Shown: positions 1 through 64,000 of the stretch, piece by piece | Numbering within the stretch: position 1 is the stretch's first letter | How the letters are laid out: every line of letters starts with the position of its first letter | NCBI GenBank assembly: GCA_016875195.1 | Contig: VGRY01000006.1 | Span: 27,541-91,540 of the forward strand | DNA from: Deltaproteobacteria bacterium | GTDB lineage: Bacteria; Desulfobacterota; BSN033; UBA1163 | Direction of reading: 5' to 3' | DNA length: 64,000 nucleotides | Made by a program: the position numbers and the translations under genes | The notes under the pieces: generated by a model | The model's database searches: none | What the model was told of the DNA's origin: nothing | Seen by the model: the letters and a program-made list of their open reading frames with translations, nothing else

Positions 1-942
1 GTCTGACCGGTTCTTCTGAGCCCAGGAGATATAGACCGGCGCTTCATAACCCGGGACCAACCGCTTATAGGAGTTCACCCATTGATTGGTGACCAGAGTG
101 ATCTCCCGCGCATGCTTCATCAGGCCGGCAATATAATATTTACCTATCGCCGACAGATGGTACTCATCCTTAGGATCGAAAAAGGCATTCTTACTCCCTT
201 TGAAAAGGGACTGATGGGTATGCATCCCGCTTCCATTGATGCCAAAAACGGGTTTGGGCATGAAGCTGGCGTAAACATTATTTTTTAAAGCCACTTCCTT
301 GACTACCAGCCGGTAAATCATCGTGCTGTCAGCCATGGTCAAGGCATCCTTGTACTTGAGATCAATCTCATGCTGGCTGGGGGCTGCCTCATGATGGCAG
401 TATTCAACCTGCACTCCCATCTCTTCCAGGGTTGTCACAGCCTGTTTGCGGAGATCGCTTGCTACATCCATGGGTGTCAGGTCGAAATAGCCTCCTGAGT
501 CGAGAAGCTCCGGTTTGCCCGAAGAGTTTTTAAAAAAGAAGAACTCCAGCTCAGGGCCCACATTGAAGGTGTATCCCATCTTGTGAGCCCTCTCTAAATT
601 CTTTTTTAACACCCAGCGGGGATCACTCTGATAGGGCTTTCCATCCGGTTGGAGGATATCGCAGAACATGACTGCCACGACATGGTCGTTCGCCTTCCAG
701 GGGAAAATTCTGAAGGTGGATGGATCCGGTTTTGCCACCATGTCGCTTTCGTCAATCCTTGCGAAACCGGCCACAGAGGAGCCGTCAAACCCCATCCCGT
801 CTTCAAGAGCTGCCTCCAGCTCACGGATGGTGATGGCAAAGCTTTTCAAAAAACCGAGGATATCGGAGAACCAGAGCCTAACAAACCTGACTTTTTTCTC
901 CTTAGCAATCCGTAAAACGTCTTTTTTACCCAGTTTAGCCAT
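1..942 (-). CDS. glnA: Glutamine synthetase type I, paralog 1 (first 314 codons; C-terminus lies beyond the window start)
   Basis: Own translation of the minus strand from ATG 942-940: MAKLGKKDVLRIAKEKKVRFVRLWFSDILGF..GMGFDGSSVAGF..GPELEFFFF..HHEAAPSQHEIDLKY..NGSGMHTHQSLF..SYKRLVPGYEAP. The frame is open to position 1, so it is absent from the ORF track. It is colinear with the complete GlnA at 53800-55122. Confidence 0.92.
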   Translation of the reverse strand, partial: MAKLGKKDVLRIAKEKKVRFVRLWFSDILGFLKSFAITIRELEAALEDGMGFDGSSVAGFARIDESDMVAKPDPSTFRIFPWKANDHVVAVMFCDILQPDGKPYQSDPRWVLKKNLERAHKMGYTFNVGPELEFFFFKNSSGKPELLDSGGYFDLTPMDVASDLRKQAVTTLEEMGVQVEYCHHEAAPSQHEIDLKYKDALTMADSTMIYRLVVKEVALKNNVYASFMPKPVFGINGSGMHTHQSLFKGSKNAFFDPKDEYHLSAIGKYYIAGLMKHAREITLVTNQWVNSYKRLVPGYEAPVYISWAQKNRSD

Positions 943-1027
943 ACGGTCCCCCTCTGATTAAAAATTATATATAGATCAGGTTTAGCATAATCTCCCTTCT
1001 CCGGTCAACCCCAATGGTTTCTTATAT

Positions 1028-1056
1028 TTGACAACGCTTCACCTTTTTTGTAAATT
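1028..1056 (+). promoter_or_regulatory. sigma70-type promoter TTGACA-N17-TAAATT for the GAF-ANTAR gene
   Basis: TTGACA at 1028-1033, 17-nt spacer, TAAATT at 1051-1056, about 30 nt upstream of the 1088 start. The same TTGAC(A/T)-N17-TAnAnn architecture recurs at 11993, 14033, 27909, 49894 and 63799. Confidence 0.45.
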
Positions 1057-1087
1057 AAATTCAAATGACTGAGAAAGGAGTCCGCCT

Positions 1088-1792
1088 TTGCTCTACAAAA
1101 AGACTTCCTACAAACAGCAGATCAAAGCTCTGACCGAAATCAGTAAAGCCATCTCATCGGATAGGTACTTAGACGATATTTTAAAACTGATCGTAACAGT
1201 CACGGCCAATGTGATGGACTCAAAGATATGTTCTCTCTGGCTTCTCGATGAGGAAGAGAAGGCTCTCAAAATCCGTGCCACACAGACCATGAGCGAGGAA
1301 TATCTTAAGGAAAGGAGCCTGAAATTAGGCGAGGGTGTGGTGGGTTATGTGGCCCAGACCAAAAAACCCCTGGCCATTCTCGATGTCTTGAAGGAGCCAC
1401 GGTATAAGGAAAAAGAGCTGGCCCAGAAGGAGAGCCTGGTATCCATGATCAGCGTTCCGCTGGCCGTAAAAGATAAAGTGATCGGAGTGATCAACTGTTA
1501 TACTTCTTACTCCCATCAATTTACCGAGGCTGAGAAGGAGATGCTCACCGCTGTTGCCAGTCAGGCTGCCATCTGTATTGAGAGCGCAGAGCTGATGGTA
1601 AAAACCAAGGTCATCCAGGAAGAACTGGAGATCCGAAAACTGGTGGAGAGAGCCAAGGGGATTTTAATGAAACGGCATGGGCTGAACGAAGAAGAAGCGT
1701 TCAAACGAATCCGGAAAGCCAGCATGGACAGCCGGAAGACCATGCGCGACATTGCCGAAGCAATCCTCCTCACCGATAAAATGGGAGGATAG
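1088..1792 (+). CDS. One-component GAF-ANTAR RNA-binding antitermination regulator
   Basis: N-terminal GAF domain (residues ~14-170). C-terminal ANTAR signature EELEIRKLVERAKGILMKRHGLNEEEAFKRIRKASMDSRKTMRDIAEAIL. No receiver domain. Confidence 0.88.
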   Translation: MLYKKTSYKQQIKALTEISKAISSDRYLDDILKLIVTVTANVMDSKICSLWLLDEEEKALKIRATQTMSEEYLKERSLKLGEGVVGYVAQTKKPLAILDVLKEPRYKEKELAQKESLVSMISVPLAVKDKVIGVINCYTSYSHQFTEAEKEMLTAVASQAAICIESAELMVKTKVIQEELEIRKLVERAKGILMKRHGLNEEEAFKRIRKASMDSRKTMRDIAEAILLTDKMGG

Positions 1793-1865
1793 TTTCTAGG
1801 TGAATTAATTTGTGAGTATAAGGCAACCCTGCAGTGGCGGAGTGATATGTTATTAGACGGATCAT

Positions 1866-2001
1866 AAATCCGAATCACGAAATCCGAAATTCGAAACAAT
1901 CTCAAATGACCAAATTCCAAATGTTCGGGAAAAAGTTTAAGGCATTTGGATTTTGAAAATTCGGATTTGTTTCGGATTTCGATATTCGAATTTCGATATT
2001 T
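1866..2001. repeat. Long imperfect palindrome built from CGAAAT/ATTTCG-type words (intergenic hairpin element E1)
   Basis: Left arm aaatccgaatcacgaaatccgaaattcgaaac..ccaaattccaaatg. Right arm catttggattttg..gtttcggatttcgatattcgaatttcgatattt. Lies between convergent genes 1088-1792 and 2044-3789. Confidence 0.7.
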
Positions 2002-2043
2002 ACCAATTCTAAAATCCTAATAGCTTTTCCCACAATCCACGAA

Positions 2044-3789
2044 TCAAACCTTACCCATGGCTGTTTCGATCTTTGGTTTTAAGGAGTTAAAATCCACCTT
2101 CTGCTCTTCACAGGCTTTCCGTATCGTGATCGCCCTTCCAAGAGTCTTTCGAAGAAGTGGATTGGTAATCTTCTCAAACCCCGCCTCTTTCAAAACCGGA
2201 ATCACCCCGGGAAACTGCTCGGTCAGGGCATAAACGGTTTCGTTTCCGGTAAAGACCTCGATGGGCTTTTCTTCATAAGCCTCTTCCTTTGTCATCGTCA
2301 CCCATATATTGACTCCAAAGAGGATCAGGGCGAGGACCTCTAAAAAACCGGTGAATCCTACAATATGATGGATGGTCGGATTTTTTGTGACCGAAAGGAT
2401 TTCAAATCCGATCCTGGCCCCATTGCCGATATTCAAAAGCCAGAAGGTCCAATGGGTCAGACGATTACTCCAGATTCGGTTCCCCGTAAAAACAGGAAGC
2501 ATCTTCATCGAATAGCCGATCATGAGCATGCTCACAAAACCAACCGTATAGCCATGATTCGCCGCCCCTCTTAACATGTGCTGGGTATAAGGATCTTTTG
2601 AAAAAAGTTGAAAGAGGGCAACCCCGAAAGAGATTGCCAGCCAGCCGTAACCCACACGGATGAAGCGCTCGTGGCTCCGATCCATCTGAACATCATCCAG
2701 GTCTCCCACCTTCTTTTCGAAAACCCTCAATGAACCGATGAAGAACCAGGTAAAATGGCTGATGATCAGAAGGGTCACAAAATAGATTCCTTGAATTCTG
2801 GTCAGCGCAGAGATGACGTATCCGATTAAGCCGATATTGTAGATGTAAAAGAATTTTCGGATTAACCCTTCTCGAACAGGGGGCGTATCCAGAAAAGAAG
2901 GTAGGGTCTTTGCAGAGATGCCAAAGATGAAATTAAAGGCAAACCCCATGAGAAAGAGATGCACCCAGGCGCTGAAGAGATAAGGAGGAACTGAACCTGC
3001 GATCAAAGGATTGTCTGATGGGAATTGACCCAGATAGAGCTGTAGATTGAGAATGGAGTAAACGATTCCACTGATCAGAAACCAAACAATTCCGACAAGA
3101 AGAAAATTATCCTGAATTCCTTTGGGTTCTCTGCTCTGTTTGAGGGTCTTCAGGCAAACAACCAGAAAGATGGCTGCGGCTCCTGTATCCAGACCCCCTG
3201 CAATCAATGGATAAAGAGGCGTATTCGATTCCTCAACATAATAGAAAAGGGCACGGATGATCAACCCGGCGAGCACCAGGTAATAACTGAGATTTGCCCA
3301 TTTTCTTCCAACCAGAGTCGTTCCTTTCAAACGAGGGAGGATGAAATAAAAGAACCCCATGATATAGAGGCCGACCCATCCTATCAATTGGCTTGAACCG
3401 TGCATCTGAATTGCCCTCTTTGATAGGACATCAAAAGAACCGCCCATTCCAGCTTCAAAGAGTTTGACCGCTCCGTAAAGGCACCCTGTCGTTACTGAGA
3501 CGATCAGCGCAGTTTTAACAAACTTCTGGTAGATCGTATCGCCGATCAAAGAAGGATCAATCTCAATGGCTTCTATCTTTCCCGGCTTTTCAGAGATGGC
3601 TGCTTCAAGTTCCTGGGCAAACTGCTCATATTCAACCCCGTGGGCCTTTGTAAAAAAGGCCATGGGTTCATGGGGTCCGCAGGATTTACCAACGATGAGC
3701 AGGTTATACTTCTGGAAAACCTTTGCCGTCTCCGGATATTGATCCAGAACCTCTTTCACCGTCATGTTTCGATCGATATGCTTTGCCAT
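2044..3789 (-). CDS. Polytopic membrane protein: DUF1858 - NnrS-like multi-TM core - DUF1858
   Basis: N-terminus MTVKEVLDQYPETAKVFQKYNL..CGPHEPM and C-terminus ETVYALTEQFPGVIPVLKEAGF..LGRAITIRKACEE look like DUF1858 (hybrid-cluster-protein-associated) domains. The middle ~400 aa is strongly hydrophobic with ~12 helices, resembling the NnrS family. Confidence 0.65.
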   Translation of the reverse strand: MAKHIDRNMTVKEVLDQYPETAKVFQKYNLLIVGKSCGPHEPMAFFTKAHGVEYEQFAQELEAAISEKPGKIEAIEIDPSLIGDTIYQKFVKTALIVSVTTGCLYGAVKLFEAGMGGSFDVLSKRAIQMHGSSQLIGWVGLYIMGFFYFILPRLKGTTLVGRKWANLSYYLVLAGLIIRALFYYVEESNTPLYPLIAGGLDTGAAAIFLVVCLKTLKQSREPKGIQDNFLLVGIVWFLISGIVYSILNLQLYLGQFPSDNPLIAGSVPPYLFSAWVHLFLMGFAFNFIFGISAKTLPSFLDTPPVREGLIRKFFYIYNIGLIGYVISALTRIQGIYFVTLLIISHFTWFFIGSLRVFEKKVGDLDDVQMDRSHERFIRVGYGWLAISFGVALFQLFSKDPYTQHMLRGAANHGYTVGFVSMLMIGYSMKMLPVFTGNRIWSNRLTHWTFWLLNIGNGARIGFEILSVTKNPTIHHIVGFTGFLEVLALILFGVNIWVTMTKEEAYEEKPIEVFTGNETVYALTEQFPGVIPVLKEAGFEKITNPLLRKTLGRAITIRKACEEQKVDFNSLKPKIETAMGKV

Positions 3790-3821
3790 CTAAACCACCT
3801 CTTTATTTTGTCTTTGATTTA

Positions 3822-3863
3822 ACTATAACGATTCATTAGATAAATTTCATTGACTTGTGTCAA
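3822..3863 (-). promoter_or_regulatory. CRP/FNR-type palindrome TTGAC-N4-GTCAA with TATAGT -10 at class-II spacing
   Basis: TTGACTTGTGTCAA at 3850-3863. On the minus strand TATAGT (3827-3822) starts 22 nt after the box, so the box centre is about -41.5. Lies upstream of the NnrS-like gene start at 3789. Confidence 0.4.
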
Positions 3864-3926
3864 AAAAACTCTTGCATTTAAATCTTTGGATAATTACCTT
3901 TTGATTAAAAAAACGGGGAGGTTCAA

Positions 3927-4376
3927 ATGATCAAAGATGATCGGAATTATCACCAGAGACTACAGGAATTCTGCGACTGTTATATGGAGACAGACCCCAA
4001 AAAGGAATTAGAGAAGGCGAGTAAAGGGGTCTCCGGGGATCCGGGCAGGGATATGGATGAATTAGCCCTTAAGTTTCTTGGACTTGGAATTTTTTATGGG
4101 GTCAGCGAGAAGGCAAAAAAGTTTACTCTCCAGCAATCAAAAGAGGGAAAGGTCATTTTTACGATAGAATCTCGTGGTCAATATCAGCTCTCCCCTCCTG
4201 GCATCCAGGTGGCAGACCGTATCATCTCCATTGCCCGGTCCATCACCCACATTGATGCGGACCGGGGGAGCGAACCTGTCTCTTTGGGTTTAAGGAACGA
4301 TCGAATAGAATTAACTTTCCAATTCGACCGTACTGAAAAAGGAGAAACGTTCTCGGTTCTGTTCCCGGAACTTTAG
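3927..4376 (+). CDS. Hypothetical protein (149 aa)
   Basis: ORF with SD-like ggggagg 8 nt upstream of the ATG. No family recognised. Confidence 0.5.
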   Translation: MIKDDRNYHQRLQEFCDCYMETDPKKELEKASKGVSGDPGRDMDELALKFLGLGIFYGVSEKAKKFTLQQSKEGKVIFTIESRGQYQLSPPGIQVADRIISIARSITHIDADRGSEPVSLGLRNDRIELTFQFDRTEKGETFSVLFPEL

Positions 4377-5044
4377 AGTGGATTGTGTTCACAGAAACAC
4401 CCAAACGTCCCAAACTCGCAACAATTGGGAATCTCATCCAATCTGACACATTTTCCGCAAAACTCCCCAGGGTCTTTAACTCCATGGCAGGGGACAACCA
4501 CTCCGGGGCAAACAAAATCGCACCCACGACAGAGGCGGCAGGTATCCGGCCTTACCTCAAAAGGCATACTCACCTTTCTGTCCATTCCCCTGCCCGCAAA
4601 TCCGAGTGCCCTTCCATCCATCTGCTCATAACACATCCGGATGCAGAGGCCGCAGAGTACGCACCGGTTGTCTTCCATAGGAAATCGGACTTTGAGAAGC
4701 CCCATACGAGCGGCTATATCCTGCGCAATCTTCACATTGGGGGCACTGGCGACCATCAGTTCTGCCAGCATCTTTCGTGCACGGATGATCCTTGGGCTCT
4801 TGGTTTGAATCACCAGGCCATCTCTCACCTCGTATGTGCAAGCCGTATCGACAAACGGTTTGCTGCCATTGTTGGCAATCTCTACCACACAGATCCGACA
4901 TCCTCCATAAGGGGTGAGGTGCTCCATGAAACACATCGTTGGGATATGGATCCCAAATTCGCGTCCGGCCTGAAGGACGGTACTCCCCTTCTCTACCTCT
5001 AACAATCTCCCATCGATGGTGATATGAACGGTCTCTCTTTTCAT
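4373..5044 (-). CDS. Fe-S subunit: NuoG/HndD N-terminal-like 2Fe-2S plus 4Fe-4S clusters, no catalytic domain
   Basis: ITIDGRLLEVEKGSTVLQAGREFGIHIPTMCF..GGCRICVVEI matches the 2Fe-2S fer2_4 type. This is followed by Cys-rich CVLCGLCIRMC and CRLCRGCDFVCP motifs. Confidence 0.8.
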   Translation of the reverse strand: MKRETVHITIDGRLLEVEKGSTVLQAGREFGIHIPTMCFMEHLTPYGGCRICVVEIANNGSKPFVDTACTYEVRDGLVIQTKSPRIIRARKMLAELMVASAPNVKIAQDIAARMGLLKVRFPMEDNRCVLCGLCIRMCYEQMDGRALGFAGRGMDRKVSMPFEVRPDTCRLCRGCDFVCPGVVVPCHGVKDPGEFCGKCVRLDEIPNCCEFGTFGCFCEHNPL

Positions 5045-5122
5045 TTTTCCTCTCCTTTACCGGATGAGTATCAAAAAGGTCATGCTGAATTTATTTCAGC
5101 ATCTCTGCCTAAAATAAGCAGA

Positions 5123-5250
5123 TTATAGTGGACGACTTTTAAAAGTAGTCATTGCGAGGAGCGAAGCGACGTGGCAATCCCATGAGATTGCTTCACTTCG
5201 TTCGCAATGACACATGATGGATGTCAATTTATTTAAGTCGTTCACTATAG
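5123..5250. repeat. Nested imperfect palindrome (element E2) inside the nuoF-like / Fe-S subunit intergenic gap
   Basis: Outer arms tatagtggacgac / gtcgttcactata match 12 of 13 positions. Inner arms are gtcattgcgaggagcgaagcgacgtggcaatc / gattgcttcacttcgttcgcaatgac. Confidence 0.7.
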
Positions 5251-5329
5251 TAATCCTATTTGAGAACTCCTGAGACCCTGAAACAAGTCAATGCGACTCG
5301 AAACTGAGTTCAGGGTGACATAACTGGAT

Positions 5330-7183
5330 TTATTGAATCATCACGGCCTCTGCTTTGCACACATCTTTACAGGAACCGCATTTTGAGCAGAGCTCTGTAA
5401 GGATATGGTGGACCTGCTTCTTCTTTCCTTCAATAGCCTGTGTTGGGCAGATCTTTGCACAGGCGCCACATCCTGTACATTCATCTGAGATGGAGTATTG
5501 GATAAGAGGTGTACATACGCCAGCGGGACATCTCTTCTTATGAATATGAGCCTCAAACTCAGATCTGAAATACCTCAAAGCTGAAAGAACCGGATTGGGA
5601 GCTGTCTTTCCCAGACCACAGAGCGACGTATCGCCAACTACTTCGGCCAAATCTTGAAGAAGCGCCAGGCTCTCTCCATCCCCTTTTCCTTCGGTGATGT
5701 CGTCAAGAATTCCCCCCATCCTTTTTAATCCTTCACGGCAGGGGAGACATTTCCCGCAGGATTCCTCCTGCAGGAAGTGAACAAAATATTTTGCTACATC
5801 GACCATGCAGGTCCCTTCATCCATCACGATCATTCCGCCAGAGCCCATCATAGAACCAGCCTCAGTGAGGCTGTCGAAATCGACCGGCAGGTGAAAGAGA
5901 GAGGCTGGAATGCAGCCACCGGATGGCCCCCCTGTTTGAACGGCTTTAATCTTTTTCCCGTTCTGTTGACCGCCTCCAATGTCGAAGATAATCTTTTTGA
6001 GGGTCATGCCCATGGGTACTTCCACCAAACCTGTATTCTTCACCTTCCCTACCAGGGAGAAGATCTTTGTCCCTTTGCTCTTCTCGGTGCCGATGGAGGA
6101 GAACCACTCGCTTCCCTTTTCGATGATCAAAGGAACATTGGCCCACGTCTCAACATTGTTGAGATTGGTAGGCTTCCCCCAGAGCCCCTGTTTCACCGTA
6201 TGAACCTGCTTGCTCCTGGGCTCTCCAACCCGACCCTCGATCGACGCAATCAATGCCGTTGACTCTCCACAGACAAAGGCTCCGCCTCCCTTGGAAATCT
6301 CCACATCGAAATCGAATCCCGAGTCCAGAATGTTTTTCCCGAGCAAACCAACCTTCCTCGCCTGTTGAACCGCAATCTCTGCATTCTTGTGCGCCAGGGG
6401 ATATTCATGCCTCACATAGATGTACCCCTGGCTGGCGCCGATCGCATAGGCTCCGATCAACATCCCTTCAAGGACGGAATGAGGATTGCCTTCCATCAGG
6501 GCTCTGTCCATAAAAGCTCCGGGGTCTCCCTCGTCGCAGTTGCAGATAACATATTTAGGTGTTCCGGGTGCTTTTTTACAGTCCTCCCATTTTTTCCCGG
6601 TCGGATAACCTGCTCCACCCCTTCCTCTTAAACCAGAGGTCTTGATCTCTTCGATAATCGCAGTGGGTTCCATTTTAAACAGTGCTTTGGCCAACGATTG
6701 ATAACCTCCAACCGATAGATAATCCTCAATATGGGTTGGATCAATCAGATCATTCCGGCTGAGGAGGACTCTCATCTGAGACCGATAAAAAGGAATTTCA
6801 TTGGCAGAAGTAAGTTTCTGTTTGGCGCCCGAATCTTCAAAGAGAAGACGCTCCACCTTTTTACCTTTCTGAATGGTTTTTGAAATGATCTCTGAAACAT
6901 CCTCGGGTTTCACTTTTTGATAGAAAATATCCTGCGGGAGAATGGTCACAAGAGGCCCCCTCTCACAAAAACCCGGGCATCCAGTAACCTTTAAGGCCAC
7001 CTTTTCCTTTAAATTTTTCGTTTTCGTTAATTCTTTCTGGAATGCCTCTTTGACTTGTTGGCAGTCATAGGCCTGACATCCGGTGCCACCGCAAACCGAT
7101 ACGATCATCTCATGGCGCTTCTCTTTTAAGAGGATATCCTCTCTCCACTTCTCCAGGTCCTTAAGTGATTTGACTTTTCTCAT
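5330..7183 (-). CDS. NuoF/HydB/HndC-like flavoprotein (NADH-binding, FMN, multiple Fe-S)
   Basis: N-terminal thioredoxin-like 2Fe-2S ([17 protein letters not shown]). [17 protein letters not shown] and [11 protein letters not shown] are NuoF FMN/NADH motifs. [12 protein letters not shown] is the NuoF 4Fe-4S motif. C-terminal 2x CxxCxxCxxxCP ferredoxin. Confidence 0.92.
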
Positions 7184-7725
7184 GACTTCACCCCGCTCGG
7201 TTTATTATTTATTTTCTCAATAATTTTTTTGGCTTTGATTGAAGTCATCTCCCCATAAAACTTCTGGTCCACCATCATGACCGGGCCAATGGCACATACC
7301 CCGAGGCAGTTCACCACATTCAGAGAAAACTGTTTATCTGGAGTGGTCTGCCCTGGTTCGATACGGAGGAGACTCTTAAGTTCCCTTAAAATCTTTGGGC
7401 CTCCCCGAACATGGCATGCCGTCCCAAGACAGAGGGTAATGGAATGCTTTCCTTGAGGAACAAGGGTGAAGGACTTGTAGAAAGTCGCAACGCCATAGAC
7501 CTCATTGATGTCCATCCGGAGTCTTGACGCAACCACCTTAAGCGCCTCGATCGGGAGATATTTATACCGGTCCTGAACATCATGAAGGATGCTGATGAGG
7601 GCTGTCCTCTTTTCCTGATGCCTGTCTACGATTAAATCCACTGTTTTTAGGTCCATTTCACCTCCAAAATTATGTTTAGTTAACTTTTGTAAGATAAATA
7701 CATTTTCACTTAAATTATTTTGCAA
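7180..7725 (-). CDS. NuoE/HndA-like thioredoxin-fold 2Fe-2S subunit
   Basis: [60 protein letters not shown]. Overlaps the nuoF-like start by 4 nt. Confidence 0.9.
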
Positions 7726-7754
7726 AAAAATTTCATTTTAAGTTTTACTTAAAT

Positions 7755-9062
7755 TCACCATCCTGCCCTGGGAGGGCTCAATACCCATAGGACAATAGCA
7801 TCTCCTTTCCCAGTATTGACCCATCTTATAGGGATTGATGAGCCTATATAAAGGCTATCTCCCTGTCTTAATATCTGTTTTTCATCCTGGAATTCTACCT
7901 CCAGATATCCTTCGATGACGTATATAAATTCATCGCCTTTATGTTTATAAAAATGCCCTTTGATCACTGCTCCCTCTTTAATGGTTAGTAGATAGGGCTC
8001 CATTCTTCGGTTGATCGCATCCGAAACCAATAGCTGAAGTTTGATATCTACACCCTTCAGTCCGGGGAGTTGAATATCCTGCCTTTCTCCGGATTTGATC
8101 ACCATTTTTTGTTGAGGACCGCTTTCACCCTCCACCAGAAAGTAGATGGGTTGGGTATTCAATTTCTCGCTCAATTTGAGAAGGGAATCGAGCGAGGGGC
8201 TGATCAGGTTCTTTTCTAACTGCGAGATAAAACTCGGGGTCAGGCCCACCTGCTCGGCCAGTTCCTTCTGGGTCATCCCTATCTTCTTCCTTAATGTTCT
8301 AACCTTGTCACCCAGGTTGCTGGGCGCTCGCCCCCCTATGGAAGGGAAGATGATATCCTCATCCCATACTTCATAATGTTTCGGAAGAAAGGCGCTCCTT
8401 GAAAACCGACCCTCAATCTTAATCGCCTTCAAAAAGAGGTCTCCATCCTGTTTTTCGAGCCCAATGGCCACCTGAGTGATATGTCTCAGATTGGCTTTAA
8501 AGGCCGGAGAATGAGCTTCTTTCTCCAACACCCAGTAAGCCACGGTTTGAAGGTCATAAAGCCGGGGGCAGGAGTAGGTGAAAAATTTGTAGGTCACATT
8601 CTCATCGCCCCAGATGTCCTGCATTCCAGTGAGACTGTCGAAGATATAACGAACGCCCGCTCCCTTCTCGATTTCTACTCGATCCATGGCAACGCGAAAT
8701 TGCGAAAGATCCTTCGGGTTTTCAACTTTAATAACATTGCCCTTAAACCCTTCCCGTTCTTTCTCATAGAATTGGACAAACAGGGGGTCACTGTTCCCCT
8801 TTCCAGAGGTGAAGCAGTCTAAGATGGTTAAATATTCTAAATGGGGAAGATGGGATAAGCGTTTAGTCAGGGTGGAGGGAGAGGCATTGAAACTGACGTA
8901 AACCAGATTGTAACCGCTCTTTAAATTGTGCTCGATAAACCGTTGGAGGAAGGTTTCGATATAACTCCCTGCCTCCACTTCCCAGAGCACATTATCCCCG
9001 GCCTTGAGGAAACCAAGGATATGATCAACATAATTAATTCCAGTCGAAATTTTTAAGCTCAT
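7755..9062 (-). CDS. Transcription regulator: KaiC/RecA-like pseudo-ATPase domain + XRE HTH + cupin
   Basis: N-terminal domain with GDNVLWEVE in place of a Walker A. HTH MTQKELAEQVGLTPSFISQLEKN. C-terminal cupin (GDEFIYVIEGYLEV). The ORF track starts at TTG 9137, but that TTG is the TTGACA of a TTGACA-N15-TATAAT motif. ATG 9062 (MSLKISTGINYVDHILG) aligns with the paralogous N-terminus of 9316-11964. Confidence 0.7.
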   Translation of the reverse strand: MSLKISTGINYVDHILGFLKAGDNVLWEVEAGSYIETFLQRFIEHNLKSGYNLVYVSFNASPSTLTKRLSHLPHLEYLTILDCFTSGKGNSDPLFVQFYEKEREGFKGNVIKVENPKDLSQFRVAMDRVEIEKGAGVRYIFDSLTGMQDIWGDENVTYKFFTYSCPRLYDLQTVAYWVLEKEAHSPAFKANLRHITQVAIGLEKQDGDLFLKAIKIEGRFSRSAFLPKHYEVWDEDIIFPSIGGRAPSNLGDKVRTLRKKIGMTQKELAEQVGLTPSFISQLEKNLISPSLDSLLKLSEKLNTQPIYFLVEGESGPQQKMVIKSGERQDIQLPGLKGVDIKLQLLVSDAINRRMEPYLLTIKEGAVIKGHFYKHKGDEFIYVIEGYLEVEFQDEKQILRQGDSLYIGSSIPIRWVNTGKGDAIVLWVLSPPRAGW

Positions 9063-9315
9063 TTTTAATATACACTGAAATTTATAGTCAAATAATTCAT
9101 TTAGAATGTTATTATACTCTTTAAACTCAAATGTCAACTAATTTTTAATAATTTATAAAATTCCATGTTTTCTCCCATCCCCAAAGTTCTTTAAGGGGTC
9201 ACTTTCCGTTGCTATCCAATTGTATTTTTGTTAATATTTTTTAAAACTTCCAAATCATTAATAACGAAGTCTAATTCACCATTTAACGATTTTCTTTTGG
9301 AAAGAAGGAATGTGA

Positions 9316-11964
9316 ATGAATAAAGGAACCGGGGGTTTAACCATTCCAAGCGGAATTGAAGCCTTAGACGATGTGTTACAGGGGCTTCGGCTTGGCGATA
9401 ACGTGGTCTGGCAAGTAGAGCGGTTGGAGGATTATAAATACTTTGCTGAACCGTTCACTCAATCTGCCATTGCTTCGCATCGAAAAATCGTCTATCTGCG
9501 ATTTGCCTCCCATCCTCCTATCCTGACGCCCCGTCCTGGACTCGAGATGATCGAGTTGAACCCCACTTTAGGGTTTGATCATTTTACTCGGGAGACACAT
9601 CATCTTATTGAAGCCTATGGTCATGGGGTGATGTACGTTTTTGACAATCTATCTGCCCTGGTTGTAGAGTGGGCTACGGATGAACTTCTTGCCAATTTTT
9701 TTCAAATTACCTGCCCTTTTCTAGCGGAATTAAATACGATCGCCTACTTTGCTTTGACTCGCGGGCAGCACGCACATTACGCCGTAGCCCGAATCCGGGA
9801 TACAACCCAGATCTTGGTCGATGTCTATCCATCACAGGGGCAAATACATATTCACCCCATCAAGGTATGGGACCGTTACTCACCCCAGATGTTTCTTCCC
9901 CATCTTGTCACTGGAAACCGATGGGCTCCCCTCTCTCACAGTCACGAGGCTGCCAAAGTGCTTTCCTCCGCCCACCCCATCTCTTTGCTCGATACGACAC
10001 GGACCATCGCTCCCTGGGAAAGCGTTTACCAAAAACTCTTACACTATTGCAGCACGCCAGCCGGCTTTAACGATACAGACCCGGAACAAAGGGCTTTAAA
10101 GTTAGAATTAAGCCGGATGCTCATCGGTCATCATCCCGTCTTTAGTCAACTGGCAGACCAGTATTTTACTCTTGAAGATCTGTTTGAAATTCGTAACCGT
10201 TTGATCGGGGCTGGACGCATTGGCGGTAAAGCCGCCGGCATGTTACTGGCACGACGCATCCTGCTGTCTTCCAAAGAGCGAGAGGGCAATATTTTTTCAG
10301 ATCGGCTCGATGACCACGATTCCTTCTTTATCGGTTCGGATGTTTTTTTCACCTTTCTGGTAAACAACGATTTGTTCCGCCTTCGTCTGCATCTCACCTG
10401 TAATTCCGAAACCTCCCAGGAAGAATTTCAAGAAATTGAGAACCGCTTTTTAGATGGCCATTTCTCAGAAACGATTCAAGAACAATTTCGAGCCATGCTC
10501 GACTATTATGGCGAAGCCCCGATCATCGTCCGATCGAGCAGCCTGCTGGAGGATAGTTTCGGAAATGCATTTGCCGGCAAATACTCAAGTATTTTCTGCC
10601 CAAACCAGGGTCCCCCTGAAGCCCGCCTCGCTGAATTCATGAAGGCGGTCAAGTTAGTTTATGCCAGCGCCCTCAACCCCGATGCCCTCTGTTATAGAAG
10701 CAAGCGGGGCCTGGGGGAGTATGACGAGCAGATGGCCATTCTGGTCCAGCGCGTCTCTGGCATGCCATATCACCACTATTTTTTCCCCACTCTGGCCGGT
10801 GTTGGTTTATCGCAAAATCTCTATGCCTGGAACGACCGCATTGATCCCCGGCAGGGAATCATTCGATTGGTCTTTGGGTTGGGGACACGCGCCGTGGACC
10901 GGGTTGATTCGGATTACCCTCGAATGATCGCCATCAGTCATCCCAATCTACGTCCGGATGTAGGATCGAAGGTTTCCAAATATTCCCAACACCATATGGA
11001 CCTGATCGACCTAAAAAACAACCGGTTCACGACTTGTTTGTTGACCGATGTCCTATCCGATGGTGACTATCCCAACCTTCATCTGCTTCTCTCGACCATG
11101 CAGGACCATTATCCCTATGATCCCATCTCAAAAAAAATCTCGGGCAGTAAGGACCAATGGGTGCTCACCTTTAACAACTTGATCCGTCAGACCGACCTGG
11201 TGCCACTCCTCAGAAAGATATTGGTCAAATTGGAGGAAGCCTATGGTCAACCGGTGGACATTGAGTTTACTGCCACTGTCAACTCCGCAAGCCAAACCCG
11301 CATCAATCTGGTTCAGTGCCGTCCACTCTATTTCCCCGGTTCACCGGAGGAAGTATCCCTACCGACCTCCCTTGATCGTCAGCGGGTGTTATTTCGCGCC
11401 CACCGAATGATCTGTGGCGGTCTGGTGGACCAAATTCGTTACATTCTCTACATCGATCCGAAGCGCTATACCCACCTGAATTTCGAGGCAAAAAAATCTT
11501 TGGGCCGACTGGTGGGACAGATCAATCGCCATCCATTGATGCATTCTAATAAGATGATCATGATGGGACCAGGACGCTGGGGAACAAGCAATATTGCCCT
11601 GGGAGTCAACGTGAGTTATGCCGACATCGGTAATGCATCCGTATTAGTGGAAGTAGCCTTGGAGGAGGAAGGCCATGTGCCTGAAGTCTCTTATGGCACC
11701 CATTTTTTTCATGACCTGATCGAGGCCCGGATCATTTATCTGCCGGTCTATCCTGCGGATCCGGCAGCAGAGCTCCATAAAAAATTCTTTGAAACCTCGC
11801 CGAATATCCTCCTGGAGTGGTTGCCCGAAGCCAGGGAATATGAATCGATCCTGCGTTTGATCGATGTTCCCAGGGTGACAGAAGGGGCATTCGCTCACGT
11901 AGTGGCCGATCCCCAACGCCAGCAGGCGGTTTGTTTCCTGGATAAACCCTTTCCCCTCATCTGA
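9316..11964 (+). CDS. KaiC-like pseudo-ATPase domain fused to PEP/pyruvate-binding (PPDK_N, ATP-grasp) domain protein
   Basis: N-terminus SGIEALDDVLQGLRLGDNVVWQVE, with no P-loop. Central LIGAGRIGGKAAGMLLARRIL..IVRSSSLLEDSFGNAFAGKY is typical of pyruvate phosphate dikinase N-terminal domains. Confidence 0.8.
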   Translation: MNKGTGGLTIPSGIEALDDVLQGLRLGDNVVWQVERLEDYKYFAEPFTQSAIASHRKIVYLRFASHPPILTPRPGLEMIELNPTLGFDHFTRETHHLIEAYGHGVMYVFDNLSALVVEWATDELLANFFQITCPFLAELNTIAYFALTRGQHAHYAVARIRDTTQILVDVYPSQGQIHIHPIKVWDRYSPQMFLPHLVTGNRWAPLSHSHEAAKVLSSAHPISLLDTTRTIAPWESVYQKLLHYCSTPAGFNDTDPEQRALKLELSRMLIGHHPVFSQLADQYFTLEDLFEIRNRLIGAGRIGGKAAGMLLARRILLSSKEREGNIFSDRLDDHDSFFIGSDVFFTFLVNNDLFRLRLHLTCNSETSQEEFQEIENRFLDGHFSETIQEQFRAMLDYYGEAPIIVRSSSLLEDSFGNAFAGKYSSIFCPNQGPPEARLAEFMKAVKLVYASALNPDALCYRSKRGLGEYDEQMAILVQRVSGMPYHHYFFPTLAGVGLSQNLYAWNDRIDPRQGIIRLVFGLGTRAVDRVDSDYPRMIAISHPNLRPDVGSKVSKYSQHHMDLIDLKNNRFTTCLLTDVLSDGDYPNLHLLLSTMQDHYPYDPISKKISGSKDQWVLTFNNLIRQTDLVPLLRKILVKLEEAYGQPVDIEFTATVNSASQTRINLVQCRPLYFPGSPEEVSLPTSLDRQRVLFRAHRMICGGLVDQIRYILYIDPKRYTHLNFEAKKSLGRLVGQINRHPLMHSNKMIMMGPGRWGTSNIALGVNVSYADIGNASVLVEVALEEEGHVPEVSYGTHFFHDLIEARIIYLPVYPADPAAELHKKFFETSPNILLEWLPEAREYESILRLIDVPRVTEGAFAHVVADPQRQQAVCFLDKPFPLI

Positions 11965-11992
11965 ATAGAACCCTCTTTTTCAGAAAATTTGC

Positions 11993-12021
11993 TTGACAAA
12001 AAATATTCTTTATTGTAAAAA
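11993..12021 (+). promoter_or_regulatory. sigma70-type promoter TTGACA-N17-TAAAAA
   Basis: TTGACA 11993-11998 and TAAAAA 12016-12021. The predicted TSS at ~12028 is 3 nt before hairpin P1. Confidence 0.5.
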
Positions 12022-12030
12022 GGAATTAAT

Positions 12031-12085
12031 CAATACAGTGGTGTATTGAGGACAAAGGGGTCGAAGAAATTCGGCCCCTTTTTTT
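12031..12085 (+). promoter_or_regulatory. ANTAR-type dual-hairpin antiterminator / intrinsic terminator module, copy 1
   Basis: P1 CAATAC-AGTGGT-GTATTG at 12031-12048. P2 GAC-AAAGGG-GTC at 12051-12062. Terminator GGGGTCGAA-gaaa-TTCGGCCCC at 12057-12078 plus T7. The terminator 5' arm overlaps the 3' half of P2. Confidence 0.75.
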
Positions 12086-12138
12086 ATACAAAGGGGTATC
12101 CGCGACAGGGGCGTCCAAGGAATGGGCTCCCTTTTTTT
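12086..12138 (+). promoter_or_regulatory. ANTAR-type antiterminator/terminator module, copy 2
   Basis: P1 ATAC-AAAGGG-GTAT at 12086-12099. P2 GAC-AGGGGC-GTC at 12104-12115. Terminator stem 12109-12131 (8 bp with one C/T mismatch) plus T7 at 12132-12138. Confidence 0.65.
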
Positions 12139-12144
12139 ATTTGA

Positions 12145-12194
12145 TACAATGGAGTACGAAAGACAAAGGTGTCAAAGCAAGTTGGTTCTTTTTT
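12145..12194 (+). promoter_or_regulatory. Degenerate third copy of the module
   Basis: P1 TAC-AATGGA-GTA at 12145-12156. P2 GAC-AAAGGT-GTC at 12162-12173. T-run at 12189-12194, but I could not draw a convincing terminator stem. Confidence 0.4.
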
Positions 12195-12224
12195 ATCCAT
12201 TTACTGAAAAGGAGGAACTATAAA

Positions 12225-13877
12225 ATGAGCTTTGCCAAACCGAATAGAAGTCCAGCGACCTTTACCAAAAATCGAGTCGAGCCAGCCCCGCAATCGGGAA
12301 TCTGCGTGACCTGTCTGGATGGCTGCCCGGGTCCCTGTGAAGTGGGTCGGTCTGCCTTGAGGGGAAGAGAGGTTCTGTACCCTCAGCCCTATTCCAAGAT
12401 AACGGCCGGGTCTGAAAAGGATTACCCGGTTGACTTGTCCCATTTTAATATCCAGGGAACCTGTGTGGGAGCGATTGGGGTGAACGCTGATTCAGATCAT
12501 GCGACCTTTCCTGCCGTCGATGTTTCAACACAGGTGGGAGCGAAGGAAAAGATCAAAATGAAAGTCCCCTACTTTACGGGTGCCCTGGGTTCAACCGACA
12601 TTGCCCGGATCCACTGGGAATCAATGGCCATTGCAGCCGCTATTTCAGGGACACTGGTCGTGGTGGGAGAAAATGTCTGCGGAATGGATCCCAATTCTGA
12701 ACTTAAAAATGGCCGTGTGGTCCATTCTCCAGAGTTGGAGCGGCGCGTCAACATATTCCAACAGTGGTATGATGGATATGGTGGAATTGTTGTCCAGTAC
12801 AATGTAGAAGATGGTCGCCTCGGGGTTCCAGAATATGCTGTTGAAAAATTGGGCGTCCAGATCATCGAGCCAAAATGGGGACAGGGCGCCAAGGATATCG
12901 GCGGCGAGGTCAAACTGCCTTCTCTTGAAAGAGCGCAGCAATTGAAGAGCCGTGGCTATATCGTTTACCCTGACCCTGAAGATCAAGTCATCCAGGAAGC
13001 TTTTAAACAAGGAGATTTTAAAGAATTTGAAAGACACTCAAGATTGGGAATGGTGGATGAAGAAGGCTTTCACAAAGAAGTCGCTCGCCTGAGAAAAATG
13101 GGAGCAAAGTATGTAACCTTGAAGACCGGAGCCTATCGGCCGGCTGATCTGGCACGGGCCGTTAAATACTCTTCCGATGCCCAAATCGACCTTCTCACAG
13201 TCGATGGCGCGGGTGGAGGAACTGGAATGAGTCCCTGGCGGATGATGAACGAGTGGGGAATCCCGACCGTTTACCTCGAAGGCCTTCTTTACCAATACCT
13301 GAAACGATTAGACCAGAGGGGTGCATTCATTCCTGACTGCGCTATGGCAGGAGGACTTGCCCTTGAAGACCATATCTTCAAATCGATCGCCTTGGGCGCA
13401 CCTTATATCAAAGCCATCTGCCTGGGTCGGGCTTCGATGACAGCCGCTATGGTGGGCAATACCATCGGTGAGATGGTTAAAAAGGGAAAGGTCCCCGCTG
13501 ACATTGCCAAATACGGCGCTGATGTCGAACATGTCTTTATCCTGGCTGCTAAGCTGAAGGATAGATTCGGAAAAGATTTTGAACGCATTCCCACGGGAAC
13601 GATCGGAATGCTCACCTATTTTGACCGGTTGAATGCAGGACTTCAACAATTTATGGCTGGAGCTAGAAAATTTGCTCTAAATTATATTTCCAGAAGTGAC
13701 CTCTGCAGTTTAACCCGGGAAGCAGCCTACGTCTCTGGGATTCCTTATGTGATGGATTCGGATAAAGAGGAAGTTGACAATATTTTACGAAAAGGAGACC
13801 ATGTGGAGAAAACCTCCTCGAAAATTCTAAACCTGAACCTCGAGGCCCTCATCAAATCAAAAGCCGTCATGGGTTAA
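12225..13877 (+). CDS. Glutamate synthase-related FMN-binding (GltS central domain family) protein with N-terminal Cys motif
   Basis: Strong SD aaaggagga 9 nt before ATG 12225. CVTCLDGCPGPCEV motif. VPYFTGALGS, QGAKDIGGEVKLP and LLTVDGAGGGTGMSP match GltB FMN-domain motifs. The 12141 TTG start in the ORF track lies inside the leader modules. Confidence 0.85.
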   Translation: MSFAKPNRSPATFTKNRVEPAPQSGICVTCLDGCPGPCEVGRSALRGREVLYPQPYSKITAGSEKDYPVDLSHFNIQGTCVGAIGVNADSDHATFPAVDVSTQVGAKEKIKMKVPYFTGALGSTDIARIHWESMAIAAAISGTLVVVGENVCGMDPNSELKNGRVVHSPELERRVNIFQQWYDGYGGIVVQYNVEDGRLGVPEYAVEKLGVQIIEPKWGQGAKDIGGEVKLPSLERAQQLKSRGYIVYPDPEDQVIQEAFKQGDFKEFERHSRLGMVDEEGFHKEVARLRKMGAKYVTLKTGAYRPADLARAVKYSSDAQIDLLTVDGAGGGTGMSPWRMMNEWGIPTVYLEGLLYQYLKRLDQRGAFIPDCAMAGGLALEDHIFKSIALGAPYIKAICLGRASMTAAMVGNTIGEMVKKGKVPADIAKYGADVEHVFILAAKLKDRFGKDFERIPTGTIGMLTYFDRLNAGLQQFMAGARKFALNYISRSDLCSLTREAAYVSGIPYVMDSDKEEVDNILRKGDHVEKTSSKILNLNLEALIKSKAVMG

Positions 13878-13903
13878 TATTCATCTGTGAGCGAATTGCA
13901 TCA

Positions 13904-13940
13904 GGGGATACTTCCAAGCGAAGTATCCCCTTTTGTTTTT
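13904..13940 (+). terminator. Intrinsic terminator after the GltS-family gene
   Basis: GGGGATACTT-ccaagcg-AAGTATCCCC followed by TTTTGTTTTT. Confidence 0.8.
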
Positions 13941-14032
13941 CTGACTTCCCGCCCCCCTTTCGTGTTAGGAGGGGTCTTTTTCTAAAGCCTCCATAACAAA
14001 TGGGGTCTGTCTTGTCGTTGTTAAAGTTTCTC

Positions 14033-14061
14033 TTGACAAACAATAGGTTTCATATTAAAAG
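14033..14061 (+). promoter_or_regulatory. sigma70-type promoter TTGACA-N17-TAAAAG for gdh
   Basis: TTGACA 14033-14038 and TAAAAG 14056-14061. The predicted TSS coincides with the start of P1 at 14069. Confidence 0.5.
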
Positions 14062-14068
14062 AACATCA

Positions 14069-14120
14069 CAATACAAAGAGGTATTGGAGATCGGGCATCA
14101 AGTTTTTGATGCTTTTTTTT
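14069..14120 (+). promoter_or_regulatory. ANTAR-type antiterminator/terminator module (gdh leader, copy 1)
   Basis: P1 CAATAC-AAAGAG-GTATTG at 14069-14086. P2 GAT-CGGGC-ATC at 14089-14099 has a 5-nt loop. Terminator GCATCAA-gttt-TTGATGC at 14095-14112 plus T8. Confidence 0.7.
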
Positions 14121-14122
14121 AA

Positions 14123-14178
14123 ACGATAAAGCGTCGTATGAATGACAAAGGCGTCAGAGTGAATGGACGCCTTTTTTT
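14123..14178 (+). promoter_or_regulatory. ANTAR-type antiterminator/terminator module (gdh leader, copy 2)
   Basis: P1 ACGA-taaagcg-TCGT at 14123-14137. P2 GAC-AAAGGC-GTC at 14144-14155. Terminator GGCGTC..GGACGCC at 14150-14171 plus T7. Confidence 0.7.
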
Positions 14179-14212
14179 ATCATTAGAATAACATAATAAA
14201 GGAGAACAAGTT

Positions 14213-15460
14213 ATGCCGGAGATGAATCCTTTCATGATTGCTCAGAAGCAACTCGATGTCGCGGCTGAAAGATTAGGCTTGGACCAGGCAACCCATAACC
14301 TTCTTCGCTGGCCCCAGAGAGAACTTCGGGTGACACTTCCTGTGACGATGGATGACGGGAGGGTCCACATTTTTCATGCGTATCGAGTCCAGTACAATAC
14401 GGCCCGGGGACCTGCCAAAGGTGGCCTCCGATGGCATCCGGATGAGACCATAGATACGGTGCGCGCCCTATCAGCCTGGATGACCTGGAAGACAGCAGTG
14501 GTGGATATCCCATTGGGCGGAGGAAAAGGGGGAATCACCTGTAATCCTAAAGGGATGTCTGAAGCTGAGAAACAACGTTTGGCTCGTGCCTATATTCGTG
14601 CAGTTGCACCGATCCTATCCATCTCCAAAGATGTTCCAGCCCCGGATGTCTATACGACACCACAGATCATGGCTTGGATGATGGATGAATATGAAACGAT
14701 CGTGGGACATCATCATCCCGGTGTGATTACAGGAAAACCAATTCCCCTTGGAGGATCTGAAGGTCGGGGAGACGCAACCGCAAGGGGTGGCGTTTATGTC
14801 ACACGGGAAGCAGCCAAAGCCTTAAATATCGATCTCCAGGGGAAAACCATGGCCATTCAGGGGTTTGGGAATGCCGGTCAATATGCCGCTCTCCTCGGAG
14901 CCGAGATTCTCGGGTTAAAACTGGTTGCGGCTTCGGATTCCAAAGGGGGCATCTATAATGCCAAGGGGTTAGACCCTAAAAAAGTGGTGGACCACAAATT
15001 AAGAACGGGTAGCCTGGAGAGATTTGCTGAAGCGGAGAAGATAACCAATGAAGAACTCCTGGAGTTGGACGTCACTGTTCTTTTCCCTTCTGCCCTCGAA
15101 AACGTGATTACGGCGGAGAATGCAAATCGAATCAAGTGTAAGATTTCCTGCGAACTCGCCAATGGGCCCTCAACACCCGAGGCCGACGAAATTCTCCATC
15201 AGAACAATGTCTTTGTCCTTCCCGATTTTCTTGCCAATGCGGGAGGGGTCACTGTATCCTATTTTGAGCAAGTTCAAAATGCCTATAATTTTTACTGGCC
15301 ATTGGAGGAAGTCCACGAAAGGCTCAATGAAAAAATGTCACGGGCATTTCACGGAGTCTACCAGATGTACTTAAAGGAGAAGGTTGATATGAGACAGGCC
15401 GCCTATCTCGTTTCGGTGGCAAGGGTGGCAGAAGCCTGCAAGTTGCGGGGATGGGTTTGA
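14213..15460 (+). CDS. gdhA: Glutamate dehydrogenase (Glu/Leu/Phe/Val dehydrogenase family)
   Basis: [21 protein letters not shown] and the Rossmann motif [12 protein letters not shown] aaaggaga upstream. Confidence 0.93.
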
Positions 15461-15500
15461 TGAACGGGTGAATAAAAATTGTGGAAGAACGCATGCCAAT

Positions 15501-15535
15501 GGGGATACCCAGCAACCGGGTTATCCCCATTTTTT
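15501..15535 (+). terminator. Intrinsic terminator after gdh
   Basis: GGGGATA-cccagcaaccgggt-TATCCCC followed by ATTTTTT. Confidence 0.7.
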
Positions 15536-15617
15536 ATGATGTGACGACTTCCCAAATCTGATATTTTCGTATATGATAGGGCTATAAAATGAGTTCGAAA
15601 CTTATAAAGGAGGTGGC

Positions 15618-17354
15618 ATGCGGATATTGAGAATTGGGCTCTGTCAGATCAATACGACGGTAGGGGATATCGAAGGCAATACCAAAAAGATCCTCGACTA
15701 TATGGCCAGAGGAAAGCGGATGGGCGCAGACCTTCTGGTTTTTCCGGAGATGGCTGTCACAGGATACCCCCCTGAGGATCTCCTCTTCATGCCGAAGTTT
15801 ATTGAGGCTAACCTGAAAGCGATCAAAAAAATTGCCAGAGCCACTTCCTCGATCACAGCCATTGTCGGATTCGTCCATAAAGAGGGGGATATCTTTAACT
15901 CTGCAGCCCTCCTTCACCATGGCAAATTGATCGATGTCTATTCCAAGGTCTATCTTCCCAACTACGGGGTCTTTGATGAGTTACGATATTTCCACCCCGG
16001 CAAAGAAAATTTCATTTTCACTCTTCAAACCATCCCTATCGGCATCAGCATCTGTGAAGACCTATGGTATCCCGGAGATCCGGTCCGCACTCAAGCCCTC
16101 TACGGGGGAGCCGAACTGATGGTCAATATCTCCTCATCGCCTTATCATTCGGGAAAGACGACATCACGTGAAAAACTGATCTCCACCAGGGCCTCTGACA
16201 ATGTGGCCATCGTTGCCTATTGCAATCTGGTGGGAGGCCAGGATGAATTGGTCTTTGATGGCGGAAGTATGGTTTTTGATCAAAAGGGGGAGTTGGTTGT
16301 TCGGGGGAAACAATTTGAAGAGGATTTGGTCCTGGCGGATCTCGATCTGGAAGCGGTCTTTCGGATGAGGCTCCATGACCCCCGAATCAGAAGAGAGAAA
16401 CTGACCGAGGAAGAAAAATGGATAAAAAAAATTGACCTTCCACATCGAGCCCGTTCAGTAGGAAAAAAGCCGCCTATTCCGAAAAGAGATTCAAGGCCAT
16501 TGGATCACCTCGCTGAAATCTATTCTGCCCTGGTGCTTGGAACAGGAGACTATATCAAAAAAAATGGATTCCAGAAGGTCTTAATTGGCCTCAGTGGCGG
16601 AATTGACTCTGCTTTAACTGCGGCCATCGCAGTGGATGCATTGGGAAAGAAATCCGTGGTGGGAGTGGCAATGCCATCCCAGTATTCTTCGAAAGCCTCT
16701 CTGGAAGACGCAAAACTTCTGGCAAAAAACCTCAGCATTCAATTCCTCACCATCCCCATTGAAGAGGTCTTTGAAGCCTATCTTAAAACGCTCGCCTCAG
16801 CGTTTAAAAAACTAAAACCGGATGCAGCCGAAGAGAATATCCAAGCCCGGATTCGTGGAAATATCCTGATGGCCCTCTCCAATAAGTTTGGCTGGCTCGT
16901 CTTGACCACCGGGAATAAGAGCGAGATGAGCGTAGGCTACTGCACCCTTTACGGAGATATGGCCGGAGGGTATGCGGTTTTAAAGGACGTCCCAAAGACT
17001 CTGGTCTATGAATTAACCGAATATAAAAACAGAAAAGAGGGAAAGGCCATCATCCACCAAAATGTTATCGATAAACCTCCTTCCGCAGAATTGAGGCCAA
17101 ATCAGAAGGATGAGGATTCCCTCCCGCCCTACTCTATTCTTGACCCCATTCTTCAAGCTTATGTGGAAGAAGATAAGGGAGTGGATGAGATTACCAAGAT
17201 GGGGTTTAAAGAGAAAATGATCAAAGAAGTGATTCAGATGGTTGACCGGAATGAATATAAAAGGAGACAGAGCTCACCGGGAGTCAAGATCACCCACCGC
17301 GCCCTCGGAAAAGACCGAAGACTTCCCGTCACCAACAAGTATCGAAATTTTTAG
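15618..17354 (+). CDS. nadE: Glutamine-dependent NAD+ synthetase (CN-hydrolase domain + NAD synthase domain)
   Basis: N-terminal nitrilase-like domain (MRILRIGLCQINTTVGD..FPEMAVTGY..ICEDLW). C-terminal GLSGGIDSA PP-loop and the TGNKSE motif. Confidence 0.92.
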   Translation: MRILRIGLCQINTTVGDIEGNTKKILDYMARGKRMGADLLVFPEMAVTGYPPEDLLFMPKFIEANLKAIKKIARATSSITAIVGFVHKEGDIFNSAALLHHGKLIDVYSKVYLPNYGVFDELRYFHPGKENFIFTLQTIPIGISICEDLWYPGDPVRTQALYGGAELMVNISSSPYHSGKTTSREKLISTRASDNVAIVAYCNLVGGQDELVFDGGSMVFDQKGELVVRGKQFEEDLVLADLDLEAVFRMRLHDPRIRREKLTEEEKWIKKIDLPHRARSVGKKPPIPKRDSRPLDHLAEIYSALVLGTGDYIKKNGFQKVLIGLSGGIDSALTAAIAVDALGKKSVVGVAMPSQYSSKASLEDAKLLAKNLSIQFLTIPIEEVFEAYLKTLASAFKKLKPDAAEENIQARIRGNILMALSNKFGWLVLTTGNKSEMSVGYCTLYGDMAGGYAVLKDVPKTLVYELTEYKNRKEGKAIIHQNVIDKPPSAELRPNQKDEDSLPPYSILDPILQAYVEEDKGVDEITKMGFKEKMIKEVIQMVDRNEYKRRQSSPGVKITHRALGKDRRLPVTNKYRNF

Positions 17355-17376
17355 GTTCGTTTTTCCCCGGATAAGT

Positions 17377-17670
17377 CTACTTATTCCGCAGGCATTTTGC
17401 TGAACGCCTGGCTATCTTGGTCCACTGCCGATCTTCATTCAGTTCGGCTTTTGAAAGGGAAAGGTAGTATTCCTCTGTCTGGCGATCAAGTTCTTTTTTG
17501 GCTTGTTCGCGCAGCCACCGGCGCACTGCCTCCTCTACCAATTGACTTCTGGAACTGGCTTCTGGAGAATCGAGCAGCTTATCTATTTGATGAACCAGCT
17601 CATTGCTTAAGGTGACCGTAATCTTAGCTTTCCGAGACCGTAGCGAATGGGTCCGCATATCGTACTCCAT
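17377..17670 (-). CDS. Ribbon-helix-helix (CopG-family) DNA-binding protein
   Basis: KITVTLSNELVHQIDKLL..SRSQLVEEAVRRWL is a typical RHH beta-strand plus helices. No partner toxin gene is adjacent. Confidence 0.6.
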   Translation of the reverse strand: MEYDMRTHSLRSRKAKITVTLSNELVHQIDKLLDSPEASSRSQLVEEAVRRWLREQAKKELDRQTEEYYLSLSKAELNEDRQWTKIARRSAKCLRNK

Positions 17671-17811
17671 TATTTCTTATTTTGAATAACATTGTATACC
17701 ATACCATATTGTTTGCCAATAAGAGATTCAGTTCTAAATTCTTTCAAGTTGCTATTTCCTCTTTAGATAGATATGATTTTTCTAAGAACACACCTTTCAG
17801 AGGGTTCAGCA

Positions 17812-18228
17812 ATGAGAAAAAGAAAGCACCTTGAACAGATAAGAAAAGAGGTTAATAACTCACCATACTACCAGCTTCTGGGAATGGAAGTCATAGAAAT
17901 CAAGAAGGGGGAGTCTAAAGTCCAGATGCCATTTAAACAGGGGCTGACGCATCCCTATGGAATTGCCCATGGAGGAGCGATCGCATCTCTTGCCGATTCG
18001 GGCGTAGCCTTGGCCTTGATCAGCCTGGTAGACCCAAAGGATAGAATCGCCACGATTGAATTCAAAATCAATTTTTTTGCACCTATAAGCAAAGGAATCC
18101 TGGAAGCACATACGAAGATTATCCACAAAGGATCTAAGACAGCCGTAGGAGATGTCGAGGTCAAAAATGAGGAAGGAAAACTGGTAGCAAAATTAATAGC
18201 AACCTATAGCATCAAGAAAGGTGATTAA
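17812..18228 (+). CDS. PaaI-family hotdog-fold thioesterase
   Basis: NPYGIAHGGAIASLADSGVALA and the C-terminal GDVEVKNEEGKLVA pattern. ATG 17812 (MRKRKHLEQ) is preferred over 17773. Confidence 0.75.
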   Translation: MRKRKHLEQIRKEVNNSPYYQLLGMEVIEIKKGESKVQMPFKQGLTHPYGIAHGGAIASLADSGVALALISLVDPKDRIATIEFKINFFAPISKGILEAHTKIIHKGSKTAVGDVEVKNEEGKLVAKLIATYSIKKGD

Positions 18229-18250
18229 ACGCTCCAGACCTCTTCTTACA

Positions 18251-18275
18251 AAAAAAGATGGCAACTGCCATTTTA
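18251..18275. terminator. Bidirectional hairpin terminator between convergent genes
   Basis: AAAAAAG-ATGGC-aact-GCCAT-TTTT. An A-run lies on one side and a T-run on the other. Confidence 0.5.
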
Positions 18276-18284
18276 AGACTTGAG

Positions 18285-18467
18285 TCAGGTCTCTTTTTTT
18301 ATTCCGCAGACACCGGGTGTTAAATCATCTTGTTCCTTTTCGGATAACATCTCAACACCATTGCCTTGGCAATAAGGACATGTCATCTTCTGGGTGGCTT
18401 CACTCGGACGAAGAAAGACTTCAAAAGTCTTATCACATTTTCTGCAGTAAAATGGATAAAGAGGCAT
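18285..18467 (-). CDS. FmdB-family zinc-ribbon putative regulatory protein
   Basis: MPLYPFYCRKCDKTFEV...CPYCQG, a CxxC..CxxC zinc ribbon. Confidence 0.7.
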   Translation of the reverse strand: MPLYPFYCRKCDKTFEVFLRPSEATQKMTCPYCQGNGVEMLSEKEQDDLTPGVCGIKKET

Positions 18468-18468
18468 A

Positions 18469-18873
18469 TTACCCCCCCTTCGTTCCTATAATCACCAATT
18501 CCGCCACCTTAAAGATGCGAGTTCCTTCGTTGATAGCTCCGCCGCTGACTTCTCTCCCTGCTTTACTGACAGAGCCATGCAGGTGAACCTTGATCTCTCC
18601 AGCCTCCTGCTTAATATTTCCTGAAATGCCGTTGATCTCAAAGAGCCCTTCCAGGGTAATTCGCTCGACCTCGGGCGGGATCTGTTTTGTCTTTGGATAG
18701 GCAAGAACAACCTCTTCCAGGGATCCAATGCAGGAGAGGATGTAGGCCTCTTTTAACCTCTCCTGTTTGAAGAATTCCCTCAACGCATGAAAAAGGTCTT
18801 CTCCTGCCCACAAAGTCACCCTGTACCATATTGGTGTTGAAAATTTGTTAACTTCCATAAATGCTCCAATCAA
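18469..18873 (-). CDS. PPC (DUF296) domain protein
   Basis: FEINGISGNI..VHLHGSVS..GGAINEG resembles the PPC/DUF296 fold. Confidence 0.6.
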   Translation of the reverse strand: MIGAFMEVNKFSTPIWYRVTLWAGEDLFHALREFFKQERLKEAYILSCIGSLEEVVLAYPKTKQIPPEVERITLEGLFEINGISGNIKQEAGEIKVHLHGSVSKAGREVSGGAINEGTRIFKVAELVIIGTKGG

Positions 18874-19796
18874 CTTAAACCATATTTCTCTTTCAATTCA
18901 AACCGGCGGATCACATCCTCCAGGGGTTTCAGTTTGTCTCCTTCAATCTTTGGCAATGGCGGGCGCGGGTCACCTGACGGAAGCCCCATCAGTTTCACCA
19001 TGGCTTTAATCGCCACCGGATTGGTCGCTGAATAAGCCGCCTCCATCAGGGGAAGATATTTGAAATAGCATCCCCTGCCCTTCACTACATCTTCCCATGA
19101 CTTCCAGGGTTTTGATAACTCCGCTATCTCCCCCGGAGCCGCATTGCCGGTCACATTGGCTGTCCCATGTCCTCCCATTCCGAGAGTCGGAATGGTCAAC
19201 GCATAATTGGGAGCGTCACAGCAGAGAAGCCTGAGACGACCTCCTGTTCCTTCGAATACAGAGGCTAACTGGGCAACATTAGGAACAGCTTCCTTGTCAG
19301 CCACCAGATTGGGACATTCCTTGAAAAGCTTGACAATGGTGGGAGGATCAATATTGACGATCACCCGGGCAGGATTATTGTAAACAGCCACAGCAATATC
19401 CACAGACTGGCAAACGTCCTTGAAATATCGATAGACCGCAGGTTGCGGAGGAGCGATATAGGGAGGAACGACCAGCATGATCCCATCCGCCCCTTTTCCC
19501 TGAGCATATTTCGACAATTCAATCGTTGCTTCGGTGGAGCCACAAGTAACCCCAAAGAAGACAGGGATCTTATTCTTGCAATAAGGGGCCATTTCGGCAA
19601 TGATCTCTTTTCTCTCCTCCATAGAGAGAGAAGTGGGTTCGCCGGTCGATCCCATCAGGAGAAGCCCACTCGTTCCATTGCGCGCTTGGAAATCGACTAA
19701 TCGTTTAAAACCATCCATATCTACCCTTCCCTTACCATCAAAGGGGGTAATGAGAGCCACCCACGAACCCTCAGGATAAATCAGCTTTTTATCCAT
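18870..19796 (-). CDS. Dihydrodipicolinate synthase/N-acetylneuraminate lyase family (class I aldolase)
   Basis: ALITPF..GSTGEPTSLSMEERKEII..VYNNPARV motif series. Confidence 0.85.
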   Translation of the reverse strand: MDKKLIYPEGSWVALITPFDGKGRVDMDGFKRLVDFQARNGTSGLLLMGSTGEPTSLSMEERKEIIAEMAPYCKNKIPVFFGVTCGSTEATIELSKYAQGKGADGIMLVVPPYIAPPQPAVYRYFKDVCQSVDIAVAVYNNPARVIVNIDPPTIVKLFKECPNLVADKEAVPNVAQLASVFEGTGGRLRLLCCDAPNYALTIPTLGMGGHGTANVTGNAAPGEIAELSKPWKSWEDVVKGRGCYFKYLPLMEAAYSATNPVAIKAMVKLMGLPSGDPRPPLPKIEGDKLKPLEDVIRRFELKEKYGLS

Positions 19797-19851
19797 TTAT
19801 CTATCTCCTCCTTTTTCAATTATCTATACGATAGCCTATTTTTCGAATGTA

Positions 19852-21780
19852 TCAAAGTCCTCCCCTCTTCTTCGCCAAGGTCCACAGGATGAAGAGAACC
19901 GCAAGTAAACCAAACCCAATCAAATCTGTGGTCAATCCTGGCTTGATAAGCAGAAGAGCGGAAACAAAAAGAATTCCGGTTTGAAGCCACGAAGCGCCTT
20001 TTCCCATGAACCAACGCTCCATCGCACCTGCAAGAGCGCTGACCCCAATGATGGCTGTAAGGGTAGCCCAGATGACAGAAAAAAGATCGCCTTTCAAAAG
20101 TAAGGCAGGGCCATAGACAAACATGTAAGGAACGATAAAGGCCACGATCCCTAATCTCACTGCAGTGAACCCAACCTTGACGGGATTTGCCCTGGCAATA
20201 CCCGCAGCCACATAGGCAGCCACTGCGACCGGGGGTGTGATCGCTGAGAGGCAACTGAAGTAGAAGATAAAGAGATGAGCCCCCAATGGGGGCAGGCCCA
20301 GTTTGATCAGGGACGGCGCGACAATCGCCGCGCAGATGATATAAGCCGCCGTGGTAGGAAGTCCCATTCCCAGAATCAGGCTGATACACATCGCGATGAA
20401 AAGGGAAAGGAGGATGCTCACGCCTCCGAGATCGATCATGATCGAGCTGATCTTGAGCCCCACTCCTGTCAGGGCAACAATGCCAATGATGATGCCGGCA
20501 CAGGCACAGACCGCTGCCACCTGGGTCGCTTTGATCGCCCCATCCGCAAGGGTATCCAGAAGTTTCTTCCCACCCATCCGGGTCTCTTTCTTGAAGAAGG
20601 TGATGGCAAACGTGACAACCGTTGCCCAGAAACCAGCCAGCGTTGCCGTTGTCTTCAATCCAACCAGAAAGAAGATCAGCGCAAAAATCGGAAGGATGAA
20701 GAGAAAATCTTTCTTAAGAAGAGGACCGAGCTTCGGAAGTTCGGCCCAGGCAAGCCCCTTCAGTCCGGTCTTGGCCGCTTCCAGATCGATCATGATGTAG
20801 ATAGAGAGAAAGTAGAGGACAGCCGGAATGGCAGCTGCCTTGCAAACATCGAGGTAAGAGATTCCCACCAGCTCTGCCAGAATGAAAGCCCCTGCCCCCA
20901 TGACCGGAGGCATGATCTGCCCTCCAGTGGAGGAAACACATTCCACAGCTGCCGCAAAATGGCCTTTATATCCGATGCTCTTCATCATCGGGATGGTAAA
21001 GGTTCCAGTTCCGATCACATTGGCCACCGCGCTTCCAGAGATGGTCCCGAAGAAAGCGCTGGAGACAGTCTCGGCTTTGGCCGGACCTCCCCGCGTCCCG
21101 CCAAACATGGCTGTCGCAAGGTCGATCAGGAACTTTCCGCCTCCGCACGCTTCGAGAAAAGAACCAAACAGGATGAAGAGGAAGACATAGCGCACCGAGA
21201 TGCCGATGGGAATATTGAAGATCCCCTGCTCACTGAAGAGATGGCTGATCACCCTCTCCAGGTCATATCCCCGGTGTCGTATCATGGAAGGCAGGTAATG
21301 TCCCACAAAAGCATAGACCAGAAAGACCACAGCCACCACAGGCATGGAAAGTCCGATGGTGCGACGCGAAACCTCAAGAACAAGGAGAATCGTAATCGCC
21401 CCAAGGATCAAGTCAGAAATCGTGGGAGCATTATCGATCCGAAAGATGAAATCCTGGTAGAAGACGATAATGTAGATACTGGTGCATGCTCCAAGGAGGC
21501 CGAGGATGAGGTCGTAGAGCGGGAACCGGGTTTTGATCTTCCTCGATGTTGAAGTCAAGGGATAGACGAGAAATATTAAAAAGATGCTGAACCCGAGGTG
21601 GATGGCATAGAGTTTAACAGAGGTGACAATGGTGAGTCCGCTGAGGGCGTAAAGGTGGTAAAGAGTCATGGCCACCGCTAAAATTAGGATGAACCACGCA
21701 TGAAACCCTTTTGTCTTCTTACCACCCTCATCTTCAAGAGGGCTCAGCCCCTCTTCGAATTTCGGATTTTTTTTATCCAT
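19852..21780 (-). CDS. TRAP transporter fused permease (TAXI-type DctQM)
   Basis: 642 aa and highly hydrophobic. Sits directly downstream of a TAXI solute-binding gene with a 1-nt gap. Confidence 0.85.
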   Translation of the reverse strand: MDKKNPKFEEGLSPLEDEGGKKTKGFHAWFILILAVAMTLYHLYALSGLTIVTSVKLYAIHLGFSIFLIFLVYPLTSTSRKIKTRFPLYDLILGLLGACTSIYIIVFYQDFIFRIDNAPTISDLILGAITILLVLEVSRRTIGLSMPVVAVVFLVYAFVGHYLPSMIRHRGYDLERVISHLFSEQGIFNIPIGISVRYVFLFILFGSFLEACGGGKFLIDLATAMFGGTRGGPAKAETVSSAFFGTISGSAVANVIGTGTFTIPMMKSIGYKGHFAAAVECVSSTGGQIMPPVMGAGAFILAELVGISYLDVCKAAAIPAVLYFLSIYIMIDLEAAKTGLKGLAWAELPKLGPLLKKDFLFILPIFALIFFLVGLKTTATLAGFWATVVTFAITFFKKETRMGGKKLLDTLADGAIKATQVAAVCACAGIIIGIVALTGVGLKISSIMIDLGGVSILLSLFIAMCISLILGMGLPTTAAYIICAAIVAPSLIKLGLPPLGAHLFIFYFSCLSAITPPVAVAAYVAAGIARANPVKVGFTAVRLGIVAFIVPYMFVYGPALLLKGDLFSVIWATLTAIIGVSALAGAMERWFMGKGASWLQTGILFVSALLLIKPGLTTDLIGFGLLAVLFILWTLAKKRGGL

Positions 21781-21781
21781 T

Positions 21782-22729
21782 CTATTCTGTGGGAATCAAC
21801 GAAGGAGGAATGGAGACCTTCATCTCCCGCAAATATTTAATCGTCCCCGGATGAAGAGGAATGGGTGTGTTGATTGCATTCTCCACCTTGGTCGCACTGG
21901 AGACCGGGTGAACCGCTACCAGATCCGGATTGCGCTCATACGTGGCCTTTACCAATTTATAAGCAAGATCCTCTGAAAGGCTTTTACTGGCCAGAATCAG
22001 GTTCCAATCGACAACGGTCTCATAGGGTTTGTCTGACAGGGTTTTATAACTCCCCTTGGGGACAACCCCCCTGCGGTAGGCCTGGAAAACGTTAATGATG
22101 GCCTGAATATCTTTCTCTGCCATCGTGAGAAATACGATGTCGTGGGTTGCCTCAATGCTGGTGAGCCCTGGCCATTTCTCAGGCCCGATCACAGCCGAGC
22201 AATGAAGGGTTCCGTCCTGAAGTCCTTCTACTGTGGCTGCATGCGTCAAAATATGGGACTTTGCCGGCTTAATCCCAAGCGTTTCAAAAATCTTGACGGT
22301 GGTATCATGAAGCCCTTTGACATAACCGATATCTTTCCCGTTGACATCGTATAAGGTTTTAAGCCCGCTCTTTTTCAGCGCATAAAAATAGTAATAACCC
22401 GGATAGGCGGGAAACAGTGCCCTCAGGTTTTTCATCTTCTTGTCAGTGTACATATCATAAGTCACCTGGGCAAGGGAAAAACCCACCTGGAGTTTCCCTC
22501 TTTCAATCAGCTGACAATTGGCAGTGGAACCTCCGGTGGACTCTGCTGTCACCTCAATACCAGGAAGCGCTTTGTTCATCACCTTGGCCCAACCTCCACC
22601 CCAGATATAGTAGAGGCCTCCTTCTGTCCCAGTTCCAAAGGAGATAAACTGCTGGGCGTAGGATGAATGGACGACGATCAGAGAGAATAGAGCTGATAAG
22701 AACAGATAAGATAATCCATACCTCTTCAT
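21782..22729 (-). CDS. TAXI-family TRAP solute-binding protein
   Basis: Signal peptide, then FGTGTEGGLYYIWGGGWAKVMN..ESTGGSTAN, characteristic of the TAXI family. Confidence 0.85.
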   Translation of the reverse strand: MKRYGLSYLFLSALFSLIVVHSSYAQQFISFGTGTEGGLYYIWGGGWAKVMNKALPGIEVTAESTGGSTANCQLIERGKLQVGFSLAQVTYDMYTDKKMKNLRALFPAYPGYYYFYALKKSGLKTLYDVNGKDIGYVKGLHDTTVKIFETLGIKPAKSHILTHAATVEGLQDGTLHCSAVIGPEKWPGLTSIEATHDIVFLTMAEKDIQAIINVFQAYRRGVVPKGSYKTLSDKPYETVVDWNLILASKSLSEDLAYKLVKATYERNPDLVAVHPVSSATKVENAINTPIPLHPGTIKYLREMKVSIPPSLIPTE

Positions 22730-22870
22730 TGCATTCCTCCTTTATGTCTTTTATGTGACTCATTTCGAGTGTAGGGGATATTCACTTCCTTGTCAAGAGT
22801 TCCCCCTTTAAAACTTCGTTGTCCTCGTTTCAGGAATATGTTAGGATTTTTTAAAAGATTGAATAAATTA

Positions 22871-22987
22871 CACGAATGATAACGAACTTCACGAATAAGG
22901 GGCACCATAACCCCTCCACACCTCCCGGTCTGGGGAGTTATAAGGGAAGGCTGGGTGGGGTTATTCGCTGACATTCGTGCCATTCGT
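22871..22987. repeat. Imperfect palindrome (E3), CACGAAT/ATTCGTG words flanking a (T)AACCCC/GGGGTTA core
   Basis: Left arm cacgaatgataacgaacttcacgaataa. Right arm ttattcgctgacattcgtgccattcgt. Inner arms ataacccctccacacctccc / gggaaggctgggtggggttat. Confidence 0.7.
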
Positions 22988-23016
22988 TTTTCTTGCGAAA
23001 GTCAGGGGGAACGCCA

Positions 23017-24234
23017 GTGGTGAATGAAGATCTTTCAAAGCTCAGGATCGAAAAGACAAAGGCCATCTCACGACCCCGTAGACGACGAAAAATCATCTTC
23101 TGGGTTCTCCTGATCGTTGCGATCATTCTCGCAGGAATCCTCTATACTCAGGGAATGTTTACCCCTCCGGTTCAGGTCCAGATTGTAACGGTCAGCCAGA
23201 TCTACCCCTCTCAAACATTGATCGTGCTCAATGCAAGCGGATATGTCGTTCCTCAGCGCAAATCCGCTCTTGCCTCAAAGGTGACCGGCCGCCTCATCTG
23301 GCTCGGGGTTGAAGAGGGAAATCGAGTCAAACAAGACCAGATCGTTGCCCGCCTCGAAAGTCAGGATGTCACCGCAGCAAAAGGTCTCGCAGAGGCCAAT
23401 GTTAATGCAGCCCGTCACAATATTGAACTTGCCCGAGCAGAACTCAAGGAAGCAACCCTCAATCTGGAACGGAACAAAGCCCTTCTTGCAAAGGGATATG
23501 TGGCGAAATCGATCTATGACTCTGCCCTTGCCCGATATGAGAAGGCAGTTGCAGCGGTTGAGGCTTCGGAAGCCAGTTTGAAGGCAAGCCTTGCCGCATT
23601 GGAAGCGGCTAACATCAACCTCGAATATACCTTGATCCGGGCTCCATTTGACGCTGTGGTCTTAACTAAAAATGCGGATGTGGGCGATATCGTCACTCCC
23701 ATCGGTGCGGCAGCCAATGCCAAATCAGCGGTCATCACCATTGCGGACATGAATTCCCTCCAGGTGGAAGCTGACGTTTCGGAATCCAACCTCAATAAGA
23801 TTAAGGTCGGTCAACCCTGCGAGATTCAGCTCGATGCCCTGCCTGAAGAACGTTTCCGAGGAGCCATCCATATGATCGTACCCACAGCTGACCGCACCAA
23901 GGCTACAGTGATGGTTAAGATCCGTTTCGCCGAAAGAGACAGCCGCGTGTTACCAGAGATGAGTGCGAAGGTTGCTTTTCTCTCCAGGCCGCCCAAACCC
24001 GAAGAACAGAAACCCCGCGTGGCGATCAACCAGTCCTCCATCGTAAACAGAAAAGGCAGCGAGAAAGTCTTTCTGATCAAAGAAGAAAAAGTGATCGAAA
24101 CATCAGTTAACCTTGGAACGAAGATCGGCGACATGGTGGAGGTTCTCGGCGGTATCAAAGTCGGAGACCAGATCGTCCTTAATCCTCCCGAGCGCTTGAG
24201 GAATGGGCTGAAGATAAAAGTTGCTGAAAAATAA
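23017..24234 (+). CDS. Efflux transporter periplasmic adaptor (HlyD/MacA family)
   Basis: TM anchor, coiled-coil AAKGLAEANVNAARHNIELARAEL, and RAPFDAVV lipoyl-like motifs. GTG 23017 with SD GGGGGA is preferred; the ORF track TTG is at 22993. Confidence 0.8.
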   Translation: MVNEDLSKLRIEKTKAISRPRRRRKIIFWVLLIVAIILAGILYTQGMFTPPVQVQIVTVSQIYPSQTLIVLNASGYVVPQRKSALASKVTGRLIWLGVEEGNRVKQDQIVARLESQDVTAAKGLAEANVNAARHNIELARAELKEATLNLERNKALLAKGYVAKSIYDSALARYEKAVAAVEASEASLKASLAALEAANINLEYTLIRAPFDAVVLTKNADVGDIVTPIGAAANAKSAVITIADMNSLQVEADVSESNLNKIKVGQPCEIQLDALPEERFRGAIHMIVPTADRTKATVMVKIRFAERDSRVLPEMSAKVAFLSRPPKPEEQKPRVAINQSSIVNRKGSEKVFLIKEEKVIETSVNLGTKIGDMVEVLGGIKVGDQIVLNPPERLRNGLKIKVAEK

Positions 24235-24241
24235 AAAAACC

Positions 24242-24317
24242 AGGTTAAGGCTAAGGCTGAGGTTTAGGTATAGAGTAAGTTCCTCATTTTTCTCAACCTT
24301 AACCTTAACCTCAACCT
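24242..24317. repeat. Imperfect palindrome (E4) of GGTTAAGG/CCTTAACC words
   Basis: aggttaaggctaaggctgaggtttagg ... ctcaaccttaaccttaacctcaacct. Confidence 0.7.
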
Positions 24318-24331
24318 GATGATTTGCCCTT

Positions 24332-25027
24332 ATGCCTCCTATCGTTGAAATCATCAATGTGAGCAAGTCCTACCGCAGGGGAAGCCGGATGATCCCCGTG
24401 CTGGTCGATATCAACCTCAACATCGAAGAGGGTGAATTCATGGCCCTGATGGGACCCTCCGGCTCCGGGAAAAGCACGCTCCTCAATCTGATTGCCGCCC
24501 TTGATCAGGCTGATAGCGGAGCCATTCGGGTCGGTGGAATTGACATCACCACCCTCTCCGAAAATGAACTGGCGGAGTGGCGAGCTCTGAATGTCGGATT
24601 CATCTTCCAATTCTACAACCTGATTCCGGTCCTGACAGCCTTTGAAAATGTGGAACTCCCCCTTCTTCTCACCGGACTTTCACGAAAGGAACGAAGCGAG
24701 CATGTGGAGACAGCGCTTCGGGTTGTCAATTTAGAGGCAAGAATGGATCACTATCCATCTCAACTCTCAGGCGGCGAGCAGCAGAGAGTCGCCATTGCTC
24801 GAGCCATTGTGACCGATCCCACCATCCTCGTCGCAGACGAACCCACCGGCGACCTGGATAAAGTGGCCGCCAGAGAGATCCTCGATTTGATGGACCAGCT
24901 TAATCGTCAATCCCGGAAAACGATCATCATGGTGACTCACGACCCAAGGGCTGCTGAAAAAGCACGAGTCATCAGACGGCTGGAAAAAGGGTTTCTCGAC
25001 AATGTTCATTCTCAAGATCCTCATTAG
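24332..25027 (+). CDS. ABC transporter ATP-binding protein (MacB/LolD-type)
   Basis: Walker A GPSGSGKST, signature LSGGEQQR, Walker B ILVADEPTG. Confidence 0.92.
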   Translation: MPPIVEIINVSKSYRRGSRMIPVLVDINLNIEEGEFMALMGPSGSGKSTLLNLIAALDQADSGAIRVGGIDITTLSENELAEWRALNVGFIFQFYNLIPVLTAFENVELPLLLTGLSRKERSEHVETALRVVNLEARMDHYPSQLSGGEQQRVAIARAIVTDPTILVADEPTGDLDKVAAREILDLMDQLNRQSRKTIIMVTHDPRAAEKARVIRRLEKGFLDNVHSQDPH

Positions 25028-26159
25028 AAATGCCTTTCGCCACAAACTCCGGACCCTGTTGACCATCCTCGGCATCACCGTTGCCATTCTGGCCTTCGGC
25101 CTTCTCCGGACCTTCATCAATGCCTGGTACGGAGGGGTTGAAGCCTCTTCTGCCTCGCGCCTTGTCACGCGAAGTTCCATCTCCCTCATCTTCCACCTGC
25201 CCCTCTCCTACAAGGATAAAATCCGTCAGGTGGACGGAGTCAAAACCGTCTCCTGGGGCAACTGGTTTGGGGGAATCTATATCGATGAGAAGAACTTCTT
25301 CGCCAATTTTGGCGTGGATGCAAAGAGCTATCTCGAGCTCTATCCTGAATTCATTCTCACCCCTGAAGAAGAGAAATCCTTTTTCCGGGACCGGAAGGGT
25401 TTTGTGGCCGGCCAAAAACTGGCGAAGCGATTCGGCTGGAAGATCGGCGATACCGTTACGCTCAAGGGAACGATCTACCCGGGCAACTGGGATTTTGTCC
25501 TTCGCGGAATTTACCGCGGAAGAGATCAGACCATCGATGAGACCCAGTTCTTCTTCCACTGGGACTATATCAACGAAACAATGAAAAAGAGGGGCTCTCC
25601 ACGCACCGACATGGTTGGATTTTATATGGTGGGGGTAACACGGCCTGACCGTGCAACCGAAGTCGCCCTGGTCATCGACAACCTCTTTAAGAATTCGATT
25701 GCGGAGACATTGACCGAGACGGAAAAGGCTTTCCAGCTCTCCTTCATCTCCATGTCCCAGACGATCATCATGGCCATCGAACTCGTCTCTTTCGTCGTCA
25801 TCATCATCATCATCGCCGTCGTGGCCAATACGATGTCGATGACCTACCGGGAACGGATCGGCGAGTATGCGATTTTCAAAACACTGGGCTTCCGGGGCTT
25901 GCGCATTGCAGGGATGATCGTTGGAGAATCGATGGTCATCACCCTGATCGGAAGCTTTCTCGGGATCATCCTCACTTTTCCGGTCGCTGTCATCGTCGGA
26001 AAGATGTTGAGCAATTACTTCCCGGTCTTCAATGTGGCTGAGGAAGCGATCTATATGGATCTGGCCGCCTCCTTCGTCATCGGGCTTCTGGCGGCCATCG
26101 TTCCGACCTATCGTGCCATGCGGATTCGTATTGCGGATGGATTGAGGAGGATCGGTTAA
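25002..26159 (+). CDS. ABC transporter permease, FtsX/MacB-type
   Basis: N-terminal TM, periplasmic domain and C-terminal FtsX-like 3-TM bundle. Overlaps the ATPase gene. Confidence 0.85.
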   Translation: MFILKILIRNAFRHKLRTLLTILGITVAILAFGLLRTFINAWYGGVEASSASRLVTRSSISLIFHLPLSYKDKIRQVDGVKTVSWGNWFGGIYIDEKNFFANFGVDAKSYLELYPEFILTPEEEKSFFRDRKGFVAGQKLAKRFGWKIGDTVTLKGTIYPGNWDFVLRGIYRGRDQTIDETQFFFHWDYINETMKKRGSPRTDMVGFYMVGVTRPDRATEVALVIDNLFKNSIAETLTETEKAFQLSFISMSQTIIMAIELVSFVVIIIIIAVVANTMSMTYRERIGEYAIFKTLGFRGLRIAGMIVGESMVITLIGSFLGIILTFPVAVIVGKMLSNYFPVFNVAEEAIYMDLAASFVIGLLAAIVPTYRAMRIRIADGLRRIG

Positions 26160-27326
26160 TTGGGCGTGCCACTCTCTTACAGCTTTCGTAACCTCTGGAC
26201 GCGGAGGCTTACGACAATCCTGACCGCTTCGGGCATGGCCCTCGTCGTCTTCGTCTTTGCGGCCATGCTGATGTTAGCCCAGGGCTTGCAAAAAACTCTG
26301 GTGGAAACCGGCTCGAGTGACAATGTCGTCGTCATTCGAAAGGGTTCGGCAACCGAGGTCCAGAGCGGGATCGATCGTTACCAGACTTCCGTCGTAGAGA
26401 CACAACCAGAAGTGGCCATCGGTGAGGACGGTCAACCCTTTCTTGCTAAAGAATCTGTCATTATCATCAGCCTCCGCAAACGGGGGACGAAACAGGAGAA
26501 CTATATCACGATCCGAGGGATCGGGAAGAGTTCCCTGGCCCTGCGTCCTCAGGTGAGTTTGACGGAGGGACGGCTGCCAAGGTTTGGCTCGTCCGAACTC
26601 ATCACGGGCCGAAGTGTGGCGGAACGTTTTGAAGGAAGCGGCCTGGGCGAGACGCTTCGCTTTGGATTGAGGGACTGGAAAGTGGTGGGGATTTTCGATG
26701 CCGGAAACACGGGATTCAATTCCGAGGTCTGGGTGGATGGGGATCAGCTGATGCAGACCTTCCGGAGGTATGCTTACTCTTCAATCATCTTTAAACTGCG
26801 TGACCCTTCCAGGTTTGAAGAGGTAAAGAAACGGATCGAAAACGACCCGCGCCTGACCCTCGAGGCTAAGCGGGAGAACCGTTACTATGCGGAGCAATCG
26901 GAGATGATGGCCACCTTCCTCCGCATCCTCGGCACTTCGCTGACGATCATCTTCTCCCTGGGTGCCATCATCGGCGCCATGATCACGATGTATGCCGCCG
27001 TCTCAACCCGCACTGCCGAAATCGGCACCCTGCGCGCCCTTGGCTTTAAGAGGTTCAGCATACTCACCGCCTTCTTATTTGAGGCTTTGCTTCTTGGGCT
27101 GATCGGAGGGCTGGCCGGGCTGTTCTTCGCCTCTTTTCTCAGGTTCCTCACGGTCTCGACCATGAACTTTCAGACCTTTTCGGAATTGGCCTTTGACTTC
27201 ACTCTCAATTTCGACATCGTTTGGAAAGCACTGGTCTTTTCTCTGATCATGGGTTTTGTGGGAGGCGTGCTGCCCGCTTTCAGAGCCGCACGAATGAACA
27301 TCGTTGAATCACTCCGATCTACTTAA
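26160..27326 (+). CDS. ABC transporter permease, FtsX/MacB-type (second)
   Basis: Same architecture as 25002-26159. Starts immediately after its stop. Confidence 0.85.
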   Translation: MGVPLSYSFRNLWTRRLTTILTASGMALVVFVFAAMLMLAQGLQKTLVETGSSDNVVVIRKGSATEVQSGIDRYQTSVVETQPEVAIGEDGQPFLAKESVIIISLRKRGTKQENYITIRGIGKSSLALRPQVSLTEGRLPRFGSSELITGRSVAERFEGSGLGETLRFGLRDWKVVGIFDAGNTGFNSEVWVDGDQLMQTFRRYAYSSIIFKLRDPSRFEEVKKRIENDPRLTLEAKRENRYYAEQSEMMATFLRILGTSLTIIFSLGAIIGAMITMYAAVSTRTAEIGTLRALGFKRFSILTAFLFEALLLGLIGGLAGLFFASFLRFLTVSTMNFQTFSELAFDFTLNFDIVWKALVFSLIMGFVGGVLPAFRAARMNIVESLRST

Positions 27327-27372
27327 AGACGGCTTAGAAACAAAGAAAGGGTATCCCCTATTCTGTTGCCAA

Positions 27373-27753
27373 CTACCTCTTTCTTTTCTGCCAGTAATTG
27401 ATGAAAAGGCCCACCAGAACAATTCCGCACACGTCGAGTAAAACATCCGTGATTGAAGCATCTCGATATGGAATAAAGGCCTGATGTATCTCGTCGAGAA
27501 CTCCAACGAGGGTTGCAATCCCGCCCGGCAGCATGAGGGAAATAGGCCTGAAAGAGGACATTTTCGCATTGACCAAATTGGGAAGAAAGGCAACGGTGAG
27601 GAGACCCATTAAAACACCATAGAGAGGGATATGGAGAAGACTATAGGGATTCCATATTTGCTCCATAGATTGCTGTGCAATCAACCTGGGAAGTATAAAG
27701 ATGCAGGAGACATAGATCGCCGATAAAATAAATAAGATTCGCTTTATCATCAC
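27373..27753 (-). CDS. VanZ-family membrane protein
   Basis: Four TM helices. DEIHQAFIPYRDASITDVLLD is the VanZ signature region. Confidence 0.7.
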   Translation of the reverse strand: MMIKRILFILSAIYVSCIFILPRLIAQQSMEQIWNPYSLLHIPLYGVLMGLLTVAFLPNLVNAKMSSFRPISLMLPGGIATLVGVLDEIHQAFIPYRDASITDVLLDVCGIVLVGLFINYWQKRKR

Positions 27754-27908
27754 AAGTTATTGAAATTCAAATCAAACTTAATCGTTTCAGATAATATTGA
27801 AACCTCTTGTGCCCCCTCCTCTTTTTCCCATAATTTACCCGCTACTGTCAACCTATATCTCAAAAATCAGTAACATTTGAGATTTACTCATAATTTTTAT
27901 ATTTTTTC

Positions 27909-27937
27909 TTGACATGGCAAAAATAGTGTGATAAATA
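27909..27937 (+). promoter_or_regulatory. sigma70-type promoter TTGACA-N17-TAAATA
   Basis: TTGACA 27909-27914 and TAAATA 27932-27937, upstream of 27981. Confidence 0.45.
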
Positions 27938-27980
27938 TATTTCATGTAATTTTTTATACACATGTGGTGAAATAATCACA

Positions 27981-28262
27981 ATGGCAGATTTGGTTAAAAC
28001 GCTTTGGGAACTGATTCGCAAGGAGTCTTCTGTCAGGAGGGTGGCAAAGGGGTTGGAAGTTGACCGAGCCAGTCTCTACCGATCCCTGAAGAAAGGAACC
28101 CATCCACGGATTGATACAGTTGTGAAAATCCTTGATCACCTGGGCTATGAATTGCAGGTGGTTAAAACAGATAAAAAAACGAAAAAGATATCAGAGAGCA
28201 AAGAACCACCAACGAAAGAAACGCTTGACAAGGGGAGAGAGGTTCAGCAAGAAGCTTCATAG
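27981..28262 (+). CDS. HTH DNA-binding protein resembling addiction-module antidote (HI1420-like)
   Basis: VAKGLEVDRASLYRSLKKGTHPRIDTVVKILDHLGYELQV resembles the ..ReSLYraLs..gnP...Tv.kvl.aLG..L.. motif of that family. No killer gene is adjacent. Confidence 0.5.
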   Translation: MADLVKTLWELIRKESSVRRVAKGLEVDRASLYRSLKKGTHPRIDTVVKILDHLGYELQVVKTDKKTKKISESKEPPTKETLDKGREVQQEAS

Positions 28263-28289
28263 GTTCATCTCATCTTAGGAGGGAAACGG

Positions 28290-28508
28290 ATGATTACCTA
28301 CAAAGTCTTTCTTAAGAATCGCGACCTTGAAAAAGAAGATCTCATCGGCGTACTGATTGAAAGAAGAAATGATTTGAGGGGAAAAACACAGGTCAAATCC
28401 GGATCGGAATGGGCTGAGTTGTTTTTTGGAAATCTTGTTGAGGATAAACGTGCAATCTTCATTGTCCCCGATGAATTGAAGTCAATGGACCTATCAGAAG
28501 CCCCTTGA
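28290..28508 (+). CDS. Hypothetical small protein (72 aa)
   Basis: ORF with SD aggaggga upstream. No family recognised. Confidence 0.45.
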   Translation: MITYKVFLKNRDLEKEDLIGVLIERRNDLRGKTQVKSGSEWAELFFGNLVEDKRAIFIVPDELKSMDLSEAP

Positions 28509-28562
28509 TTTGGAGTAAACTACAAAACAGTCAAGGCTATTTTGGAGTAGACTACAAAACAG
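28509..28562 (+). repeat. Two direct 22-nt repeats, period 32 nt
   Basis: tttggagtaaactacaaaacag at 28509-28530 and tttggagtagactacaaaacag at 28541-28562, with one mismatch. Confidence 0.8.
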
Positions 28563-28792
28563 CCATTTCTCCAGTCCAAAGGATTTTTAAAAGCCCTTTC
28601 AACTATTTCTCAACGCTTTATTATTTATCCATTCCTATGCACCACCTAATCGTTTCATATTCTTGAATTTTAATTGACAAAAAAGAGTCGAATGTGTAGG
28701 ATTTTTACAAATCACATTATGCAGTTCAATCATTGTTGGGCACACAGGACCTAATTCATTCCCGTGATTCACTGGTGCTGTGAGGGATAGAT

Positions 28793-29566
28793 ATGAACCG
28801 AACACTTATTGCTGAGATAGCATGTATATCTCTATTCCTCGGGATGTCATCGCTCTCAATCATCTGTTACCGATTCGGACGCCGACGACTACAAAAAGAG
28901 TACGCTCCGTCGGAGGTGTCTGGTGTCATTATCAGCGCCGTTTTTGCTCTTTTGGGTCTGTTGATTGCATTCACGTTTTCCGGTGCCTATTCACGTTTCG
29001 ATACGCGGCGCCAGCTGATTGTTCAAGAAGCAAATGCGATTGGAACGGCATATCTCCGATTGGATCTGTTACCGGTTTCTGCCCAGGCCCCTTTACGCGA
29101 AAAATTCCGGGCCTATGCGGTTTCCCGGGCTGCTTTATATGAAAAACTCACGGACGCCTCGGCGGCAAGAAGCGAGCTTGCCAGAGCCAGCGCACTTCAG
29201 AAAGAAATCTGGGCTCACGCAGTAGCCGCGAGCACCGGTCCTCAATATCATTCCGCACGCATATTGCTCCTCCCTGCACTTAACGAGATGATTGACATTG
29301 TAACTACTCGCACGGTCGCCATACAGACACATCCTCCTCTGCTCATTTGGGCCATGCTGTTTACGATCGCCCTTGCTTGTGGCGGATTGACAGGATATCG
29401 AGCAGCTATTTCCGGACAGCCTGGGTATTTCTACCACATCTTATTGGCCTTCATTACTGCCTCCGTCCTCTATGTTACCCTTGATATTGAATACCCACGC
29501 TATGGCTTGGTGCGCCTCGACACAGTCAACCAAGTACTGGTTGAGTTGGCGAATGCACTGAAATGA
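28793..29566 (+). CDS. DUF4239-like membrane protein
   Basis: TM helices at both ends. The central RFDTRRQLIVQEANAIGTAYLRLDLLP resembles DUF4239. Confidence 0.5.
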   Translation: MNRTLIAEIACISLFLGMSSLSIICYRFGRRRLQKEYAPSEVSGVIISAVFALLGLLIAFTFSGAYSRFDTRRQLIVQEANAIGTAYLRLDLLPVSAQAPLREKFRAYAVSRAALYEKLTDASAARSELARASALQKEIWAHAVAASTGPQYHSARILLLPALNEMIDIVTTRTVAIQTHPPLLIWAMLFTIALACGGLTGYRAAISGQPGYFYHILLAFITASVLYVTLDIEYPRYGLVRLDTVNQVLVELANALK

Positions 29567-29645
29567 AAAATGCTGCCCAACGAGTCAATCCACCAGATGG
29601 CTTACAGCCGCCGGTGATCCACCATTCTATTTGAGGAAGCAAAAA

Positions 29646-30746
29646 TCATTCCCTTATTGGGATGGGAACAACATCTTCTGATGAAAATATTAGGGAGACT
29701 TCTGCACCCTCGTGGAAGAGGGCCTTCTTTCTTGGATTAACAACGTTGACCTTTATCTTCTTTTCGTCAGCCACTTCAACTTCATATTGAACCAACGATC
29801 CGAGATAGGCCGATGTTTTAACTTTTCCATCGATTCGATTTCCCTCTGAGGAAACTTCGTTAGGATATGAGATTTGAATTGATTCGGGACGGATATTGAG
29901 AAGGAGACTCGACCCGGGATTAAAGGAAACCTCTTCCTGCCGCCCCACAACGAGCGAAACTCCTTCTTCGGTCTTGAGGTGGATCTGATTTCCCTTTGCC
30001 TCAACCACCTGAGCCTTAAAGAAATTGGATGTCCCCACGAAATCAGCCACCTCCTGGCTCTGCGGGTTTTCATAGATATCCTTGGGAGTGCCCACCTGGA
30101 CCACACTGCCCTTGGACATGACGGCAATCCTTGTGGACAGGGTCAAAGCCTCATCCTGGTCATGGGTGACATAGATGGAGGTGATGCCCAGATCTCTCTG
30201 TATCCGGACCAGTTCAAGCCTCATCTGGATCCGCAATTTTGCATCCAGATTGCTCAGAGGCTCATCGAGCAGCAGGAGTTTGGGCTCGATAACCAGGGTC
30301 CTGGCTAAGGCAACCCGCTGCTGTTGCCCACCCGAAAGTTCGGAAGGCCTTCTCTTTTCCAATCCGCTTAAATTGACCATCCCGAGGGCTTTGAGCGTCT
30401 TTTCCTGAACCGTTGATTTAGGTAGGTCTCGTTCCTTCAATCCGAAAGCCACATTTTCAAAAACAGTGAGATGAGGCCAGAGAGCATAATTTTGAAAAAC
30501 CATGCCGACATCCCTTTTCCAGGGCGGGATATCATTCACCACTTTTTCATCGAAAAGAATCTTTCCTTGATCGGGTATGGCAAACCCTGCAATCATTCGA
30601 AGAACTGTCGTCTTGCCACATCCGCTTGGGCCGAGGAAGGTGAAGAAGTCCCCTCTTCCAATGGTAAGGTTGACATCTTTCACTGCTTCAACCTCACCAA
30701 AGCTTTTTCTTAAAGCAACAAGCCTAACCTCAGTAGCTTTGCTCAT
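29646..30746 (-). CDS. ABC transporter ATP-binding protein (PotA/FbpC-type with C-terminal TOBE-like domain)
   Basis: GPSGCGKTT, LSGGQQQRVALARTL, LLLDEPLSNLD. Confidence 0.9.
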   Translation of the reverse strand: MSKATEVRLVALRKSFGEVEAVKDVNLTIGRGDFFTFLGPSGCGKTTVLRMIAGFAIPDQGKILFDEKVVNDIPPWKRDVGMVFQNYALWPHLTVFENVAFGLKERDLPKSTVQEKTLKALGMVNLSGLEKRRPSELSGGQQQRVALARTLVIEPKLLLLDEPLSNLDAKLRIQMRLELVRIQRDLGITSIYVTHDQDEALTLSTRIAVMSKGSVVQVGTPKDIYENPQSQEVADFVGTSNFFKAQVVEAKGNQIHLKTEEGVSLVVGRQEEVSFNPGSSLLLNIRPESIQISYPNEVSSEGNRIDGKVKTSAYLGSLVQYEVEVADEKKIKVNVVNPRKKALFHEGAEVSLIFSSEDVVPIPIRE

Positions 30747-30757
30747 CTGATATCTCC

Positions 30758-30850
30758 GTCCATCGTCTATCGTTCCTCTAATAACCCCCCTACATCCCCC
30801 CTTAGCTTAAGGGGGGAATAGAGGGGGGTTACTTCGTCCATCGTCCATCT
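30758..30850. repeat. Imperfect palindrome (E5): AACCCCCC../..GGGGGGTT core flanked by TCCATCGTC direct words
   Basis: aataacccccctacatccccccttagc-ttaa-ggggggaatagaggggggttac. Confidence 0.7.
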
Positions 30851-30852
30851 TT

Positions 30853-32550
30853 TTATAACTTAAAGGCGGTGCCACTTCCTCCGGCAAAGACTTTGTTCAC
30901 GATATAGGTACCGATAGCAACAAGCAATATGGCGACTACCCCGAGAGCCGCACCCGGCCCTCTTCCGACCGCACTCTGCATGTAGATGTAAATCCCGTAG
31001 GAAAGCGGGCCATGTTCCATCCGGGGAACGAGCATGATCGTAGAAGATAACTCCACCGAGGAGGTGATGAAAGCCAGCAGACCTCCGGCGACCAGCCCGC
31101 CGATCATCAACGGGAAAGTAATTTTAAAAAAGGTTCGTCGCCTGTTCGCTCCCAGGTTCTGGGCTGACTCCTCCAGGGTGATATGGATTTGCTGCATGGC
31201 AGCATAACAAGACCTCAACGAATAAGGAAGCCTCCTTGCTGCATAGGCGATAACCAAGATGATCCAGAGAGAGGTCAGGGGTTGATGAAGGAAGGGCAGA
31301 TTGGTCCCGTGAAAGACCCTCAGGTAACCTGTCGCCAGAACGACTCCGGGAATGGCCAAGGGCATCATGGCGATCGCATCGAGAATCCCCTTCCCCCATA
31401 TCTTCCCCCGGATCAGGAGAAAGGCGATCACCGAACCGAAAAAGACGGCGATGCCCGCTGCCATCAGGCAATAAAGAAGTGTGTTCTTGACGAAGTGGGG
31501 AGTCCTGTAAAAAATTTCTATATAGTTGCCCAAGGTATAGGATTTTGGGAGGATGGAGAAACTCCAGACTTTGGCAAAGGAAAGGATGAAGATCCCGAGA
31601 TGGGGGATGAGGCTGATGCCCAGGACAAAAATGGAGAAGGTCCAAACCAGACCCAATTTTAAACCCCTTATCTTTTTTGAGATCGGGGTACCCGCTCCTC
31701 CACGCTGAACCATAGCATACTCAGAGCGGCTTAAAAATTTCATAGCGACCCAGAGGGAGATGAAGGAAAGAATGACCATGATCACACAGATCACATATCC
31801 AGCCTTATCCTCTATTCCGATGGTCGTCACTCGAAGGTAAGCCTGCGGCGCAAGCATCTTTGTATAATTCAGAATGAGGGGGGTCGCCAGATCATCGATC
31901 ACCTTGATAAATACAAGAAGGGCCCCAGCGATAAACCCGGGCATCATCAAGGGTAAAGTCACTTTTCTGAAAAGGCGGAAACCGTGTGCACCCATATTTT
32001 GGGCCATCTCTTCCAGCGAAGGATCCACATTGGCCAGGGAGGCAGAGGCATTGAGGAAGATGAAGGGAAAGTAGTGGAGGGTCTGAACGATGATCACTCC
32101 CCTTAATCCATCCATAAAAGGGATGGAAGTGCCAAACCATTCGAGGAGCAGGAGATTGGCGACCCCGCTTCGGCCGAGGGCCAGCTGGAGTGCGACCGCA
32201 CCCACATACGGCGGAAGGACAAGGGGAAGAACCCCAAGGGTCTGAATCAGTGTCTTCCCCTTGAAATCATATTTAATGGTGAAGAAGGCTAAAGGCAGGC
32301 TGATCAGGCTTCCGAAGAAAACAGCCATGAGTCCGGCAATCAGGCTGTTGACGAACGATTCTTTGAAGAGTGCCCTTTCAAAAAAATTGACGAAATGGCT
32401 GAGGGAGAGATGGTCTCCCTCGGTGAAGGCAACATAAAGGACACGAATCAGCGGATAAAAGATGAAGAGGAAAAGGAATGCCAGAAGGATGAGAAAGATG
32501 AGAGACTGGGAAAGATCTATATCTTTAAGTTTATCCTTAATCGTCTTCAA
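30853..32550 (-). CDS. Two-domain ABC permease (FbpB/ThiP-type)
   Basis: 565 aa with duplicated BPD-transporter modules. Confidence 0.85.
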   Translation of the reverse strand: MKTIKDKLKDIDLSQSLIFLILLAFLFLFIFYPLIRVLYVAFTEGDHLSLSHFVNFFERALFKESFVNSLIAGLMAVFFGSLISLPLAFFTIKYDFKGKTLIQTLGVLPLVLPPYVGAVALQLALGRSGVANLLLLEWFGTSIPFMDGLRGVIIVQTLHYFPFIFLNASASLANVDPSLEEMAQNMGAHGFRLFRKVTLPLMMPGFIAGALLVFIKVIDDLATPLILNYTKMLAPQAYLRVTTIGIEDKAGYVICVIMVILSFISLWVAMKFLSRSEYAMVQRGGAGTPISKKIRGLKLGLVWTFSIFVLGISLIPHLGIFILSFAKVWSFSILPKSYTLGNYIEIFYRTPHFVKNTLLYCLMAAGIAVFFGSVIAFLLIRGKIWGKGILDAIAMMPLAIPGVVLATGYLRVFHGTNLPFLHQPLTSLWIILVIAYAARRLPYSLRSCYAAMQQIHITLEESAQNLGANRRRTFFKITFPLMIGGLVAGGLLAFITSSVELSSTIMLVPRMEHGPLSYGIYIYMQSAVGRGPGAALGVVAILLVAIGTYIVNKVFAGGSGTAFKL

Positions 32551-32567
32551 TAATTTTCATCCATCTA

Positions 32568-32735
32568 CGGAAATTCCAAACACCAACATCCAACCAATAA
32601 CCCCACCCAGCCTCCCCTTATAACTCCCCCTTCCCCCTCTTACCTTAAGAGGGGGAAGATGGATGGGGGCGTTAGACTGGGGGGTGTGCCTGCCTGCCGG
32701 TAGGCAGGGAGGGGTTAAAATTGGTTATCGGAATT
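32568..32735. repeat. Composite imperfect palindrome (E6)
   Basis: ccaaccaataacccc ... ggggttaaaattggtt outer arms. Inner hairpins ccccctcttaccttaagaggggg and ctgcctgccggtaggcag. Confidence 0.65.
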
Positions 32736-32737
32736 TT

Positions 32738-34078
32738 TTATATTGCCTCCATTGCCTTAGTGGCAAGTTCCTTGGCTTTTGAATAGTTCGCCTTGGCAGT
32801 GGCATCCCACTGGGTTTCCAGCTTTGCTCTGGTCTCGGTCTTCTCCTTGGGAAGAAAGGCCTTGTTAAATTCCTTGTCTTTGGCCTGAGCCTCGGTCACT
32901 GGCACTTTAGTTGCTAATGACCGGGCCTCGGCAACCATTCCAATCGCCTTTGTTACATCCTTCCCTTTCTTTTTCCCTTCCTCAATAGCCTTCTCCGCTT
33001 TATATATCGCGCCCCATGCCTCTTTCAATTCGTTTAACCTGAAGGTGATGATCTGATCGAAGAGGGGATTGACGATGCTATACCTCAAAGAGGAGAGTTC
33101 AGAGTTGAAATCAAGACCACCCAGTTTCATCTTAAAAGGATTCGGATATCCTCCAGGGGCTTTCACATAGAGTTCGGGGATGACAGGAAGCCTTCCGATC
33201 TCCGGTTTAAAAAGAAGCATCTGCCCTTCTTCACTGAGAAGATAATTGACAAACCTTTTCGCATTCTCAGGGTTCGGCCCTCCCTTTACAATACCTACGT
33301 TGGCTGGAACAATCGGAGTCAGAGAGGGATAGGCGAAATCAACCGGGAAACCGCTCGCTATGGCTGAGAGTCCGAAAAAGTCGATGACAATCCCAATTCC
33401 ATATTGTCCGTTGTTGACGCCTTCCGGCACACCGAAACTTCTCTCTGTTACGACAGCCATGTTACCGCCCATATTGAGCAGAAGTGCCCAGCCTTTATCC
33501 CAACCATAAGCCTGAAGGATGGATTCGACCGTGAGATGGGTGGTACCACTTCTCGAAGGCGCTGAAATCGAAAGGTGACCGAAGTAGCTGGGGTCAACCA
33601 GATCAGTCCATTCTTTCGGAGGTTTCACTTTGTGGGTCTGAAGATAGGGTTTATTCCACATCATCCCGTAACCGGAAAGCGCAAACCCGAAGAAGAACCC
33701 GTCAGGGTCATGGACTGGAAAAGCCCCGACCTTGGGGGGAATCCTTGATGCGATCTCTTTGGTAAGGTCATATTTGGCCAATAGCTTATCTGTCTTTAAA
33801 ACCTGGAAGGCATCCACGGCGCTGGCCCACATGAGGTCCGTATCTGGTTTTGCTGCTGTCTCACGGATATAGGTTACCCCCTGTGTGGTCGGTTTCTGCT
33901 GAATGACGACCTTAACCCCGGGATATTTCACTTCGAACGCTTTTTTATAAGCCTCAAAAAGCTCCTTTGGAAAGGAGGTAACAATGACCACCTCCTTGGT
34001 CTGGGCCCCCGCCATGGAAGAAATGAAAACGAATATAACCAGAGATACGACGATAAGTAGAGATTTCTTCATAGCCAT
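32738..34078 (-). CDS. ABC transporter periplasmic substrate-binding protein (family 1; iron(III)/polyamine/thiamine type) with Lys/Ala-rich C-terminal extension
   Basis: Signal peptide plus SBP fold motifs. First gene of an SBP-permease-ATPase operon. Confidence 0.8.
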   Translation of the reverse strand: MAMKKSLLIVVSLVIFVFISSMAGAQTKEVVIVTSFPKELFEAYKKAFEVKYPGVKVVIQQKPTTQGVTYIRETAAKPDTDLMWASAVDAFQVLKTDKLLAKYDLTKEIASRIPPKVGAFPVHDPDGFFFGFALSGYGMMWNKPYLQTHKVKPPKEWTDLVDPSYFGHLSISAPSRSGTTHLTVESILQAYGWDKGWALLLNMGGNMAVVTERSFGVPEGVNNGQYGIGIVIDFFGLSAIASGFPVDFAYPSLTPIVPANVGIVKGGPNPENAKRFVNYLLSEEGQMLLFKPEIGRLPVIPELYVKAPGGYPNPFKMKLGGLDFNSELSSLRYSIVNPLFDQIITFRLNELKEAWGAIYKAEKAIEEGKKKGKDVTKAIGMVAEARSLATKVPVTEAQAKDKEFNKAFLPKEKTETRAKLETQWDATAKANYSKAKELATKAMEAI

Positions 34079-34098
34079 CCCTCCTCCATATTTAAATT

Positions 34099-34449
34099 CT
34101 ATTTCGATAAATCCGAAAGATATTCCTTGATCAGCATCCCGTTTCTATGCTGAACCTTCTGCATCTCACCCAAGGCTACGTTCTCGAAGGGTTGTTTCCT
34201 TCCTTTGTTTCTCAGGCGGGCGATCTCCTCATCGAGGTAGCGGATGGTGTTGGCAATAGCCTCTGCCATGGAAAAGACCGATTCCTGGGCCCTTTCAAAG
34301 GTTTCTTTATCCAGATAGGCCCGGTTTAAAAGGTGGAACCGTTCAAAGAATTTCTGGAGTTTTTCTGTCTCCTCTTTCTTTTCCTTCTTTTTCTTGTCTA
34401 TCCCCTTTGCGATCTCTAAAAATTTTTCCAACTCCATAAAAACCCCCAA
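34099..34449 (-). CDS. Hypothetical coiled-coil protein
   Basis: Lys/Glu-rich ORF. A TTGACA-N17-TAAATT promoter lies on the minus strand about 34470-34510. Confidence 0.45.
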   Translation of the reverse strand: MGVFMELEKFLEIAKGIDKKKKEKKEETEKLQKFFERFHLLNRAYLDKETFERAQESVFSMAEAIANTIRYLDEEIARLRNKGRKQPFENVALGEMQKVQHRNGMLIKEYLSDLSK

Positions 34450-34682
34450 GCGTTTCTCAAGTTTGATTTAAATACAAATTTATGAAAATAGACCCAATTT
34501 GTCAACTAAAAGTGGAAAATCATTGCTTGTAAAGGATGGGCTTATGATTTGTACTTAAAAATGCGGTATTCTTAACGAAAGGAATGGAAACAAGTCTTGC
34601 ATTAACACATTATAAAAACCTTTTTTTTGCCCGAAACCTAGTCAACTCCCTCGTCCAAAGTATTTTATCTCAGCATACGGTT

Positions 34683-35327
34683 CTATAAACACTTCTCTCT
34701 CAATTCAAGAAAAGAATAGCGCCACGATTCTGAAAGGGACTCTACAGCAAGCACCTTTTCAATCGCCTCCAAATTCCTCCTCTCATGATGGTAAATGCGG
34801 TTTGCGAAGGAAATCGTGACGCCCTGGGAGTCTTTCTTCTTCTCTATAAGGGCGTCCCCCTTCTTCACTGATCCCTCCTTTAGGACCCTGAAATAAAATC
34901 CTGTGTATCCCGTTTTGACCATAAGTTTGATCATATCGTCCCTGCCGTAGCGTGCCAGAAGTGTTTTACAGGGTTGACGTGGCTGGCTCACCTGTAGAAG
35001 CGCCGTCCCTACTTGGAAAATATCACCAATACAGATATTATCCTCGTGGAGATTCGAAATGGAGAGGTTTTCTCCGAATGGAGCAGCAGGCAGGGATATA
35101 CCAAGAACCTGTTCCCAGTAAGGATAATGATCAATGCTGTAAACACAAACAGCCTTGTCAGGGCCTCCGTGACTCTTTGTATCGGCAACGCCATTGCCTT
35201 CAAAACCGAGAAACCCGAGCGAGACAGGACCAGATACGGGTTGTTTGCACATCCCTGTCTGAACTTCCTTCCCGTGAAAAATCTCCTTTTTCGGAAGACC
35301 GACGTTAAGCGATTCGACGATCATCAT
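34683..35327 (-). CDS. MOSC domain protein (YiiM-like)
   Basis: HGGPDKAVCVYS..GENLSI..IGDIFQVGTALLQVSQPRQPC. Confidence 0.85.
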   Translation of the reverse strand: MMIVESLNVGLPKKEIFHGKEVQTGMCKQPVSGPVSLGFLGFEGNGVADTKSHGGPDKAVCVYSIDHYPYWEQVLGISLPAAPFGENLSISNLHEDNICIGDIFQVGTALLQVSQPRQPCKTLLARYGRDDMIKLMVKTGYTGFYFRVLKEGSVKKGDALIEKKKDSQGVTISFANRIYHHERRNLEAIEKVLAVESLSESWRYSFLELREKCL

Positions 35328-35423
35328 AGGCCACTGCCCTTGAGACTATGTTGAAATGAAAATAGACCTCTTCCTTACCTTCGCCCCCTCTTCCCTCAAG
35401 GTTTTCGAGTGGCACTGACTTCC

Positions 35424-35606
35424 CTACTCCTCACGAATTACCGATTTAACTTTTTTTACAACCTCATCGGTAATCTCTGTAAGATGATGTACTGTTCTTG
35501 CGTGTTGGGCGACTTTTGCTAGCAACTCTTCCTCTGTATGGGCCCGCACGATCCCATCGCAGTCAAACCCAACTTCCCGACAACGCACAATTTTTTCTTT
35601 TGCCAT
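35424..35606 (-). CDS. DUF1059 small metal-binding protein
   Basis: MAKEKIVRCREVGFDCDGIVRAHTEEELLAKVAQHARTVH. SD aaggaggta precedes ATG 35606. The longer track ORF to 35741 is rejected. Confidence 0.75.
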   Translation of the reverse strand: MAKEKIVRCREVGFDCDGIVRAHTEEELLAKVAQHARTVHHLTEITDEVVKKVKSVIREE

Positions 35607-35619
35607 AATATCTACCTCC

Positions 35620-35793
35620 TTATTGTGTATAAGATTCGGCTCTCTTAACCCCCTGTTCCTCTTCCTTTCTAATAAACCCGAATCCTCCGCATGTCGGGCA
35701 GCATTGGCGATCTGGATGTTGAATAAACCCATTCCCGACACAGGACGGACAAACCACCATGCCGTATTCTTCTGAATTAAAATTCTTCTTCAT
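35620..35793 (-). CDS. Small zinc-finger (CxxCxGxG, DnaJ-type) protein
   Basis: MKKNFNSEEYGMVVCPSCVGNGFIQ..CCPTCGGFGFI. Confidence 0.55.
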   Translation of the reverse strand: MKKNFNSEEYGMVVCPSCVGNGFIQHPDRQCCPTCGGFGFIRKEEEQGVKRAESYTQ

Positions 35794-36014
35794 CAGATTC
35801 CCTCGCTCTGTGGTTGATCGATTCCTAAGGCTTGCTCCTGTATAGCTGTTGATTGTTGCGCCCTGACCCCCATTTTTGATTGTTCGGCGCGACAACGAAG
35901 ACCTTCTTCAACGACGGCAGTGGCAGCTTTGTCCGTATAGCGACACTCACCAGGATGCTCCGACAGATACTTGATGACCCCTTCAATGGATTGTTGAATA
36001 TGATTCTCAGACAC
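35793..36014 (-). CDS. Hypothetical 73-aa protein; N-terminal ~35 aa resemble OsmC/Ohr N-termini, possibly a truncated remnant
   Basis: EHPGECRYTDKAATAVVEEGLRCRAE, then an unrelated Gln-rich tail. Confidence 0.3.
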   Translation of the reverse strand: MSENHIQQSIEGVIKYLSEHPGECRYTDKAATAVVEEGLRCRAEQSKMGVRAQQSTAIQEQALGIDQPQSEGI

Positions 36015-36096
36015 GATTACCTCCTTGAGTGAATATCCATACTTTCCGATATCGCGTCAACCGACCATACACATTTGCCCTTTGCAATTGACCGAA

Positions 36097-36690
36097 TCAA
36101 TAAGCATCATGACTCTGTCCACCGCGTACGCACCAAACTAATGCCGAGCATTCAGGGCCTTTACAGGCTGTGCCGATATTTAATGAAACATCATTCCTGA
36201 ATTTTACATACCACGCTTTCCCTGGCTCAACTGATGACGTTGTGGAGGACCAATAATATGATGTGTCATTCACATAGACAAAGGGATGGACGCCTGGTAG
36301 AGCCAAACTTGGTGTGGTTGGATCCACGAGGCTTAGCAGTTGCTCCGCTGTTGGAAGGTGCCATCCTCTTCGGCCTCCCTTGCTAAGAGTTAAACACTGA
36401 GTTATACCCGACTCCCAACTCTTAGGAACTACACCGAGCACTTTTTCCCACACCAGCCCGGTCTCCTTGTCCAACACTGCTTCACCGTCAAGGACCAGCA
36501 CAAACCGCTCCGAAGCCGGGAGTTTATGACTCCAGGAGGGCGGAATCTGGTCCAGCGTTTTCATGGTTGGGGCAGGCGGCCCCGGAGGATTAAGATCCCC
36601 GGCATTCAGCATTCCCGGCAGGAACAGCATGACAGCCAGAACCGCAATATGTCTTCCCAATAAAATCGACCTCCTCTTCTTACTCATCAT
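36097..36690 (-). CDS. Secreted DUF1566 (Lcl C-terminal-like) domain protein, paralog A
   Basis: Signal peptide MMSKKRRSILLG... Motifs DKETGLVWEK, GGRRGWHLPTAEQLLSL, YWSSTT, VWCVRGG. Confidence 0.8.
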   Translation of the reverse strand: MMSKKRRSILLGRHIAVLAVMLFLPGMLNAGDLNPPGPPAPTMKTLDQIPPSWSHKLPASERFVLVLDGEAVLDKETGLVWEKVLGVVPKSWESGITQCLTLSKGGRRGWHLPTAEQLLSLVDPTTPSLALPGVHPFVYVNDTSYYWSSTTSSVEPGKAWYVKFRNDVSLNIGTACKGPECSALVWCVRGGQSHDAY

Positions 36691-36841
36691 CCTTTCCTCC
36701 TTCGTTGTGATTTGTCCATAATCTTGGTCTGGACCTAACCTCAGGGCTTTTTATTAATCCGTCTAACATTGTATAGACACGGAGGATAAGAAGCCGGGGA
36801 CCCTTCGCCCCCTTTTTTATGCTACTCCTCCGATGTACCGA

Positions 36842-38794
36842 CTATTTTTTTGAAGTATGGATAACGATGGAGCCTCCGCCGATCTCGGTCAGGTCGGCAT
36901 CGCTGTCACTGCCGAGAGCATTGTCATAGATCACCGTCTCATTGCCGGCGCTGTCTTCAGACCAGATCTTGATCCGGAACCTGTCGATGTTGAACGCATC
37001 TGCCTTACTAATATCAGCGTCAACCGCCGTGATCATGAATTTATACGGCCCCTGACCATTGATCGTTCCGGTCCCTTTATACTGCGCCTTGGCTCCCGCC
37101 ACCACCAGCCACTCATACATGTTGGAATGGAAATTCAGATCAGCCACCTTAAACTGAAACTCCGTGACTCCGGTGGGAACGGTTGCTCCCTTCTTGTACT
37201 TGGAGACAAAGCCAAAGGTAGCCTTTCCGGTGAGTGTCGGATTGATTGCATAGGCCCCTACTGGCGAGACAATCCATCCGCCGCCGGTGACAAAACCACC
37301 CTCTGGATCATAAACTGGCAGTAACAGACAGTCATCCGATGCTGTGATATTTTCAAACACGTCCCTACCCCTCACACATATTTCATAAACACCCGGGACG
37401 CCGAAACCTATGATGTTTGCGGTTACATTTTCAACTGGGCTGTTAAAAACTCCGTCCTGTGCAGCCATCGGTGTATAACTTCCTCCGTCAATACGGTATT
37501 CGGCGCTTTTGATCGGAGAGTTTCCGGTTTGTGAATCATCCAGGGTTGCTGTAACGGTTACAGGTGTGTTAATGGCTGCCGGGTTGGGGTTGCTTTGTAA
37601 GGAAGTGACGACAGGTCCCATCGCATCTGTAAAGGTTGCTATAACCGTGCAGTTGGTGGTTATGGCATTGGTGGTATAGGTATTGCCTGAAATCGAGCCA
37701 CCGCAGGTGCCTCCTACGGATGCCACATAGCCTGGATCAGGGGTAACCGTAAAGATGATGGTATTCCCATGATTGACGGTCTGGGGGGTATTGGGACTGA
37801 TACTGCCGTTGGGCCCGGTTGAAGGTGTTACGGTATAGGTGTTGATCGCAAAGTTGGCCGTTACGCTGATATTGGTCGTCACATTCAAATCCTGGCGCGG
37901 GTTGGCCGTTGATCCGTCACTCCAGTTCACGAAGTGATAGCCGATATGAGGCACTGCTGTAACGGCTGAGCCATTTGCGCCGTGATTTACTGTCTGAGGG
38001 CTTGTTCCGGAGATAGAGCCGTTAGCTCCTGCCGTATAGCTAAGGGTATAAGTCAATATGGATGTGACAGGAGAGATGGTTGTATTGGAGGTCAAACTGG
38101 TTATGGTGCATTGGATTGCTGTTGCAACATTACAACCAGAACCCCATAATATGACTGTCCCTGCCGGGAGCCCTGCGGTTAAGGTCACCTGAGTCCCGGT
38201 ATTGATCGGACCGGAGGTACACACCCCGCCCTGGGCACCGCCATCCCAGGTGCAGTTGATGTTGCCCGTATCGCTTGTAATCGTAACTATACCAGTAGTC
38301 GCACCGGAGGGGGCAACCATCAGGGTTATGCCTTCTTTCCAGGAGGTCTTTGCCGCACCAGAAAACGGTCCGCAATTGATCCATCCGATATTTTCTCCCC
38401 AGGCTTTGCCGCTGAACGCCCCTGTGACCGGGTTTATGATAACCCCGGCCCCTGCGGGATCGAATCTGATCCATCCCACATTCTCTCCCCAGGCATATCC
38501 GGAGAGATTGCCAATGCCGTCATTCAAGACCCCTCCGTTTGACGGGCTGAAGTTGATCCAGCCGACGTTTTCACCCCAGGCCATACCGCTCACCACTGTA
38601 TCAGTCACGGTAATGCCCGGGCCCTGGGACGGCTGAAGATTGATCCAGCCGATGTTCTCGCCATAACAGTATTGCGAGCCGTCATTGTCGGGATCTATGT
38701 TTCCGCCAGATGCCAGAGAGGAAAAGGCAAAAAACACCATGGCAATCATGATAAAACCTGCTCGTCTATATCCCATATATCCACCGCCTTTCAT
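36842..38794 (-). CDS. Large secreted repeat protein: 4x WGEN(V/I)GWI(N/R)F repeats + InlB-B-repeat-like modules + conserved beta-rich C-terminal domain
   Basis: Signal peptide. Repeats at residues 44-141. YTLSYTAGANGSISG..GYHFVNWSDGS is Listeria-Bacteroides-type. C-terminus VYDPEGGFVTGGGWI..GKATFGFVSKYKKG..FRIKIW..GGSIVIH. Confidence 0.8.
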   Translation of the reverse strand: MKGGGYMGYRRAGFIMIAMVFFAFSSLASGGNIDPDNDGSQYCYGENIGWINLQPSQGPGITVTDTVVSGMAWGENVGWINFSPSNGGVLNDGIGNLSGYAWGENVGWIRFDPAGAGVIINPVTGAFSGKAWGENIGWINCGPFSGAAKTSWKEGITLMVAPSGATTGIVTITSDTGNINCTWDGGAQGGVCTSGPINTGTQVTLTAGLPAGTVILWGSGCNVATAIQCTITSLTSNTTISPVTSILTYTLSYTAGANGSISGTSPQTVNHGANGSAVTAVPHIGYHFVNWSDGSTANPRQDLNVTTNISVTANFAINTYTVTPSTGPNGSISPNTPQTVNHGNTIIFTVTPDPGYVASVGGTCGGSISGNTYTTNAITTNCTVIATFTDAMGPVVTSLQSNPNPAAINTPVTVTATLDDSQTGNSPIKSAEYRIDGGSYTPMAAQDGVFNSPVENVTANIIGFGVPGVYEICVRGRDVFENITASDDCLLLPVYDPEGGFVTGGGWIVSPVGAYAINPTLTGKATFGFVSKYKKGATVPTGVTEFQFKVADLNFHSNMYEWLVVAGAKAQYKGTGTINGQGPYKFMITAVDADISKADAFNIDRFRIKIWSEDSAGNETVIYDNALGSDSDADLTEIGGGSIVIHTSKK

Positions 38795-38845
38795 GAATAT
38801 TCATGTTTGTTAATTGGCCTCTGCTATTCCAGCCGAATGATCAAA

Positions 38846-39421
38846 TCAATCAGCATAATCATTAGTCTGTCCACCGCGCACGCATAGAACGTGGAATGAC
38901 CAACCAATTGTCGAATAGTTTAAAATATTGCCATCGTATAAACTTACAGTCCATTTAATGTCTGGACTATAGATGGCAGTGGAAGTCCAATATCGGTCAA
39001 ATACCATAGAAAAGGGGTGATCGTTAGGAAGAGCCGGATTATTATTTAGTGGTTCTATAAGGCTCGCTAATTGTTGAACTGTTGGGAGGTGCCACCCTTT
39101 CCGGCCCCCCTTATTAAGAATAATGCAACGGATATTAGCCTCATTCCAAGTCATAGTTGATGTTATCGGATACCTCTCCCACACGAGCCCAGTTTCTTTG
39201 TCCAGTACTGCAGTACCAGCAAAAGTTTCCACAAAACGTCCCTGATTGATCTTCTGGCTCCAAGTCGGCGGGATTTGATCCAGCGTCTTCATGGTTGGGG
39301 CAGGCGCCCCCGGCGGGGGATTAAGATCTCCGGCGTTCAGCATCACCGGCAGAAACAGAGTGACAGTCAGAACCGCAATAAGTTTTCCTGCTAAAATCGA
39401 TCTTCTCTTCTTACTCATCAT
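38846..39421 (-). CDS. Secreted DUF1566 domain protein, paralog B
   Basis: MMSKKRRSILAGKLIAV.. starts at ATG 39421 with SD aaaggaggaaagg. DKETGLVWER, GGRKGWHLPTVQQLASL, YWTSTA, VLCVRGG. Confidence 0.8.
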   Translation of the reverse strand: MMSKKRRSILAGKLIAVLTVTLFLPVMLNAGDLNPPPGAPAPTMKTLDQIPPTWSQKINQGRFVETFAGTAVLDKETGLVWERYPITSTMTWNEANIRCIILNKGGRKGWHLPTVQQLASLIEPLNNNPALPNDHPFSMVFDRYWTSTAIYSPDIKWTVSLYDGNILNYSTIGWSFHVLCVRGGQTNDYAD

Positions 39422-39572
39422 CCTTTCCTCCTTTGTGATTTGCTCGCAGCCCAATGTTTTACTTAGCTTGGTTACGGCTTAATGGTTTTTTATTAGTCAA
39501 TTCGGAATCTCGTTTGTGTTTTTTCAACTTACCTCATCCTTTGTTTTAAGATCCATTTCCCTCTTGGTTTTT

Positions 39573-39899
39573 TTACAAAGTTAATAAGTCTTCGGCCAGG
39601 TAAGCTGCTTCAACCTTCGATAGATTCTTATAGAATCTTATCTCATGGGGCTTCTTGAGAAGGATCATCGCCCCGAGCAACACCTTAAACACATCTGATT
39701 GGAGGTGTTTGGAAATAGCCTCGACGGTTTCCCACTCTTCTAAAAGAAAGAACTCATTTTCATCTTCGACACTCTGGTAAAAGTCACAGCAACGGCAGCC
39801 CGTCTCTTTTCTGATTGAACCCATCAGGGAGGTAATCGATTGTAAGAGCTCCAGCCGTTTCTCCGGAATCACATTCATCCGAATCGTAAGTGACGTCAT
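39573..39899 (-). CDS. Antibiotic-biosynthesis-monooxygenase (ABM) fold protein
   Basis: MTSLTIRMNVIPEKRLELLQ..FYQSVEDENEFFLLEEWETVEAISKHLQSDVF. The 5' extension in the ORF track contains the sigma54 promoter. Confidence 0.7.
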   Translation of the reverse strand: MTSLTIRMNVIPEKRLELLQSITSLMGSIRKETGCRCCDFYQSVEDENEFFLLEEWETVEAISKHLQSDVFKVLLGAMILLKKPHEIRFYKNLSKVEAAYLAEDLLTL

Positions 39900-39910
39900 A
39901 GACGGCCTTA

Positions 39911-39926
39911 AGCAAAAGAGTTGCCA
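39911..39926 (-). promoter_or_regulatory. sigma54 promoter TGGCAA-N5-TTGCT
   Basis: Minus strand tggcaactcttttgct with canonical GG-N10-GC spacing. TTGCT is followed by 11 nt, then ATG 39899. Confidence 0.7.
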
Positions 39927-40085
39927 AGAATAGGGAGAATATAAAAGTTTCGAATAATGGCTTAAAATACAAAAGGGTAGAGATGAAGGGGAAAGTGGAT
40001 GAAGGGCGTAAGATTGTGGCCTGGCTCTCAATATTTGGTGAAGTCTCAACATATTGAGATTTGTGTTGCGAGAAAGGAGGATCGT

Positions 40086-42266
40086 TTACTCTGGAAGCTT
40101 CACTTCAGGACGGCATATTCTGAGTTTCTGCATCCTTGCTCTCAGGGTGCTTGGGTGGAGGTCCAGAATTTCCGCGGCTCCCTTTAGCCCATTGATGCGC
40201 CACCGGGTTTCAGAAAGAGTCTTAAGAATCTGGTCTCGTTCCGTCTCCGCAAGGGTCCTCAGCGTGGATGGTAATAGGGGAGAGGTATTTTCCAGTTTAT
40301 CCGATAGCTTTAATAGCGGCCCGGAGGACAGGATCACAGCCCGCTCGATGACATTCTCAAGTTCCCGGATGTTTCCGGGCCACGAGTAATCCTGGAGTGC
40401 CTTCATCGTTTCCTTCTGAATTGATGTGATCTGTTTGCCCAGTCCTTTGGAAAGTCTCTCGATGAAGGTCTGAACCAGCAGCGGGATGTCCTCTTTCCGC
40501 TGCCTGAGCGGGGGCACCGTAATGGGAAAGGTGTTGAGCCGATAGTACAGGTCTTGTCGAAAACGACCCTTTCGAACCTCTTCTTCAAGGTTTCGATTGG
40601 TCGTTGCTATAATTCGCACGTCCACTCTGACCGTATGGGAGGAACCCAGACGTTCAAACGCATTGTGCTGGATCACCCGGAGCAACTTGGCCTGGACTTC
40701 CAGTGGTAATTCTCCTATCTCGTCGAGGCAAAGGGTCGAACCATTGGCCACCTCGAACCGCCCCACCTGCCGGGTATCAGCTCCGGTAAATGCCCCCTTC
40801 TCCCGGCCGAACAGCTCGCTTTCAATTAAATTGGCCGGCAGGGCTGCGCAGTTTACGGTGACCAGCGGCCGGTCCTTACGAGGGCTCATCTGATGGATGG
40901 CGGAAGCGATCAACTCCTTTCCCGTACCGGTCTCGCCGAGGATGAGGACCGTCGTGTTCGTCGGAGCGACCTGCTCCGCCCGATGAAGGACGTATTTGAA
41001 GGCATTGCTTTGACCGATGATATGGCCGAACTGGTATTTCAACTTAACTTCTTGCCGGAAGTAAAGATTCTCAGTCTCCAGTTGGTCTTTTAATGTCTTG
41101 ATCTCAGAAAGAGCATTGCGCAGGGATTCCTCCACGCTCTTATGTTCGGTGATGTCGTGGAGAATCTCCATCTTCATAACATCCCCGCGTTCGTTGAGGA
41201 TCGGCGTGCTAAAAGCATCATAGGTCTTGCCGGTTTGTGGCGAATCCCATTCCCACTGGACAGACTTTCCGGCAAATACCTCTTGAATCTTGCACCAGGT
41301 ACAGGGTGTCGGGAGATCATGAAAATAGGCATGGCACTTGCGTCCATTGACCGGGCCATGTTCCTTTTCGATGACGGGGTTAATGTACTGTATGTCACGA
41401 TTTTGATTGGTGATATAGACGCCGTCATTCAGGGATTCCAGGATGCCCTTCAGTTTATTACGTTCCAGTTGCAGGATCTTTTCGGTCTGCCTGCTTCGCT
41501 CGATCTCCTTCTTCAGTTGCTCGTTGGCTCTCTGGAGTTCGACAGTGCGCTCATGGCCCCGCTGCTCCAGGTATTCGAGCAAAGATTCCCGTTCCTCTTC
41601 CATCCTCTTGTTGGTGAGGATGATCGCCATGATTTTACCGAATCCGGAAGCCATGTGTGCGTCGTCTTCGGTGAATCCCCCTGGTTTGTTTGCAAAGCCA
41701 AGCAAACCTATCCCCTCCCCATTGACAATCATTGGAGCAAACAGAACATTAAAAAGCGGCAAAGGTCCTTCCGGCATCAATCTCATACGACCGCCATTCG
41801 AGAAATCATTCTGAAAAACGGCCCGCCTCGTATGGAACACCGTGTCACACAACACCCGAATAGGCATGGCAAGGTTGCAATCGACCGGGTAAGGCAATCC
41901 CTCCGAGTCCAGAAAAAAGACTCCATTTTCTGTGCCCTTCTTATTCAAAAGAGCAACGTATCCTATTTTGGCTCCAAGCAGGTTCTTGCAAGAATCGAAT
42001 AGGGTTTGGGTTGCCTCTTTAAAATCGTTTTGCACCAAGACAGCCTTCGCCCTGCTCATCAACCCCGATATCTCCTCTTGAGACCTCTGAGATTGTCCAA
42101 GAGTCTTAGTAAGAGTTTGCTCTGCTCTGATACGCTGGGCAGCTCTCCCGAGCTGAATGGCATACGCTTTTATCACGTGTGGCTGCCTCTCTAGAAAGGG
42201 ACTCTCATTGTCTATTGCCTTTTCGCCCATATCATCAACCTCAATCGACTTACAATGATTCAGCAA
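40086..42266 (-). CDS. sigma54-dependent transcriptional activator (GAF + PAS + AAA+ + Fis HTH)
   Basis: GETGTGKE Walker A, GAFTGA sigma54-contact loop, C-terminal [22 protein letters not shown]. Confidence 0.9.
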
Positions 42267-42271
42267 GGATG

Positions 42272-43054
42272 CTACTTGCGTCCATGAAAAGAGATCCCTT
42301 GAGTACCAAAATCGAGTGCACTCGATGGGTCAGGCACTCCCACAAACAGATCAGGGTACTTGTGGACAATCTTGACTTCTGAAAAACCAGCAGACTTCAC
42401 GGCGCTGATCAGCTCTGCTTCCAGCAGAGCGCCCGCAATTCAGCCCGTCCATAACGAGATGTCCTCCATCGCATCAGCAGGCACAGGGCGCTCGACGAGA
42501 ATATCGCCTATTTGCAATCGACCGCCTGGCTTGAGGATGCGAAACCACTCGCGAAGCATCGCGATTTTATCAACGGCAAGGTTTAGGACGCCGTTGCTGA
42601 TCACCACGTCTGCAAAGTGGTCTGGCAGGGGCAGAGATTCGATCAATCCCTCTCGGAACTCGACATTGGTCGCACCCATCGCCTTCGCGCCGGCGCGTGC
42701 TTTCTTCAGCATCTCTGGAGTCATGTCAAACCCGATGACCCGACCGGAGGGGCCAACCAAACGAGAGGCGATGAGGGAATCGAAGCCTGCACCGGAGCCA
42801 GCATCCACGACCGTCTCGCCCGGATGGATGGGACCGACAGAGAAGGGGTTGCCTGTACCGGCGAAAGAAGCAATGTTACTTTCAGGGAGGCCGGCAAACA
42901 GGCTCTCATCATACCCCAATATCTTCGCGGCACGGCGTCCAGTATGGAAATGGTAACCCTTGTCAGGGGTGAGGGCGACATGAGTGTATTCTTTGCTGAT
43001 CTCCTGTCGTAGCTCATGAAGTGAAATTCTGGGAAGGGCTTGCTGTGTGGTCAT
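42272..43054 (-). CDS. ArsM-like SAM-dependent methyltransferase with in-frame TGA (candidate selenocysteine) at 42442-42440
   Basis: [14 protein letters not shown] motif. The ORF track stops at ..ISLWTG-TGA, but the same frame continues [29 protein letters not shown].. for 55 sense codons to TAG 42274-42272. This continues the ArsM-like WxGC(I/V)xGAL..AGF pattern. Confidence 0.6.
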
Positions 43055-43078
43055 TGATTTCCTCCTTTCTTTAAGTTG

Positions 43079-43533
43079 TTATTGGGACCTTAGGCTGGCG
43101 TATTGATTGTTTTCTTCAAGCCGTGCGAGGCGCTCGATAATGGCGTTGTTGAGCAACTCAAACCACTCGACCCATTGAGGTTGACCATATTCAATCCGCA
43201 GTCCGATCCAAATCGATTCAACCTTTTTCCAGGAAGTGATGATTGGACCAGAGAGAAGGTCGTCAAGAAGATCGAGAGGGGCGAGTCGGCGCTTATAGAG
43301 GAGGCCCATGTTCTCGAAGAATACGCTTACGACCATGAGAGAGATGTGGTCATCTTCGGTAGCCGCCATCTTGAAGTCCTCATAGGCGTCATATTTCCAT
43401 GTGGTGACATGACGGTATCAATCTGGCGGAGGCGGTTCTGGTTGCGTAGCTGAAGAAGAGCGATGACGACGCCGACAATAATAGCGAGTGGAGCGGCGAT
43501 GGTAAGAGCCTTTTGAATAACCTCGAATGACAC
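43079..43533 (-). pseudogene. Membrane-anchored hypothetical protein split by an apparent frameshift near 43410
   Basis: ORF 43327-43533 (TM helix, LQLRNQNRLRQID) and ORF 43079-43369 overlap in different frames. The second frame is already open from 43416 (YRHVTTWKYDAYEDFKMAATEDD..). Confidence 0.45.
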
Positions 43534-43880
43534 GTTTCACCTCGCCATAGAAGGATTAAGAAACTCAAAGCACCCATGAAAGGTGCGTTAAGAATTAATA
43601 TGATTCTTAGTTTTTGACCATGTAGCCCCCCTAATTTAAAAATGGTCCCTCACAAAAAATACTTCCTTTCTATCATGAAAGCATATCCATGTGAGATTTT
43701 CTTTGACTTAAGTCAAAAAAAAACCGCAGGCTCGTCTGTTTGATTTTCAACAGACTGCCTAAACTTCAACAAAGAATTCCTTAAGACATGATTGCAACGT
43801 AACAACATTCCAGGATCTCTTTTCCGGTAACTATCCAATATTTTTTGTTAAATCAGCTTTTACCCTTTCCCATCAAGGTC

Positions 43881-43896
43881 TGGCACAAGGATTGCT
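43881..43896 (+). promoter_or_regulatory. sigma54 promoter TGGCAC-N5-TTGCT
   Basis: tggcacaaggattgct is a perfect consensus. 11 nt (ctctatactgc, no SD) lie between it and ATG 43908. Confidence 0.75.
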
Positions 43897-43907
43897 CTCT
43901 ATACTGC

Positions 43908-44594
43908 ATGAATGTTTTAATCATCAAACATGCGGAGATTGAAGGACCTGGATTGATTGGAGACCTTCTTGTGCAGGGGAAAATCCCCTATCAGATGATC
44001 GAACTCTATCTCAACACTCCCCTTCCCAAGCCTGAGGGTTTTTCACATATCGTCATCCTGGGAGGGCCGATGAATGTCTATGAGGAAGACCAATATCCTT
44101 TCCTTAGAAACGAAGACATTTTTATTAAAGAAGCGATTCAAAGGGGGAGAGCTATCCTGGGAATATGTCTGGGAGCCCAGTTGATCGCCAAAGCCTTGGG
44201 TGCAAAAGTTTTTAAAGCCCCTGTGAAAGAGATCGGATGGTATGAGGTCTCGTTGACCAGGGTAGGTTCTCAGGACCCTCTCTTCTCCAATCTTCCCAAA
44301 AAATTTCCTGTGTTCCAGTGGCATGAGGATACTTTTGAAATTCCAAGAGGAGGTCAATTGATCGCTACATCCAGCCCCGTGTCTCACCAAGCCTTCCGGT
44401 ATGGAGAGGCTGCTTACGGCCTTCAGTTTCATCTCGAAGTGACCAAAGAGATGATCCGTGACTGGTTGGAAGCTGATGAGGATGGGGATAAAAAACCCCA
44501 GATTTTAATTCAAACAGAGAGGAAGATCGAAAGCTATAAGCAAAGGGGAATGAACTTTTTTAGAACTTTTTTTGAGGCTCATGGACCCATTTAA
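43908..44594 (+). CDS. Class I glutamine amidotransferase (stand-alone GATase1, GuaA-N-like)
   Basis: MNVLIIKHAEIEGPG..ILGICLGAQL (nucleophile Cys)..FQWHED..LQFHLE. Confidence 0.85.
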   Translation: MNVLIIKHAEIEGPGLIGDLLVQGKIPYQMIELYLNTPLPKPEGFSHIVILGGPMNVYEEDQYPFLRNEDIFIKEAIQRGRAILGICLGAQLIAKALGAKVFKAPVKEIGWYEVSLTRVGSQDPLFSNLPKKFPVFQWHEDTFEIPRGGQLIATSSPVSHQAFRYGEAAYGLQFHLEVTKEMIRDWLEADEDGDKKPQILIQTERKIESYKQRGMNFFRTFFEAHGPI

Positions 44595-44625
44595 GACTTG
44601 AAACAGATTCTGCAGGAGGGATGCA

Positions 44626-48879
<4,254 letters not shown>

Positions 48880-48898
48880 GAGGTGCGCATCTAGTACA

Positions 48899-49087
48899 TT
48901 AGGCCACTTTTTTCTTCTTAAAAACCACAAGAGGTTTTGGCTGGCGACAAACAATTTGTTCCGAAAAGGGTTTCTGCATTTTTTTCAGGTGTTGGTAAAA
49001 TAATTCAGGATCTCGCTTAGCCTCGTTCTCAATCTGTTTTCGTATTCGACGCACTTCCTTTACGATTGGATCAGTCTTCATCTTCAA
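48899..49087 (-). CDS. Small basic hypothetical protein, overlaps the upstream PIN-like gene by 17 nt
   Basis: 62-aa ORF; no family recognised. Confidence 0.4.
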   Translation of the reverse strand: MKMKTDPIVKEVRRIRKQIENEAKRDPELFYQHLKKMQKPFSEQIVCRQPKPLVVFKKKKVA

Positions 49088-49574
49088 CCTCCATAAGTTC
49101 CTCGGGAGTACATACGATGGGTGTGCTAATCCCTTGAACTGTATTTATAGTCTGGACAACCGTCCGAACCCGAGGGTTGAGGATATGACCAAAATTCCAC
49201 GTTACTAAGAAGTCCATGCCGTGAAAAGCTGCCAGGGCAAAGTGATAGGTATCCCCTCTGGCTTTTTCAGGGATCTGTATAGCTCCAAAATAGGTGTCAG
49301 CCAATCGCCGCACCCCATTCGTAATTTCCAGTATCGGGAACTTAGCTATCTTCTCGATGCGCAATCTCGCCGCAGCTTCATCCCCTCGTGATATTTCTTC
49401 GATCACAAGAGATGAAATGAATGGTTCAAATAGTGGTAACCAATTCTCCCACCATTCTGTTGTTACCTGTTGGTGTGCAGCCACAAGCAGATCTCGACTC
49501 GGCCTTGAGGTTAAATAGCTTAACACAGTTGTCTCAATATAAACAGTTTGCTTGGGTATATTCTTCCTTTTCAT
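49071..49574 (-). CDS. PIN-like nuclease domain protein (VapC-like)
   Basis: VYIETTVLSYL..DTYHFALAAFHGMDFLVTWNFGHI resembles the PIN acidic-residue pattern. Confidence 0.45.
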   Translation of the reverse strand: MKRKNIPKQTVYIETTVLSYLTSRPSRDLLVAAHQQVTTEWWENWLPLFEPFISSLVIEEISRGDEAAARLRIEKIAKFPILEITNGVRRLADTYFGAIQIPEKARGDTYHFALAAFHGMDFLVTWNFGHILNPRVRTVVQTINTVQGISTPIVCTPEELMEVEDED

Positions 49575-49893
49575 TTGCTTATTGGCTTTATGCTTCTGTC
49601 AGTTGTACCCATCAACGCATTGTAATATACACCATTTAAAAAATATTTTGAAGTAAATATTTCAGAAAGAAATTTACAGATCCGAATTTCCATTAGATAG
49701 TAGAAATTTATAAGCAGATTACCCTCTCAACGGCTGAGTCAGGTTTCTTCTTTAGGTTCGTAGACGTCCAACGTTAAATCATTAGGGTTATTTTTTTAGA
49801 TAATCAATACCAAAATGGAATTTCCAAAAGATTCCCTGTTTATAACAAATGGATTTATCCAATCCTCCGAAATTCTTTTCCGAAATTCTTTTC

Positions 49894-49922
49894 TTGACTT
49901 AAATAGGAATCTATATTAGAAA
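49894..49922 (+). promoter_or_regulatory. sigma70-type promoter TTGACT-N17-TAGAAA
   Basis: TTGACT 49894-49899 and TAGAAA 49917-49922. The predicted TSS at ~49929 abuts P1. Preceded by a perfect 13-nt tandem duplication at 49867-49892. Confidence 0.5.
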
Positions 49923-49929
49923 TATTAAA

Positions 49930-49983
49930 AATACGAAGCTGTATTGGGGACGAGGGCGTCAAGGTTTATTGACGCCTTTTTTT
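49930..49983 (+). promoter_or_regulatory. ANTAR-type antiterminator/terminator module (kinase operon leader)
   Basis: P1 AATAC-GAAGCT-GTATT at 49930-49945. P2 GAC-GAGGGC-GTC at 49949-49960. Terminator GGCGTCAA-ggttta-TTGACGCC at 49955-49976 plus T7. Confidence 0.75.
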
Positions 49984-50201
49984 ATCCGCCTACGCAGAAG
50001 ACCACCCCGCTCAGCGGGATGGATGAATGCGCATAATTGCCAAAGTAAGTTATGGGTTTATAAATTACTGCTTCGGCGGATTTCGCTGAAGGCGGATAAC
50101 CCTCCGAAGCCTTGGCGTAGGAGGGTATCTTTATGGAGATACTACGAGCTTTGCCCGTGGGGCTCCATCGGTAGCCACTGGCCCAGCGGGTCAACAGTAG
50201 A

Positions 50202-51929
50202 ATGGGATCAATTGGATTGAATAAAAAAAATTCAATTCCCGATGCGAAAGAGATCAATGCTTTGCTTGAGATCAGTAAAGCCATCGCTTCGGGTCTCTAT
50301 CTCGAGGATGTCCTTCGTCTGATCGTGACGGTGACCGCTAATGTGATGGACTCGAAGATCTGTTCTCTCTGGATCCTCGATGAAAGAGATCAGAGGTTGA
50401 AATTAAAAGCCACCCAGTCCATCAGCGAAGAATACCTCAGGGAGAGAAGCCTGGCTCTTGGAGAGGGAGTGGTCGGTCATGTCGCCCTTCATAATAAACC
50501 CATGGCCATTGCCAATGTCCTTCAAGACCCTCTCTATAAGGAGAAAGAGTTAGCAAAGAGGGAAGGATTGGTCTCCATGCTCAGCGTGCCAATGTGCATC
50601 AAGGAGAAGGTGATCGGGGTGATCAACTGTTATTCGTCCTCCCCTCGAACCTTTTCGAAGTCGGAAGAGGAGATGCTCTCAACCGTGGCCAATCAGGCTG
50701 CCATCTGCATCGAAAACTCCGGCCTCATGGAAACCCTCGATATCGATGAAATCCTGAGGCTGGTGCTGGAAGGGGTGATCAAGAACATCGGATTTGATCG
50801 GGCACGACTCTATCTGATCAACGAAAAGAGAAATGTCCTTGAATGCAAGATGGCTGTGGGAGTGGATGTGGAGAAGATCAAAGGGATTGAACTCCCTCTT
50901 ACCCTCGAAAGCAGTGTGGTATCGAGGTCTGTGATTGAAAAGAAACCCTATTTCATTCCCGATGCCAGGAATGACCAAAGGGTCAACCCTGTTTTAAAAG
51001 AGAAATTCAATCTTCACTCCCTCGTGGTCATTCCTCTCTTCACAAAAGAAAAAGTTCTCGGGGTGATTGCCGCAGACCATATCGAACCCGGAAGAAGGCT
51101 GACACAGGAAACGCTCGATTCGGTGATGACTTTTGCTCAACAGGCAGGATTGGCCATTCAAAATGCCTCCATGTATCAGGAGCTCAAGAATTTCAGCCAG
51201 CAGATGGAGGAGAAGATTGAAAAGACAACTGCGGACCTCAGAAAAACAGAGGCTCAGTTGATTCGGTCTGAAAAACTGGCAGCCCTGGGTCAACTGGCCG
51301 CAGGCATTGCCCATGAAATCCGAAATCCTCTGACCAGCATCAACATCCTCATTCATTCGATGAGGGAGAAATTGCCCTCTGAACATTCACAGCAGGAAGA
51401 CCTGAAAGTGATCGAAGAGGAAATCTATCGCATGGATGAGATCGTCAGCCAGTTTCTTCGATTCGCAAAACCCGCTTCTCCATTCCTTGAAAAAACAGAT
51501 CCCCTCTCTATTTTTGAGGAGATCCTTCAATTGCTCAGGCCTCAGATAGAAAGGCAACGCATCATGGTTGAAAAGGAGTTCCAAGCCCTTCCTATGATCC
51601 TGATCGACCGTGAGCAGATGAAACAGGCCATGCTCAATCTTCTGCTCAATGCCATCCAGGCCATGCCGAAAGGAGGTCATCTGATCCTTTCAGGTCGGAA
51701 TTCCGAAGATGGCCAATGGGTTTGTCTATCCGTCCAGGACTCCGGAATAGGAATCTCTTCAGAAGACATGGATAAACTGTTCGACCCCTTCTTCTCCACA
51801 AAAGAGGGGGGAATGGGCCTTGGCCTCTCCATCACCCATCGCATCATTGACCAGCATCATGGAAAGATTGAGGTGAATAGCATCCCTGAAAAGGGAACGC
51901 TTTTTACAGTTTGGTTACCTATTTCATGA
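50202..51929 (+). CDS. Sensor histidine kinase: GAF-GAF-HisKA-HATPase_c
   Basis: First GAF is 106/157 identical to the GAF of the ANTAR protein (hand alignment). H-box AHEIRNPLTSI. N/G boxes LLLNAIQAM and DSGIGI..GGMGLGL. Confidence 0.9.
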   Translation: MGSIGLNKKNSIPDAKEINALLEISKAIASGLYLEDVLRLIVTVTANVMDSKICSLWILDERDQRLKLKATQSISEEYLRERSLALGEGVVGHVALHNKPMAIANVLQDPLYKEKELAKREGLVSMLSVPMCIKEKVIGVINCYSSSPRTFSKSEEEMLSTVANQAAICIENSGLMETLDIDEILRLVLEGVIKNIGFDRARLYLINEKRNVLECKMAVGVDVEKIKGIELPLTLESSVVSRSVIEKKPYFIPDARNDQRVNPVLKEKFNLHSLVVIPLFTKEKVLGVIAADHIEPGRRLTQETLDSVMTFAQQAGLAIQNASMYQELKNFSQQMEEKIEKTTADLRKTEAQLIRSEKLAALGQLAAGIAHEIRNPLTSINILIHSMREKLPSEHSQQEDLKVIEEEIYRMDEIVSQFLRFAKPASPFLEKTDPLSIFEEILQLLRPQIERQRIMVEKEFQALPMILIDREQMKQAMLNLLLNAIQAMPKGGHLILSGRNSEDGQWVCLSVQDSGIGISSEDMDKLFDPFFSTKEGGMGLGLSITHRIIDQHHGKIEVNSIPEKGTLFTVWLPIS

Positions 51930-51974
51930 TGACCGATGAACCATCATCTGTTCATCGTATTGAAAGGGGCAAAC

Positions 51975-53414
51975 ATGCAGACGATCCTCATTGTTGACGA
52001 TGATAAATCGATCCGCTACTCTCTGAAAAGGATGCTGGAAGATCATTTTTCCATCCTCACTGCCCAGAATGGAGAAGAAGCCCTATCGCGCATGAAAGAA
52101 TCTTCCCCTGATCTGATCATCATGGATATCAAGATGCCTGGCCGGAACGGAATCGATGTGTTGAAGGAGATGAAGTTCCTTGACCCGAAGTCCCTCATCA
52201 TTCTGATGACCGCCTATGGCACTACAGAGACGGCGATCGAGGCGATGAAATTTGGGGCTTTCGATTACATCCTCAAACCTTTCCCGATTCCACAGATGAA
52301 AGAGTTGGTGCAAAAGGCGATCGCATTGCGGAAACTGATGAAGGAAGAAGTCTCCTATGCATCCGAACCGGATCAACAAAAAGAGGAAGAACAGATCATC
52401 GGTTCCGCTCCCAAGATGCAGGAGATCTATAAGGTGATCGGACAGGTGGCTCCCAGCGATGTCACTGTCCTCCTCAGAGGCGAGAGTGGAACGGGAAAGG
52501 AATTAGTGGCACGTGCAATCTATCACTACAGCCTCCGTTCGAGCTACCCGTTTCTTCCGGTCAATTGTGCTGCCATCCCGGATACCCTTCTCGAAAGTGA
52601 ACTCTTCGGCCATGAAAAAGGAGCTTTTACCGGTGCCATCTCCAGGCGCATCGGAAAACTGGAACAATGTCAGGGAGGGACCATTTTTCTGGATGAAATC
52701 GGTGACATGTCTCTCTCCACTCAGGCCAAACTCCTCAGAATCCTTCAGGAAAAGACTTTTGAAAGGCTTGGGGGAAGGGAAACGCTCAGGGTGGATATTC
52801 GATTTATCGTGGCAACGAATAAAGATCTTGAAGAGGCGATGGTCAGGGGGGAATTTCGTGAAGACCTCTATTACCGGCTCAATGTGGTCTCTATCAAGAT
52901 TCCTCCTTTAAGGGAAAGAAAAGAGGATATCCCGAACCTCACCTCTTACTTCTTAAAAAAATTCAATCGTGATTTAAAGCGGAAGGTCGCCGGGATCACT
53001 CCATCGGCAATGGGAAAAATCACCTCCTACGGATGGCCAGGAAATGTGAGACAATTGGAAAATGTTCTGAAAAGAGCCGTGCTCCTCTGCCAGGGAGAAT
53101 GGATTCTTGATGATCAACTCCTTCTTGATGTAGAAGAGAGACGAGAGGCTGCAGAGGTTCTGAAAGGAAAGACATTCGAGGGCCTACTCGATTCCCTCTT
53201 TATGGAACTCACGGAAACCTCCCCGGACCGGGAAGGTCTGGATATGGTTTCAGCCATTGAGAAAGGGTTGATCCTTCGTGCCCTTCAAAAGACGAACGGA
53301 AACCAGGTTCAGGCAGCTTCGCTTCTCGGAATCAATCGGGGCACGCTCCGGAGCAAAATGGAGCGGTATCACATTAGAAAAGAGGTGCTGGTTTCCGAAG
53401 AGGATAATGAATAA
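51975..53414 (+). CDS. NtrC-family sigma54-dependent response regulator (REC-AAA+-Fis HTH)
   Basis: MQTILIVDDD..DLIIMDIKMPG, GESGTGKE, GAFTGA, and C-terminal AASLLGINRGTLRSKM. ATG 51975 with SD aagggg is preferred over 51936. Confidence 0.9.
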   Translation: MQTILIVDDDKSIRYSLKRMLEDHFSILTAQNGEEALSRMKESSPDLIIMDIKMPGRNGIDVLKEMKFLDPKSLIILMTAYGTTETAIEAMKFGAFDYILKPFPIPQMKELVQKAIALRKLMKEEVSYASEPDQQKEEEQIIGSAPKMQEIYKVIGQVAPSDVTVLLRGESGTGKELVARAIYHYSLRSSYPFLPVNCAAIPDTLLESELFGHEKGAFTGAISRRIGKLEQCQGGTIFLDEIGDMSLSTQAKLLRILQEKTFERLGGRETLRVDIRFIVATNKDLEEAMVRGEFREDLYYRLNVVSIKIPPLRERKEDIPNLTSYFLKKFNRDLKRKVAGITPSAMGKITSYGWPGNVRQLENVLKRAVLLCQGEWILDDQLLLDVEERREAAEVLKGKTFEGLLDSLFMELTETSPDREGLDMVSAIEKGLILRALQKTNGNQVQAASLLGINRGTLRSKMERYHIRKEVLVSEEDNE

Positions 53415-53589
53415 ATTTCTCTGTTTCAAAAACAGATGATCACCTTTTTTAACCAACCTGATTAATTTTCATCATTTCCACCTAACCCTCTATCTTTGTC
53501 CAGGAGTTTCATCTCTTTCTTACTAAAATAATCCTATGTGATTACAAAAGGTTACAACATATTAACTTGCCTGCGTAGATTACGAACAA

Positions 53590-53605
53590 TGGCATATTAT
53601 TTGCT
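53590..53605 (+). promoter_or_regulatory. sigma54 promoter TGGCAT-N5-TTGCT upstream of glnA
   Basis: tggcatattatttgct with canonical spacing. The predicted TSS at ~53616 is 4 nt before P1. Confidence 0.75.
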
Positions 53606-53619
53606 ATTAATATTTCGTT

Positions 53620-53684
53620 AATACGATGGGGTATTAGAATGACAAGGGCGTCTTTCTTAAAACGGAGAGACGCCTTTTTATTTT
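53620..53684 (+). promoter_or_regulatory. ANTAR-type antiterminator/terminator module (glnA leader)
   Basis: P1 AATAC-GATGGG-GTATT at 53620-53635. P2 GAC-AAGGGC-GTC at 53641-53652. Terminator GGCGTCTTTC-ttaaaacg-GAGAGACGCC at 53647-53674 plus TTTTTATTTT. Confidence 0.75.
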
Positions 53685-53690
53685 AATAAA

Positions 53691-53780
53691 GCACGAATAC
53701 CACGAATGAATAACGAATTACGCGAATCAAAACATAGAAGGTTTTATTCGGTAAATTCGTTATTATTCGCCTAATTCGTA
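53691..53780. repeat. Imperfect palindrome (E8) of CACGAAT/ATTCGTG-type words inside the glnA 5' UTR
   Basis: gcacgaataccacgaatgaataacgaattacgcgaatc ... attcggtaaattcgttattattcgcctaattcgta. Confidence 0.7.
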
Positions 53781-53799
53781 ACTACACAAGGAGGAGAAG

Positions 53800-55122
53800 A
53801 TGGACAAAGCAACTGTATTGAAGATGGCGAAGGAGAATGATGTCAAATTTATCCGACTCTGGTTTACGGACATTCTGGGATTTCTGAAGGGGTTTTCGAT
53901 CACCATCCATGAACTCGAAGGGGCCCTTGAGGAAGGCATGGGGTTTGATGGTTCCTCGATCCAGGGATATGCTCGAATCGACGAAAGCGATATGATCGCT
54001 AAGCCTGACCCAAAGACCTTCCAGATCATCCCGTGGCGACCCAAAGAGAATGCAGTAGCCCGGATGTTTGCCGATGTCTATGAACCTGATGGAACCCCCT
54101 ACAAAGGCGACCCCAGATTCGTCTTAAAAAAGACTCTTAAGAAGGCGCATGACCTTGGATATACCTTATATGTCGGGCCTGAACTGGAATATTTCTACTT
54201 TAAAAGCAGTGATGGGGCGCCACAGATTCTTGATAAAGGAGGATATTTTGACCTCACCCCTCTGGATGTGGCAACCGAACTCCGGCGTGAAACCATTCTC
54301 ACACTTGAAGCCATGGGTATCAGGGTGGAATACAGCCATCACGAGGTAGCCCCGAGCCAGCATGAGATCGATCTCCGTTATGCCGAGGCTCTGAGCATGG
54401 CAGACAATGCCATGACCTATCGCCTCGTGGTGAAGGAGGTTGCATTGAGACACGGTGTCTACGCCACATTCATGCCCAAACCCATTTTTAAACAGAACGG
54501 AAGCGGGATGCACACCCATCAGTCCCTTTTCAAGGGTGACACGAATGTCTTCTTCGATCCGAAGGATGAATTCCATCTTTCAAAGATTGCCAAGTCTTAT
54601 ATGGCCGGAATTTTAAAACATTCAAAGGAAATCACCTCCATCACCTCCCAGTGGATCAACTCTTACAAAAGACTTGTCCCAGGATACGAAGCGCCGGTCT
54701 ATATCGCCTGGGCCCGGAGAAACCGTTCGGCACTGGTCCGGGTTCCCATGTATAAACCTGGAAAAGAGAAAGCCACACGGATGGAACTCCGCTCCCCCGA
54801 TCCGGCATGCAATCCCTATCTGGCCTTTGCTGTCATGTTGGCTGCAGGCCTGAAGGGAATCGAGAAGGGTTATGAACTTCCGTCTCCTGTTGAGGAGGAC
54901 ATTTTTGAGATGTCTGAAGAGGCACGGAAAAGACACGGAATCGAATCGCTTCCGGGAAGTCTATATGAAGCCATCCAGCTCACCGAACAGAGTGAACTGG
55001 TAAGAGAAACCCTTGGAGACCACATCTTCCATAAATTCATTGAAAACAAGAAGATCGAATGGGATCAGTACCGGACCCACATCTCCCAGTTCGAATTGGA
55101 GAAGTATCTGCCTATTCTTTAA
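53800..55122 (+). CDS. glnA: Glutamine synthetase type I, paralog 2 (complete, 440 aa)
   Basis: GMGFDGSSIQGY, GPELEYFYF, HHEVAPSQHEIDLRY, NGSGMHTHQSLF, RVPMYKPGKEKATRMELRSPD. SD aaggagga upstream. Confidence 0.95.
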   Translation: MDKATVLKMAKENDVKFIRLWFTDILGFLKGFSITIHELEGALEEGMGFDGSSIQGYARIDESDMIAKPDPKTFQIIPWRPKENAVARMFADVYEPDGTPYKGDPRFVLKKTLKKAHDLGYTLYVGPELEYFYFKSSDGAPQILDKGGYFDLTPLDVATELRRETILTLEAMGIRVEYSHHEVAPSQHEIDLRYAEALSMADNAMTYRLVVKEVALRHGVYATFMPKPIFKQNGSGMHTHQSLFKGDTNVFFDPKDEFHLSKIAKSYMAGILKHSKEITSITSQWINSYKRLVPGYEAPVYIAWARRNRSALVRVPMYKPGKEKATRMELRSPDPACNPYLAFAVMLAAGLKGIEKGYELPSPVEEDIFEMSEEARKRHGIESLPGSLYEAIQLTEQSELVRETLGDHIFHKFIENKKIEWDQYRTHISQFELEKYLPIL

Positions 55123-55130
55123 AAAAGTTT

Positions 55131-55338
55131 AACGGTTAGGGTAACGAGGCCTCTGCCTACCGGCCCCGGGCCCGACCGAGGGTGGGGCAGGCAGGCGCTT
55201 CGGTTAATTTTAAATTGACGTTTGTCGTTGTCGAAGCTCGTATCGATGCTCGACTGTCGAAACTGGAGGTTCGAATCCATTTTTGCCGGGTTTCGAGCAT
55301 CGAGCTTCCAGCTTCGATACCAGCGTCGTCACCGTTAA
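55131..55338. repeat. Two adjacent imperfect palindromes (E9)
   Basis: gcctctgcctacc..ggtggggcaggcaggc, then gtcgaagctcgtatcgatgctcga .. tcgagcatcgagcttccagcttcgatacc. Confidence 0.6.
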
Positions 55339-55429
55339 ACGATATTCTCTTGAACCTTAATTGATACGGATTTTGTCACCGTAACCCTTAGAGTACTTCC
55401 GAAAACGAATCAAGGTGAGGTGAACGAAA

Positions 55430-58400
55430 GTGAGCCAGAAGAGAGAAAAGTTAGCCTGGAGAAAGTATATTGAAGATTTTTTACAGCAAAGCCCGGACTT
55501 GAAGGCCATTTCCGACCCAGAGAAACTCGAATACTACCGGAATGACCTCAATGTGGACCTCCCGCCTTTGATCCGGGGCCTGATGCTCAAAAGCCTTCCC
55601 GACCTTATTCTCCAGCCTGCAACTGAAGAACACCTCCTCAATATCTTTGCATTTGCAAGCAAACATAAAATCCCTTTAACCGCCAGGGGCGCGGGAACAT
55701 GGGGTTACGGTGGAGCTGTCCCAACCCGCGGAGGAATTGTTATCGACCTTAGCTCGATGGATACGATTGAGGTTGATCCAGGAACCCTCCAAGTGACAGT
55801 TGGACCGGGAGCTCGTTTTGCCGATATCCACGCAGAACTTGAAAGACACGGCCTCACCTTACTTACCATGACATCCGGCAAGGGCGGAACCCTTGCAGGC
55901 TGGATGGCTACGGGTGGAATGGGATTCGGAACCTATTATCACGGACCAGTAAAGAATCAGATCATTTCCCTGCGGGTCATTACCCCTGATGGAAATGTTC
56001 TGAATCTAAAAGGGGATGATCCTGAGATCAACCATTTCCTCTCAACAGAAGGGCAGATGGGAATCATCGTAAAGGCCATATTGAAGTCTGGGCAAAAACC
56101 AGCCCATTGGTTTCCATTTGTCGTCCCTTTCGAAAAGGCATCTAACGCATATGCATTTGTCAGTAAACTTGACCGCCATCCATTTATCAAACCCCATGAC
56201 CTCATCGTCTATCATGCAGGATTGGCGCGCGTCCTCCAGTCAAAGTCAAATGGAAGATTGACTGTTGGAGATAAACATCTCGTTCTCATTGCCTTCGCTG
56301 ACCAGGAGCAGTCTCAATTGTTTAGACTCTACCTGGATGAGAGTGGAATTCAAATAGCAGATGAGGAATCAGCCTCTTTTCTCTGGGAGGAACGATTCCT
56401 TCCGATATCCATCAAGCACCTCGGCCCTTCTCTCTTAGCGACAGAGGTGATCCTGCCGCTTGATCAAGTGGGAGCCTATGAAGAAAAGATAAGTGAGTGG
56501 GGGAAGCGGTTGGGCTTAACTTTCTATTCCTCTTCCCATCTCATCAATCGAGATCAGGTCCTCTTTCTTGCCATGATCACCTCTGATCACAGGAAGGCCA
56601 TCTTCTACATCGACCTCATGCTCGTTCCGATGATGGTCAGGCTGGCCATTCAGTTTTACAGCGGAAAGCCCTACGGTCTGGGAATATGGAACACGCCTTT
56701 TCTCCGTGACCTCTTTTCAAAAGAAGAAGTGACAAAACTGGTTCAATATAAGAAGAAGGTAGACCCTCATGGAATCCTCAATCCGGGAAAGTTTTTTACT
56801 GTATCTGGAAAACTGGGTCCTCTTCAGAAGATGATCTTTCATTCGGATATCTTCAACCTCGAACTCACCGCGATGAACTGGCTTCTCTTCAAGCTCTTCT
56901 CCATCATTCCTGAGAAGACCCTTAGGCAGCAACTGCCAGCTTCACCCCTGGGGCTTGAAGGGGTTTCAAATGAGGTCAACTCCTGCGCCCAGTGCGGAAA
57001 TTGTGTCTCCCGATGTCCAGTTTATCGGGCAACAAGAGATGAAACCTTCTCAGCGAGAGGCAAACTTCTGACGATCAAGAGGGCAATGGAGACGAAGAAG
57101 ATCGAGCTGTCAAAGGTCTTACCTCTCTACTTCTGTCTCCACTGCGGCCGTTGTGATGAAGAGTGCCAGGTCAACATCAAACATCGCCCACTTTACAGCA
57201 ACCTCGAAGCCCATTTCTCCAGTACCATCGACTTCCCGATCCAGGAGGTGACCCGCTTCATCCAGGAAGTTGAAAATAGTCCGGAGTTCTACCGGTTCCT
57301 CGACGTGATCAGAACGGGGTTCGACCAGAAAGTTCGTGAACAGCGGCAGACGTTCCCCAGGTACCATGTGGCGATTGACGACGAACACTGTATCCATTGT
57401 GGGACCTGCGTCGATGCCTGCATCTACGGTGTTCGAAAACGTGACGAGAAAGATCCACGTTGCGTGGTGATTGCCGATGAAGCGCTCTGCCGGGGCTGCG
57501 GTTCCTGTCTTGAGCGTTGCCCACAGGTCGCCAAAGGAATCCCGGCAACCACTGTGGAACTCCACCCGGATTACCTGAGCATGCACGACCCGTACTGGAC
57601 GAGTGAAGCCATCACCCGTATCGACCTCGAAGCCACCACCGGAAAGATCCCTGTTTCCGGGACTGGACAGGGAGATCCCCATCGCGGTTACGGCAATGAC
57701 GGGATTCGCTTCGGCCACTTTCATATTGTCGGCCCTGCTCAGAACCTCCTCTATGAAAGTTCTGAGGATGCCATCTCGATCCTGATTGGACAAAGGCCAA
57801 AATACCTGACCTTTGACGGGGAAACTCTCAAAACCCCGCCTCCACGGTTGATCCATTTAAAGACACCCCTGATCCTCGATATCATGCCCATGGATGGAGG
57901 AGAAGATCTGTTGGAGCCCATGTTCGAGGCAGTCCAGCAAACAGGAACCCGACTGACGCTCCGCCTCGAAGAGTTGGAACGTTATGAGTCGCGGATTGCC
58001 GATCGGATGAAGAATCTAATATTGAGATTAACTTCTGAAGACTTGAAAAGCCTTCTCAATGGAAAGGCATGGCCGGAGGTGTTGAAAAACAATCCTCCTG
58101 ATCTGGTCGAAATCGAGCTGGAGGGAGAAGCCTTAAAAAAGGCAGAGAAAATTTCAGCGCTCCTCCCGAATTCGGTTCTCTGTGCTGTCATTAAAATTGA
58201 AAAGGGATTTGTTGATGCAGAGCTTCGGCCCACCTCTGCCCTGAAGAAAAAACTGGAGTCCCTCTTCGAATCGCCTTTTGATGCTATCTGCCTCACTTCT
58301 GATTATGATTCAGAAAAAGGGTACTACCCCACTACCGATGCTGTTCCTGCTGTTCACCGTTTTCTCGTAGAAAAGAAAATTCGCCATCGCTTTTCTATCC

Positions 58401-61400
58401 TGGCAGCTGGTGGAATCCGTTCTGCAGCCGATTCTCAGAAAACGATCCAGCGCGGTGCAAATGGGATCAAGATCGATTGGCCGGTCCTTCTGGCTGCCAA
58501 TCCTCAAGCACGACAGAAATTTTCACAGGGAGAGCGCCTCCATCTTCTCCATGATTCCTCCTCCCTAACCAAACGGATCACCCACCTTATTCGGGTCTGG
58601 AATGTCCAGATCATTGAAGTCTTGGGCGCTTCAGGGTTTAAGGATATTAAAAAGACGGTTGGAGAGGAAAACCGTCTCCTCATCTTCGATGACCTCGAAG
58701 AAAGGGTCTATGACATTTTCAAAAACAAAGATTGCATTGAAAGAAACCGTGTGACTAATCTGGCACGTCTCCAGAGGGAAGGCAAAGGTGATGGCTGGAA
58801 ATACAGTCAATTGAAGAATTTGATCAAACCTACTCAATCCCCTCACCGGTTCTATAGCTGCAGCCTGAAGTCTTCCTGTTACCAGATTTTCGACCGCGAT
58901 TATGTCTGGCCAGCCTCTCTGATTGCTTCGGTGGGCCATATGGCAAGTGGAAATCCAGAAACGCTTCAACTTGGCCACACAGAGGAGCGCGGGAATTTAG
59001 GGGATGGTTTTGATTTCATACAGGTCCTCTTTCAACGCAACCCCGATACCCTTTCGGAAGATCTCATTGACCATGTCTCCACCAGTCTTCAGATCAATCC
59101 TGAATTGAGGCTAAAAGCCCCCTTTATTGGAGCAGGAATGTCAGTGGGTTCAATCGGACCTGGAACCTGGCGCGCCCGGGTCCTGGCCACTCGTGCCCTT
59201 GGGACACAGATGGACACGGGTGAAGGAGGATATCCCACTTTCTATATCCTCGATGAAAAGTGGAACTCTATTGATTTGACCGACGCACAGGTTCTCCTGC
59301 TTGGCCAGATCATGGAGCCCCGGAAATTGATTCCCATGGCTGAGTTGATCAGAAAGGTCCAGGAAGAATTGGCAGAATCTCCTGAAATTGAAAAAATTCT
59401 ACAGGTTCTCCAGAAATATCCGGCCTCCAGGACTGTTCAGTTTGTCCCAATCGTCTTGCACGAAGACGAACCTTATGTCTCCACCCAGCTCAAGACAGGT
59501 CTCTTTGGGGTAACCAAGGAGACGATTCGGAAGGCACGTCGTGTGGTAATCGCGTACAGCCAGGGAGCAAAACAGGGTGTGGGCGGTCATCTATTAGGCC
59601 GAAAAGTGTTTGGTCTGGTCTCAAGGCTCCGCGGCGTGGCAGAAGGGGTCAGCCTCATCTCCCCCTTCCCCTTCCATAATTGCTACTCCATTGAAGATGT
59701 GAAGGCCTTCATCGATGCAGTACGCATGATCAACCCGCAGGCCTCGATCTGCATCAAGGTCTCCCCATCGCCTGATATCGAGTTTATCGTCTCCGGGCTC
59801 GCCCGGATTGCCAAGGACAACAGGATGGCCATTGAGGTCTGGCTCGATGGGCCTCGCGGAGGGACAGGTGCAGCCCCAGACATCATCAAGGGTCAGATGG
59901 GAATGCACATCGAATATGCCATCCCCATCTGTCATGAGAAATTGATTAGTGATGGACTGAGAGATAACGTCGTTTTCCTGGGAAGCGGTGGATTTCGCAC
60001 CTGGGGAGATATGGTGAAAGGCATAGCCATGGGGTTGGATGGCATTGTCCTCGGTACCTCTGATCTGGTTGCTATTGGCTGTGTTCGTGACCGCAATTGC
60101 GAGTCAGGATGTCGAAGTGGAATCTCAACGATTGAACCCAAAATGCAATTGCTAAGAGATGTCGGGATCAACACCCAGCAGTTGATCAATTTCCGTGCCA
60201 TCTTACAGGCTCAGGTTGCAAGGGCTGTCGCGGGCCTTGGATTGGAAGACATCCGTGAACTTCGGGGCCGATATGATCTGATTCAATGGCCTGTGCTCGA
60301 AGAAAGGGTCCAGGAGCGTCGTCGCCGTCGTTCTGAGATCTCAATCAAGGAACCGTCACGAATCTATCCCTCTGATTCATTCCCTCATTATACATTGAGC
60401 GAATCAGCACCTCCTCCTTCGGATTGTGGTGTGGCAGCGATCGTCTCCAACCATTTCATCCCGAGCCATGTGATGGACCTGATGCTCGACCGGATGGCAA
60501 ACCGTGGAATGGACGGTGTGGGCATATGGAAAGGAGGATGTTACCCGGCTCATATCGACCACTATGCCTTCCATGTCCTGATTAAAGGGACTCTCCAGCC
60601 TCAGGTTGAAGAAAAATTCTCGTTAGCCCATCCGAACCTGAATTCTGAAGAGGTCCGGCAAATGGCCCGGAGAAAAATTCTCTCTAACCGACGTCTCCTC
60701 ATGCGAGAGATTCTGGAGAAATATTTCTATGGTCTTCAACTCGATTCATTCGATGGGGATCTGGAGAAATGGAGAATTCCGTATAAACGCGATGAAAACG
60801 GAAGGGAGAGAGATTTTCTATATTATGGAGAAAGAGATCCCGGAGATGTTTTCCGGTTCTTTGTCCGCGTCCTGCCGCCCGAACTCTTTCGCTTCATTGA
60901 AGATGAGTTACTCAATGATCCCATTTGGCCCCCACGACAGGTCCGTTACCAACATCTGACCGTTCAAAATTATAGGGAGAATAAGGAATTTCTGCGGGAA
61001 GCTGAGGACGAATATATCTATCGACTCTCACGTAAGATCACTCGTGAGAATTATGTAGAAGCTCACCAGAAGAAGGCATCTGTACTCTCCTGTGGTAAAA
61101 ACTCCGGCTGCTGGAAGACGGATGGTCAACATATCCCATGGGAAACTCCGGATGCTCCGGTCAATGTGATTCATAGACGGCTGGCCACGGGATCTGTGGT
61201 GGATCAGATGAACTCCCATCCTTTTGCCGAACTGCACACAGCATTGACGCATAATGGAGAGACGACGAATTATCGCACCATGTTGAATCGGGTTTCCCAA
61301 ACGAACTTAACACCGCTGGCTCAAACCGACACCGCAGTAGCTTCCCTGAAGCTCCATCTGCTCAGTCAGTATCTCCACTATCCCTTTGATGCCCTGGTAG

Positions 61401-63025
61401 AATCCTTCTCTCCCACCACAGGTTGGAGCTTGACCCAATTCTCCTCTGAGGTCAGAGAGCGTTTTGAGCGCGTGCAGGAGGTTGAGCTGGAAAGCGCTCC
61501 AGATGGCCCCTACCAATACCTCTGTGGCCGGATTGACCCTTATCAACGGGTGATTGAACGGCTCGATGTCATCGATCCTTCCCTGCTCAGGCCTAATGTG
61601 GCCATGCTTTATGATGACGGAGAAAACTTCGCGTCCATCATCTGTTCCGAGAAACAGGGCTGTGATGCAGGAATGCAGGAACTTCACCGGTTGGGATTGA
61701 CCAAAAGTACGGTTGCTCCAGTCACTTTAACCGTTAACCCCGGGATGGTAAGTAGAGTATTTTACGATGAGAACGGGAAGATTTCAGGCTATGAGGTCCT
61801 CGATAAATTTGGAAAGAAACTGGACATCCCTCATGGAGCTTTCCCCTCTTCAGAACCTATCTTCTCTATAGGAGATTCTGAAAAAATAGATTCAGGATCC
61901 AATCCTTCAGCTTTCATCCGTGAACGACTGCCTCAATGGGGGTTTGGTGAGTTTAAAAAGGAACTGGATAAAATTTCAGAAAATTTCCCTTCCCAGCAGG
62001 TCATTGAGGAACTTGCCCGGATCCACGATCATCTGCCAGGCTGGGATACCGGAAATAAGGATAGGGGAGCTTTAATTCATATCGTGCGGGACCAGATCGA
62101 TTCATGTCTCGACCGTGGGAAAGAAAAAGACGGAATGTCCCGCGTCACCATATCCAATGCTAAAACATTGAATCCGCCCAAAGATCCTGCTCAGGTGCTG
62201 GTAGTGGACGCCAAAGGATTTCAGCCCGAAGGCATTGAACCGTTCCGGGTTCTCAATCCTTTCCTCAACCATGCCCACCGAATGGGATGGCGTAAGTTTA
62301 TTGTCTATCGAGTAGAGGGGCAGCGGGGTATCGGTATGGGCATAGGTTCCGGTGATACCTCAGATACGACGATAGATGTCTTTGGAAGCCCTGGCGAGTA
62401 TTGCGGGGCCTTTAATATGGGGGCTTTGGTCCGTGTCCATGGACACGCACAGAATTTTACCGGCATGGTCATGCATTCCGGCACACTCGAAATCCACGGA
62501 GATGTGGGCAAGGTGATAGGATACTCTGCAAAAGGCGGCACGTTTAACATCTTAGGAAATGTCGTTGATCGAGGCTGGGTCTGTGCGGTCAGTGACCCGC
62601 GAGGTCCAGGATTGCAGGTCAATGTCGTAGGGACGGCCTATGAACATCTCTGTCAGGCGTTGATGGGGGGATCGGTCATCATGCTGGGACTCTTTCGGAG
62701 CAATGACGGAATTCTTCATAGGATGGATTCCCCATATCATGGAGCCAAGATCCTTGCCGGTGCATCTGCCGGGGAGATCATCTTCTACGATCCCGCGAAA
62801 AGATTGGAAGAGGCTCAATACGGAAGTGGTAGAGTAAATCCCATTGACCAGAAAAAATGGGAGGAAATTATGAACCGCCTGATGAACCTTGAAAAGATTT
62901 TTGGTCTCGGGATTCTCAGAGAGAACAACCATCTCACAGTCTGTATTGACAAGCAGCGACAGGATATGACTCCTGATGATTTTATATGGATTGCCCCAAA
63001 GGGGGAACTGGCAGGCTATCATTAA
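55430..63025 (+). CDS. Giant fusion protein: FAD-linked oxidase (GlcD-like) + GlcF-like and ferredoxin-type Fe-S + divergent TIM barrel + GltS FMN domain + class II (Ntn) glutamine amidotransferase + GXGXG domain
   Basis: GTG start with SD aaggtgagg. Residues ~60-470: FAD_binding_4/oxidase-C (ARGAGTWGYGG..VDPHGILNPGKFF). ~518-590: CAQCGNCVSRCP..CLHCGRCDEEC. ~650-700: CIHCGTCVDAC..CRGCGSCLERCP. ~1180-1640: GAGMSVGSIGPG..DTGEGGYP..SQGAKQGVGGHLLGRKV..SPFPFHNCYSIEDV..DGPRGGTGAAP..GC..C..GC. From Cys1666: CGVAAIV..HNGETTNYR. ~2255-2480: GSPGEYCGAFN..GHAQNFTGMVMHSGTLEIHGDVG. Confidence 0.85.
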   Translation: MSQKREKLAWRKYIEDFLQQSPDLKAISDPEKLEYYRNDLNVDLPPLIRGLMLKSLPDLILQPATEEHLLNIFAFASKHKIPLTARGAGTWGYGGAVPTRGGIVIDLSSMDTIEVDPGTLQVTVGPGARFADIHAELERHGLTLLTMTSGKGGTLAGWMATGGMGFGTYYHGPVKNQIISLRVITPDGNVLNLKGDDPEINHFLSTEGQMGIIVKAILKSGQKPAHWFPFVVPFEKASNAYAFVSKLDRHPFIKPHDLIVYHAGLARVLQSKSNGRLTVGDKHLVLIAFADQEQSQLFRLYLDESGIQIADEESASFLWEERFLPISIKHLGPSLLATEVILPLDQVGAYEEKISEWGKRLGLTFYSSSHLINRDQVLFLAMITSDHRKAIFYIDLMLVPMMVRLAIQFYSGKPYGLGIWNTPFLRDLFSKEEVTKLVQYKKKVDPHGILNPGKFFTVSGKLGPLQKMIFHSDIFNLELTAMNWLLFKLFSIIPEKTLRQQLPASPLGLEGVSNEVNSCAQCGNCVSRCPVYRATRDETFSARGKLLTIKRAMETKKIELSKVLPLYFCLHCGRCDEECQVNIKHRPLYSNLEAHFSSTIDFPIQEVTRFIQEVENSPEFYRFLDVIRTGFDQKVREQRQTFPRYHVAIDDEHCIHCGTCVDACIYGVRKRDEKDPRCVVIADEALCRGCGSCLERCPQVAKGIPATTVELHPDYLSMHDPYWTSEAITRIDLEATTGKIPVSGTGQGDPHRGYGNDGIRFGHFHIVGPAQNLLYESSEDAISILIGQRPKYLTFDGETLKTPPPRLIHLKTPLILDIMPMDGGEDLLEPMFEAVQQTGTRLTLRLEELERYESRIADRMKNLILRLTSEDLKSLLNGKAWPEVLKNNPPDLVEIELEGEALKKAEKISALLPNSVLCAVIKIEKGFVDAELRPTSALKKKLESLFESPFDAICLTSDYDSEKGYYPTTDAVPAVHRFLVEKKIRHRFSILAAGGIRSAADSQKTIQRGANGIKIDWPVLLAANPQARQKFSQGERLHLLHDSSSLTKRITHLIRVWNVQIIEVLGASGFKDIKKTVGEENRLLIFDDLEERVYDIFKNKDCIERNRVTNLARLQREGKGDGWKYSQLKNLIKPTQSPHRFYSCSLKSSCYQIFDRDYVWPASLIASVGHMASGNPETLQLGHTEERGNLGDGFDFIQVLFQRNPDTLSEDLIDHVSTSLQINPELRLKAPFIGAGMSVGSIGPGTWRARVLATRALGTQMDTGEGGYPTFYILDEKWNSIDLTDAQVLLLGQIMEPRKLIPMAELIRKVQEELAESPEIEKILQVLQKYPASRTVQFVPIVLHEDEPYVSTQLKTGLFGVTKETIRKARRVVIAYSQGAKQGVGGHLLGRKVFGLVSRLRGVAEGVSLISPFPFHNCYSIEDVKAFIDAVRMINPQASICIKVSPSPDIEFIVSGLARIAKDNRMAIEVWLDGPRGGTGAAPDIIKGQMGMHIEYAIPICHEKLISDGLRDNVVFLGSGGFRTWGDMVKGIAMGLDGIVLGTSDLVAIGCVRDRNCESGCRSGISTIEPKMQLLRDVGINTQQLINFRAILQAQVARAVAGLGLEDIRELRGRYDLIQWPVLEERVQERRRRRSEISIKEPSRIYPSDSFPHYTLSESAPPPSDCGVAAIVSNHFIPSHVMDLMLDRMANRGMDGVGIWKGGCYPAHIDHYAFHVLIKGTLQPQVEEKFSLAHPNLNSEEVRQMARRKILSNRRLLMREILEKYFYGLQLDSFDGDLEKWRIPYKRDENGRERDFLYYGERDPGDVFRFFVRVLPPELFRFIEDELLNDPIWPPRQVRYQHLTVQNYRENKEFLREAEDEYIYRLSRKITRENYVEAHQKKASVLSCGKNSGCWKTDGQHIPWETPDAPVNVIHRRLATGSVVDQMNSHPFAELHTALTHNGETTNYRTMLNRVSQTNLTPLAQTDTAVASLKLHLLSQYLHYPFDALVESFSPTTGWSLTQFSSEVRERFERVQEVELESAPDGPYQYLCGRIDPYQRVIERLDVIDPSLLRPNVAMLYDDGENFASIICSEKQGCDAGMQELHRLGLTKSTVAPVTLTVNPGMVSRVFYDENGKISGYEVLDKFGKKLDIPHGAFPSSEPIFSIGDSEKIDSGSNPSAFIRERLPQWGFGEFKKELDKISENFPSQQVIEELARIHDHLPGWDTGNKDRGALIHIVRDQIDSCLDRGKEKDGMSRVTISNAKTLNPPKDPAQVLVVDAKGFQPEGIEPFRVLNPFLNHAHRMGWRKFIVYRVEGQRGIGMGIGSGDTSDTTIDVFGSPGEYCGAFNMGALVRVHGHAQNFTGMVMHSGTLEIHGDVGKVIGYSAKGGTFNILGNVVDRGWVCAVSDPRGPGLQVNVVGTAYEHLCQALMGGSVIMLGLFRSNDGILHRMDSPYHGAKILAGASAGEIIFYDPAKRLEEAQYGSGRVNPIDQKKWEEIMNRLMNLEKIFGLGILRENNHLTVCIDKQRQDMTPDDFIWIAPKGELAGYH

Positions 63026-63028
63026 AAA

Positions 63029-63340
63029 CATTGCAAAGTTAGCAATTAGCAATGAGCAGTTAGCATTAAAAGACTTAAAATCACTGCTAATTTTGAAATG
63101 TTAGTTTTGCAATTTGCATTGATTTTTTAAAAGGATTGGGCGGGGGGCGAATCTGGCATCGGCGGACACATCCCCGGGGAAAAGGCGTAGGGGCAATTCA
63201 TGAATTGCCCCTACCTCATGACGAGAATGCTTCCCAAGGGCATGGATGCCCTCTCCCCTGCCCCTTTTTAGTCTGATAGTCCAATGGTCACTTAGTCATA
63301 TAGTCCTGACTATTTGACTAACGACTACCTGACTAAAAAC
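63029..63340. repeat. Cluster of imperfect and perfect palindromes (E10)
   Basis: TTAGCA/TGCTAA-word palindrome at 63029-63121. Perfect 28-nt palindrome gtaggggcaattcatgaattgcccctac at 63187-63214. gggcatggatgccc at 63238-63251. TAGTCA/TGACTA-word palindrome at 63270-63340. Confidence 0.7.
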
Positions 63341-63408
63341 CATAAATTCCTCTTGAAATCTCTTAAAAGAATTGGTAGGATGAGAGAAAAAAGAGGAGGT
63401 GAGCGGTT

Positions 63409-63696
63409 ATGGCAGTCAGGATCGTTATCGACCGAAAAGTGAAGAAGGGGAAAGAAGTGGAGTTTGCAAAAATGCTCAGAGAGTTGAGAACAAAGGTGGT
63501 TCCTGCCAAAGGGTACATCTCTGGCGAGACGCTCCGGGCATTGAATGACCACTCCAACTATATCGTCATTACCACGTGGCAGAATGTGGATGATTGGAAA
63601 GAGTGGGAGAAAAATCCGGATCGGAAAAAGGTTCAGGCAAAGATGGAAAAACTGATGGCCAGACCGACCAAGGCCAAGATTTACGTCTATGCCTGA
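63409..63696 (+). CDS. ABM-fold (antibiotic biosynthesis monooxygenase-like) protein
   Basis: MAVRIVIDRKVKKGKEVEF..YIVITTWQNVDDWKEWEKN. SD agaggagg upstream. Confidence 0.7.
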   Translation: MAVRIVIDRKVKKGKEVEFAKMLRELRTKVVPAKGYISGETLRALNDHSNYIVITTWQNVDDWKEWEKNPDRKKVQAKMEKLMARPTKAKIYVYA

Positions 63697-63798
63697 TGAG
63701 AACCCTGATGACAGCGATTATGAAATGATTACACCGATTAAAAGGAATAAAAAATCTATGTAATCATCTTTTAGAATCTCTGTAATCTTTTTTGAGCC

Positions 63799-63827
63799 TT
63801 GACAATTGAAAGCCGGAATGTTAATTG
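63799..63827 (+). promoter_or_regulatory. sigma70-type promoter TTGACA-N17-TAATTG
   Basis: TTGACA 63799-63804 and TAATTG 63822-63827. Confidence 0.4.
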
Positions 63828-63880
63828 AATAAAAAATTTTTAGAAAGTGTTATGGCCAAACGGGTAAACGCTAAATCAAA

Positions 63881-63921
63881 GACCCTCGATCCCTCTCAAC
63901 AGGGATCGGGGGTCTTTTTTT
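63881..63921 (+). terminator. Strong intrinsic terminator about 50 nt downstream of the predicted TSS
   Basis: GACCCTCGATCCC-tctcaaca-GGGATCGGGGGTC, 13 bp with one G-U pair, plus T7. Confidence 0.75.
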
Positions 63922-63949
63922 ATGCGCTGTTATCCTTTTCCAGCCCATC

Positions 63950-64000
63950 TTAACCCCTCCCTGCCTCCCCTTAATTTAAGGGGAGGTGAGGTGGGGTTAA
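63950..64000. repeat. Imperfect palindrome (E11) of AACCCC/GGGGTT words at the window end
   Basis: ttaacccctccctgcctcccctta-attt-aaggggaggtgaggtggggttaa. Confidence 0.6.

Follow-up and report, generated by a model that had tools for sequence, protein, structure and literature searches.

A putative sigma-54 promoter abutting the start codon of an amidotransferase-amtB-glnK-glnD operon and probable leaderless translation of its first cistron

The window analyzed here, a whole stretch of 64,000 nt, corresponds to C6:27541-91540 of a 4.08-Mb MAG of 187 contigs and 47% G+C. On its plus strand, the first cistron of a nitrogen-assimilation operon (43908..44594) encodes a class-I glutamine amidotransferase of 228 aa (PF00117), which resembles the PRK07053 and PRK08250 models with a score below their equivalog cut-offs, and it lacks a Shine-Dalgarno (SD) sequence. 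It is followed on the same strand by amtB, encoding an ammonium channel (44626..45933, SD GGAGG at 44615-19), glnK, encoding PII (46029..46367, SD GGAGG at 46018-22), and glnD, encoding an uridylyltransferase (46357..48879), the start of which overlaps the end of glnK. The two GGAGG sequences are each placed 6 nt from their start codons, and successive genes are separated by 31 nt and 95 nt or, in the case of glnK and glnD, overlap by 11 nt. The original prediction of an operon continuing through amtB-glnK-glnD with short gaps was confirmed as to gene order, which is kept in most of the orthologous loci. In a sequence-run search the locus was found only in lake-water DNA metagenomes. The closest loci in named records belong to Thermodesulfobacteriota, Deltaproteobacteria or Syntrophaceae MAGs, with no cultured relative among them. 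RNA runs were searched for the operon and for its SPRUCE peat orthologue (L033), and neither was found in any of them.

Translation from the ATG at 43908 gives the N-terminus MNVLIIKHAE, which the original prediction took to be the true one. Three observations agree with this: NCBIfam family profiles align from residue 1-2 of the amidotransferase, homologues across many phyla begin with M-x-(I/V)-L-I-(I/V)-K-H at 0-3 residues from ATG 43908, and in 6/10 close orthologues no in-frame upstream start codon is present before a stop. A conserved in-frame ATG further downstream was looked for in the amidotransferase orthologues and none was identified. At this locus the sole in-frame upstream start is the TTG at 43845. 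It was rejected as the initiator, the resulting 21-residue extension crossing the promoter, not being conserved and being impossible in six of the orthologues.

The lack of an SD sequence before this ATG, another of the original claims, was borne out, as none of the 4-mers GGAG, GAGG and AGGA occurs between the promoter and ATG 43908. The 3' end of the host's own 16S, and with it the anti-SD sequence, is absent from the assembly. The only purine tract near the amidotransferase ATG is AAGGA in the promoter spacer. This was discarded as an SD candidate: it lies 16 nt from the ATG, and an ARRGA spacer is also present in leadered orthologues that have an SD of their own. In a crude genome-wide count, a 4-mer SD preceded 42% of the longest-ORF starts against a background of 16%. 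SD use is therefore common in this genome, as had been said, and the stronger wording that most genes carry a strong SD is roughly supported at best.

Immediately upstream of the amidotransferase gene, on the plus strand, there is a motif that conforms exactly to the sigma-54 consensus. Its -24 element TGGCAC occupies 43881..43886 (GG at 43882-83) and its -12 element TTGCT occupies 43892..43896 (GC at 43894-95); the spacer between them is aagga, and the GG and GC doublets are exactly 10 nt apart (TGGCAC-N5-TTGCW). Between TTGCT and the ATG at 43908-43910 there are 11 nt, ctctatactgc, so that both the motif and its gap to the start codon were exactly as predicted. Counting from the -12 C at 43895, the nominal +1 (C+12) would be 43907, 1 nt 5' of the A of the ATG, and the transcription start zone predicted from the -24/-12 geometry (C+11 to C+13) covers 43906..43908. 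The purines nearest to the nominal +1 are G43906 and A43908, and A43908 fits the usual preference of RNA polymerase for a pyrimidine at -1 and a purine at +1 (PMC12403871). In Campylobacter, sigma-54 motifs are located 8-13 nt before the mapped transcription starts (PMC3847290). Allowing up to one mismatch, TGGCAC-N5-TTGCW was found 7 times in the window versus 1.45 expected, and 0/100 shuffles reached 7; the exact motif occurs 16 times in the whole 4.08-Mb genome. On the best reading of the sequence, 43881-43896 would be a functional activator-dependent sigma-54 promoter of the nitrogen-assimilation operon.

The genome has the corresponding machinery. An rpoN gene is located on contig C58 (PF04552 match, 214 bits), and there are 21 PF00158 matches, about 20 of them full AAA+ activator domains, of which two are encoded in the window. 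One of these is an NtrC-type activator with receiver, sigma-54 AAA+ and HTH_8 domains (51936..53414, plus strand), which lies behind a GAF histidine kinase; the pair is encoded 8 kb downstream of the promoter. Considering the nitrogen context, this regulator is the most likely activator of the amidotransferase promoter. The alternative candidate is a GAF-PAS-AAA+-HTH sigma-54 activator on the minus strand (40086..42266), which more probably serves the promoter of an ABM-fold gene at 39911-39926 than the amidotransferase promoter.

Two conserved blocks were identified upstream of the promoter, both present in 15/15 of the aligned orthologous loci that bear the sigma-54 motif (a set that includes the window's own locus and to which G014 is additional). 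Block A (TTTTnAnCAGnyTGCYTAAA...ACAA; 43744..43774, plus strand) lies about 105-140 nt before the GG and is conserved irrespective of the gene that is found upstream. Its position makes it a candidate activator binding site. No clear dyad was seen in it, and when the regions before the genome's 54 other strong sigma-54 motifs were searched for a second copy of block A or for 11-mers in common, only noise was returned. The AT-rich block B (AACTATyCAATAAtyTTgaTaAAA; 43827..43855, plus strand) lies about 25-55 nt before the GG and is a possible DNA-bending site, though not a clean match to the IHF consensus. A TCTGTT/AACAGA inverted repeat that also occurs upstream of the glnA promoter was considered as an activator site; it is not called a binding site here because its spacing differs and its left half is unconserved in the orthologues. 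Block A itself overlaps a terminator-like element on the minus strand (43716-43775), with a hairpin and U9 at this locus. A minus-strand terminator was rejected as the explanation of the block: the A-run and the left arm are unconserved, and what is kept in 15/15 loci is the right half only (CAGnyTGCYTAAA). A protein binding site belonging to the promoter of the amidotransferase operon seems to describe the element better than a conserved terminator does. A second terminator-like minus-strand hairpin, GCACCTTTCATGGGTGC then TTTGAGTTTC, was noticed at 43570-43586 in the divergent intergenic region, with no minus-strand gene to its right.

The main transcripts could instead come from an unrecognised promoter farther upstream in the intergenic region, which measures 330-540 nt, and carry an AU-rich leader on which translation of the amidotransferase begins without an SD, the sigma-54 promoter adding a minor, poorly translated leaderless species. 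SD-less internal initiation occurs in many bacteria, a 4-mer SD is lacking from about half of the ORF starts in the crude genome count, and three weak sigma-70-like matches, with 9 of 12 positions at best, were located at 43576-43676. However, the sigma-70-like matches are not convincingly above the shuffles (4 found versus 1.8 expected) and none lies within 230 nt upstream of the amidotransferase gene. What is conserved is the sigma-54 motif together with blocks A and B, placed where an activator and a bending protein would act; a -35/-10 pair is not among the conserved features. An upstream promoter would also leave unexplained the fixed 12-16-nt spacing, the co-variation of leader and SD and the empty 20-24-nt zone that are described below, and we consider it unlikely. 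An Rfam search of 43300-46500 gave no family match.

Comparison of the orthologous loci provided most of the evidence on the spacing between promoter and start codon. In ten orthologues from related Thermodesulfobacteriota MAGs (L021, L023, L024, L029, L031-L035 and L037) the motif TGGCAY-N5-TTGCT is followed by 12-16 nt and then by the start codon, which is ATG in 9/10 and GTG in L032. The stretch from TTGCT to the start is variable in these ten loci, pyrimidine- or AT-rich, and contains no GGAG, GAGG, AGGA or AAGG. When the window's locus is included, the SD 4-mers GGAG, GAGG and AGGA are absent from the 11-16 nt before the start in 11/11 loci; a C or T immediately precedes the start codon in each of the 11, and an A or G stands at +1 in each. 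Another five orthologues (L039, L040, L042, L043 and G014) keep the promoter with a gap of 24-55 nt, and all five show a purine-rich SD-like tract (AAGG, AAGGA, GAGGA or AGGA) 6-13 nt before the ATG. The -12 element is invariant as ATTGCT in 15/15 of the sigma-54-bearing loci; the -24 element is TGGCAY in the ten short-gap orthologues and TGGCAT or TGGTAT in the leadered ones. Orthologues without the promoter sit behind other genes, and several of them have an SD (L022 with GAGGA, L028 and L041). Leader and SD are, by this comparison, gained and lost together while the promoter and the protein persist, as would be the case if translation of the short-gap versions were leaderless. The case of L032 (1190-1240), where TTGCT-ttttacttttat-GTG shows GTG in place of ATG in the leaderless geometry, would be a natural case for judging start-codon tolerance.

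The same geometry was observed elsewhere in the genome. A scan for motifs with GG, GC and all seven flanking consensus positions gave 57 strong matches, which were compared with the starts of ORFs of at least 80 aa. In 8/57, the amidotransferase included, the A of an ATG lies 13-19 nt past the -12 C, and about one in seven strong sigma-54 motifs thus has the abutting layout. No ORF start was found 7-12 nt or 20-24 nt past the -12 C, and a second cluster of starts occurs at 25-42 nt, the inspected members of which carry strong SDs. By our own calculation the empty 7-12 and 20-24 zones have a chance of about 1e-4 if starts are uniform over 7-42 nt. Besides the amidotransferase, the short-gap genes encode an 81-aa membrane protein, a DUF4124 protein with a signal peptide, FliK, PilZ, a PAS histidine kinase, a DUF4388 protein and a single-domain response regulator. 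A ninth is the ABM-fold gene, whose motif has one mismatch. The start codon is ATG in all nine, and it is supported by the Pfam domains of the short-gap proteins, which begin at residue 1-9. At C15:5019-5760 the divergent PilZ and FliK genes are about 330 nt apart and have two back-to-back sigma-54 motifs between them, each 13-14 nt before its own ATG and without an SD.

The ABM-fold gene (39576-39899, minus strand) is preceded by the second sigma-54 motif of this layout in the window, TGGCAACTCTTTTGCT (39911..39926, minus strand), located 11 nt before its ATG. Five relatives retain the arrangement, at six orthologous loci in total; in 6/6, TTGCA and the ATG are 12 nt apart, the base at -1 is a pyrimidine and an SD is lacking.

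A transcription start located slightly downstream, within the ATG or codon 2, has to be weighed at this point. Sigma-54 transcripts would then be unable to yield the amidotransferase, its ORF serving only as a 700-nt leader for amtB-glnK-glnD, and the protein itself would be made from another, unseen promoter. This locus does have the shortest spacing seen in the genome and the orthologues, 13 nt from the -12 C to the A of the ATG. In addition, a strong SD of its own precedes amtB, and sigma-54 transcription starts, where mapped, vary by several nucleotides (PMC3847290). However, no start codon nearer than C+13 was seen in the genome or in the orthologues, and a cut-off this sharp would follow from a requirement that the codon not precede the transcription start. 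The pyrimidine at -1 and purine at +1 in 11/11 loci also stand against a start within the gene, as does the want of any other promoter-like site within 230 nt. Furthermore, orthologues with a longer gap acquire an SD, which indicates that transcripts of this promoter are intended to yield the product of the first cistron. We therefore regard a start inside the gene as quite unlikely, and retain a start on the ATG or just before it.

The layout extends to the relatives. TGGCAY-N5-TTGCT followed by an ATG within 36 nt was present in 41/41 family genomes searched, with about 15 such sites per genome versus about 0.4 for the reversed control. At least 133 distinct sites were listed for 13 genomes. 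Among those listed, and counted without an ORF filter, the distance to the first ATG peaks at 10-16 nt (49 sites), with about 7 sites per position at 10-16 nt and about 3.3 at 17-34 nt. This excess appears to match the short-gap class of the window's genome. The possibility that the motif before the amidotransferase gene arose by chance or is the site of some other protein, the gene being merely SD-less, seems very remote. The exact 11-position consensus is conserved across loci with diverged flanks, the motif is enriched over the reversed control in every one of the 41 relatives, rpoN and activators are present, and a nitrogen-assimilation context is classic for sigma-54. Judged by its conservation, the abutting layout is a selected design and not an accident, because it is kept in the orthologues and recurs at sigma-54 genes of this genome and of the family.

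From these comparisons we infer, rather than observe, the position of the 5' end, the dependence on RpoN and an activator, and leaderless translation. It is probable that an activator-dependent sigma-54 promoter here places the mRNA 5' end 0-2 nt upstream of the AUG, with leaderless translation of the first cistron. The sigma-54 holoenzyme would bind the GG and GC elements to form a closed complex, which an AAA+ activator bound to the block about 105-140 nt upstream would remodel; the NtrC-type regulator (51936-53414), phosphorylated in nitrogen limitation, is the most likely activator. Since the -12 C lies 13 nt upstream, the first transcribed base would be A43908 or one 1-2 nt before it. Such a message would have neither leader nor SD, so the first cistron would be initiated in a leaderless manner, with the ribosome loading directly on the 5'-terminal AUG, and amtB, glnK and glnD would be initiated internally through their GGAGG sites. 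The 5' six bases of a message starting at the ATG are predicted to be unpaired (P >0.75) in 8/11 orthologues, codon-shuffled controls averaging about 0.6, and an unpaired 5' AUG would lend weak support to leaderless initiation.

Two points count against leaderless initiation. Many orthologues would have leaders of 1-4 nt if the start were fixed at C+12, and Krishnan et al. reportedly found in 2010 that 1-3 extra 5' nucleotides lower the binding of E. coli ribosomes to leaderless messages. The second is the use of GTG in L032, GTG being a poor leaderless start codon in E. coli. Non-AUG start codons have been described as inefficient on leaderless messages (PMC3616915), and a message has been defined as leaderless when no more than 5 nt separate its 5' end from the start codon (PMC12754779).

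The putative promoter can be compared with NtrC-type sigma-54 promoters such as E. coli glnAp2 and those of the GnfL/GnfM system of Geobacter sulfurreducens (PMC2995071). It shares with them the -24 GG/-12 GC consensus, a conserved upstream block at activator distance, a nearby NtrC-type regulator with its histidine kinase, and the targets amtB, glnK, glnD and glnA. The leaders of the known promoters are tens of nucleotides long and include an SD, whereas the 11 nt from the -12 element to the start codon are too few here to accommodate a leader, SD or attenuator. In G. sulfurreducens several nitrogen sigma-54 leaders carry ANTAR-controlled terminators (PMC2995071). The glnA gene of the same cluster in the window (53800-55122) shows the opposite design: its promoter TGGCATATTATTTGCT (TGGCAT-N5-TTGCT at 53590) is followed by a leader of about 195 nt, in which a terminator-like hairpin and T-run occupy 53650-53685. 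Considering the long glnA leader and the abutting start of the amidotransferase gene, the nitrogen cluster appears to use both designs.

Concerning leaderless genes, many are found in Deinococcus-Thermus (PMC12340547) and they have been mapped in rhizobia (PMC3616915, PMC4842269). A TGnTA extended -10 motif has been reported for them, with no specific promoters described (PMC4842269). The amidotransferase message would resemble sigma-70-type leaderless mRNAs, such as lambda cI and those of Deinococcus-Thermus, Actinobacteria and rhizobia, in having its start codon at the predicted 5' end, AUG in 10/11 loci, no SD and a 5' end predicted to be unstructured. In the sigma-70-type genes, however, a -10 or extended -10 element lies next to the ORF, whereas the promoter here belongs to the enhancer-dependent sigma-54 class, so that the leaderless message would arise only on the command of an activator. 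A further parallel is the activator-dependent late promoter of phage P2 gene V, which is positively controlled with its +1 on the start codon. It would be alike in combining activator dependence with a +1 at the start codon, and different in that a phage gene is transcribed there by the sigma-70 holoenzyme with an Ogr-type activator, in place of a chromosomal metabolic operon by sigma-54. In the genome-wide start-site studies that we consulted, leaderless genes are described only behind -10-type promoters. The original prediction held that sigma-54-driven leaderless mRNAs are not commonly described, and in agreement with it our search of open-access full text, which covered start-site studies and papers on sigma-54 regulons, found no paper linking sigma-54 to leaderless mRNA; sigma-54 promoters and leaderless translation are each well known, and their combination appears to be new here.

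A broader reading, tentative and in our judgement somewhat doubtful, is that sigma-54 leaderless mRNAs constitute a distinct and widespread design in which translation of the first cistron is set by the point where the transcript starts. The SD-less AUG would be usable solely as a 5' end, and the amidotransferase would consequently be made only from activator-fired transcripts of this promoter. Read-through RNA would still give AmtB, GlnK and GlnD through their SDs, with the first cistron silent; L024 and L034 have glnK or amtB copies upstream on the same strand as a possible source of read-through. The same logic would extend to the FliK, PilZ, two-component and ABM genes of the genome. If the 5' end is confirmed, it would follow that DNA melting and initiation by an enhancer-dependent polymerase are possible right at the start codon, and that SD-independent translation can be combined with a promoter under tight on-off control. 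Such a message would have no room for leader-based control, whereas an ANTAR-type leader controls glnA in the same cluster. Confirmation would also improve the annotation of start codons and promoters in uncultured Thermodesulfobacteriota. The orthologue series constitutes a natural set of constructs in which leader and SD vary together.

Finally, some repeated sequences were noticed in the window and in the genome. The amtB-glnK spacer (45945-46010) contains a hairpin of -33.8 kcal/mol formed by inverted GTTCGGAG/CTCCGAAC repeats. It is probably not a terminator within the operon because no U-run follows it. Its core, CTCCGAACTCCGAAC, has 43 copies in the genome, mostly in places that look intergenic, which suggests a REP- or MITE-like repeat family. 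A second repeat family, ending in CCCAACTTCCGCAGTTTGTTGAAAAAAATGCCCTGTTTATGCGGGG, is identical at six contig positions (C26, C34, C42, C54, C101 and C141), and a third, TAGCAGGATGCTGAAAAACGCCCATCTRC, was found on contigs C25, C42, C48, C86 and C89; both may be the ends of mobile elements.

Follow-up and report, generated by a model that had tools for sequence, protein, structure and literature searches.

Does a terminator switch of the ANTAR type control the synthesis of an NtrC-type regulator pair, and through it the sigma-54-dependent expression of glnA? The question is raised by a short leader in a 64,000-nt stretch of DNA (the whole of which we call the window) from an uncultured lake-water bacterium of the Thermodesulfobacteriota ('Syntrophaceae'-type MAGs), whose genome assembly spans 4.08 Mb and is 87% complete. 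The window holds a nitrogen island in which genes for a GATase, Amt, PII and GlnD are followed by the leader module, a GAF-GAF-HisKA-HATPase kinase, an NtrC-type activator, glnA and a giant glutamate synthase. A first-pass annotation had described the module as two hairpins (P1 and P2), an 8-bp terminator and a U7 tract behind a promoter, had treated it as a further copy of one module, and had proposed that it gates the kinase/NtrC operon in a feed-forward cascade from the RNA level to sigma-54 transcription.

Architecture and folding of the kinase leader

The coordinates of the leader and of the genes connected with it are collected in Table 1. The predicted transcription start lies at about 49929, at the foot of P1, with the promoter ending 7 nt from the hairpin. 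The consensus promoter scan did not call the TAGAAA -10 element, which has no T at position 6; the arrangement TTGAC(A/T)-N17-TA(A/G)AA(A/G), placed 7–10 nt before P1, is also found at two further module copies in the window and in the kinase leader of the related genome L048. P1 and P2 are joined by a GGG linker. The P2 sequence, GACGAGGGCGTC, occurs unchanged in two relatives (L053:2522 and L073:3250), and P2 is the putative antiterminator half-site.

Table 1. Positions of the kinase-leader elements and associated genes in the window
Feature	Position	Strand	Basis or remark
GAF-ANTAR protein	1088–1792	+	Pfam ANTAR 1e-22, GAF 1e-21
VapC/PIN-family toxin gene, 167-aa ORF	49071–49574	-	
Sigma-70-type promoter, TTGACT-N17-TAGAAA	49894–49922	+	Sequence reading; layout recurs near 11995 and 14036
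-35 element TTGACT	49894–49899	+	17-nt spacer to the -10 element
-10 element TAGAAA	49917–49922	+	
P1 hairpin, AATAC/GAAGCT/GTATT, 5 bp, hexaloop GAAGCU (G1, G4)	49930–49945	+	Sequence, folding, pattern count
P2 hairpin, GAC/GAGGGC/GTC, 3 bp, hexaloop GAGGGC (G1, G4)	49949–49960	+	Sequence
Intrinsic terminator, 8-bp perfect stem, 6-nt loop, U7	49955–49983	+	Folding and terminator scan
Terminator 5' arm GGCGTCAA	49955–49962	+	Followed by loop GGTTTA
Terminator 3' arm TTGACGCC	49969–49976	+	
T7 tract	49977–49983	+	
Dispersed repeat, ~190 nt	49984–50170 (left edge ~49975/49984)	+	93–94% identical copy at C16:21613-21808
Promoter-like site in the repeat, TTGCCA-N18-TAAATT	50037–50066		Conserved in the C16 copy
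GAF-GAF-HisKA-HATPase histidine kinase	50202–51929	+	Pfam
NtrC-type response regulator: REC, sigma-54 AAA+ domain, Fis-type HTH	51936–53414	+	Pfam
glnA leader: sigma-54 promoter TGGCATATTATTTGCT (53590–53605), then P1/P2/terminator module (53618–53690)	53590–53690	+	Motif and covariance model

The terminator has the hallmarks of a Rho-independent signal, namely a G+C-rich stem (five G-C pairs among the eight, extendable to 11 pairs), a short loop and a U-tract of at least five residues right after the stem, and it was the only one detected in a terminator scan of positions 49000–50600. The nearest plus-strand gene on its 5' side ends at 48879 and the closer gene lies on the opposite strand, so this is a leader terminator and not a gene-end terminator. 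It shares the segment GGCGUC (49955–49960) with P2: the terminator 5' arm takes in the final three bases of the P2 loop together with the P2 3' arm, and the two structures are therefore mutually exclusive.

The minimum-energy fold of the leader combines P1 with the terminator (z = -3.2; none of 200 shuffled sequences folds as well). At -15.7 kcal/mol, this state is about 11 kcal/mol more stable than the combination of P1 with P2 (-4.3 kcal/mol), which indicates that termination is the default outcome. P2 alone contributes just -2.1 kcal/mol and would therefore persist only if held in place, which calls for a protein.

The module belongs to a family linked to nitrogen genes

With 0.03 exact matches to AATAC-N6-GTATT expected in the window, four are found; every one is the P1 of a full module, and the modules in question stand before a GltS-like gene, gdh, the kinase operon and glnA. 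Elsewhere in the genome the same pattern is present at six further loci, none of which (0/6) carries a module. A loose hand-written descriptor returned 97 matches genome-wide, mostly false, and was replaced by two covariance models built on 36 module copies collected from relatives: R1 from all copies, and R2 from the 30 copies of other genomes, with none from the host genome. When R2 was run on the 4.08-Mb genome, the kinase-leader module was the top match (45.6 bits, E 6.7e-8). Eight sites scored 22–46 bits and the rest of the genome at most 17 bits; R1 gave similar results.

These eight modules form the leaders of five transcription units, all of them in nitrogen or amino-acid metabolism. 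Three copies are stacked before the GltS-like gene and two precede gdh, while the kinase operon, glnA and a unit on contig C4 have one each, the last preceding an asd-like gene and a gene for an amino-acid-binding protein. The anatomy given in the first-pass annotation was recovered by sequence reading, folding and the terminator scan, and its description of the kinase-leader element as a further copy of one module is borne out by the score under the independent model R2: the element belongs to the same family as those before the other nitrogen genes of the window.

Within the family, loop position 4 is G in all 35 copies (35/35) in both loops, and the G4 of P1 was not imposed by the search pattern. 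Loop position 1 is always a purine, with A and G in a ratio of 26 to 9 in P1 and 27 to 8 in P2 among the same 35 copies. Compensatory changes at the outer pair of P1 were observed in five copies. Modules with G1 include those before gdh and GltS-like genes, and since G1 is found in 9/35 P1 and 8/35 P2 loops, the ANTAR clade evidently accepts it. G1 in both loops is confined to three modules, two of which are kinase leaders (that of the window and that of L021). This amounts to two of the four kinase leaders versus one of the 31 other copies (hypergeometric P of about 0.03, with related copies and small numbers), and the loop sequences thus hint that the site of the regulator operon is a weaker one. 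No curated Rfam family covers the short motif: an Rfam search gave no match at gathering thresholds across the window, and around the module only chance-level matches at E ≤ 10.

Kinase leaders in related genomes

A strict pattern applied upstream of kinase orthologues identified L048 only, and a looser pattern together with the covariance models added L019 and L021. These three genomes belong to the same family; in each, the module immediately precedes the kinase orthologue, at normal spacing from its start codon, and a GAF-ANTAR homologue is encoded. The L048 leader comprises TTGACT-N17-TAAAAA, the module, the terminator and about 60 nt to the ATG. The L019 cassette is followed by about 30 nt to the start codon, and the L021 cassette by 17 nt with a good Shine-Dalgarno (SD) sequence. 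The alignment of the L048 leader with that of the window begins on the upstream side of the -35 element, runs through the terminator and extends beyond the functional motifs; the two are thus orthologous and not convergent look-alikes. The gene order of L021 is GlnD-module-HK-NtrC, as in the window, and that of L048 is Amt-PII-module-HK-NtrC-module-GlnA-GltS.

The module is missing from about 25 other kinase orthologues, those of all same-genus relatives examined among them. In most relatives the kinase-NtrC pair lies downstream of gdh or a GltS-like gene, after a gene-end terminator and a conserved sigma-70-like promoter, TTTGCAAAAAGACAGGTTTCATATATGAT. This promoter, which serves the kinase in same-genus relatives, is absent from the window leader. 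As some 25 relatives run the kinase from a plain promoter, the module is dispensable as wiring for this gene. In a kinase tree from which L048 was left out owing to a frame offset, the module-bearing genes are scattered and not monophyletic, requiring at least three changes, and the window kinase falls within an otherwise module-less genus. This distribution indicates that the wiring was gained or lost repeatedly.

Same-genus genomes have neither the module nor glnA downstream of glnD. A DNA-level comparison of positions 49071–49990 with 25 relatives revealed no conservation except for other module copies and a short repeat, and the module neighbourhood is not syntenic within the genus. The VapC/PIN-family toxin gene on the 5' side of the module has thousands of homologues across phyla and is missing from the corresponding position in L021. 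None of the public RNA runs searched contains the kinase operon; one sediment metatranscriptome contains 8% of the glnA words, which probably come from a relative.

A dispersed repeat lies between the terminator and the kinase gene

The distance from the U-tract to the ATG at 50202 is 218 nt and consists mostly of an inserted repeat. Its second genomic copy, on contig C16, sits in an unrelated intergenic region. Depth over the repeat in three lake metagenomes is 4–5 times that of the flanks, where several alternative left flanks also occur; the genome itself reaches about 70x in the lake water column. Relatives carry full or partial copies in a patchy pattern; the kinase leaders of L048, L019 and L021 do not contain it. 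The repeat folds as a tight multi-hairpin and has no T-run terminator on the kinase strand. An ORF within it (49969–50220) was considered as a gene and rejected, as it belongs to this non-coding dispersed repeat.

The promoter-like site within the repeat could support ANTAR-independent transcription of the kinase. It matches at 9/12 positions, and the scan found three such sites against 2.6 expected in shuffled background. In the interval between the module and the kinase, sequence reading and scans revealed no other good promoter and no further terminator, and a search for a sigma-54 promoter between the terminator and the kinase found none. The kinase start codon is either the ATG at 50202 or a TTG at 50217, with a clear SD sequence before neither. 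The insertion and the lack of a clear SD raise the possibility that the switch on the kinase operon is bypassed or is by now an orphan. The module itself has remained intact despite insertions on either side, the toxin gene on one and the repeat on the other. The kinase and NtrC genes are 7 nt apart and are presumably co-transcribed.

The ANTAR protein and the sigma-54 arm

A search of the assembly with PF03861 returned one ANTAR gene (82.8 bits), whose GAF-ANTAR product has no receiver domain and is the presumed reader of all eight modules. We know of no GAF-ANTAR protein that has been characterised. The gene has a TTGACA-type, sigma-70-like promoter, and a search near position 1088 for a TGGC-N7-TTGC sigma-54 site found none. 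The N-terminal GAF domain of the kinase is about 65% identical to the GAF domain of the ANTAR protein and is its paralogue.

The next gene after NtrC, at a gap of 386 nt, is glnA, and its leader joins a sigma-54 promoter to a complete module. This design is kept in L048, together with a conserved upstream block, TTTTAAnCAACCTGnnTAATTTTCATCA, which in the window lies at about 53444–53474 and fits an enhancer-binding-protein site. The genome also encodes rpoN. With a sigma-54 promoter and a module at glnA and rpoN present, a feed-forward loop is therefore architecturally possible, in which the neighbouring NtrC, by its adjacency, would be the activator of glnA. A second sigma-54 activator, of the GAF-PAS type, is encoded in the window at 40086–42266.

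Proposed mechanism and alternative explanations

Taken together, these results make it likely that the element is a functional ANTAR-type attenuator that forms the 5' leader of the kinase/NtrC operon and feeds forward to glnA. RNA polymerase would initiate at about 49929 from a constitutive-looking sigma-70 promoter, and by default the nascent RNA would form P1 and the strong terminator, stopping at U7 to release a leader of about 55 nt. On binding its GAF ligand, the sole GAF-ANTAR protein would become active, and its dimer would clamp the P1 and P2 hexaloops, sequestering GGCGUC, the terminator 5' arm. Polymerase could then continue across the spacer of about 190 nt contributed by the repeat and transcribe the kinase and NtrC genes, and no promoter in the repeat would bypass the switch. 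Phosphorylated NtrC with sigma-54 would in turn activate glnA. As the glnA leader has the same module, glnA would need both inputs, giving AND logic in a coherent feed-forward loop. Because the sensor GAF of the kinase is paralogous to that of the ANTAR protein, one metabolite is probably read at both tiers. The regulator acting on RNA thus probably ranks above the one acting on transcription, whereas Geobacter has them the other way round.

A broader reading, which we put forward tentatively, makes the one-component GAF-ANTAR protein, and not the NtrB/C-like pair, the top nitrogen regulator of this lineage, licensing the kinase and NtrC and acting again at glnA, with the G1/G1 loops as a low-affinity, high-threshold site. 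On this reading the paralogous GAF domains would sense one metabolite at both tiers, and the wiring would have been gained or lost several times in the family.

Where the first-pass annotation placed the module before the operon, the upstream location holds, but the two do not abut, given the 218-nt, mostly repeat-derived gap. The most informative computational test of its gating proposal, conservation of position, comes out positive, given the cassettes before the kinase in L048, L019 and L021, the orthology with the L048 leader and the shared gene order; the 25 or so orthologues that have no module, the inserted repeat, the lack of a clear SD and the G1/G1 loops weigh against gating. The proposed link to the sigma-54 branch survives as far as the glnA promoter, its module and rpoN are concerned, while the assignment of NtrC as the activator of glnA is inferential.

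Several alternatives must be set against the attenuator reading. The module might be a stand-alone decoy or orphan, producing an RNA of about 55 nt that titrates the ANTAR protein, in the manner of EutX/Rli55 with EutV, or is a mere leftover, with the kinase transcribed from the promoter-like site in the repeat. The separation of module and kinase by about 190 nt of repeat would suit this explanation, as would the conservation of the promoter-like site in the C16 copy, the possibly sub-optimal G1/G1 loops and the fact that same-genus relatives manage without the module. However, in L048, L019 and L021 the cassette stands right before the kinase start with no insert, which identifies the ancestral role as that of a leader; the repeat contains no terminator, so readthrough RNA would still reach the kinase; and the promoter-like site is no better than those of shuffled background. 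We therefore regard a decoy or orphan as unlikely. A decayed switch, inherited but made unresponsive by its G1 loops or by the insertion, and now a constitutive partial terminator whose only effect is reduced kinase/NtrC expression, appears less probable again. It could appeal to the functional importance of A1 in the EutV system (PMC3369931) and to the insertion of a toxin–antitoxin (TA) gene and a repeat on either side, which mark a region in flux. Decay is nevertheless difficult to reconcile with a module that scores highest in the genome, whose stems, G4 residues and terminator are intact despite both insertions, and whose G1 is shared with other family loops, including those before gdh and GltS-like genes.

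The join between module and kinase could also be an artefact of assembly, created in the MAG through the shared repeat, in which public unitigs break and whose elevated depth and alternative flanks have been described above. This is very improbable: the two genomic copies of the repeat differ by about 7%, with a longest identical core of about 76 nt, shorter than the read length; unitigs of single-copy depth and zero mismatches tile the whole path in three independent samples; L021 and L048 share the gene order with the module and without the repeat; and the promoter is orthologous to that of L048. Finally, the motif is short, and hairpins with a T-run might resemble the module by chance. This explanation is excluded by the E value obtained with the independent model and by the excess of exact P1 matches, all four of which lie before nitrogen genes.

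Comparison with known regulatory systems

Dual hexaloop recognition and ANTAR regulons in nitrogen metabolism have been described (PMC3369931), and the association of ANTAR attenuators with nitrogen genes is well known. Target RNAs have been defined for EutV (eutP/G/S/A), NasR (nasF) and AmiR (amiE) (Ramesh et al. 2012, PMC3369931; structure, PMC8934654). The kinase leader resembles them in having two short adjacent hairpins with 6-nt loops and a short linker, G4 in both loops (here the G residues at 49938 and 49955), a second hairpin overlapping the 5' arm of an intrinsic terminator, and an ANTAR protein in the genome with a nitrogen-metabolism regulon. The canonical site has A1 as well as G4; both matter in E. 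faecalis, where a change of A1 lowers induction (PMC3369931), whereas both loops here have G1. Every other structural feature of the site is present, and we therefore class the element as a clade-specific ANTAR-type variant. It further differs in that the P1 stem, (A)AUAC/GUAU(U), and the P2 stem, GAC...GUC, are near-invariant in the clade, in its presumed reader, a receiver-less GAF-ANTAR protein, and in the genes it would gate, which form a regulator operon and do not encode an enzyme or transporter.

In overall design the circuit resembles the GnfL/GnfM and GnfK/GnfR nitrogen cascade of Geobacter sulfurreducens, in which the ANTAR system is turned on by the EBP GnfM acting at sigma-54 promoters (Ueki and Lovley 2010, PMC2995071). 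Both cases concern a deltaproteobacterial-type lineage that combines a kinase/sigma-54 activator pair with an ANTAR antiterminator on nitrogen genes, and in both, targets pair a sigma-54 promoter with a leader terminator, as at glnA here. The order, however, is inverted: here it is the EBP operon that carries the ANTAR switch, and the ANTAR gene lacks a sigma-54 promoter. GnfR, an ANTAR protein with a phospho-receiver, has a kinase of its own, in contrast to the one-component GAF sensor found here, and the GnfL sensor is a PAS domain, whereas the kinase here has GAF domains paralogous to the sensor of the ANTAR protein.

The nasF leader of Klebsiella oxytoca likewise places EBP and ANTAR layers in series on one nitrogen assimilation operon, as at glnA in this genome. 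There, unlike here, the higher position belongs to NtrC, with nasR itself subject to Ntr control, and to our knowledge Klebsiella has no ANTAR site on ntrBC. The eutS leader and eutVW of E. faecalis, a case of positive autoregulation, also have an ANTAR-gated terminator upstream of two-component regulator genes, but the gated regulators are the ANTAR system itself, while here they are a separate DNA-level regulator pair. The decoy RNAs EutX and Rli55 show that a small terminated RNA can carry ANTAR sites, a role that corresponds here to the decoy alternative alone. For NtrBC-type operons, a search of the literature brought up no described ANTAR site.

The locus thus combines a known mechanism with a new wiring. 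The sole ANTAR/EBP cascade so far dissected, that of Geobacter, has the sigma-54 activator on top, whereas the anatomy here puts the RNA-binding sensor above, and the cassette before the kinase gene recurs in four genomes of one family. If the attenuator reading is correct, RNA-level and sigma-54 layers can be stacked either way round, close relatives with and without the switch offer a natural comparison on why a feed-forward loop is selected, and the system gives a first way into the study of GAF-ANTAR proteins. That the organism is uncultured limits the practical value; all the parts are small enough for reconstitution in vitro or in E. coli.

Relocation of the regulator pair and insertions around it

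The genes for the GAF-GAF-HisKA-HATPase histidine kinase and the NtrC-type response regulator form a pair whose genomic position differs among relatives. Comparison of positions 15618-17354 of the window with L034-L053 showed that most relatives carry gdh or a GltS-like gene followed by the kinase, NtrC, and NadE genes. Here, NadE comes immediately after gdh, and the kinase and NtrC genes are found behind glnD, at a distance of 35 kb. The pair has moved between two nitrogen loci. Features of this region and of related loci are listed in the table.

Features in the window and related copies elsewhere in the genome (C, other contigs of the genome)
Feature	Position	Strand	Description
167-aa ORF	window 49071-49574	minus	VapC/PIN toxin family
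~55-nt element	window 49616-49675		TTGTAATATACACC...TTTCAGGAAG
~55-nt element, other copies	C9:85862, C53:22023, C21:55293, C1:37073, C75:8033, C5:82474		
Dispersed repeat, ~190 nt	window 49975-50170		
Dispersed repeat, second copy	C16:21613-21808	minus	
Eighth module copy	C4:72881-72917, outside the window	minus	GATAC-AACGAT-GTATC ... GAC-AGGGGT-GTT + terminator
Conserved block	window 53444-53474		TTTTAAnCAACCTGnnTAATTTTCATCA; ~120-145 nt 5' of the glnA sigma-54 promoter
Sigma-54 promoter match	window 43881-43896		TGGCACAAGGATTGCT; good match

The ORF between glnD and the kinase leader gave no Pfam match at default settings; it belongs to a very large toxin family, with 2785 homologues, many of them annotated as type II toxin-antitoxin VapC. 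Relatives lack this ORF at the corresponding position, and it is therefore probably a mobile insertion.

Insertion of the ~190-nt structured repeat has separated the leader terminator from the kinase gene; the repeat contains a promoter-like TTGCCA-N18-TAAATT. In lake metagenomes, its depth was 4-5 times that of its flanks, and several other flanks were seen. Partial copies in relatives are modular, spanning repeat positions 1-128, 86-185, and 129-185, and the repeat looks like a REP/MITE-type element.

Among same-genus relatives, the short stretch that separates the sigma-70-like promoter of the kinase gene from the RBS of that gene is an insertion hotspot, with varied inserts upstream of the kinase in L033 (4440-4720), L035 (4330-4700), L031, and L034. 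A duplicated ATATATGAT(G/A)G flanks the L033 insert and resembles a target-site duplication.

The ~55-nt element occurs in at least seven genomic copies, and further copies are found in relatives. An ATG follows within 7-11 nt in at least three of the copies outside the window, as if the element provided a family of small genes with a common promoter/5' UTR; no ORF lies behind the window copy.

Module copies and loop position 1

The eighth copy of the ANTAR-type leader module is preceded by a TTGACA promoter, and ~200 nt downstream lie genes for an aspartate-semialdehyde-dehydrogenase-like protein and a branched-chain amino-acid-binding protein. This copy extends the presumed regulon past ammonium assimilation.

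In only 3 of 35 modules do both hairpins have G as the first loop base, and two of these three are kinase-operon leaders: that of the window (49935 and 49952) and that of the relative L021 (1400-1425). Such loops on a regulator operon may represent a deliberately weaker ANTAR site, or may be coincidence.

Sigma-54 sites

The conserved block upstream of glnA is common to the window and the relative L048, within surroundings that are not conserved. It is a candidate enhancer (NtrC-binding) site. The sigma-54 match just upstream of amt-PII-glnD is not followed by an ANTAR module. It coincides with the start annotated for the GATase ORF, whose true start is probably further downstream.

Follow-up and report, generated by a model that had tools for sequence, protein, structure and literature searches.

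Nitrogen genes whose transcription is controlled both at initiation and by antitermination are known from Geobacter sulfurreducens, in which the GnfL/GnfM and GnfK/GnfR cascade places a REC-ANTAR protein on genes transcribed from sigma-54 promoters (PMC2995071). The RNA determinants that ANTAR domains recognize are paired hexaloop hairpins with a G at loop position 4 and an A or G at position 1 (PMC3369931). Proteins in which the ANTAR domain is preceded by a GAF domain have been listed as an architecture and are still uncharacterized in the surveys that mention them (PMC3369931, PMC7496416); in the literature that we found, up to 2020, no characterized member is described. This class is large, as a single homologue search returned about 2,000 close relatives of the protein studied here. 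GAF domains with a role in nitrogen control are better understood in other settings: that of EI-Ntr binds glutamine (PMC4848567), and that of NifA responds to 2-oxoglutarate and to GlnB (PMC3854208).

The window that we analyzed, a stretch of 64,000 nucleotides, contains a nitrogen island with two glnA genes, gdh, GOGAT-like genes, nadE, amtB, the gene for a PII protein, glnD and the gene for an NtrC-like regulator (Table 1). Two of its proteins carry closely related GAF domains on different outputs, a GAF-ANTAR one-component regulator and a cytoplasmic sensor histidine kinase, and the nitrogen-status machinery encoded by amtB-PII-glnD (44626..48879) sits between their genes. Pfam supports the assignment of one GAF type to two outputs made in the initial annotation. 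The GAF profiles (PF01590/PF13185; cutoff 22.4) score 78 bits in the ANTAR protein and 135 bits over two stretches in the kinase; the former possesses an ANTAR domain (80 bits, cutoff 27.3, spanning positions 4-54 of the 54-position profile), the latter HisKA (PF00512, 57 bits) and HATPase_c (PF02518, 93 bits) domains with the H-box AHEIRNPL in its translation. In the GAF-ANTAR protein, the GAF match covers residues 28-164 (E 1e-21) and the ANTAR match residues 177-227 (E 1e-22), and Pfam finds no Response_reg domain among its 234 amino acids. Structure prediction, which covered the ANTAR protein alone of the two, yielded an AF2 model (pLDDT 82.9) whose GAF fold is accompanied by a long helix (147-197) and, at the C-terminus, a bundle of helices; the top Foldseek matches of this model are GAF domains, with TM scores of up to 0.87 normalized to the target.

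Table 1. Features of the nitrogen island, with positions numbered from the first nucleotide of the window.
Feature	Position	Strand	Evidence or remark
glnA1, N-terminal 313 codons (truncated at the window edge), transcribed divergently from the GAF-ANTAR gene	1..945	-	68% identical to glnA2
GAF-ANTAR one-component regulator gene, 234 aa, TTG start	1088..1792	+	Pfam, AF2 model
GAF of the ANTAR protein, residues 14-170, paralogue of kinase GAF1	1127..1597	+	106/157 identical to 50259-50729
ANTAR RNA-binding output domain, residues 177-227	1616..1768	+	PF03861
Three tandem modules before the GOGAT-like gene (12030-12064, 12083-12117, 12141-12175)	12030..12175	+	CM R1 45.6, 41.1, 31.6 bits
Terminators among the modules of the GOGAT-like leader	12054-12081, 12113-12127	+	
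GOGAT-like gene, Glu_synthase domain, 550 aa	12225..13877	+	
Two tandem modules before gdh (14068-14101, 14123-14157), with terminators	14068..14178	+	CM R1 38.4, 34.3 bits
Glutamate dehydrogenase gene (gdh), predicted to be module-controlled	14213..15460	+	
Second sigma-54 promoter TGGCACAAGGATTGC, before the GATase-amtB-PII-glnD operon	43881..43895	+	
amtB	44626-45933	+	
PII gene	46029-46367	+	
glnD	46357-48879	+	
Module in the kinase operon leader, P1 AAUAC-GAAGCU-GUAUU, P2 GAC-GAGGGC-GUC	49928..49962	+	CM R1 41.6 bits, E 1.4e-8; strict scan
Intrinsic terminator overlapping P2 of the kinase-leader module, 11-bp stem and U-run	49952..49986	+	
Cytoplasmic sensor histidine kinase, 575 aa, GAF1-GAF2-HisKA-HATPase_c	50202..51929	+	Pfam
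Kinase GAF1, residues 20-176, ANTAR-type sensor domain	50259..50729	+	BLASTP, clade 97/100, PtsP profile
Kinase core, residues 176-575 (GAF2, HisKA, HATPase_c)	50727..51929	+	Homology to L045 Amt-GAF-HK
NtrC-like response regulator (REC, sigma-54 AAA+, HTH_8), 492 aa	51936..53414	+	Pfam, TIGR01818
Sigma-54 promoter TGGCATATTATTTGC, upstream of glnA2	53590..53604	+	
Module in the glnA2 leader	53618..53654	+	CM R1 40.5 bits; strict scan
Intrinsic terminator with 14-bp stem, overlapping P2 of the glnA2-leader module	53644..53685	+	
glnA2, type I glutamine synthetase	53800..55122	+	Pfam; TIGR00653 545 bits

The extent of the similarity between GAF1 of the kinase and the GAF of the ANTAR protein had been counted by hand as 106 identical residues out of 157 without gaps, and an ungapped BLASTP comparison of the two segments, whose coordinates proved exact, returned the same count (67.516%); all five motifs quoted as common to both domains are present. 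The full-length proteins align with 111/171 identical residues (65%, E 1e-76). Low complexity can be rejected as the source of this likeness, as the identical residues are spread over the entire domain, and so can the generic resemblance among GAF domains: GAF2 of the kinase is just 26-27% identical to either copy, and the GAF of a sigma-54 activator (40086-42266, minus strand), the only further GAF in the 64-kb window, has no match to the pair at E<=1 in BLASTP and phmmer searches. Hence, within the window no other GAF comes close, and the likeness of the two copies is specific. Column conservation mapped on the predicted secondary structure shows that, in 69 of the 157 columns (44%), the kinase and the ANTAR families have one and the same residue, conserved to 95% or more across 79 sequences, while only five columns are family-specific.

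The kinase is a mosaic. Its residues 14-176 are homologous to GAF-ANTAR proteins, and its residues 176-575 align with residues 489-892 of an Amt-GAF-kinase of 892 amino acids (locus L045) that is encoded at the corresponding place of the locus in a sister lineage and also has a GAF between its Amt and HisKA domains (202/404 identical residues, 50%). Since this second homology begins exactly where the ANTAR-type similarity ends, a shuffled origin of the kinase is supported. Pfam detects no Amt domain or membrane part in the window kinase. Orthologues of 565-585 amino acids with 78-91% identity, retrieved at full length by searching with the C-terminal part of the kinase, occur in many metagenome-assembled genomes (MAGs) of Thermodesulfobacteriota/Syntrophaceae. 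Truncated or frameshifted kinase fragments were also returned by the search for kinase homologues. By adjacency, the response regulator encoded immediately downstream is the presumed cognate partner of the kinase, and this arrangement is kept in all complete related loci.

The two GAF copies go back to an ancient duplication that has been retained throughout an uncultured bacterial lineage. Their likeness had initially been read as a recent domain duplication or shuffle; the domain-level event is borne out by the mosaic kinase, its recency is not, given a dS of 1.41, which is near saturation (dN 0.229, dN/dS ~0.16), and the presence of both genes in 19 genomes, the window included. The DNA similarity that had also been pointed out is real (70.5% identity over 471 nt, with in-register identical runs of up to 15 nt), but it reflects constraint on the amino acid sequence and not youth; the same codon is used at 61 of the 106 identical residues. 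Kinase GAF1 and ANTAR GAF are no more similar within a genome (0.675-0.764) than across genomes (0.66-0.78), and GAF1 of the window kinase is 92-94% identical to its counterparts in other genomes as opposed to 67.5% to its own paralogue. In bootstrapped distance trees (100 replicates), orthologues and not paralogues group together: the 41 GAF1 domains of kinases group as a single clade in 97/100 replicates. A split that separates all ANTAR GAFs from kinase GAF1 and the outgroup appears in merely 2/100, and kinase GAF1 therefore nests within the ANTAR-type radiation; it groups with the ANTAR GAFs of the type-B lineages in 52/100, and the polarity of the tree is weakly supported because the root is an outgroup with 26% identity. 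An exhaustive representative search with the GAF domain found no useful sister group, since the summed scores of giant multi-GAF proteins outrank those of single domains.

Seven ANTAR-type RNA modules are present in the window, each consisting of two hexaloop hairpins of which the second, as a rule, overlaps an intrinsic terminator; they are distributed over four leaders, those of the GOGAT-like gene, gdh, the kinase operon and glnA2. A search of the window with the covariance model CM R1 returned exactly these seven (31.6-45.6 bits, all on the plus strand; next-best match 10.5 bits), including the third module of the GOGAT-like leader (12141), which lay outside the training set and is accompanied by no clear terminator stem, a point that counts against our proposal. 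The matches of a strict pattern scan of the window were confined to the same four leaders (0.47 expected). Among 78 related loci, all 58 matches of the model lie on the gene strand. In 44 modules, the G at loop position 4 is invariant in both hexaloops and position 1 is a purine in all but one, a G in a minority of modules; this conservation agrees with the known ANTAR determinants (PMC3369931). Three of the five pairs of the P1 stem show compensatory changes, and the percentage of paired positions is a partly circular measure because the alignment came from a scan that required stems. No Rfam family matched the modules, either at the gathering threshold or when the leaders were searched with permissive E-values. 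We take these modules, like the sigma-54 promoters described next, as shown to be present, specific and conserved.

In all five loci concerned, the window among them, a sigma-54 promoter is found 27-30 nt upstream of the glnA2 module, and that before the amtB operon is kept in seven related loci. Judged from these elements, glnA2 is the predicted target of both outputs, antitermination and sigma-54-dependent initiation. The intergenic region between glnA1 and the GAF-ANTAR gene contains neither an ANTAR-type module nor a sigma-54 promoter; a sigma-70-like site was found in it (1028-1056). The divergent arrangement of these two genes is kept in about 20 loci, the GOGAT-like gene lies directly 5' of the kinase operon in most relatives, and gdh and the genes for the kinase and regulator are contiguous in many. 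A module directly upstream of the kinase, as in the window, occurs in just 3/38 related loci, a consequence of operon structure, as the module precedes the GOGAT-like gene or gdh upstream of the kinase.

The GAF shared by the two proteins most likely reads cellular nitrogen status, to judge by its PtsP/NifA-like character and by the nitrogen genes that surround its two carriers. Matching profiles are those of PtsP (PRK11061, positions 5-159) and NifA (TIGR01817, positions 2-182) in NCBIfam, kinase GAF1 covers the former over the same positions and matches 3ci6 at E 9e-17, and the nearest solved structures are the PtsP/EI-Ntr GAF domains 3ci6 and 3trc, by sequence and in Foldseek, where PtsP/NifA GAFs take ranks 1, 2 and 4. 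The signal could be glutamine, 2-oxoglutarate or the PII protein.

We suggest, and consider reasonably likely, that an ancient duplication of a nitrogen-sensing GAF allows one signal to be read twice, with both readings converging on glnA2. A cytoplasmic GAF of the PtsP/NifA type would have been duplicated long ago in an uncultured, Syntrophaceae-like lineage of the Thermodesulfobacteriota; one copy would have been kept on the GAF-ANTAR antiterminator and the other fused before a GAF2-HisKA-HATPase kinase core, in the N-terminal slot that an Amt ammonium-transporter sensor fills in the sister lineage. In the presumed active state of its GAF, the ANTAR protein would bind the paired hexaloop hairpins of nascent leaders and block the overlapping terminators, so that transcription would read through into the GOGAT-like gene, gdh, the kinase-regulator operon and glnA2. 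The kinase would phosphorylate the NtrC-like regulator, which in turn would fire the sigma-54 promoters of glnA2 and of GATase-amtB-PII-glnD. As glnA2 would need both initiation and read-through, we propose that it is controlled by a feed-forward AND gate. That the two outputs are wired together is the best reading of modules before the kinase operon and glnA2 combined with a sigma-54 promoter at glnA2. The presence of the same module at gdh and glnA counts against this wiring, given that these genes are regulated in opposite directions in many bacteria.

Both GAF copies have remained almost unchanged and therefore probably read the same signal, which fits the 69 shared conserved columns as compared with five family-specific ones. 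Two of the latter are non-conservative (D25/G31 and R105/L111); the loop with R105/L111 may line the pocket, and the two substitutions could alter specificity, which counts against a common signal. In conjunction with the 32% of residues that differ, and with GAF2 being the sole GAF in Amt-fused relatives, they leave room for a diverged function, in which the two copies would sense different signals (e.g., glutamine versus 2-oxoglutarate), or GAF1 would be a structural or dimerization module and GAF2 the real sensor. We regard this as unlikely in view of the near-invariant columns that the two families share and of the low dN/dS; for a purely structural GAF1, so many residues fixed jointly with its paralogue would not be expected.

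The modules might also be read by another ANTAR protein, for instance a GnfR-like receiver-ANTAR protein encoded elsewhere, given that the window covers no more than about 64 kb of the genome; the two GAF proteins would then not be wired together. This arrangement has its precedent in the REC-ANTAR protein of Geobacter (PMC2995071), but we deem it quite unlikely here. At least 14 loci, drawn from different genomes, have the GAF-ANTAR gene a few kb 5' of the kinase gene and in the same orientation, and in most of them modules directly follow it ahead of the GOGAT-like/gdh-HK-RR genes; type-B lineages retain the GAF-ANTAR gene, followed by a variant module and then the GOGAT-like gene; and no further ANTAR gene was found in 797 kb of related loci screened against the window proteins.

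It is improbable, in our view, that the shared GAF has been kept alike as a protein-protein interface, either by docking the same partner (PII/GlnB-GlnK) or by forming a GAF heterodimer that couples kinase and antiterminator. The PII gene and glnD belong to the same cluster, an interaction between the NifA GAF and GlnB is documented (PMC3854208), and the N- and C-terminal helices, through which GAF domains dimerize, contribute to the conserved residues; the closest solved relatives, the PtsP GAF domains, are nevertheless small-molecule sensors (PMC4848567). Improbable as well is the idea that the GAFs form one physical switch, through a heterodimer or competition for PII, that couples kinase and antitermination reciprocally. 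If true, it would add to a feed-forward loop in which the antiterminator gates the synthesis of its own sensor paralogue, and would constitute a hybrid one-component/two-component nitrogen regulator of a kind not described so far. A recent duplication or ongoing gene conversion within this genome is scarcely credible and was rejected: the in-register DNA identity, a putative hybrid gene on one metagenome contig of 854 bp (ERZ27227668 k141_3282308) and a within-genome pS (0.635) below several cross-genome orthologue comparisons (0.72-0.94) would favor it, but codon usage common to one genome is expected to lower pS, and the dS, the codons at identical residues, the clustering of orthologues and the bootstrap values contradict it.

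Under the proposal of one signal read twice, the locus provides the GAF-ANTAR class with a defined signal context, nitrogen, and with predicted RNA targets; as the same sensor is also found on a kinase, it comes with a natural internal control. It also offers a clean natural case of sensor-module exchange, in which the same kinase core is found behind an Amt ammonium sensor in one lineage and behind an ANTAR-type GAF in another, and this makes questions about one input driving unrelated outputs directly testable. The predicted wiring, in which a sigma-54 master system is gated at the RNA level and glnA is subject to two controls, would be new for nitrogen regulation in uncultured syntrophic Thermodesulfobacteriota and could guide the annotation of their MAGs.

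Compared with the Gnf system of G. sulfurreducens (PMC2995071), the locus shares a joint control of nitrogen genes, predicted here, by a two-component system with a sigma-54 activator and an ANTAR antiterminator, targets in which a sigma-54 promoter is followed by a leader terminator, as at glnA2, and the putative inclusion of gdh in the regulon. It differs in that the ANTAR domain of the Geobacter system belongs to a response regulator that is phosphorylated and has a kinase of its own, whereas a one-component GAF sensor is present here; GnfL senses via a PAS domain, whereas the master kinase of our locus has a sensor domain in common with the ANTAR protein, and the predicted hierarchy is reversed, with ANTAR modules gating the kinase operon. 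With EutV, NasR, AmiR and NasT (PMC3369931, PMC8934654), the GAF-ANTAR protein and its putative targets have in common the Pfam ANTAR domain, dual hexaloop hairpins with an invariant G4, a second hairpin that overlaps an intrinsic terminator, and the association with nitrogen genes; they are set apart by the GAF sensor, the G at loop position 1 in some modules and the missing Rfam match. The best sequence, profile and fold matches of the GAF itself, which include the Aquifex Nlh1 structure 4g3k, point to the PtsP/EI-Ntr and NifA domains; identity to these is only ~23-26%, and their outputs are a PEP phosphotransferase and an AAA+ activator. The L045 protein of the sister lineage resembles the Ks-Amt5-type kinases (PMC5764959), in which a cytoplasmic kinase for sensing the nitrogen supply is joined to an Amt domain, while GAF1 fills that slot in the window kinase. 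Like NtrB/NtrC, finally, the kinase and its REC-sigma54-HTH activator are encoded beside a glnA gene with a sigma-54 promoter; unlike NtrB, the kinase has a GAF-GAF N-terminus instead of PAS and scores 120 bits against PRK11073 (cutoff 240), and the regulator, with its REC, sigma54 and HTH_8 domains, reaches 494 bits against the NtrC model TIGR01818 (cutoff 558.6), with AtoC scoring equally.

The first GAF domain of the histidine kinase (GAF1) and the GAF domain of the GAF-ANTAR protein, a predicted RNA-binding antiterminator, align without gaps and share 106 of 157 residues (67.516%), exactly the number counted by hand in the initial annotation; BLASTP of the full-length proteins yields 111/171 identities (E 1e-76). 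The second GAF domain of the kinase (GAF2), in contrast, is only 26-27% identical to either copy, and the GAF domain of the 726-aa sigma-54 activator, the sole further one in the window, gave no match to the duplicated domain with BLASTP and phmmer at E<=1. These comparisons confirm a specific similarity that goes beyond the generic resemblance of GAF domains. The previously noticed likeness at the DNA level amounts to 70.5% identity, with a longest common run of 15 nt.

Features of the window and of one related locus discussed in the text
Feature	Position	Strand	Remarks
glnA1	1-945	-	Cut by window edge; divergent from GAF-ANTAR gene
GAF-ANTAR gene	1088-1792	+	234 aa; Pfam GAF + ANTAR
GAF of GAF-ANTAR protein	1127-1597	+	Residues 14-170
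Predicted ANTAR-type modules	12030, 12083, 12141		Before GOGAT-like gene; 12141 outside training set
Predicted ANTAR-type modules	14068, 14123		Before gdh
Sigma-54 activator	40086-42266	-	726 aa; GAF-sigma54-HTH, NifA/FhlA-like
Second sigma-54 site	43881-43895		Before GATase-amtB-PII-glnD
Predicted ANTAR-type module	49928		Before kinase operon
Kinase	50202-51929	+	575 aa; Pfam GAF, GAF, HisKA, HATPase_c
Kinase GAF1 segment	50259-50729	+	Kinase residues 20-176
Sigma-54 promoter TGGCATATTATTTGC	53590-53604		28 nt before glnA2 module
Predicted ANTAR-type module	53618		Before glnA2
glnA2	53800-55122	+	Island member
Giant GOGAT-like fusion	55430-63025	+	2531 aa; FAD_binding_4, 4Fe-4S clusters, Glu_synthase, GATase_6, GXGXG
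Amt-GAF kinase	L045 8814-11492	+	892 aa; also in L049, L050, L052

The duplication had been suggested to be a recent event, a view that finds no support here. Nei-Gojobori estimates for the window pair are pS 0.635 (dS ~1.41) and dN 0.229, and the two genes use the same codon at no more than 61 of the 106 identical positions. Relatives were sought in one genome per species; from the 260 recovered, the best 80 were retained, and their GAF domains (41 kinase-type and 38 ANTAR-type, the window's pair counted) all stem from MAGs of uncultured Thermodesulfobacteriota that carry the label Deltaproteobacteria, Syntrophaceae or Syntrophorhabdus. Among these best 80 of 260 relatives, 19 genomes, the window's included, possess both genes, and a third GAF copy of comparable similarity is absent from all 19. 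Paralogues within a genome are 0.675-0.764 identical, the same as kinase and ANTAR copies from different genomes (0.66-0.78); among themselves, the kinase GAF1 domains reach identities of 0.79-0.99, and they form a clade in 97/100 neighbor-joining bootstraps. Judged by these sequence measures, the duplication is old and conserved. A split between all ANTAR GAFs and the kinase clade plus outgroup was recovered in only 2/100 neighbor-joining bootstraps, and GAF1 therefore probably arose inside the ANTAR-type radiation, the root being placed by a distant outgroup.

One related locus (L083, 1-854) encodes a 235-aa protein (P0023) in which a kinase-type GAF is joined to an ANTAR domain. Its GAF finds its best DNA match (83.6%) in the kinase gene of L034 and its ANTAR domain in L054 (83%). 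The contig is an 854-bp MEGAHIT product, and P0023 could have arisen by natural recombination between the two paralogues or be a chimera of the assembly.

Domain shuffling, also envisaged in the initial annotation, finds direct evidence in the kinase core, whose homology to another kinase starts where the similarity to the ANTAR protein ends. In a second group of related loci (L045, L049, L050, L052), the GAF-ANTAR and GOGAT-like genes are followed by an 892-aa kinase (Ammonium_transp-GAF-HisKA-HATPase_c) and an NtrC-like regulator. Residues 176-575 of the window kinase match residues 489-892 of this protein (202/404 identical, 50%), with residue 176 marking the exact end of the likeness to the ANTAR protein. 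From this boundary and the core identity it follows that a single GAF2-kinase core bears either an Amt ammonium-sensor module or an ANTAR-type GAF1, and the exchange suggests that GAF1 occupies a nitrogen-sensing slot. The L045 kinase resembles sensors of the type of Ks-Amt5, a characterised Amt ammonium-sensor kinase (PMC5764959), but a GAF domain intervenes.

The best sequence matches with solved structures are the GAF of PtsP (EI-Ntr; 3ci6, E 9e-17), a Geobacter GAF (3e0y), PtsP 3trc and the GAF of the Aquifex NifA-like Nlh1. Both copies align to the NCBIfam PtsP N-terminal GAF, and for the ANTAR protein there is a further alignment with the N-terminus of NifA; with an AF2 model of this protein (pLDDT 82.9), PtsP GAFs likewise rank first by fold. 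The GAF of EI-Ntr binds glutamine (PMC4848567), and that of NifA responds to 2-oxoglutarate and GlnB (PMC3854208). Across 79 sequences, 69/157 columns show one residue shared by the two families and conserved to at least 95%, and only five of the 157 are family-specific, two of them non-conservatively, a pattern that supports, short of proof, one common signal for both copies. That their functions have diverged, either through different ligands or with GAF1 as a structural or dimerisation module and GAF2 as the sensor, we consider unlikely.

The same RNA element precedes the kinase and glnA2. Its first hairpin, AAUAC-hexaloop-GUAUU (P1), is joined by a short linker to a second one, GAC-hexaloop-GUC, the 3' half of which doubles as the 5' arm of a terminator. 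When both window strands were searched with a strict pattern, modules turned up in four leaders only (0.47 expected from shuffles), and a covariance model built on 44 modules gave seven window matches (31.6-45.6 bits; next best 10.5 bits). Folding and a terminator scan confirmed the terminators, except that no clear terminator stem is evident at the third module (12141). The mechanical start of the GOGAT-like ORF (TTG 12141) overlaps this third module; the true start, preceded by an AAGGAGG ribosome-binding site, is ATG 12225. The 78 related loci contain 58 module matches, every one on the gene strand and mostly before the GOGAT-like gene and gdh, two genes that lie ahead of the kinase operon in these loci. 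Throughout the 44 modules, both loops have G at position 4, and a purine occupies position 1 in every module except one; these features are the ANTAR determinants known from the literature (PMC3369931). Compensatory changes affect 3/5 pairs of P1; as the modules were gathered by a scan requiring stems, their percentage of pairing is to some extent circular. Rfam holds no family matching the modules. Since the GAF-ANTAR gene often lies immediately upstream of modules in related loci, its product is predicted to be their cognate binder; reading by a different ANTAR protein is rather improbable.

Three module leaders (11990-12030, 14030-14068, 49884-49928) have in common a promoter-like CTTGAC(A/T)-N17-TA(A/G)AA(A/G) about 35 nt upstream of the first hairpin, which recurs in L045 (6978-7010) with ATAATA as second hexamer; this suggests that the promoter-plus-module unit as a whole is paralogous. 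A sigma-70 scan did not list these elements, as their -10 hexamers are weak. The sigma-54 promoter before the glnA2 module recurs with the same spacing in 4/4 other loci with glnA2 after the regulator, and the second sigma-54 site is conserved in seven loci.

By its gene content, the window is a nitrogen-assimilation island that comprises, besides the glutamine synthetase genes, the GOGAT-like gene, gdh, nadE, a GATase gene, amtB, a PII gene and glnD. The regulator after the kinase is a REC-sigma54-HTH protein that scores 494 bits with TIGR01818, below the cutoff of 558.6. The 2531-aa ORF is a putative giant single-chain GOGAT-like enzyme; its counterpart in L025 likewise follows glnA2. The core order in relatives is glnA(-)/GAF-ANTAR/GOGAT-like/(PPDK-like)/gdh/kinase/regulator/nadE/GATase/amtB/PII/glnD, with both GAF genes on the same strand and a few kb apart in at least 14 related loci; in the window, where the cluster is split, the distance between them is 49 kb.

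Each glutamine synthetase paralogue adjoins one GAF regulator, and glnA1 and glnA2 (211/310 identical, 68%) have diverged as much as the GAF pair; glnA plus GAF regulator could be an old block duplication. A 167-aa ORF between glnD and the kinase leader (49071-49574, -), without a Pfam match, also occurs in the near-identical contig L001 beside a 60-aa gene call and looks like an inserted small cassette. The relatively GC-rich 217-nt spacer from the leader terminator to the kinase start codon (49985-50201, +; -84.7 kcal/mol, z -3.07) may have been left behind when the kinase operon was relocated. Immediately downstream of GAF-ANTAR, in a position kept in L002, lies a gene for a 581-aa membrane protein (2044-3789, -; NnrS/COX1-like and DUF1858/ScdA_N domains) that may represent a link to nitric-oxide stress.

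We regard it as fairly probable that one nitrogen signal is read twice, by the antiterminator and the kinase copies of one sensor. The antiterminator would permit read-through into the GOGAT-like gene, gdh, the kinase operon and glnA2, and the kinase would act through the NtrC-like activator on sigma-54 promoters; glnA2 would need both arms. Conservation of the GAF as a protein interface, for a common partner such as PII or for heterodimerisation, seems very unlikely.

It is well known that sensor domains are shared promiscuously by one- and two-component regulators. What is new here is the specific, conserved GAF pair on two regulators, the Amt/GAF1 module swap on a single kinase core, and the predicted regulon linking the GAF-ANTAR protein and the kinase; the GAF-ANTAR architecture has been listed yet is uncharacterised (PMC3369931, PMC7496416). 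The proposed circuit would work like the GnfL/M and GnfK/R cascade of Geobacter (PMC2995071), but its antiterminator is a one-component GAF sensor, its sensor is common to the antiterminator and the master kinase, and its hierarchy is predicted to be reversed.

Follow-up and report, generated by a model that had tools for sequence, protein, structure and literature searches.

Some bacterial nitrogen regulons place two regulatory inputs in series on a single transcript. In Klebsiella oxytoca, the nasF leader combines an NtrC/sigma-54 promoter with antitermination by NasR (PMC12591593, PMC3369931). In Geobacter sulfurreducens, GnfM and RpoN drive initiation at the nif genes and the ANTAR regulator GnfR prevents premature termination (PMC2995071); GnfR is a receiver-ANTAR response regulator, and its operon is itself activated by GnfM (PMC2995071, Ueki and Lovley 2010). 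ANTAR targets, often in tandem, also precede glutamine and glutamate synthase genes, and GAF-ANTAR proteins have been described as uncharacterised (Ramesh 2012, PMC3369931); a literature search found no later functional study of GAF-ANTAR proteins. The leader of a glutamine synthetase gene, glnA paralog 2 (glnA2), from a Deltaproteobacteria bacterium appears to be built on the same plan, with a sigma-54 promoter and an ANTAR-controlled terminator in series, a reading that is given here a probability of roughly 0.78.

The gene was analysed within a window of 64,000 nucleotides (GCA_016875195.1 VGRY01000006.1:27541-91540), which has a G+C content of 48% and, judged by its relatives, stems from an uncultured, Syntrophaceae-like bacterium of the Thermodesulfobacteriota. 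The gene sits in a nitrogen-assimilation cluster whose genes and leader elements are as follows:

~43.9-45.9 kb: glutamine amidotransferase gene and amtB
46357-48879: glnD
50202-51929, plus strand: double-GAF histidine kinase (Pfam), partner of the activator, with an N-terminal GAF domain that matches the PtsP GAF domain
51936-53414, plus strand: NtrC-like sigma-54 activator with REC, AAA+ (GAFTGA at residue 229), and HTH_8 domains
53421-53475, plus strand: candidate upstream activator region, from an alignment of eight orthologous promoter regions
53541-53555, plus strand: IHF-like site ATTACAAAAGGTTAC with the core CAA-N4-TTR, between the upstream block and the promoter
53590-53605, plus strand: sigma-54 -24/-12 promoter TGGCAT-N5-TTGCT, TGGCATATTATTTGCT, with a predicted start at ~53616
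53620-53635, plus strand: ANTAR hairpin P1, AAUAC-GAUGGG-GUAUU, with the stem AUAC/GUAU plus an A-U pair and the hexaloop GAUGGG
53641-53652, plus strand: ANTAR hairpin P2, GAC-AAGGGC-GUC, with a 3 bp stem and a loop carrying A1 and G4
53647-53684, plus strand: intrinsic terminator GGCGUCUUUC / GAGAGACGCC, with its stem at 53647-53674 and U5-A-U4 to 53684, from a terminator scan and folding
53693-53779, plus strand: imperfect palindrome of 87 nt, with four ACGAAT and four ATTCGT units in its arms at ~10-nt spacing
53790-53796, plus strand: Shine-Dalgarno sequence GGAGGAG, predicted to stay single-stranded, with the start codon ATG at 53800
53800-55122, plus strand: glnA2, a type I glutamine synthetase of 440 aa (Pfam Gln-synt_N/C)
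55430-63025: glutamate-synthase fusion protein of 2531 residues, behind glnA2

The initial annotation had named the promoter, P1, P2, the terminator, and the palindrome, and all of them lie at the coordinates that it gave. The hairpins (P1 from 53620 and P2 at 53641-53652) agree with a direct check of the sequence and with covariance-model matches, and the overlap of P2 with the terminator and its U-run is recovered by both the terminator scan and folding. The elements, their geometry, and their conservation are thus read from the sequence and its comparison with relatives. The label of second paralog is also apt, since the start of the window cuts into another glnA (paralog 1, 68% identical), found at 4-942 on the minus strand. 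The glnA2 product scores 545 bits against NCBIfam TIGR00653 (cut-off 429), and the activator scores 494 bits against TIGR01818, which is below the cut-off of 558.6. The window encodes a second GAFTGA sigma-54 activator (40086-42266), and rpoN is absent among the window ORFs. For comparison, 160 loci around glnA relatives were fetched (L-numbers below denote these loci), ~20 of which encode a GlnA that is 83-94% identical to the glnA2 product.

The sigma-54 promoter is supported by both enrichment and conservation. Three copies of the strict pattern TGGCAY-N5-TTGCW lie in the window, where shuffling predicts 0.10 and none of 100 shuffles reaches that count, and the annotated copy upstream of glnA2 has counterparts in orthologous leaders. 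YGGCAY-N5-YTGCW stands at the equivalent place in all close orthologues with enough upstream sequence except L092, with the element seen in L001-L003, L005-L009, and L081-L091, and the distance from promoter end to P1 is 13-19 nt in the orthologous leaders with P1. The exception, L092, has the sigma-54 element swapped for a sigma-70-like TTGACA-N17-TAACAT and retains its ANTAR modules, so promoter and attenuator are separable in evolution. Another sigma-54 site, at 43881, precedes the amidotransferase-amtB genes and is conserved in L167. A sigma-70 promoter overlapping the glnA2 sigma-54 site (TGcTATTAA after the -12 element) was considered and rejected because TGcTATTAA is not conserved in L006 and L009 and a promoter scan finds no sigma-70-like site on the plus strand between 53000 and 54200.

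Two further features lie upstream of the -24 element. The first is a block, TTGTCTTTTTTTAAACAG..CATCA, that is conserved ~115-170 nt upstream of -24 in the alignment of eight orthologous promoter regions, whatever gene precedes; it is adjoined in the window by a perfect dyad, CTGTTTCAAAAACAG, at 53421-53435. The window copy has partly diverged and has lost the TGT..ACA ends of its relatives, and the region at 53421-53475 is accordingly presented as a candidate, putative activator-binding region. The second is the IHF-like site, whose CAA-N4-TTR core is kept in six of the eight aligned orthologues, ~35-50 nt upstream; the putative assignment of ATTACAAAAGGTTAC to IHF follows the known IHF consensus, WATCAANNNNTTR. 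The candidate upstream block, the IHF-like site, and the -24/-12 element together fit the classic layout of an enhancer-dependent promoter.

P1 begins ~5 nt after the predicted sigma-54 start, with a core hairpin at 53621-53634 and a stem of 4-5 bp. Together, P1 and P2 are two adjacent short stem-loops, each with a six-nt loop, as in ANTAR target RNAs. The full set of promoter, P1, P2, and terminator recurs in the leaders of at least 14 distinct glnA orthologues. Two covariance models were used to search for the module. Model R1 was trained on the glnA leaders of L001-L003, L005, L006, and L009; run over the window with filters off, it detects seven modules, of which three lay outside the training set, and the next best match has an E-value of 1.7. 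It also recovers orthologous glnA leaders on which it was not trained (L081, L082, L084-L088, L091, and L092; E = 9e-8 to 3e-4). Model R2, a leave-one-family-out model built from 13 modules with no glnA leader among them, finds the glnA2 leader at 53618-53656 with 24.6 bits (E = 7e-4), the next window match scoring 9.7 bits. Rfam gives no match at gathering thresholds in the whole window and only chance-level matches at E <= 10 in the glnA2 and kinase leaders.

The loops of these modules follow the ANTAR pattern with one relaxation. Among 28 modules selected by regular expression, two of which are probably spurious, P1 loops follow the consensus RAWGNN and P2 loops RARGGC, G4 is present in 25 P1 loops and 27 P2 loops, and position 1 is mostly A or G (18 A and 9 G in P1; 19 A and 8 G in P2). 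The canonical A1 is therefore relaxed in this clade, and the P1 loop of glnA2 itself combines G4 with G1 instead of A1. Because the P1 and P2 stems are almost invariant across modules, covariation is uninformative for them, and support for the ANTAR module thus comes from conservation, context, and the terminator.

The terminator has a G+C-rich stem of 10-11 bp that begins inside P2: its first six bases all come from P2, three from the loop (GGC) and three from the 3′ strand (GUC), and the stem starts at the P2-loop GGC in every module examined. Folding of the glnA2 leader is far more stable than that of shuffled sequences (z = -7.1). Over 17 related modules, the first eight terminator pairs are 98.5% paired, against 41-55% in slid controls, a figure that is in part produced by construction since the pseudo-alignment was built from per-sequence folds; three of the eight pairs show changes on both sides.

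Between the terminator and the Shine-Dalgarno sequence, the long imperfect palindrome of the initial annotation is present and folds as a single hairpin (-28.6 kcal/mol, z = -5.7, with none of 200 shuffles as good), which in the predicted fold stands alone and leaves the ribosome-binding site free. Its membership in a nitrogen-control device is not supported. As a third regulatory element of glnA2, it would be either an operator array or a nitrogen-responsive RNA acting on translation or stability, and several of its features invite such a role: (i) its eight CGAAT/ATTCG motifs, spaced at ~10 nt with ACGAAT in helical phase, are the densest such cluster in the window, (ii) its fold is very stable, (iii) the closest relative, L001, keeps a diverged homologue that retains hairpin potential despite the change in sequence and folds weakly (z = -2.2), and (iv) relatives often have some palindrome at the same position. 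A regulatory role is nevertheless unlikely given how the element varies. It is absent in nine relatives' loci (L004, L005, L083, L084, L086-L088, L091, and L092) and gives way to a GC-rich palindrome of unrelated sequence, CCCCTCACC...GGGAGAGGGG, in seven (L002, L003, L006, L081, L082, L085, and L089); the aligned leaders of L081 and L082 are nearly identical, yet differ by an indel inside the palindrome; and the Shine-Dalgarno sequence is not sequestered. Moreover, hairpins with comparable repeat-built arms are found at seven or more further intergenic sites in the window, among them:

22868-22990: hairpin whose arms are likewise built from ACGAAT, with a GC-rich core, between transporter genes
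1871-1995: hairpin of the same build, with another repeat unit
24242-24311: hairpin of the same build, with another repeat unit
45937-46015: hairpin of the same build, with another repeat unit
~55220-55330: hairpin of the same build, with another repeat unit
63030-63113: hairpin of the same build, with another repeat unit

The unit that builds the arms differs from hairpin to hairpin (ACGAAT, GTTCGGA, TTAGCAA, AAGGCT, and others), and BLAST finds no long second copy of the palindrome in the window and 80 loci, so what the palindrome shares is architecture only and not a multi-copy sequence. Judged from this distribution, it belongs to a generic class of intergenic hairpins with repeats in their arms, is not a nitrogen switch, and would at most help to structure or stabilise the read-through mRNA in a generic way. 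The repeated appearance of different hairpins at this position could mean that insertions are tolerated here or that they are mildly beneficial, for instance by stabilising the mRNA. REP-like palindromes are likewise stable imperfect hairpins of intergenic or untranslated regions, occurring in many copies per genome and varying between close strains. Unlike them, each arm here is made from its own short tandem repeat, with no shared consensus, and to our knowledge no described family fits these repeat-armed hairpins. Comparison by eye with consensus sequences gave no match to NrpR, TnrA/GlnR, or NtrC-type operators, which were set aside as candidates.

The place of the terminator downstream of the activator gene, with 115 nt from its U-run to the ATG, allows a different assignment, in which 53647-53684 would end the kinase/activator operon or a small sigma-54-dependent RNA and glnA2 would be transcribed from a separate promoter beyond the terminator, perhaps in the stretch occupied by the palindrome. 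In favour of it, the terminator is strong and extended, and the A-rich tract on its 5′ side pairs with the U-run, as in bidirectional terminators. Four observations make this assignment very unlikely: (i) a conserved sigma-54 promoter precedes the terminator, which lies 230 nt past the stop codon of the activator gene, (ii) the same promoter, P1, P2, and terminator precede glnA where the upstream gene is a divergent transporter gene, (iii) the gap between the U-run and the ribosome-binding site is only ~15-35 nt in L084 and L086-L088, which leaves no room for a second promoter, and (iv) the scan of 53000-54200 offers no sigma-70-like candidate on the plus strand. That the leader is a riboswitch or another attenuator (leader peptide, T-box, or a target of some other protein) and its likeness to an ANTAR target coincidental is highly improbable, for although the invariant P1 and P2 stems leave the structure unproven by covariation and the P1 loop lacks the canonical A1, Rfam offers no matching family even at E <= 10, the pre-terminator leader is only ~30 nt long and has no ORF or extra conserved structure, the ANTAR architecture of two hexaloops, G4, and a P2 that overlaps the terminator is present, tandem copies precede nitrogen genes as in ANTAR regulons (PMC3369931), and an ANTAR gene is present and linked to module-bearing leaders.

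A sigma-54 promoter followed by an ANTAR-controlled terminator is therefore the preferred reading of the glnA2 leader, and this leader is one of several with ANTAR modules at the locus. Besides it, the window holds six modules in three other nitrogen-gene leaders and one candidate antiterminator gene:

12030-12177, plus strand: three tandem ANTAR modules (12030, 12083, and 12141) in the leader of a glutamate-synthase-like gene, found with R1 and R2
14068-14183, plus strand: two tandem ANTAR modules (14068 and 14123) with terminators in the gdh leader, found with R1 and R2
14213-15460: gdh
49894-49985, plus strand: leader of the kinase/activator operon, with a sigma-70-like TTGACT-N17-TAGAAA, an ANTAR module at 49928-49964, and a terminator
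1088-1792, plus strand: GAF-ANTAR protein, the candidate antiterminator (Pfam ANTAR PF03861, 1.1e-22, plus a GAF domain)

These three leaders carry sigma-70-like TTGACN-N17-TANAAN promoters in place of the sigma-54 element, with P1 8-11 nt after the -10-like hexamer; the predicted geometry from start to P1 is similar in the sigma-70-like leaders and in the sigma-54 leader of glnA2. R1 matches also precede glutamate-synthase-like and gdh genes in L165-L167 and L169. The leader of glnA paralog 1 (943-1087, minus strand) has no R1 or R2 match. The true start of the glutamate-synthase-like gene is the ATG at 12225, and ORF calling at 12141 runs through an ANTAR module; the module consensus AUAC-N6-GUAU ... 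GAC-RRRGGC-GUC plus terminator could thus help gene-start calling in these genomes. The placement of gdh and glnA under one positive switch is physiologically unexpected.

The likely antiterminator for the glnA2 leader is the GAF-ANTAR protein at 1088-1792, the product of the sole ANTAR gene in the window; the genome may encode other ANTAR proteins elsewhere. It has no receiver domain. Its ANTAR domain matches the solved structures of Rv1626, EutV, NasR, and AmiR (PDB sequences), and its GAF domain is nearest to those of PtsP (enzyme I-Ntr) and NifA. The PtsP and NifA GAF domains bind glutamine and/or 2-oxoglutarate. The protein is highly conserved, at 82-92% identity in a set of more than 120 protein clusters drawn from metagenomes and from MAGs of Thermodesulfobacteriota/Deltaproteobacteria, and is hereby nominated as a one-component nitrogen sensor. 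The gene order around it is informative: the gene is divergent from glnA paralog 1 in the window, L161-L163, and L169, and it stands in one gene row with the kinase and activator in L164. The order in L169 runs from a divergent glnA1 through GAF-ANTAR, a glutamate-synthase-like gene preceded by ANTAR modules, the GAF-kinase, and the activator to nadE. No R1 matches were found near the GAF-ANTAR genes of L161-L164, and no sigma-54 pattern lies upstream of the gene at 1088.

The relationship between the two inputs turns on the activator. Its gene ends 176 nt before the -24 element, as the initial annotation had stated, but this adjacency is lineage-specific and not a general feature of glnA: it is shared only by L084, and most relatives (L001-L009 examined) have other genes, and no activator gene, upstream of the same glnA leader. 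Assignment of this activator to the glnA2 promoter is by inference, since the two genes adjoin in the window and L084 alone. The kinase/activator pair of most relatives closely follows ANTAR-controlled glutamate-synthase-like or gdh genes, and in the window, where it stands beside glnA2, it has an ANTAR leader of its own. ANTAR control of the activator therefore looks ancestral. The leader had been described as bearing two independent nitrogen checkpoints; the initiation and antitermination elements are both there and conserved, and it is their independence that is not supported. With an ANTAR module and terminator at 49928-49985 before the kinase/activator operon, and given the gene order of relatives, the sigma-54 and ANTAR checkpoints are probably coupled.

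A working model can be assembled from these parts, in which we infer which proteins act as activator and antiterminator, what signals they respond to, and in which direction the regulation runs. The sigma-54 promoter, with transcription starting at ~53616, would most likely be switched on by an NtrC-like activator, and the product of the adjoining gene is the obvious candidate. The first ~70 nt of the transcript would then act as an ANTAR attenuator. By default, the terminator at 53647-53684 would form and transcription would stop. An active ANTAR dimer, for which the one-component GAF-ANTAR protein is the likely source, would bind P1 and P2 and hold the 5′ half of the terminator in P2. With the terminator blocked, polymerase would read into glnA2 and probably also into the gene for the glutamate-synthase fusion protein. 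The same type of module would gate the glutamate-synthase-like gene, gdh, and the kinase/activator operon. Since the last of these encodes the activator, glnA2 would sit at the end of a feed-forward arrangement, in which ANTAR controls the activator and both ANTAR and the activator control glnA2.

A broader reading casts the GAF-ANTAR protein as the ammonium-assimilation master sensor of the clade, in a coherent feed-forward loop with the GAF-kinase/NtrC-like pair. Its PtsP/NifA-like GAF domain would sense 2-oxoglutarate or glutamine directly, and the stretch from the attenuator to the ribosome-binding site would be favoured by selection as a position for hairpins that stabilise the read-through mRNA. 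This extension is offered tentatively, as a possibility with the odds against it.

A dual design of sigma-54 initiation and ANTAR antitermination is already known from nasF and the Geobacter nif genes, and glnA2 is a well-supported further example. If confirmed, it would extend two-step control by NtrC/sigma-54 and ANTAR from nitrate-assimilation and nitrogenase genes to glutamine synthetase, and would do so in a large, mostly uncultured group of anaerobes. The parallel with Klebsiella nasF lies in the order of the elements, a -24/-12 promoter and then a leader terminator overridden by an ANTAR protein, which places two inputs in series. Unlike nasF, (i) the candidate regulator is of the GAF-ANTAR and not the NIT-ANTAR type, (ii) the target is glnA and not a set of nitrate assimilation genes, and (iii) an ANTAR module also precedes the kinase/activator operon.

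The Geobacter GnfL/GnfM-GnfK/GnfR system is close in design, likewise comes from the former Deltaproteobacteria, and joins activation by RpoN and an NtrC-type protein with ANTAR antitermination in the same leaders; the GnfR site CAGGCAANGGCGCC resembles P2 in the form GAC-AAAGGC-GUC (PMC2995071). GnfR differs from the candidate antiterminator described here, which is a one-component GAF-ANTAR protein with neither a receiver domain nor an upstream sigma-54 site. Relative to the Geobacter cascade, the hierarchy appears reversed, with ANTAR upstream of the kinase and activator, and amtB in the window has a sigma-54 site only. The modules resemble the targets described by Ramesh 2012 in their two hexaloop hairpins, conserved G4, P2 overlapping the terminator, and tandem arrangement, and depart from them in that this clade accepts either A or G at loop position 1 and the stems (AUAC/GUAU and GAC/GUC) are almost invariant. 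Against the known cases as a whole, the glnA2 locus thus shares the two-step plan and apparently differs in the type of antiterminator (GAF), the target gene, and the hierarchy of its regulators.

The gene order around the GAF histidine kinase/NtrC-like sigma-54 activator pair differs between the window and its relatives. In relatives' loci L165-L169, the pair lies between glutamate-synthase-like or gdh genes and nadE. At 12-17 kb of the window, the gltS-like, gdh, and nadE genes are still together, with the kinase/activator pair instead located at 50-53 kb; the pair has moved to directly 5′ of glnA paralog 2 (glnA2) in the window and in the relative's locus L084. The other neighbor of glnA2 is a single ORF with FAD_binding_4/FAD-oxidase_C, 4Fe-4S dicluster, Glu_synthase, GATase_6, and GXGXG domains, and this adjacency is kept in five relatives' loci (L001-L003, L005, and L006). 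Besides the glnA2 copy, the window harbors six ANTAR modules with terminators, which are listed here with the neighboring genes:

1088-1792 (+): GAF-ANTAR gene, divergent from glnA paralog 1 (4-942, −)
12030-12177: three tandem ANTAR modules, 5′ of the glutamate-synthase-like gene
14068-14183: two ANTAR modules, 5′ of gdh
49928-49985: one ANTAR module, 5′ of the GAF-kinase/activator operon
55430-63025: glutamate-synthase fusion, single ORF of 2531 residues, directly 3′ of glnA2

All three of these module sites alike are preceded by a sigma-70-like promoter, TTGACN-N17-TANAAN. The third module of the 12030-12177 array is crossed by a mechanically called ORF (TTG start at 12141); the real start of the glutamate-synthase-like gene is most likely the ATG at 12225, with AAGGAGGA just 5′ of it. 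Between the terminator of the kinase module and the kinase start codon lies a G+C-rich segment of ~215 nt (49985-50201) that folds strongly (z = −2.9). An Rfam search with this segment gave no match, and nothing similar is present in the kinase loci of five relatives, all of which lack a leader of this kind.

The GAF-ANTAR protein is 82-92% identical over >120 clusters, and its divergent pairing with glnA paralog 1, the leader of which contains no ANTAR module, is kept in L161-L163 and L169. Module build varies in the glnA leaders of five relatives (L005, L006, L081, L082, and L086), where the 5′ half of P2/terminator is partly duplicated in tandem with the pattern GAC-GARGGC-GUC...GAC-AAAGGC-GUC. 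These leaders thus have one P1, then two P2-like hairpins and a single complete terminator.

Outside the glnA2 leader, a sigma-54 promoter and a sigma-54-like site occur:

43881-43910 (L167, 9742-9773): conserved sigma-54 promoter TGGCACAAGGATTGCT, 5′ of the amidotransferase-amtB genes
39911-39926 (−): sigma-54-like site TGGCAACTCTTTTGCT, just 3′ of the GAF-PAS sigma-54 activator gene listed next
40086-42266 (−): GAF-PAS sigma-54 activator gene

At the amidotransferase-amtB promoter, the −12 element is followed by an ATG after just 11-13 nt, which would give a transcript with no leader or almost none; the TTG start listed at 43845 is probably wrong. The site at 39911-39926 falls within the 5′ end of an ORF listed as carrying an ABM domain; translation of this ORF may actually begin further downstream.

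The window also contains palindromes and hairpins:

30782-30831, 32625-32663, 63950-64000: GC-rich palindromes of the TAACCCC...GGGGTTA type
1871-1995, 22868-22990, 24242-24311, 45937-46015, 55220-55330, 63030-63113: intergenic hairpins with short-tandem-repeat arms

The L081 and L082 glnA leaders (about 2400-2500) are almost identical, apart from a ~20-nt indel inside a GC-rich palindrome that corresponds to an additional cgcctgcctgccggtaggcagg core in L082; a motif resembling this core, GCCTGCCTACCGG, occurs at 55150-55200 of the window. To our knowledge, no described family has the repeat-armed build of the intergenic hairpins, the arm unit of which differs per locus (CGAAA/CGAAT, ACGAAT, AAGGCT, GTTCGGA, TCGAGC, and TTAGCAA).
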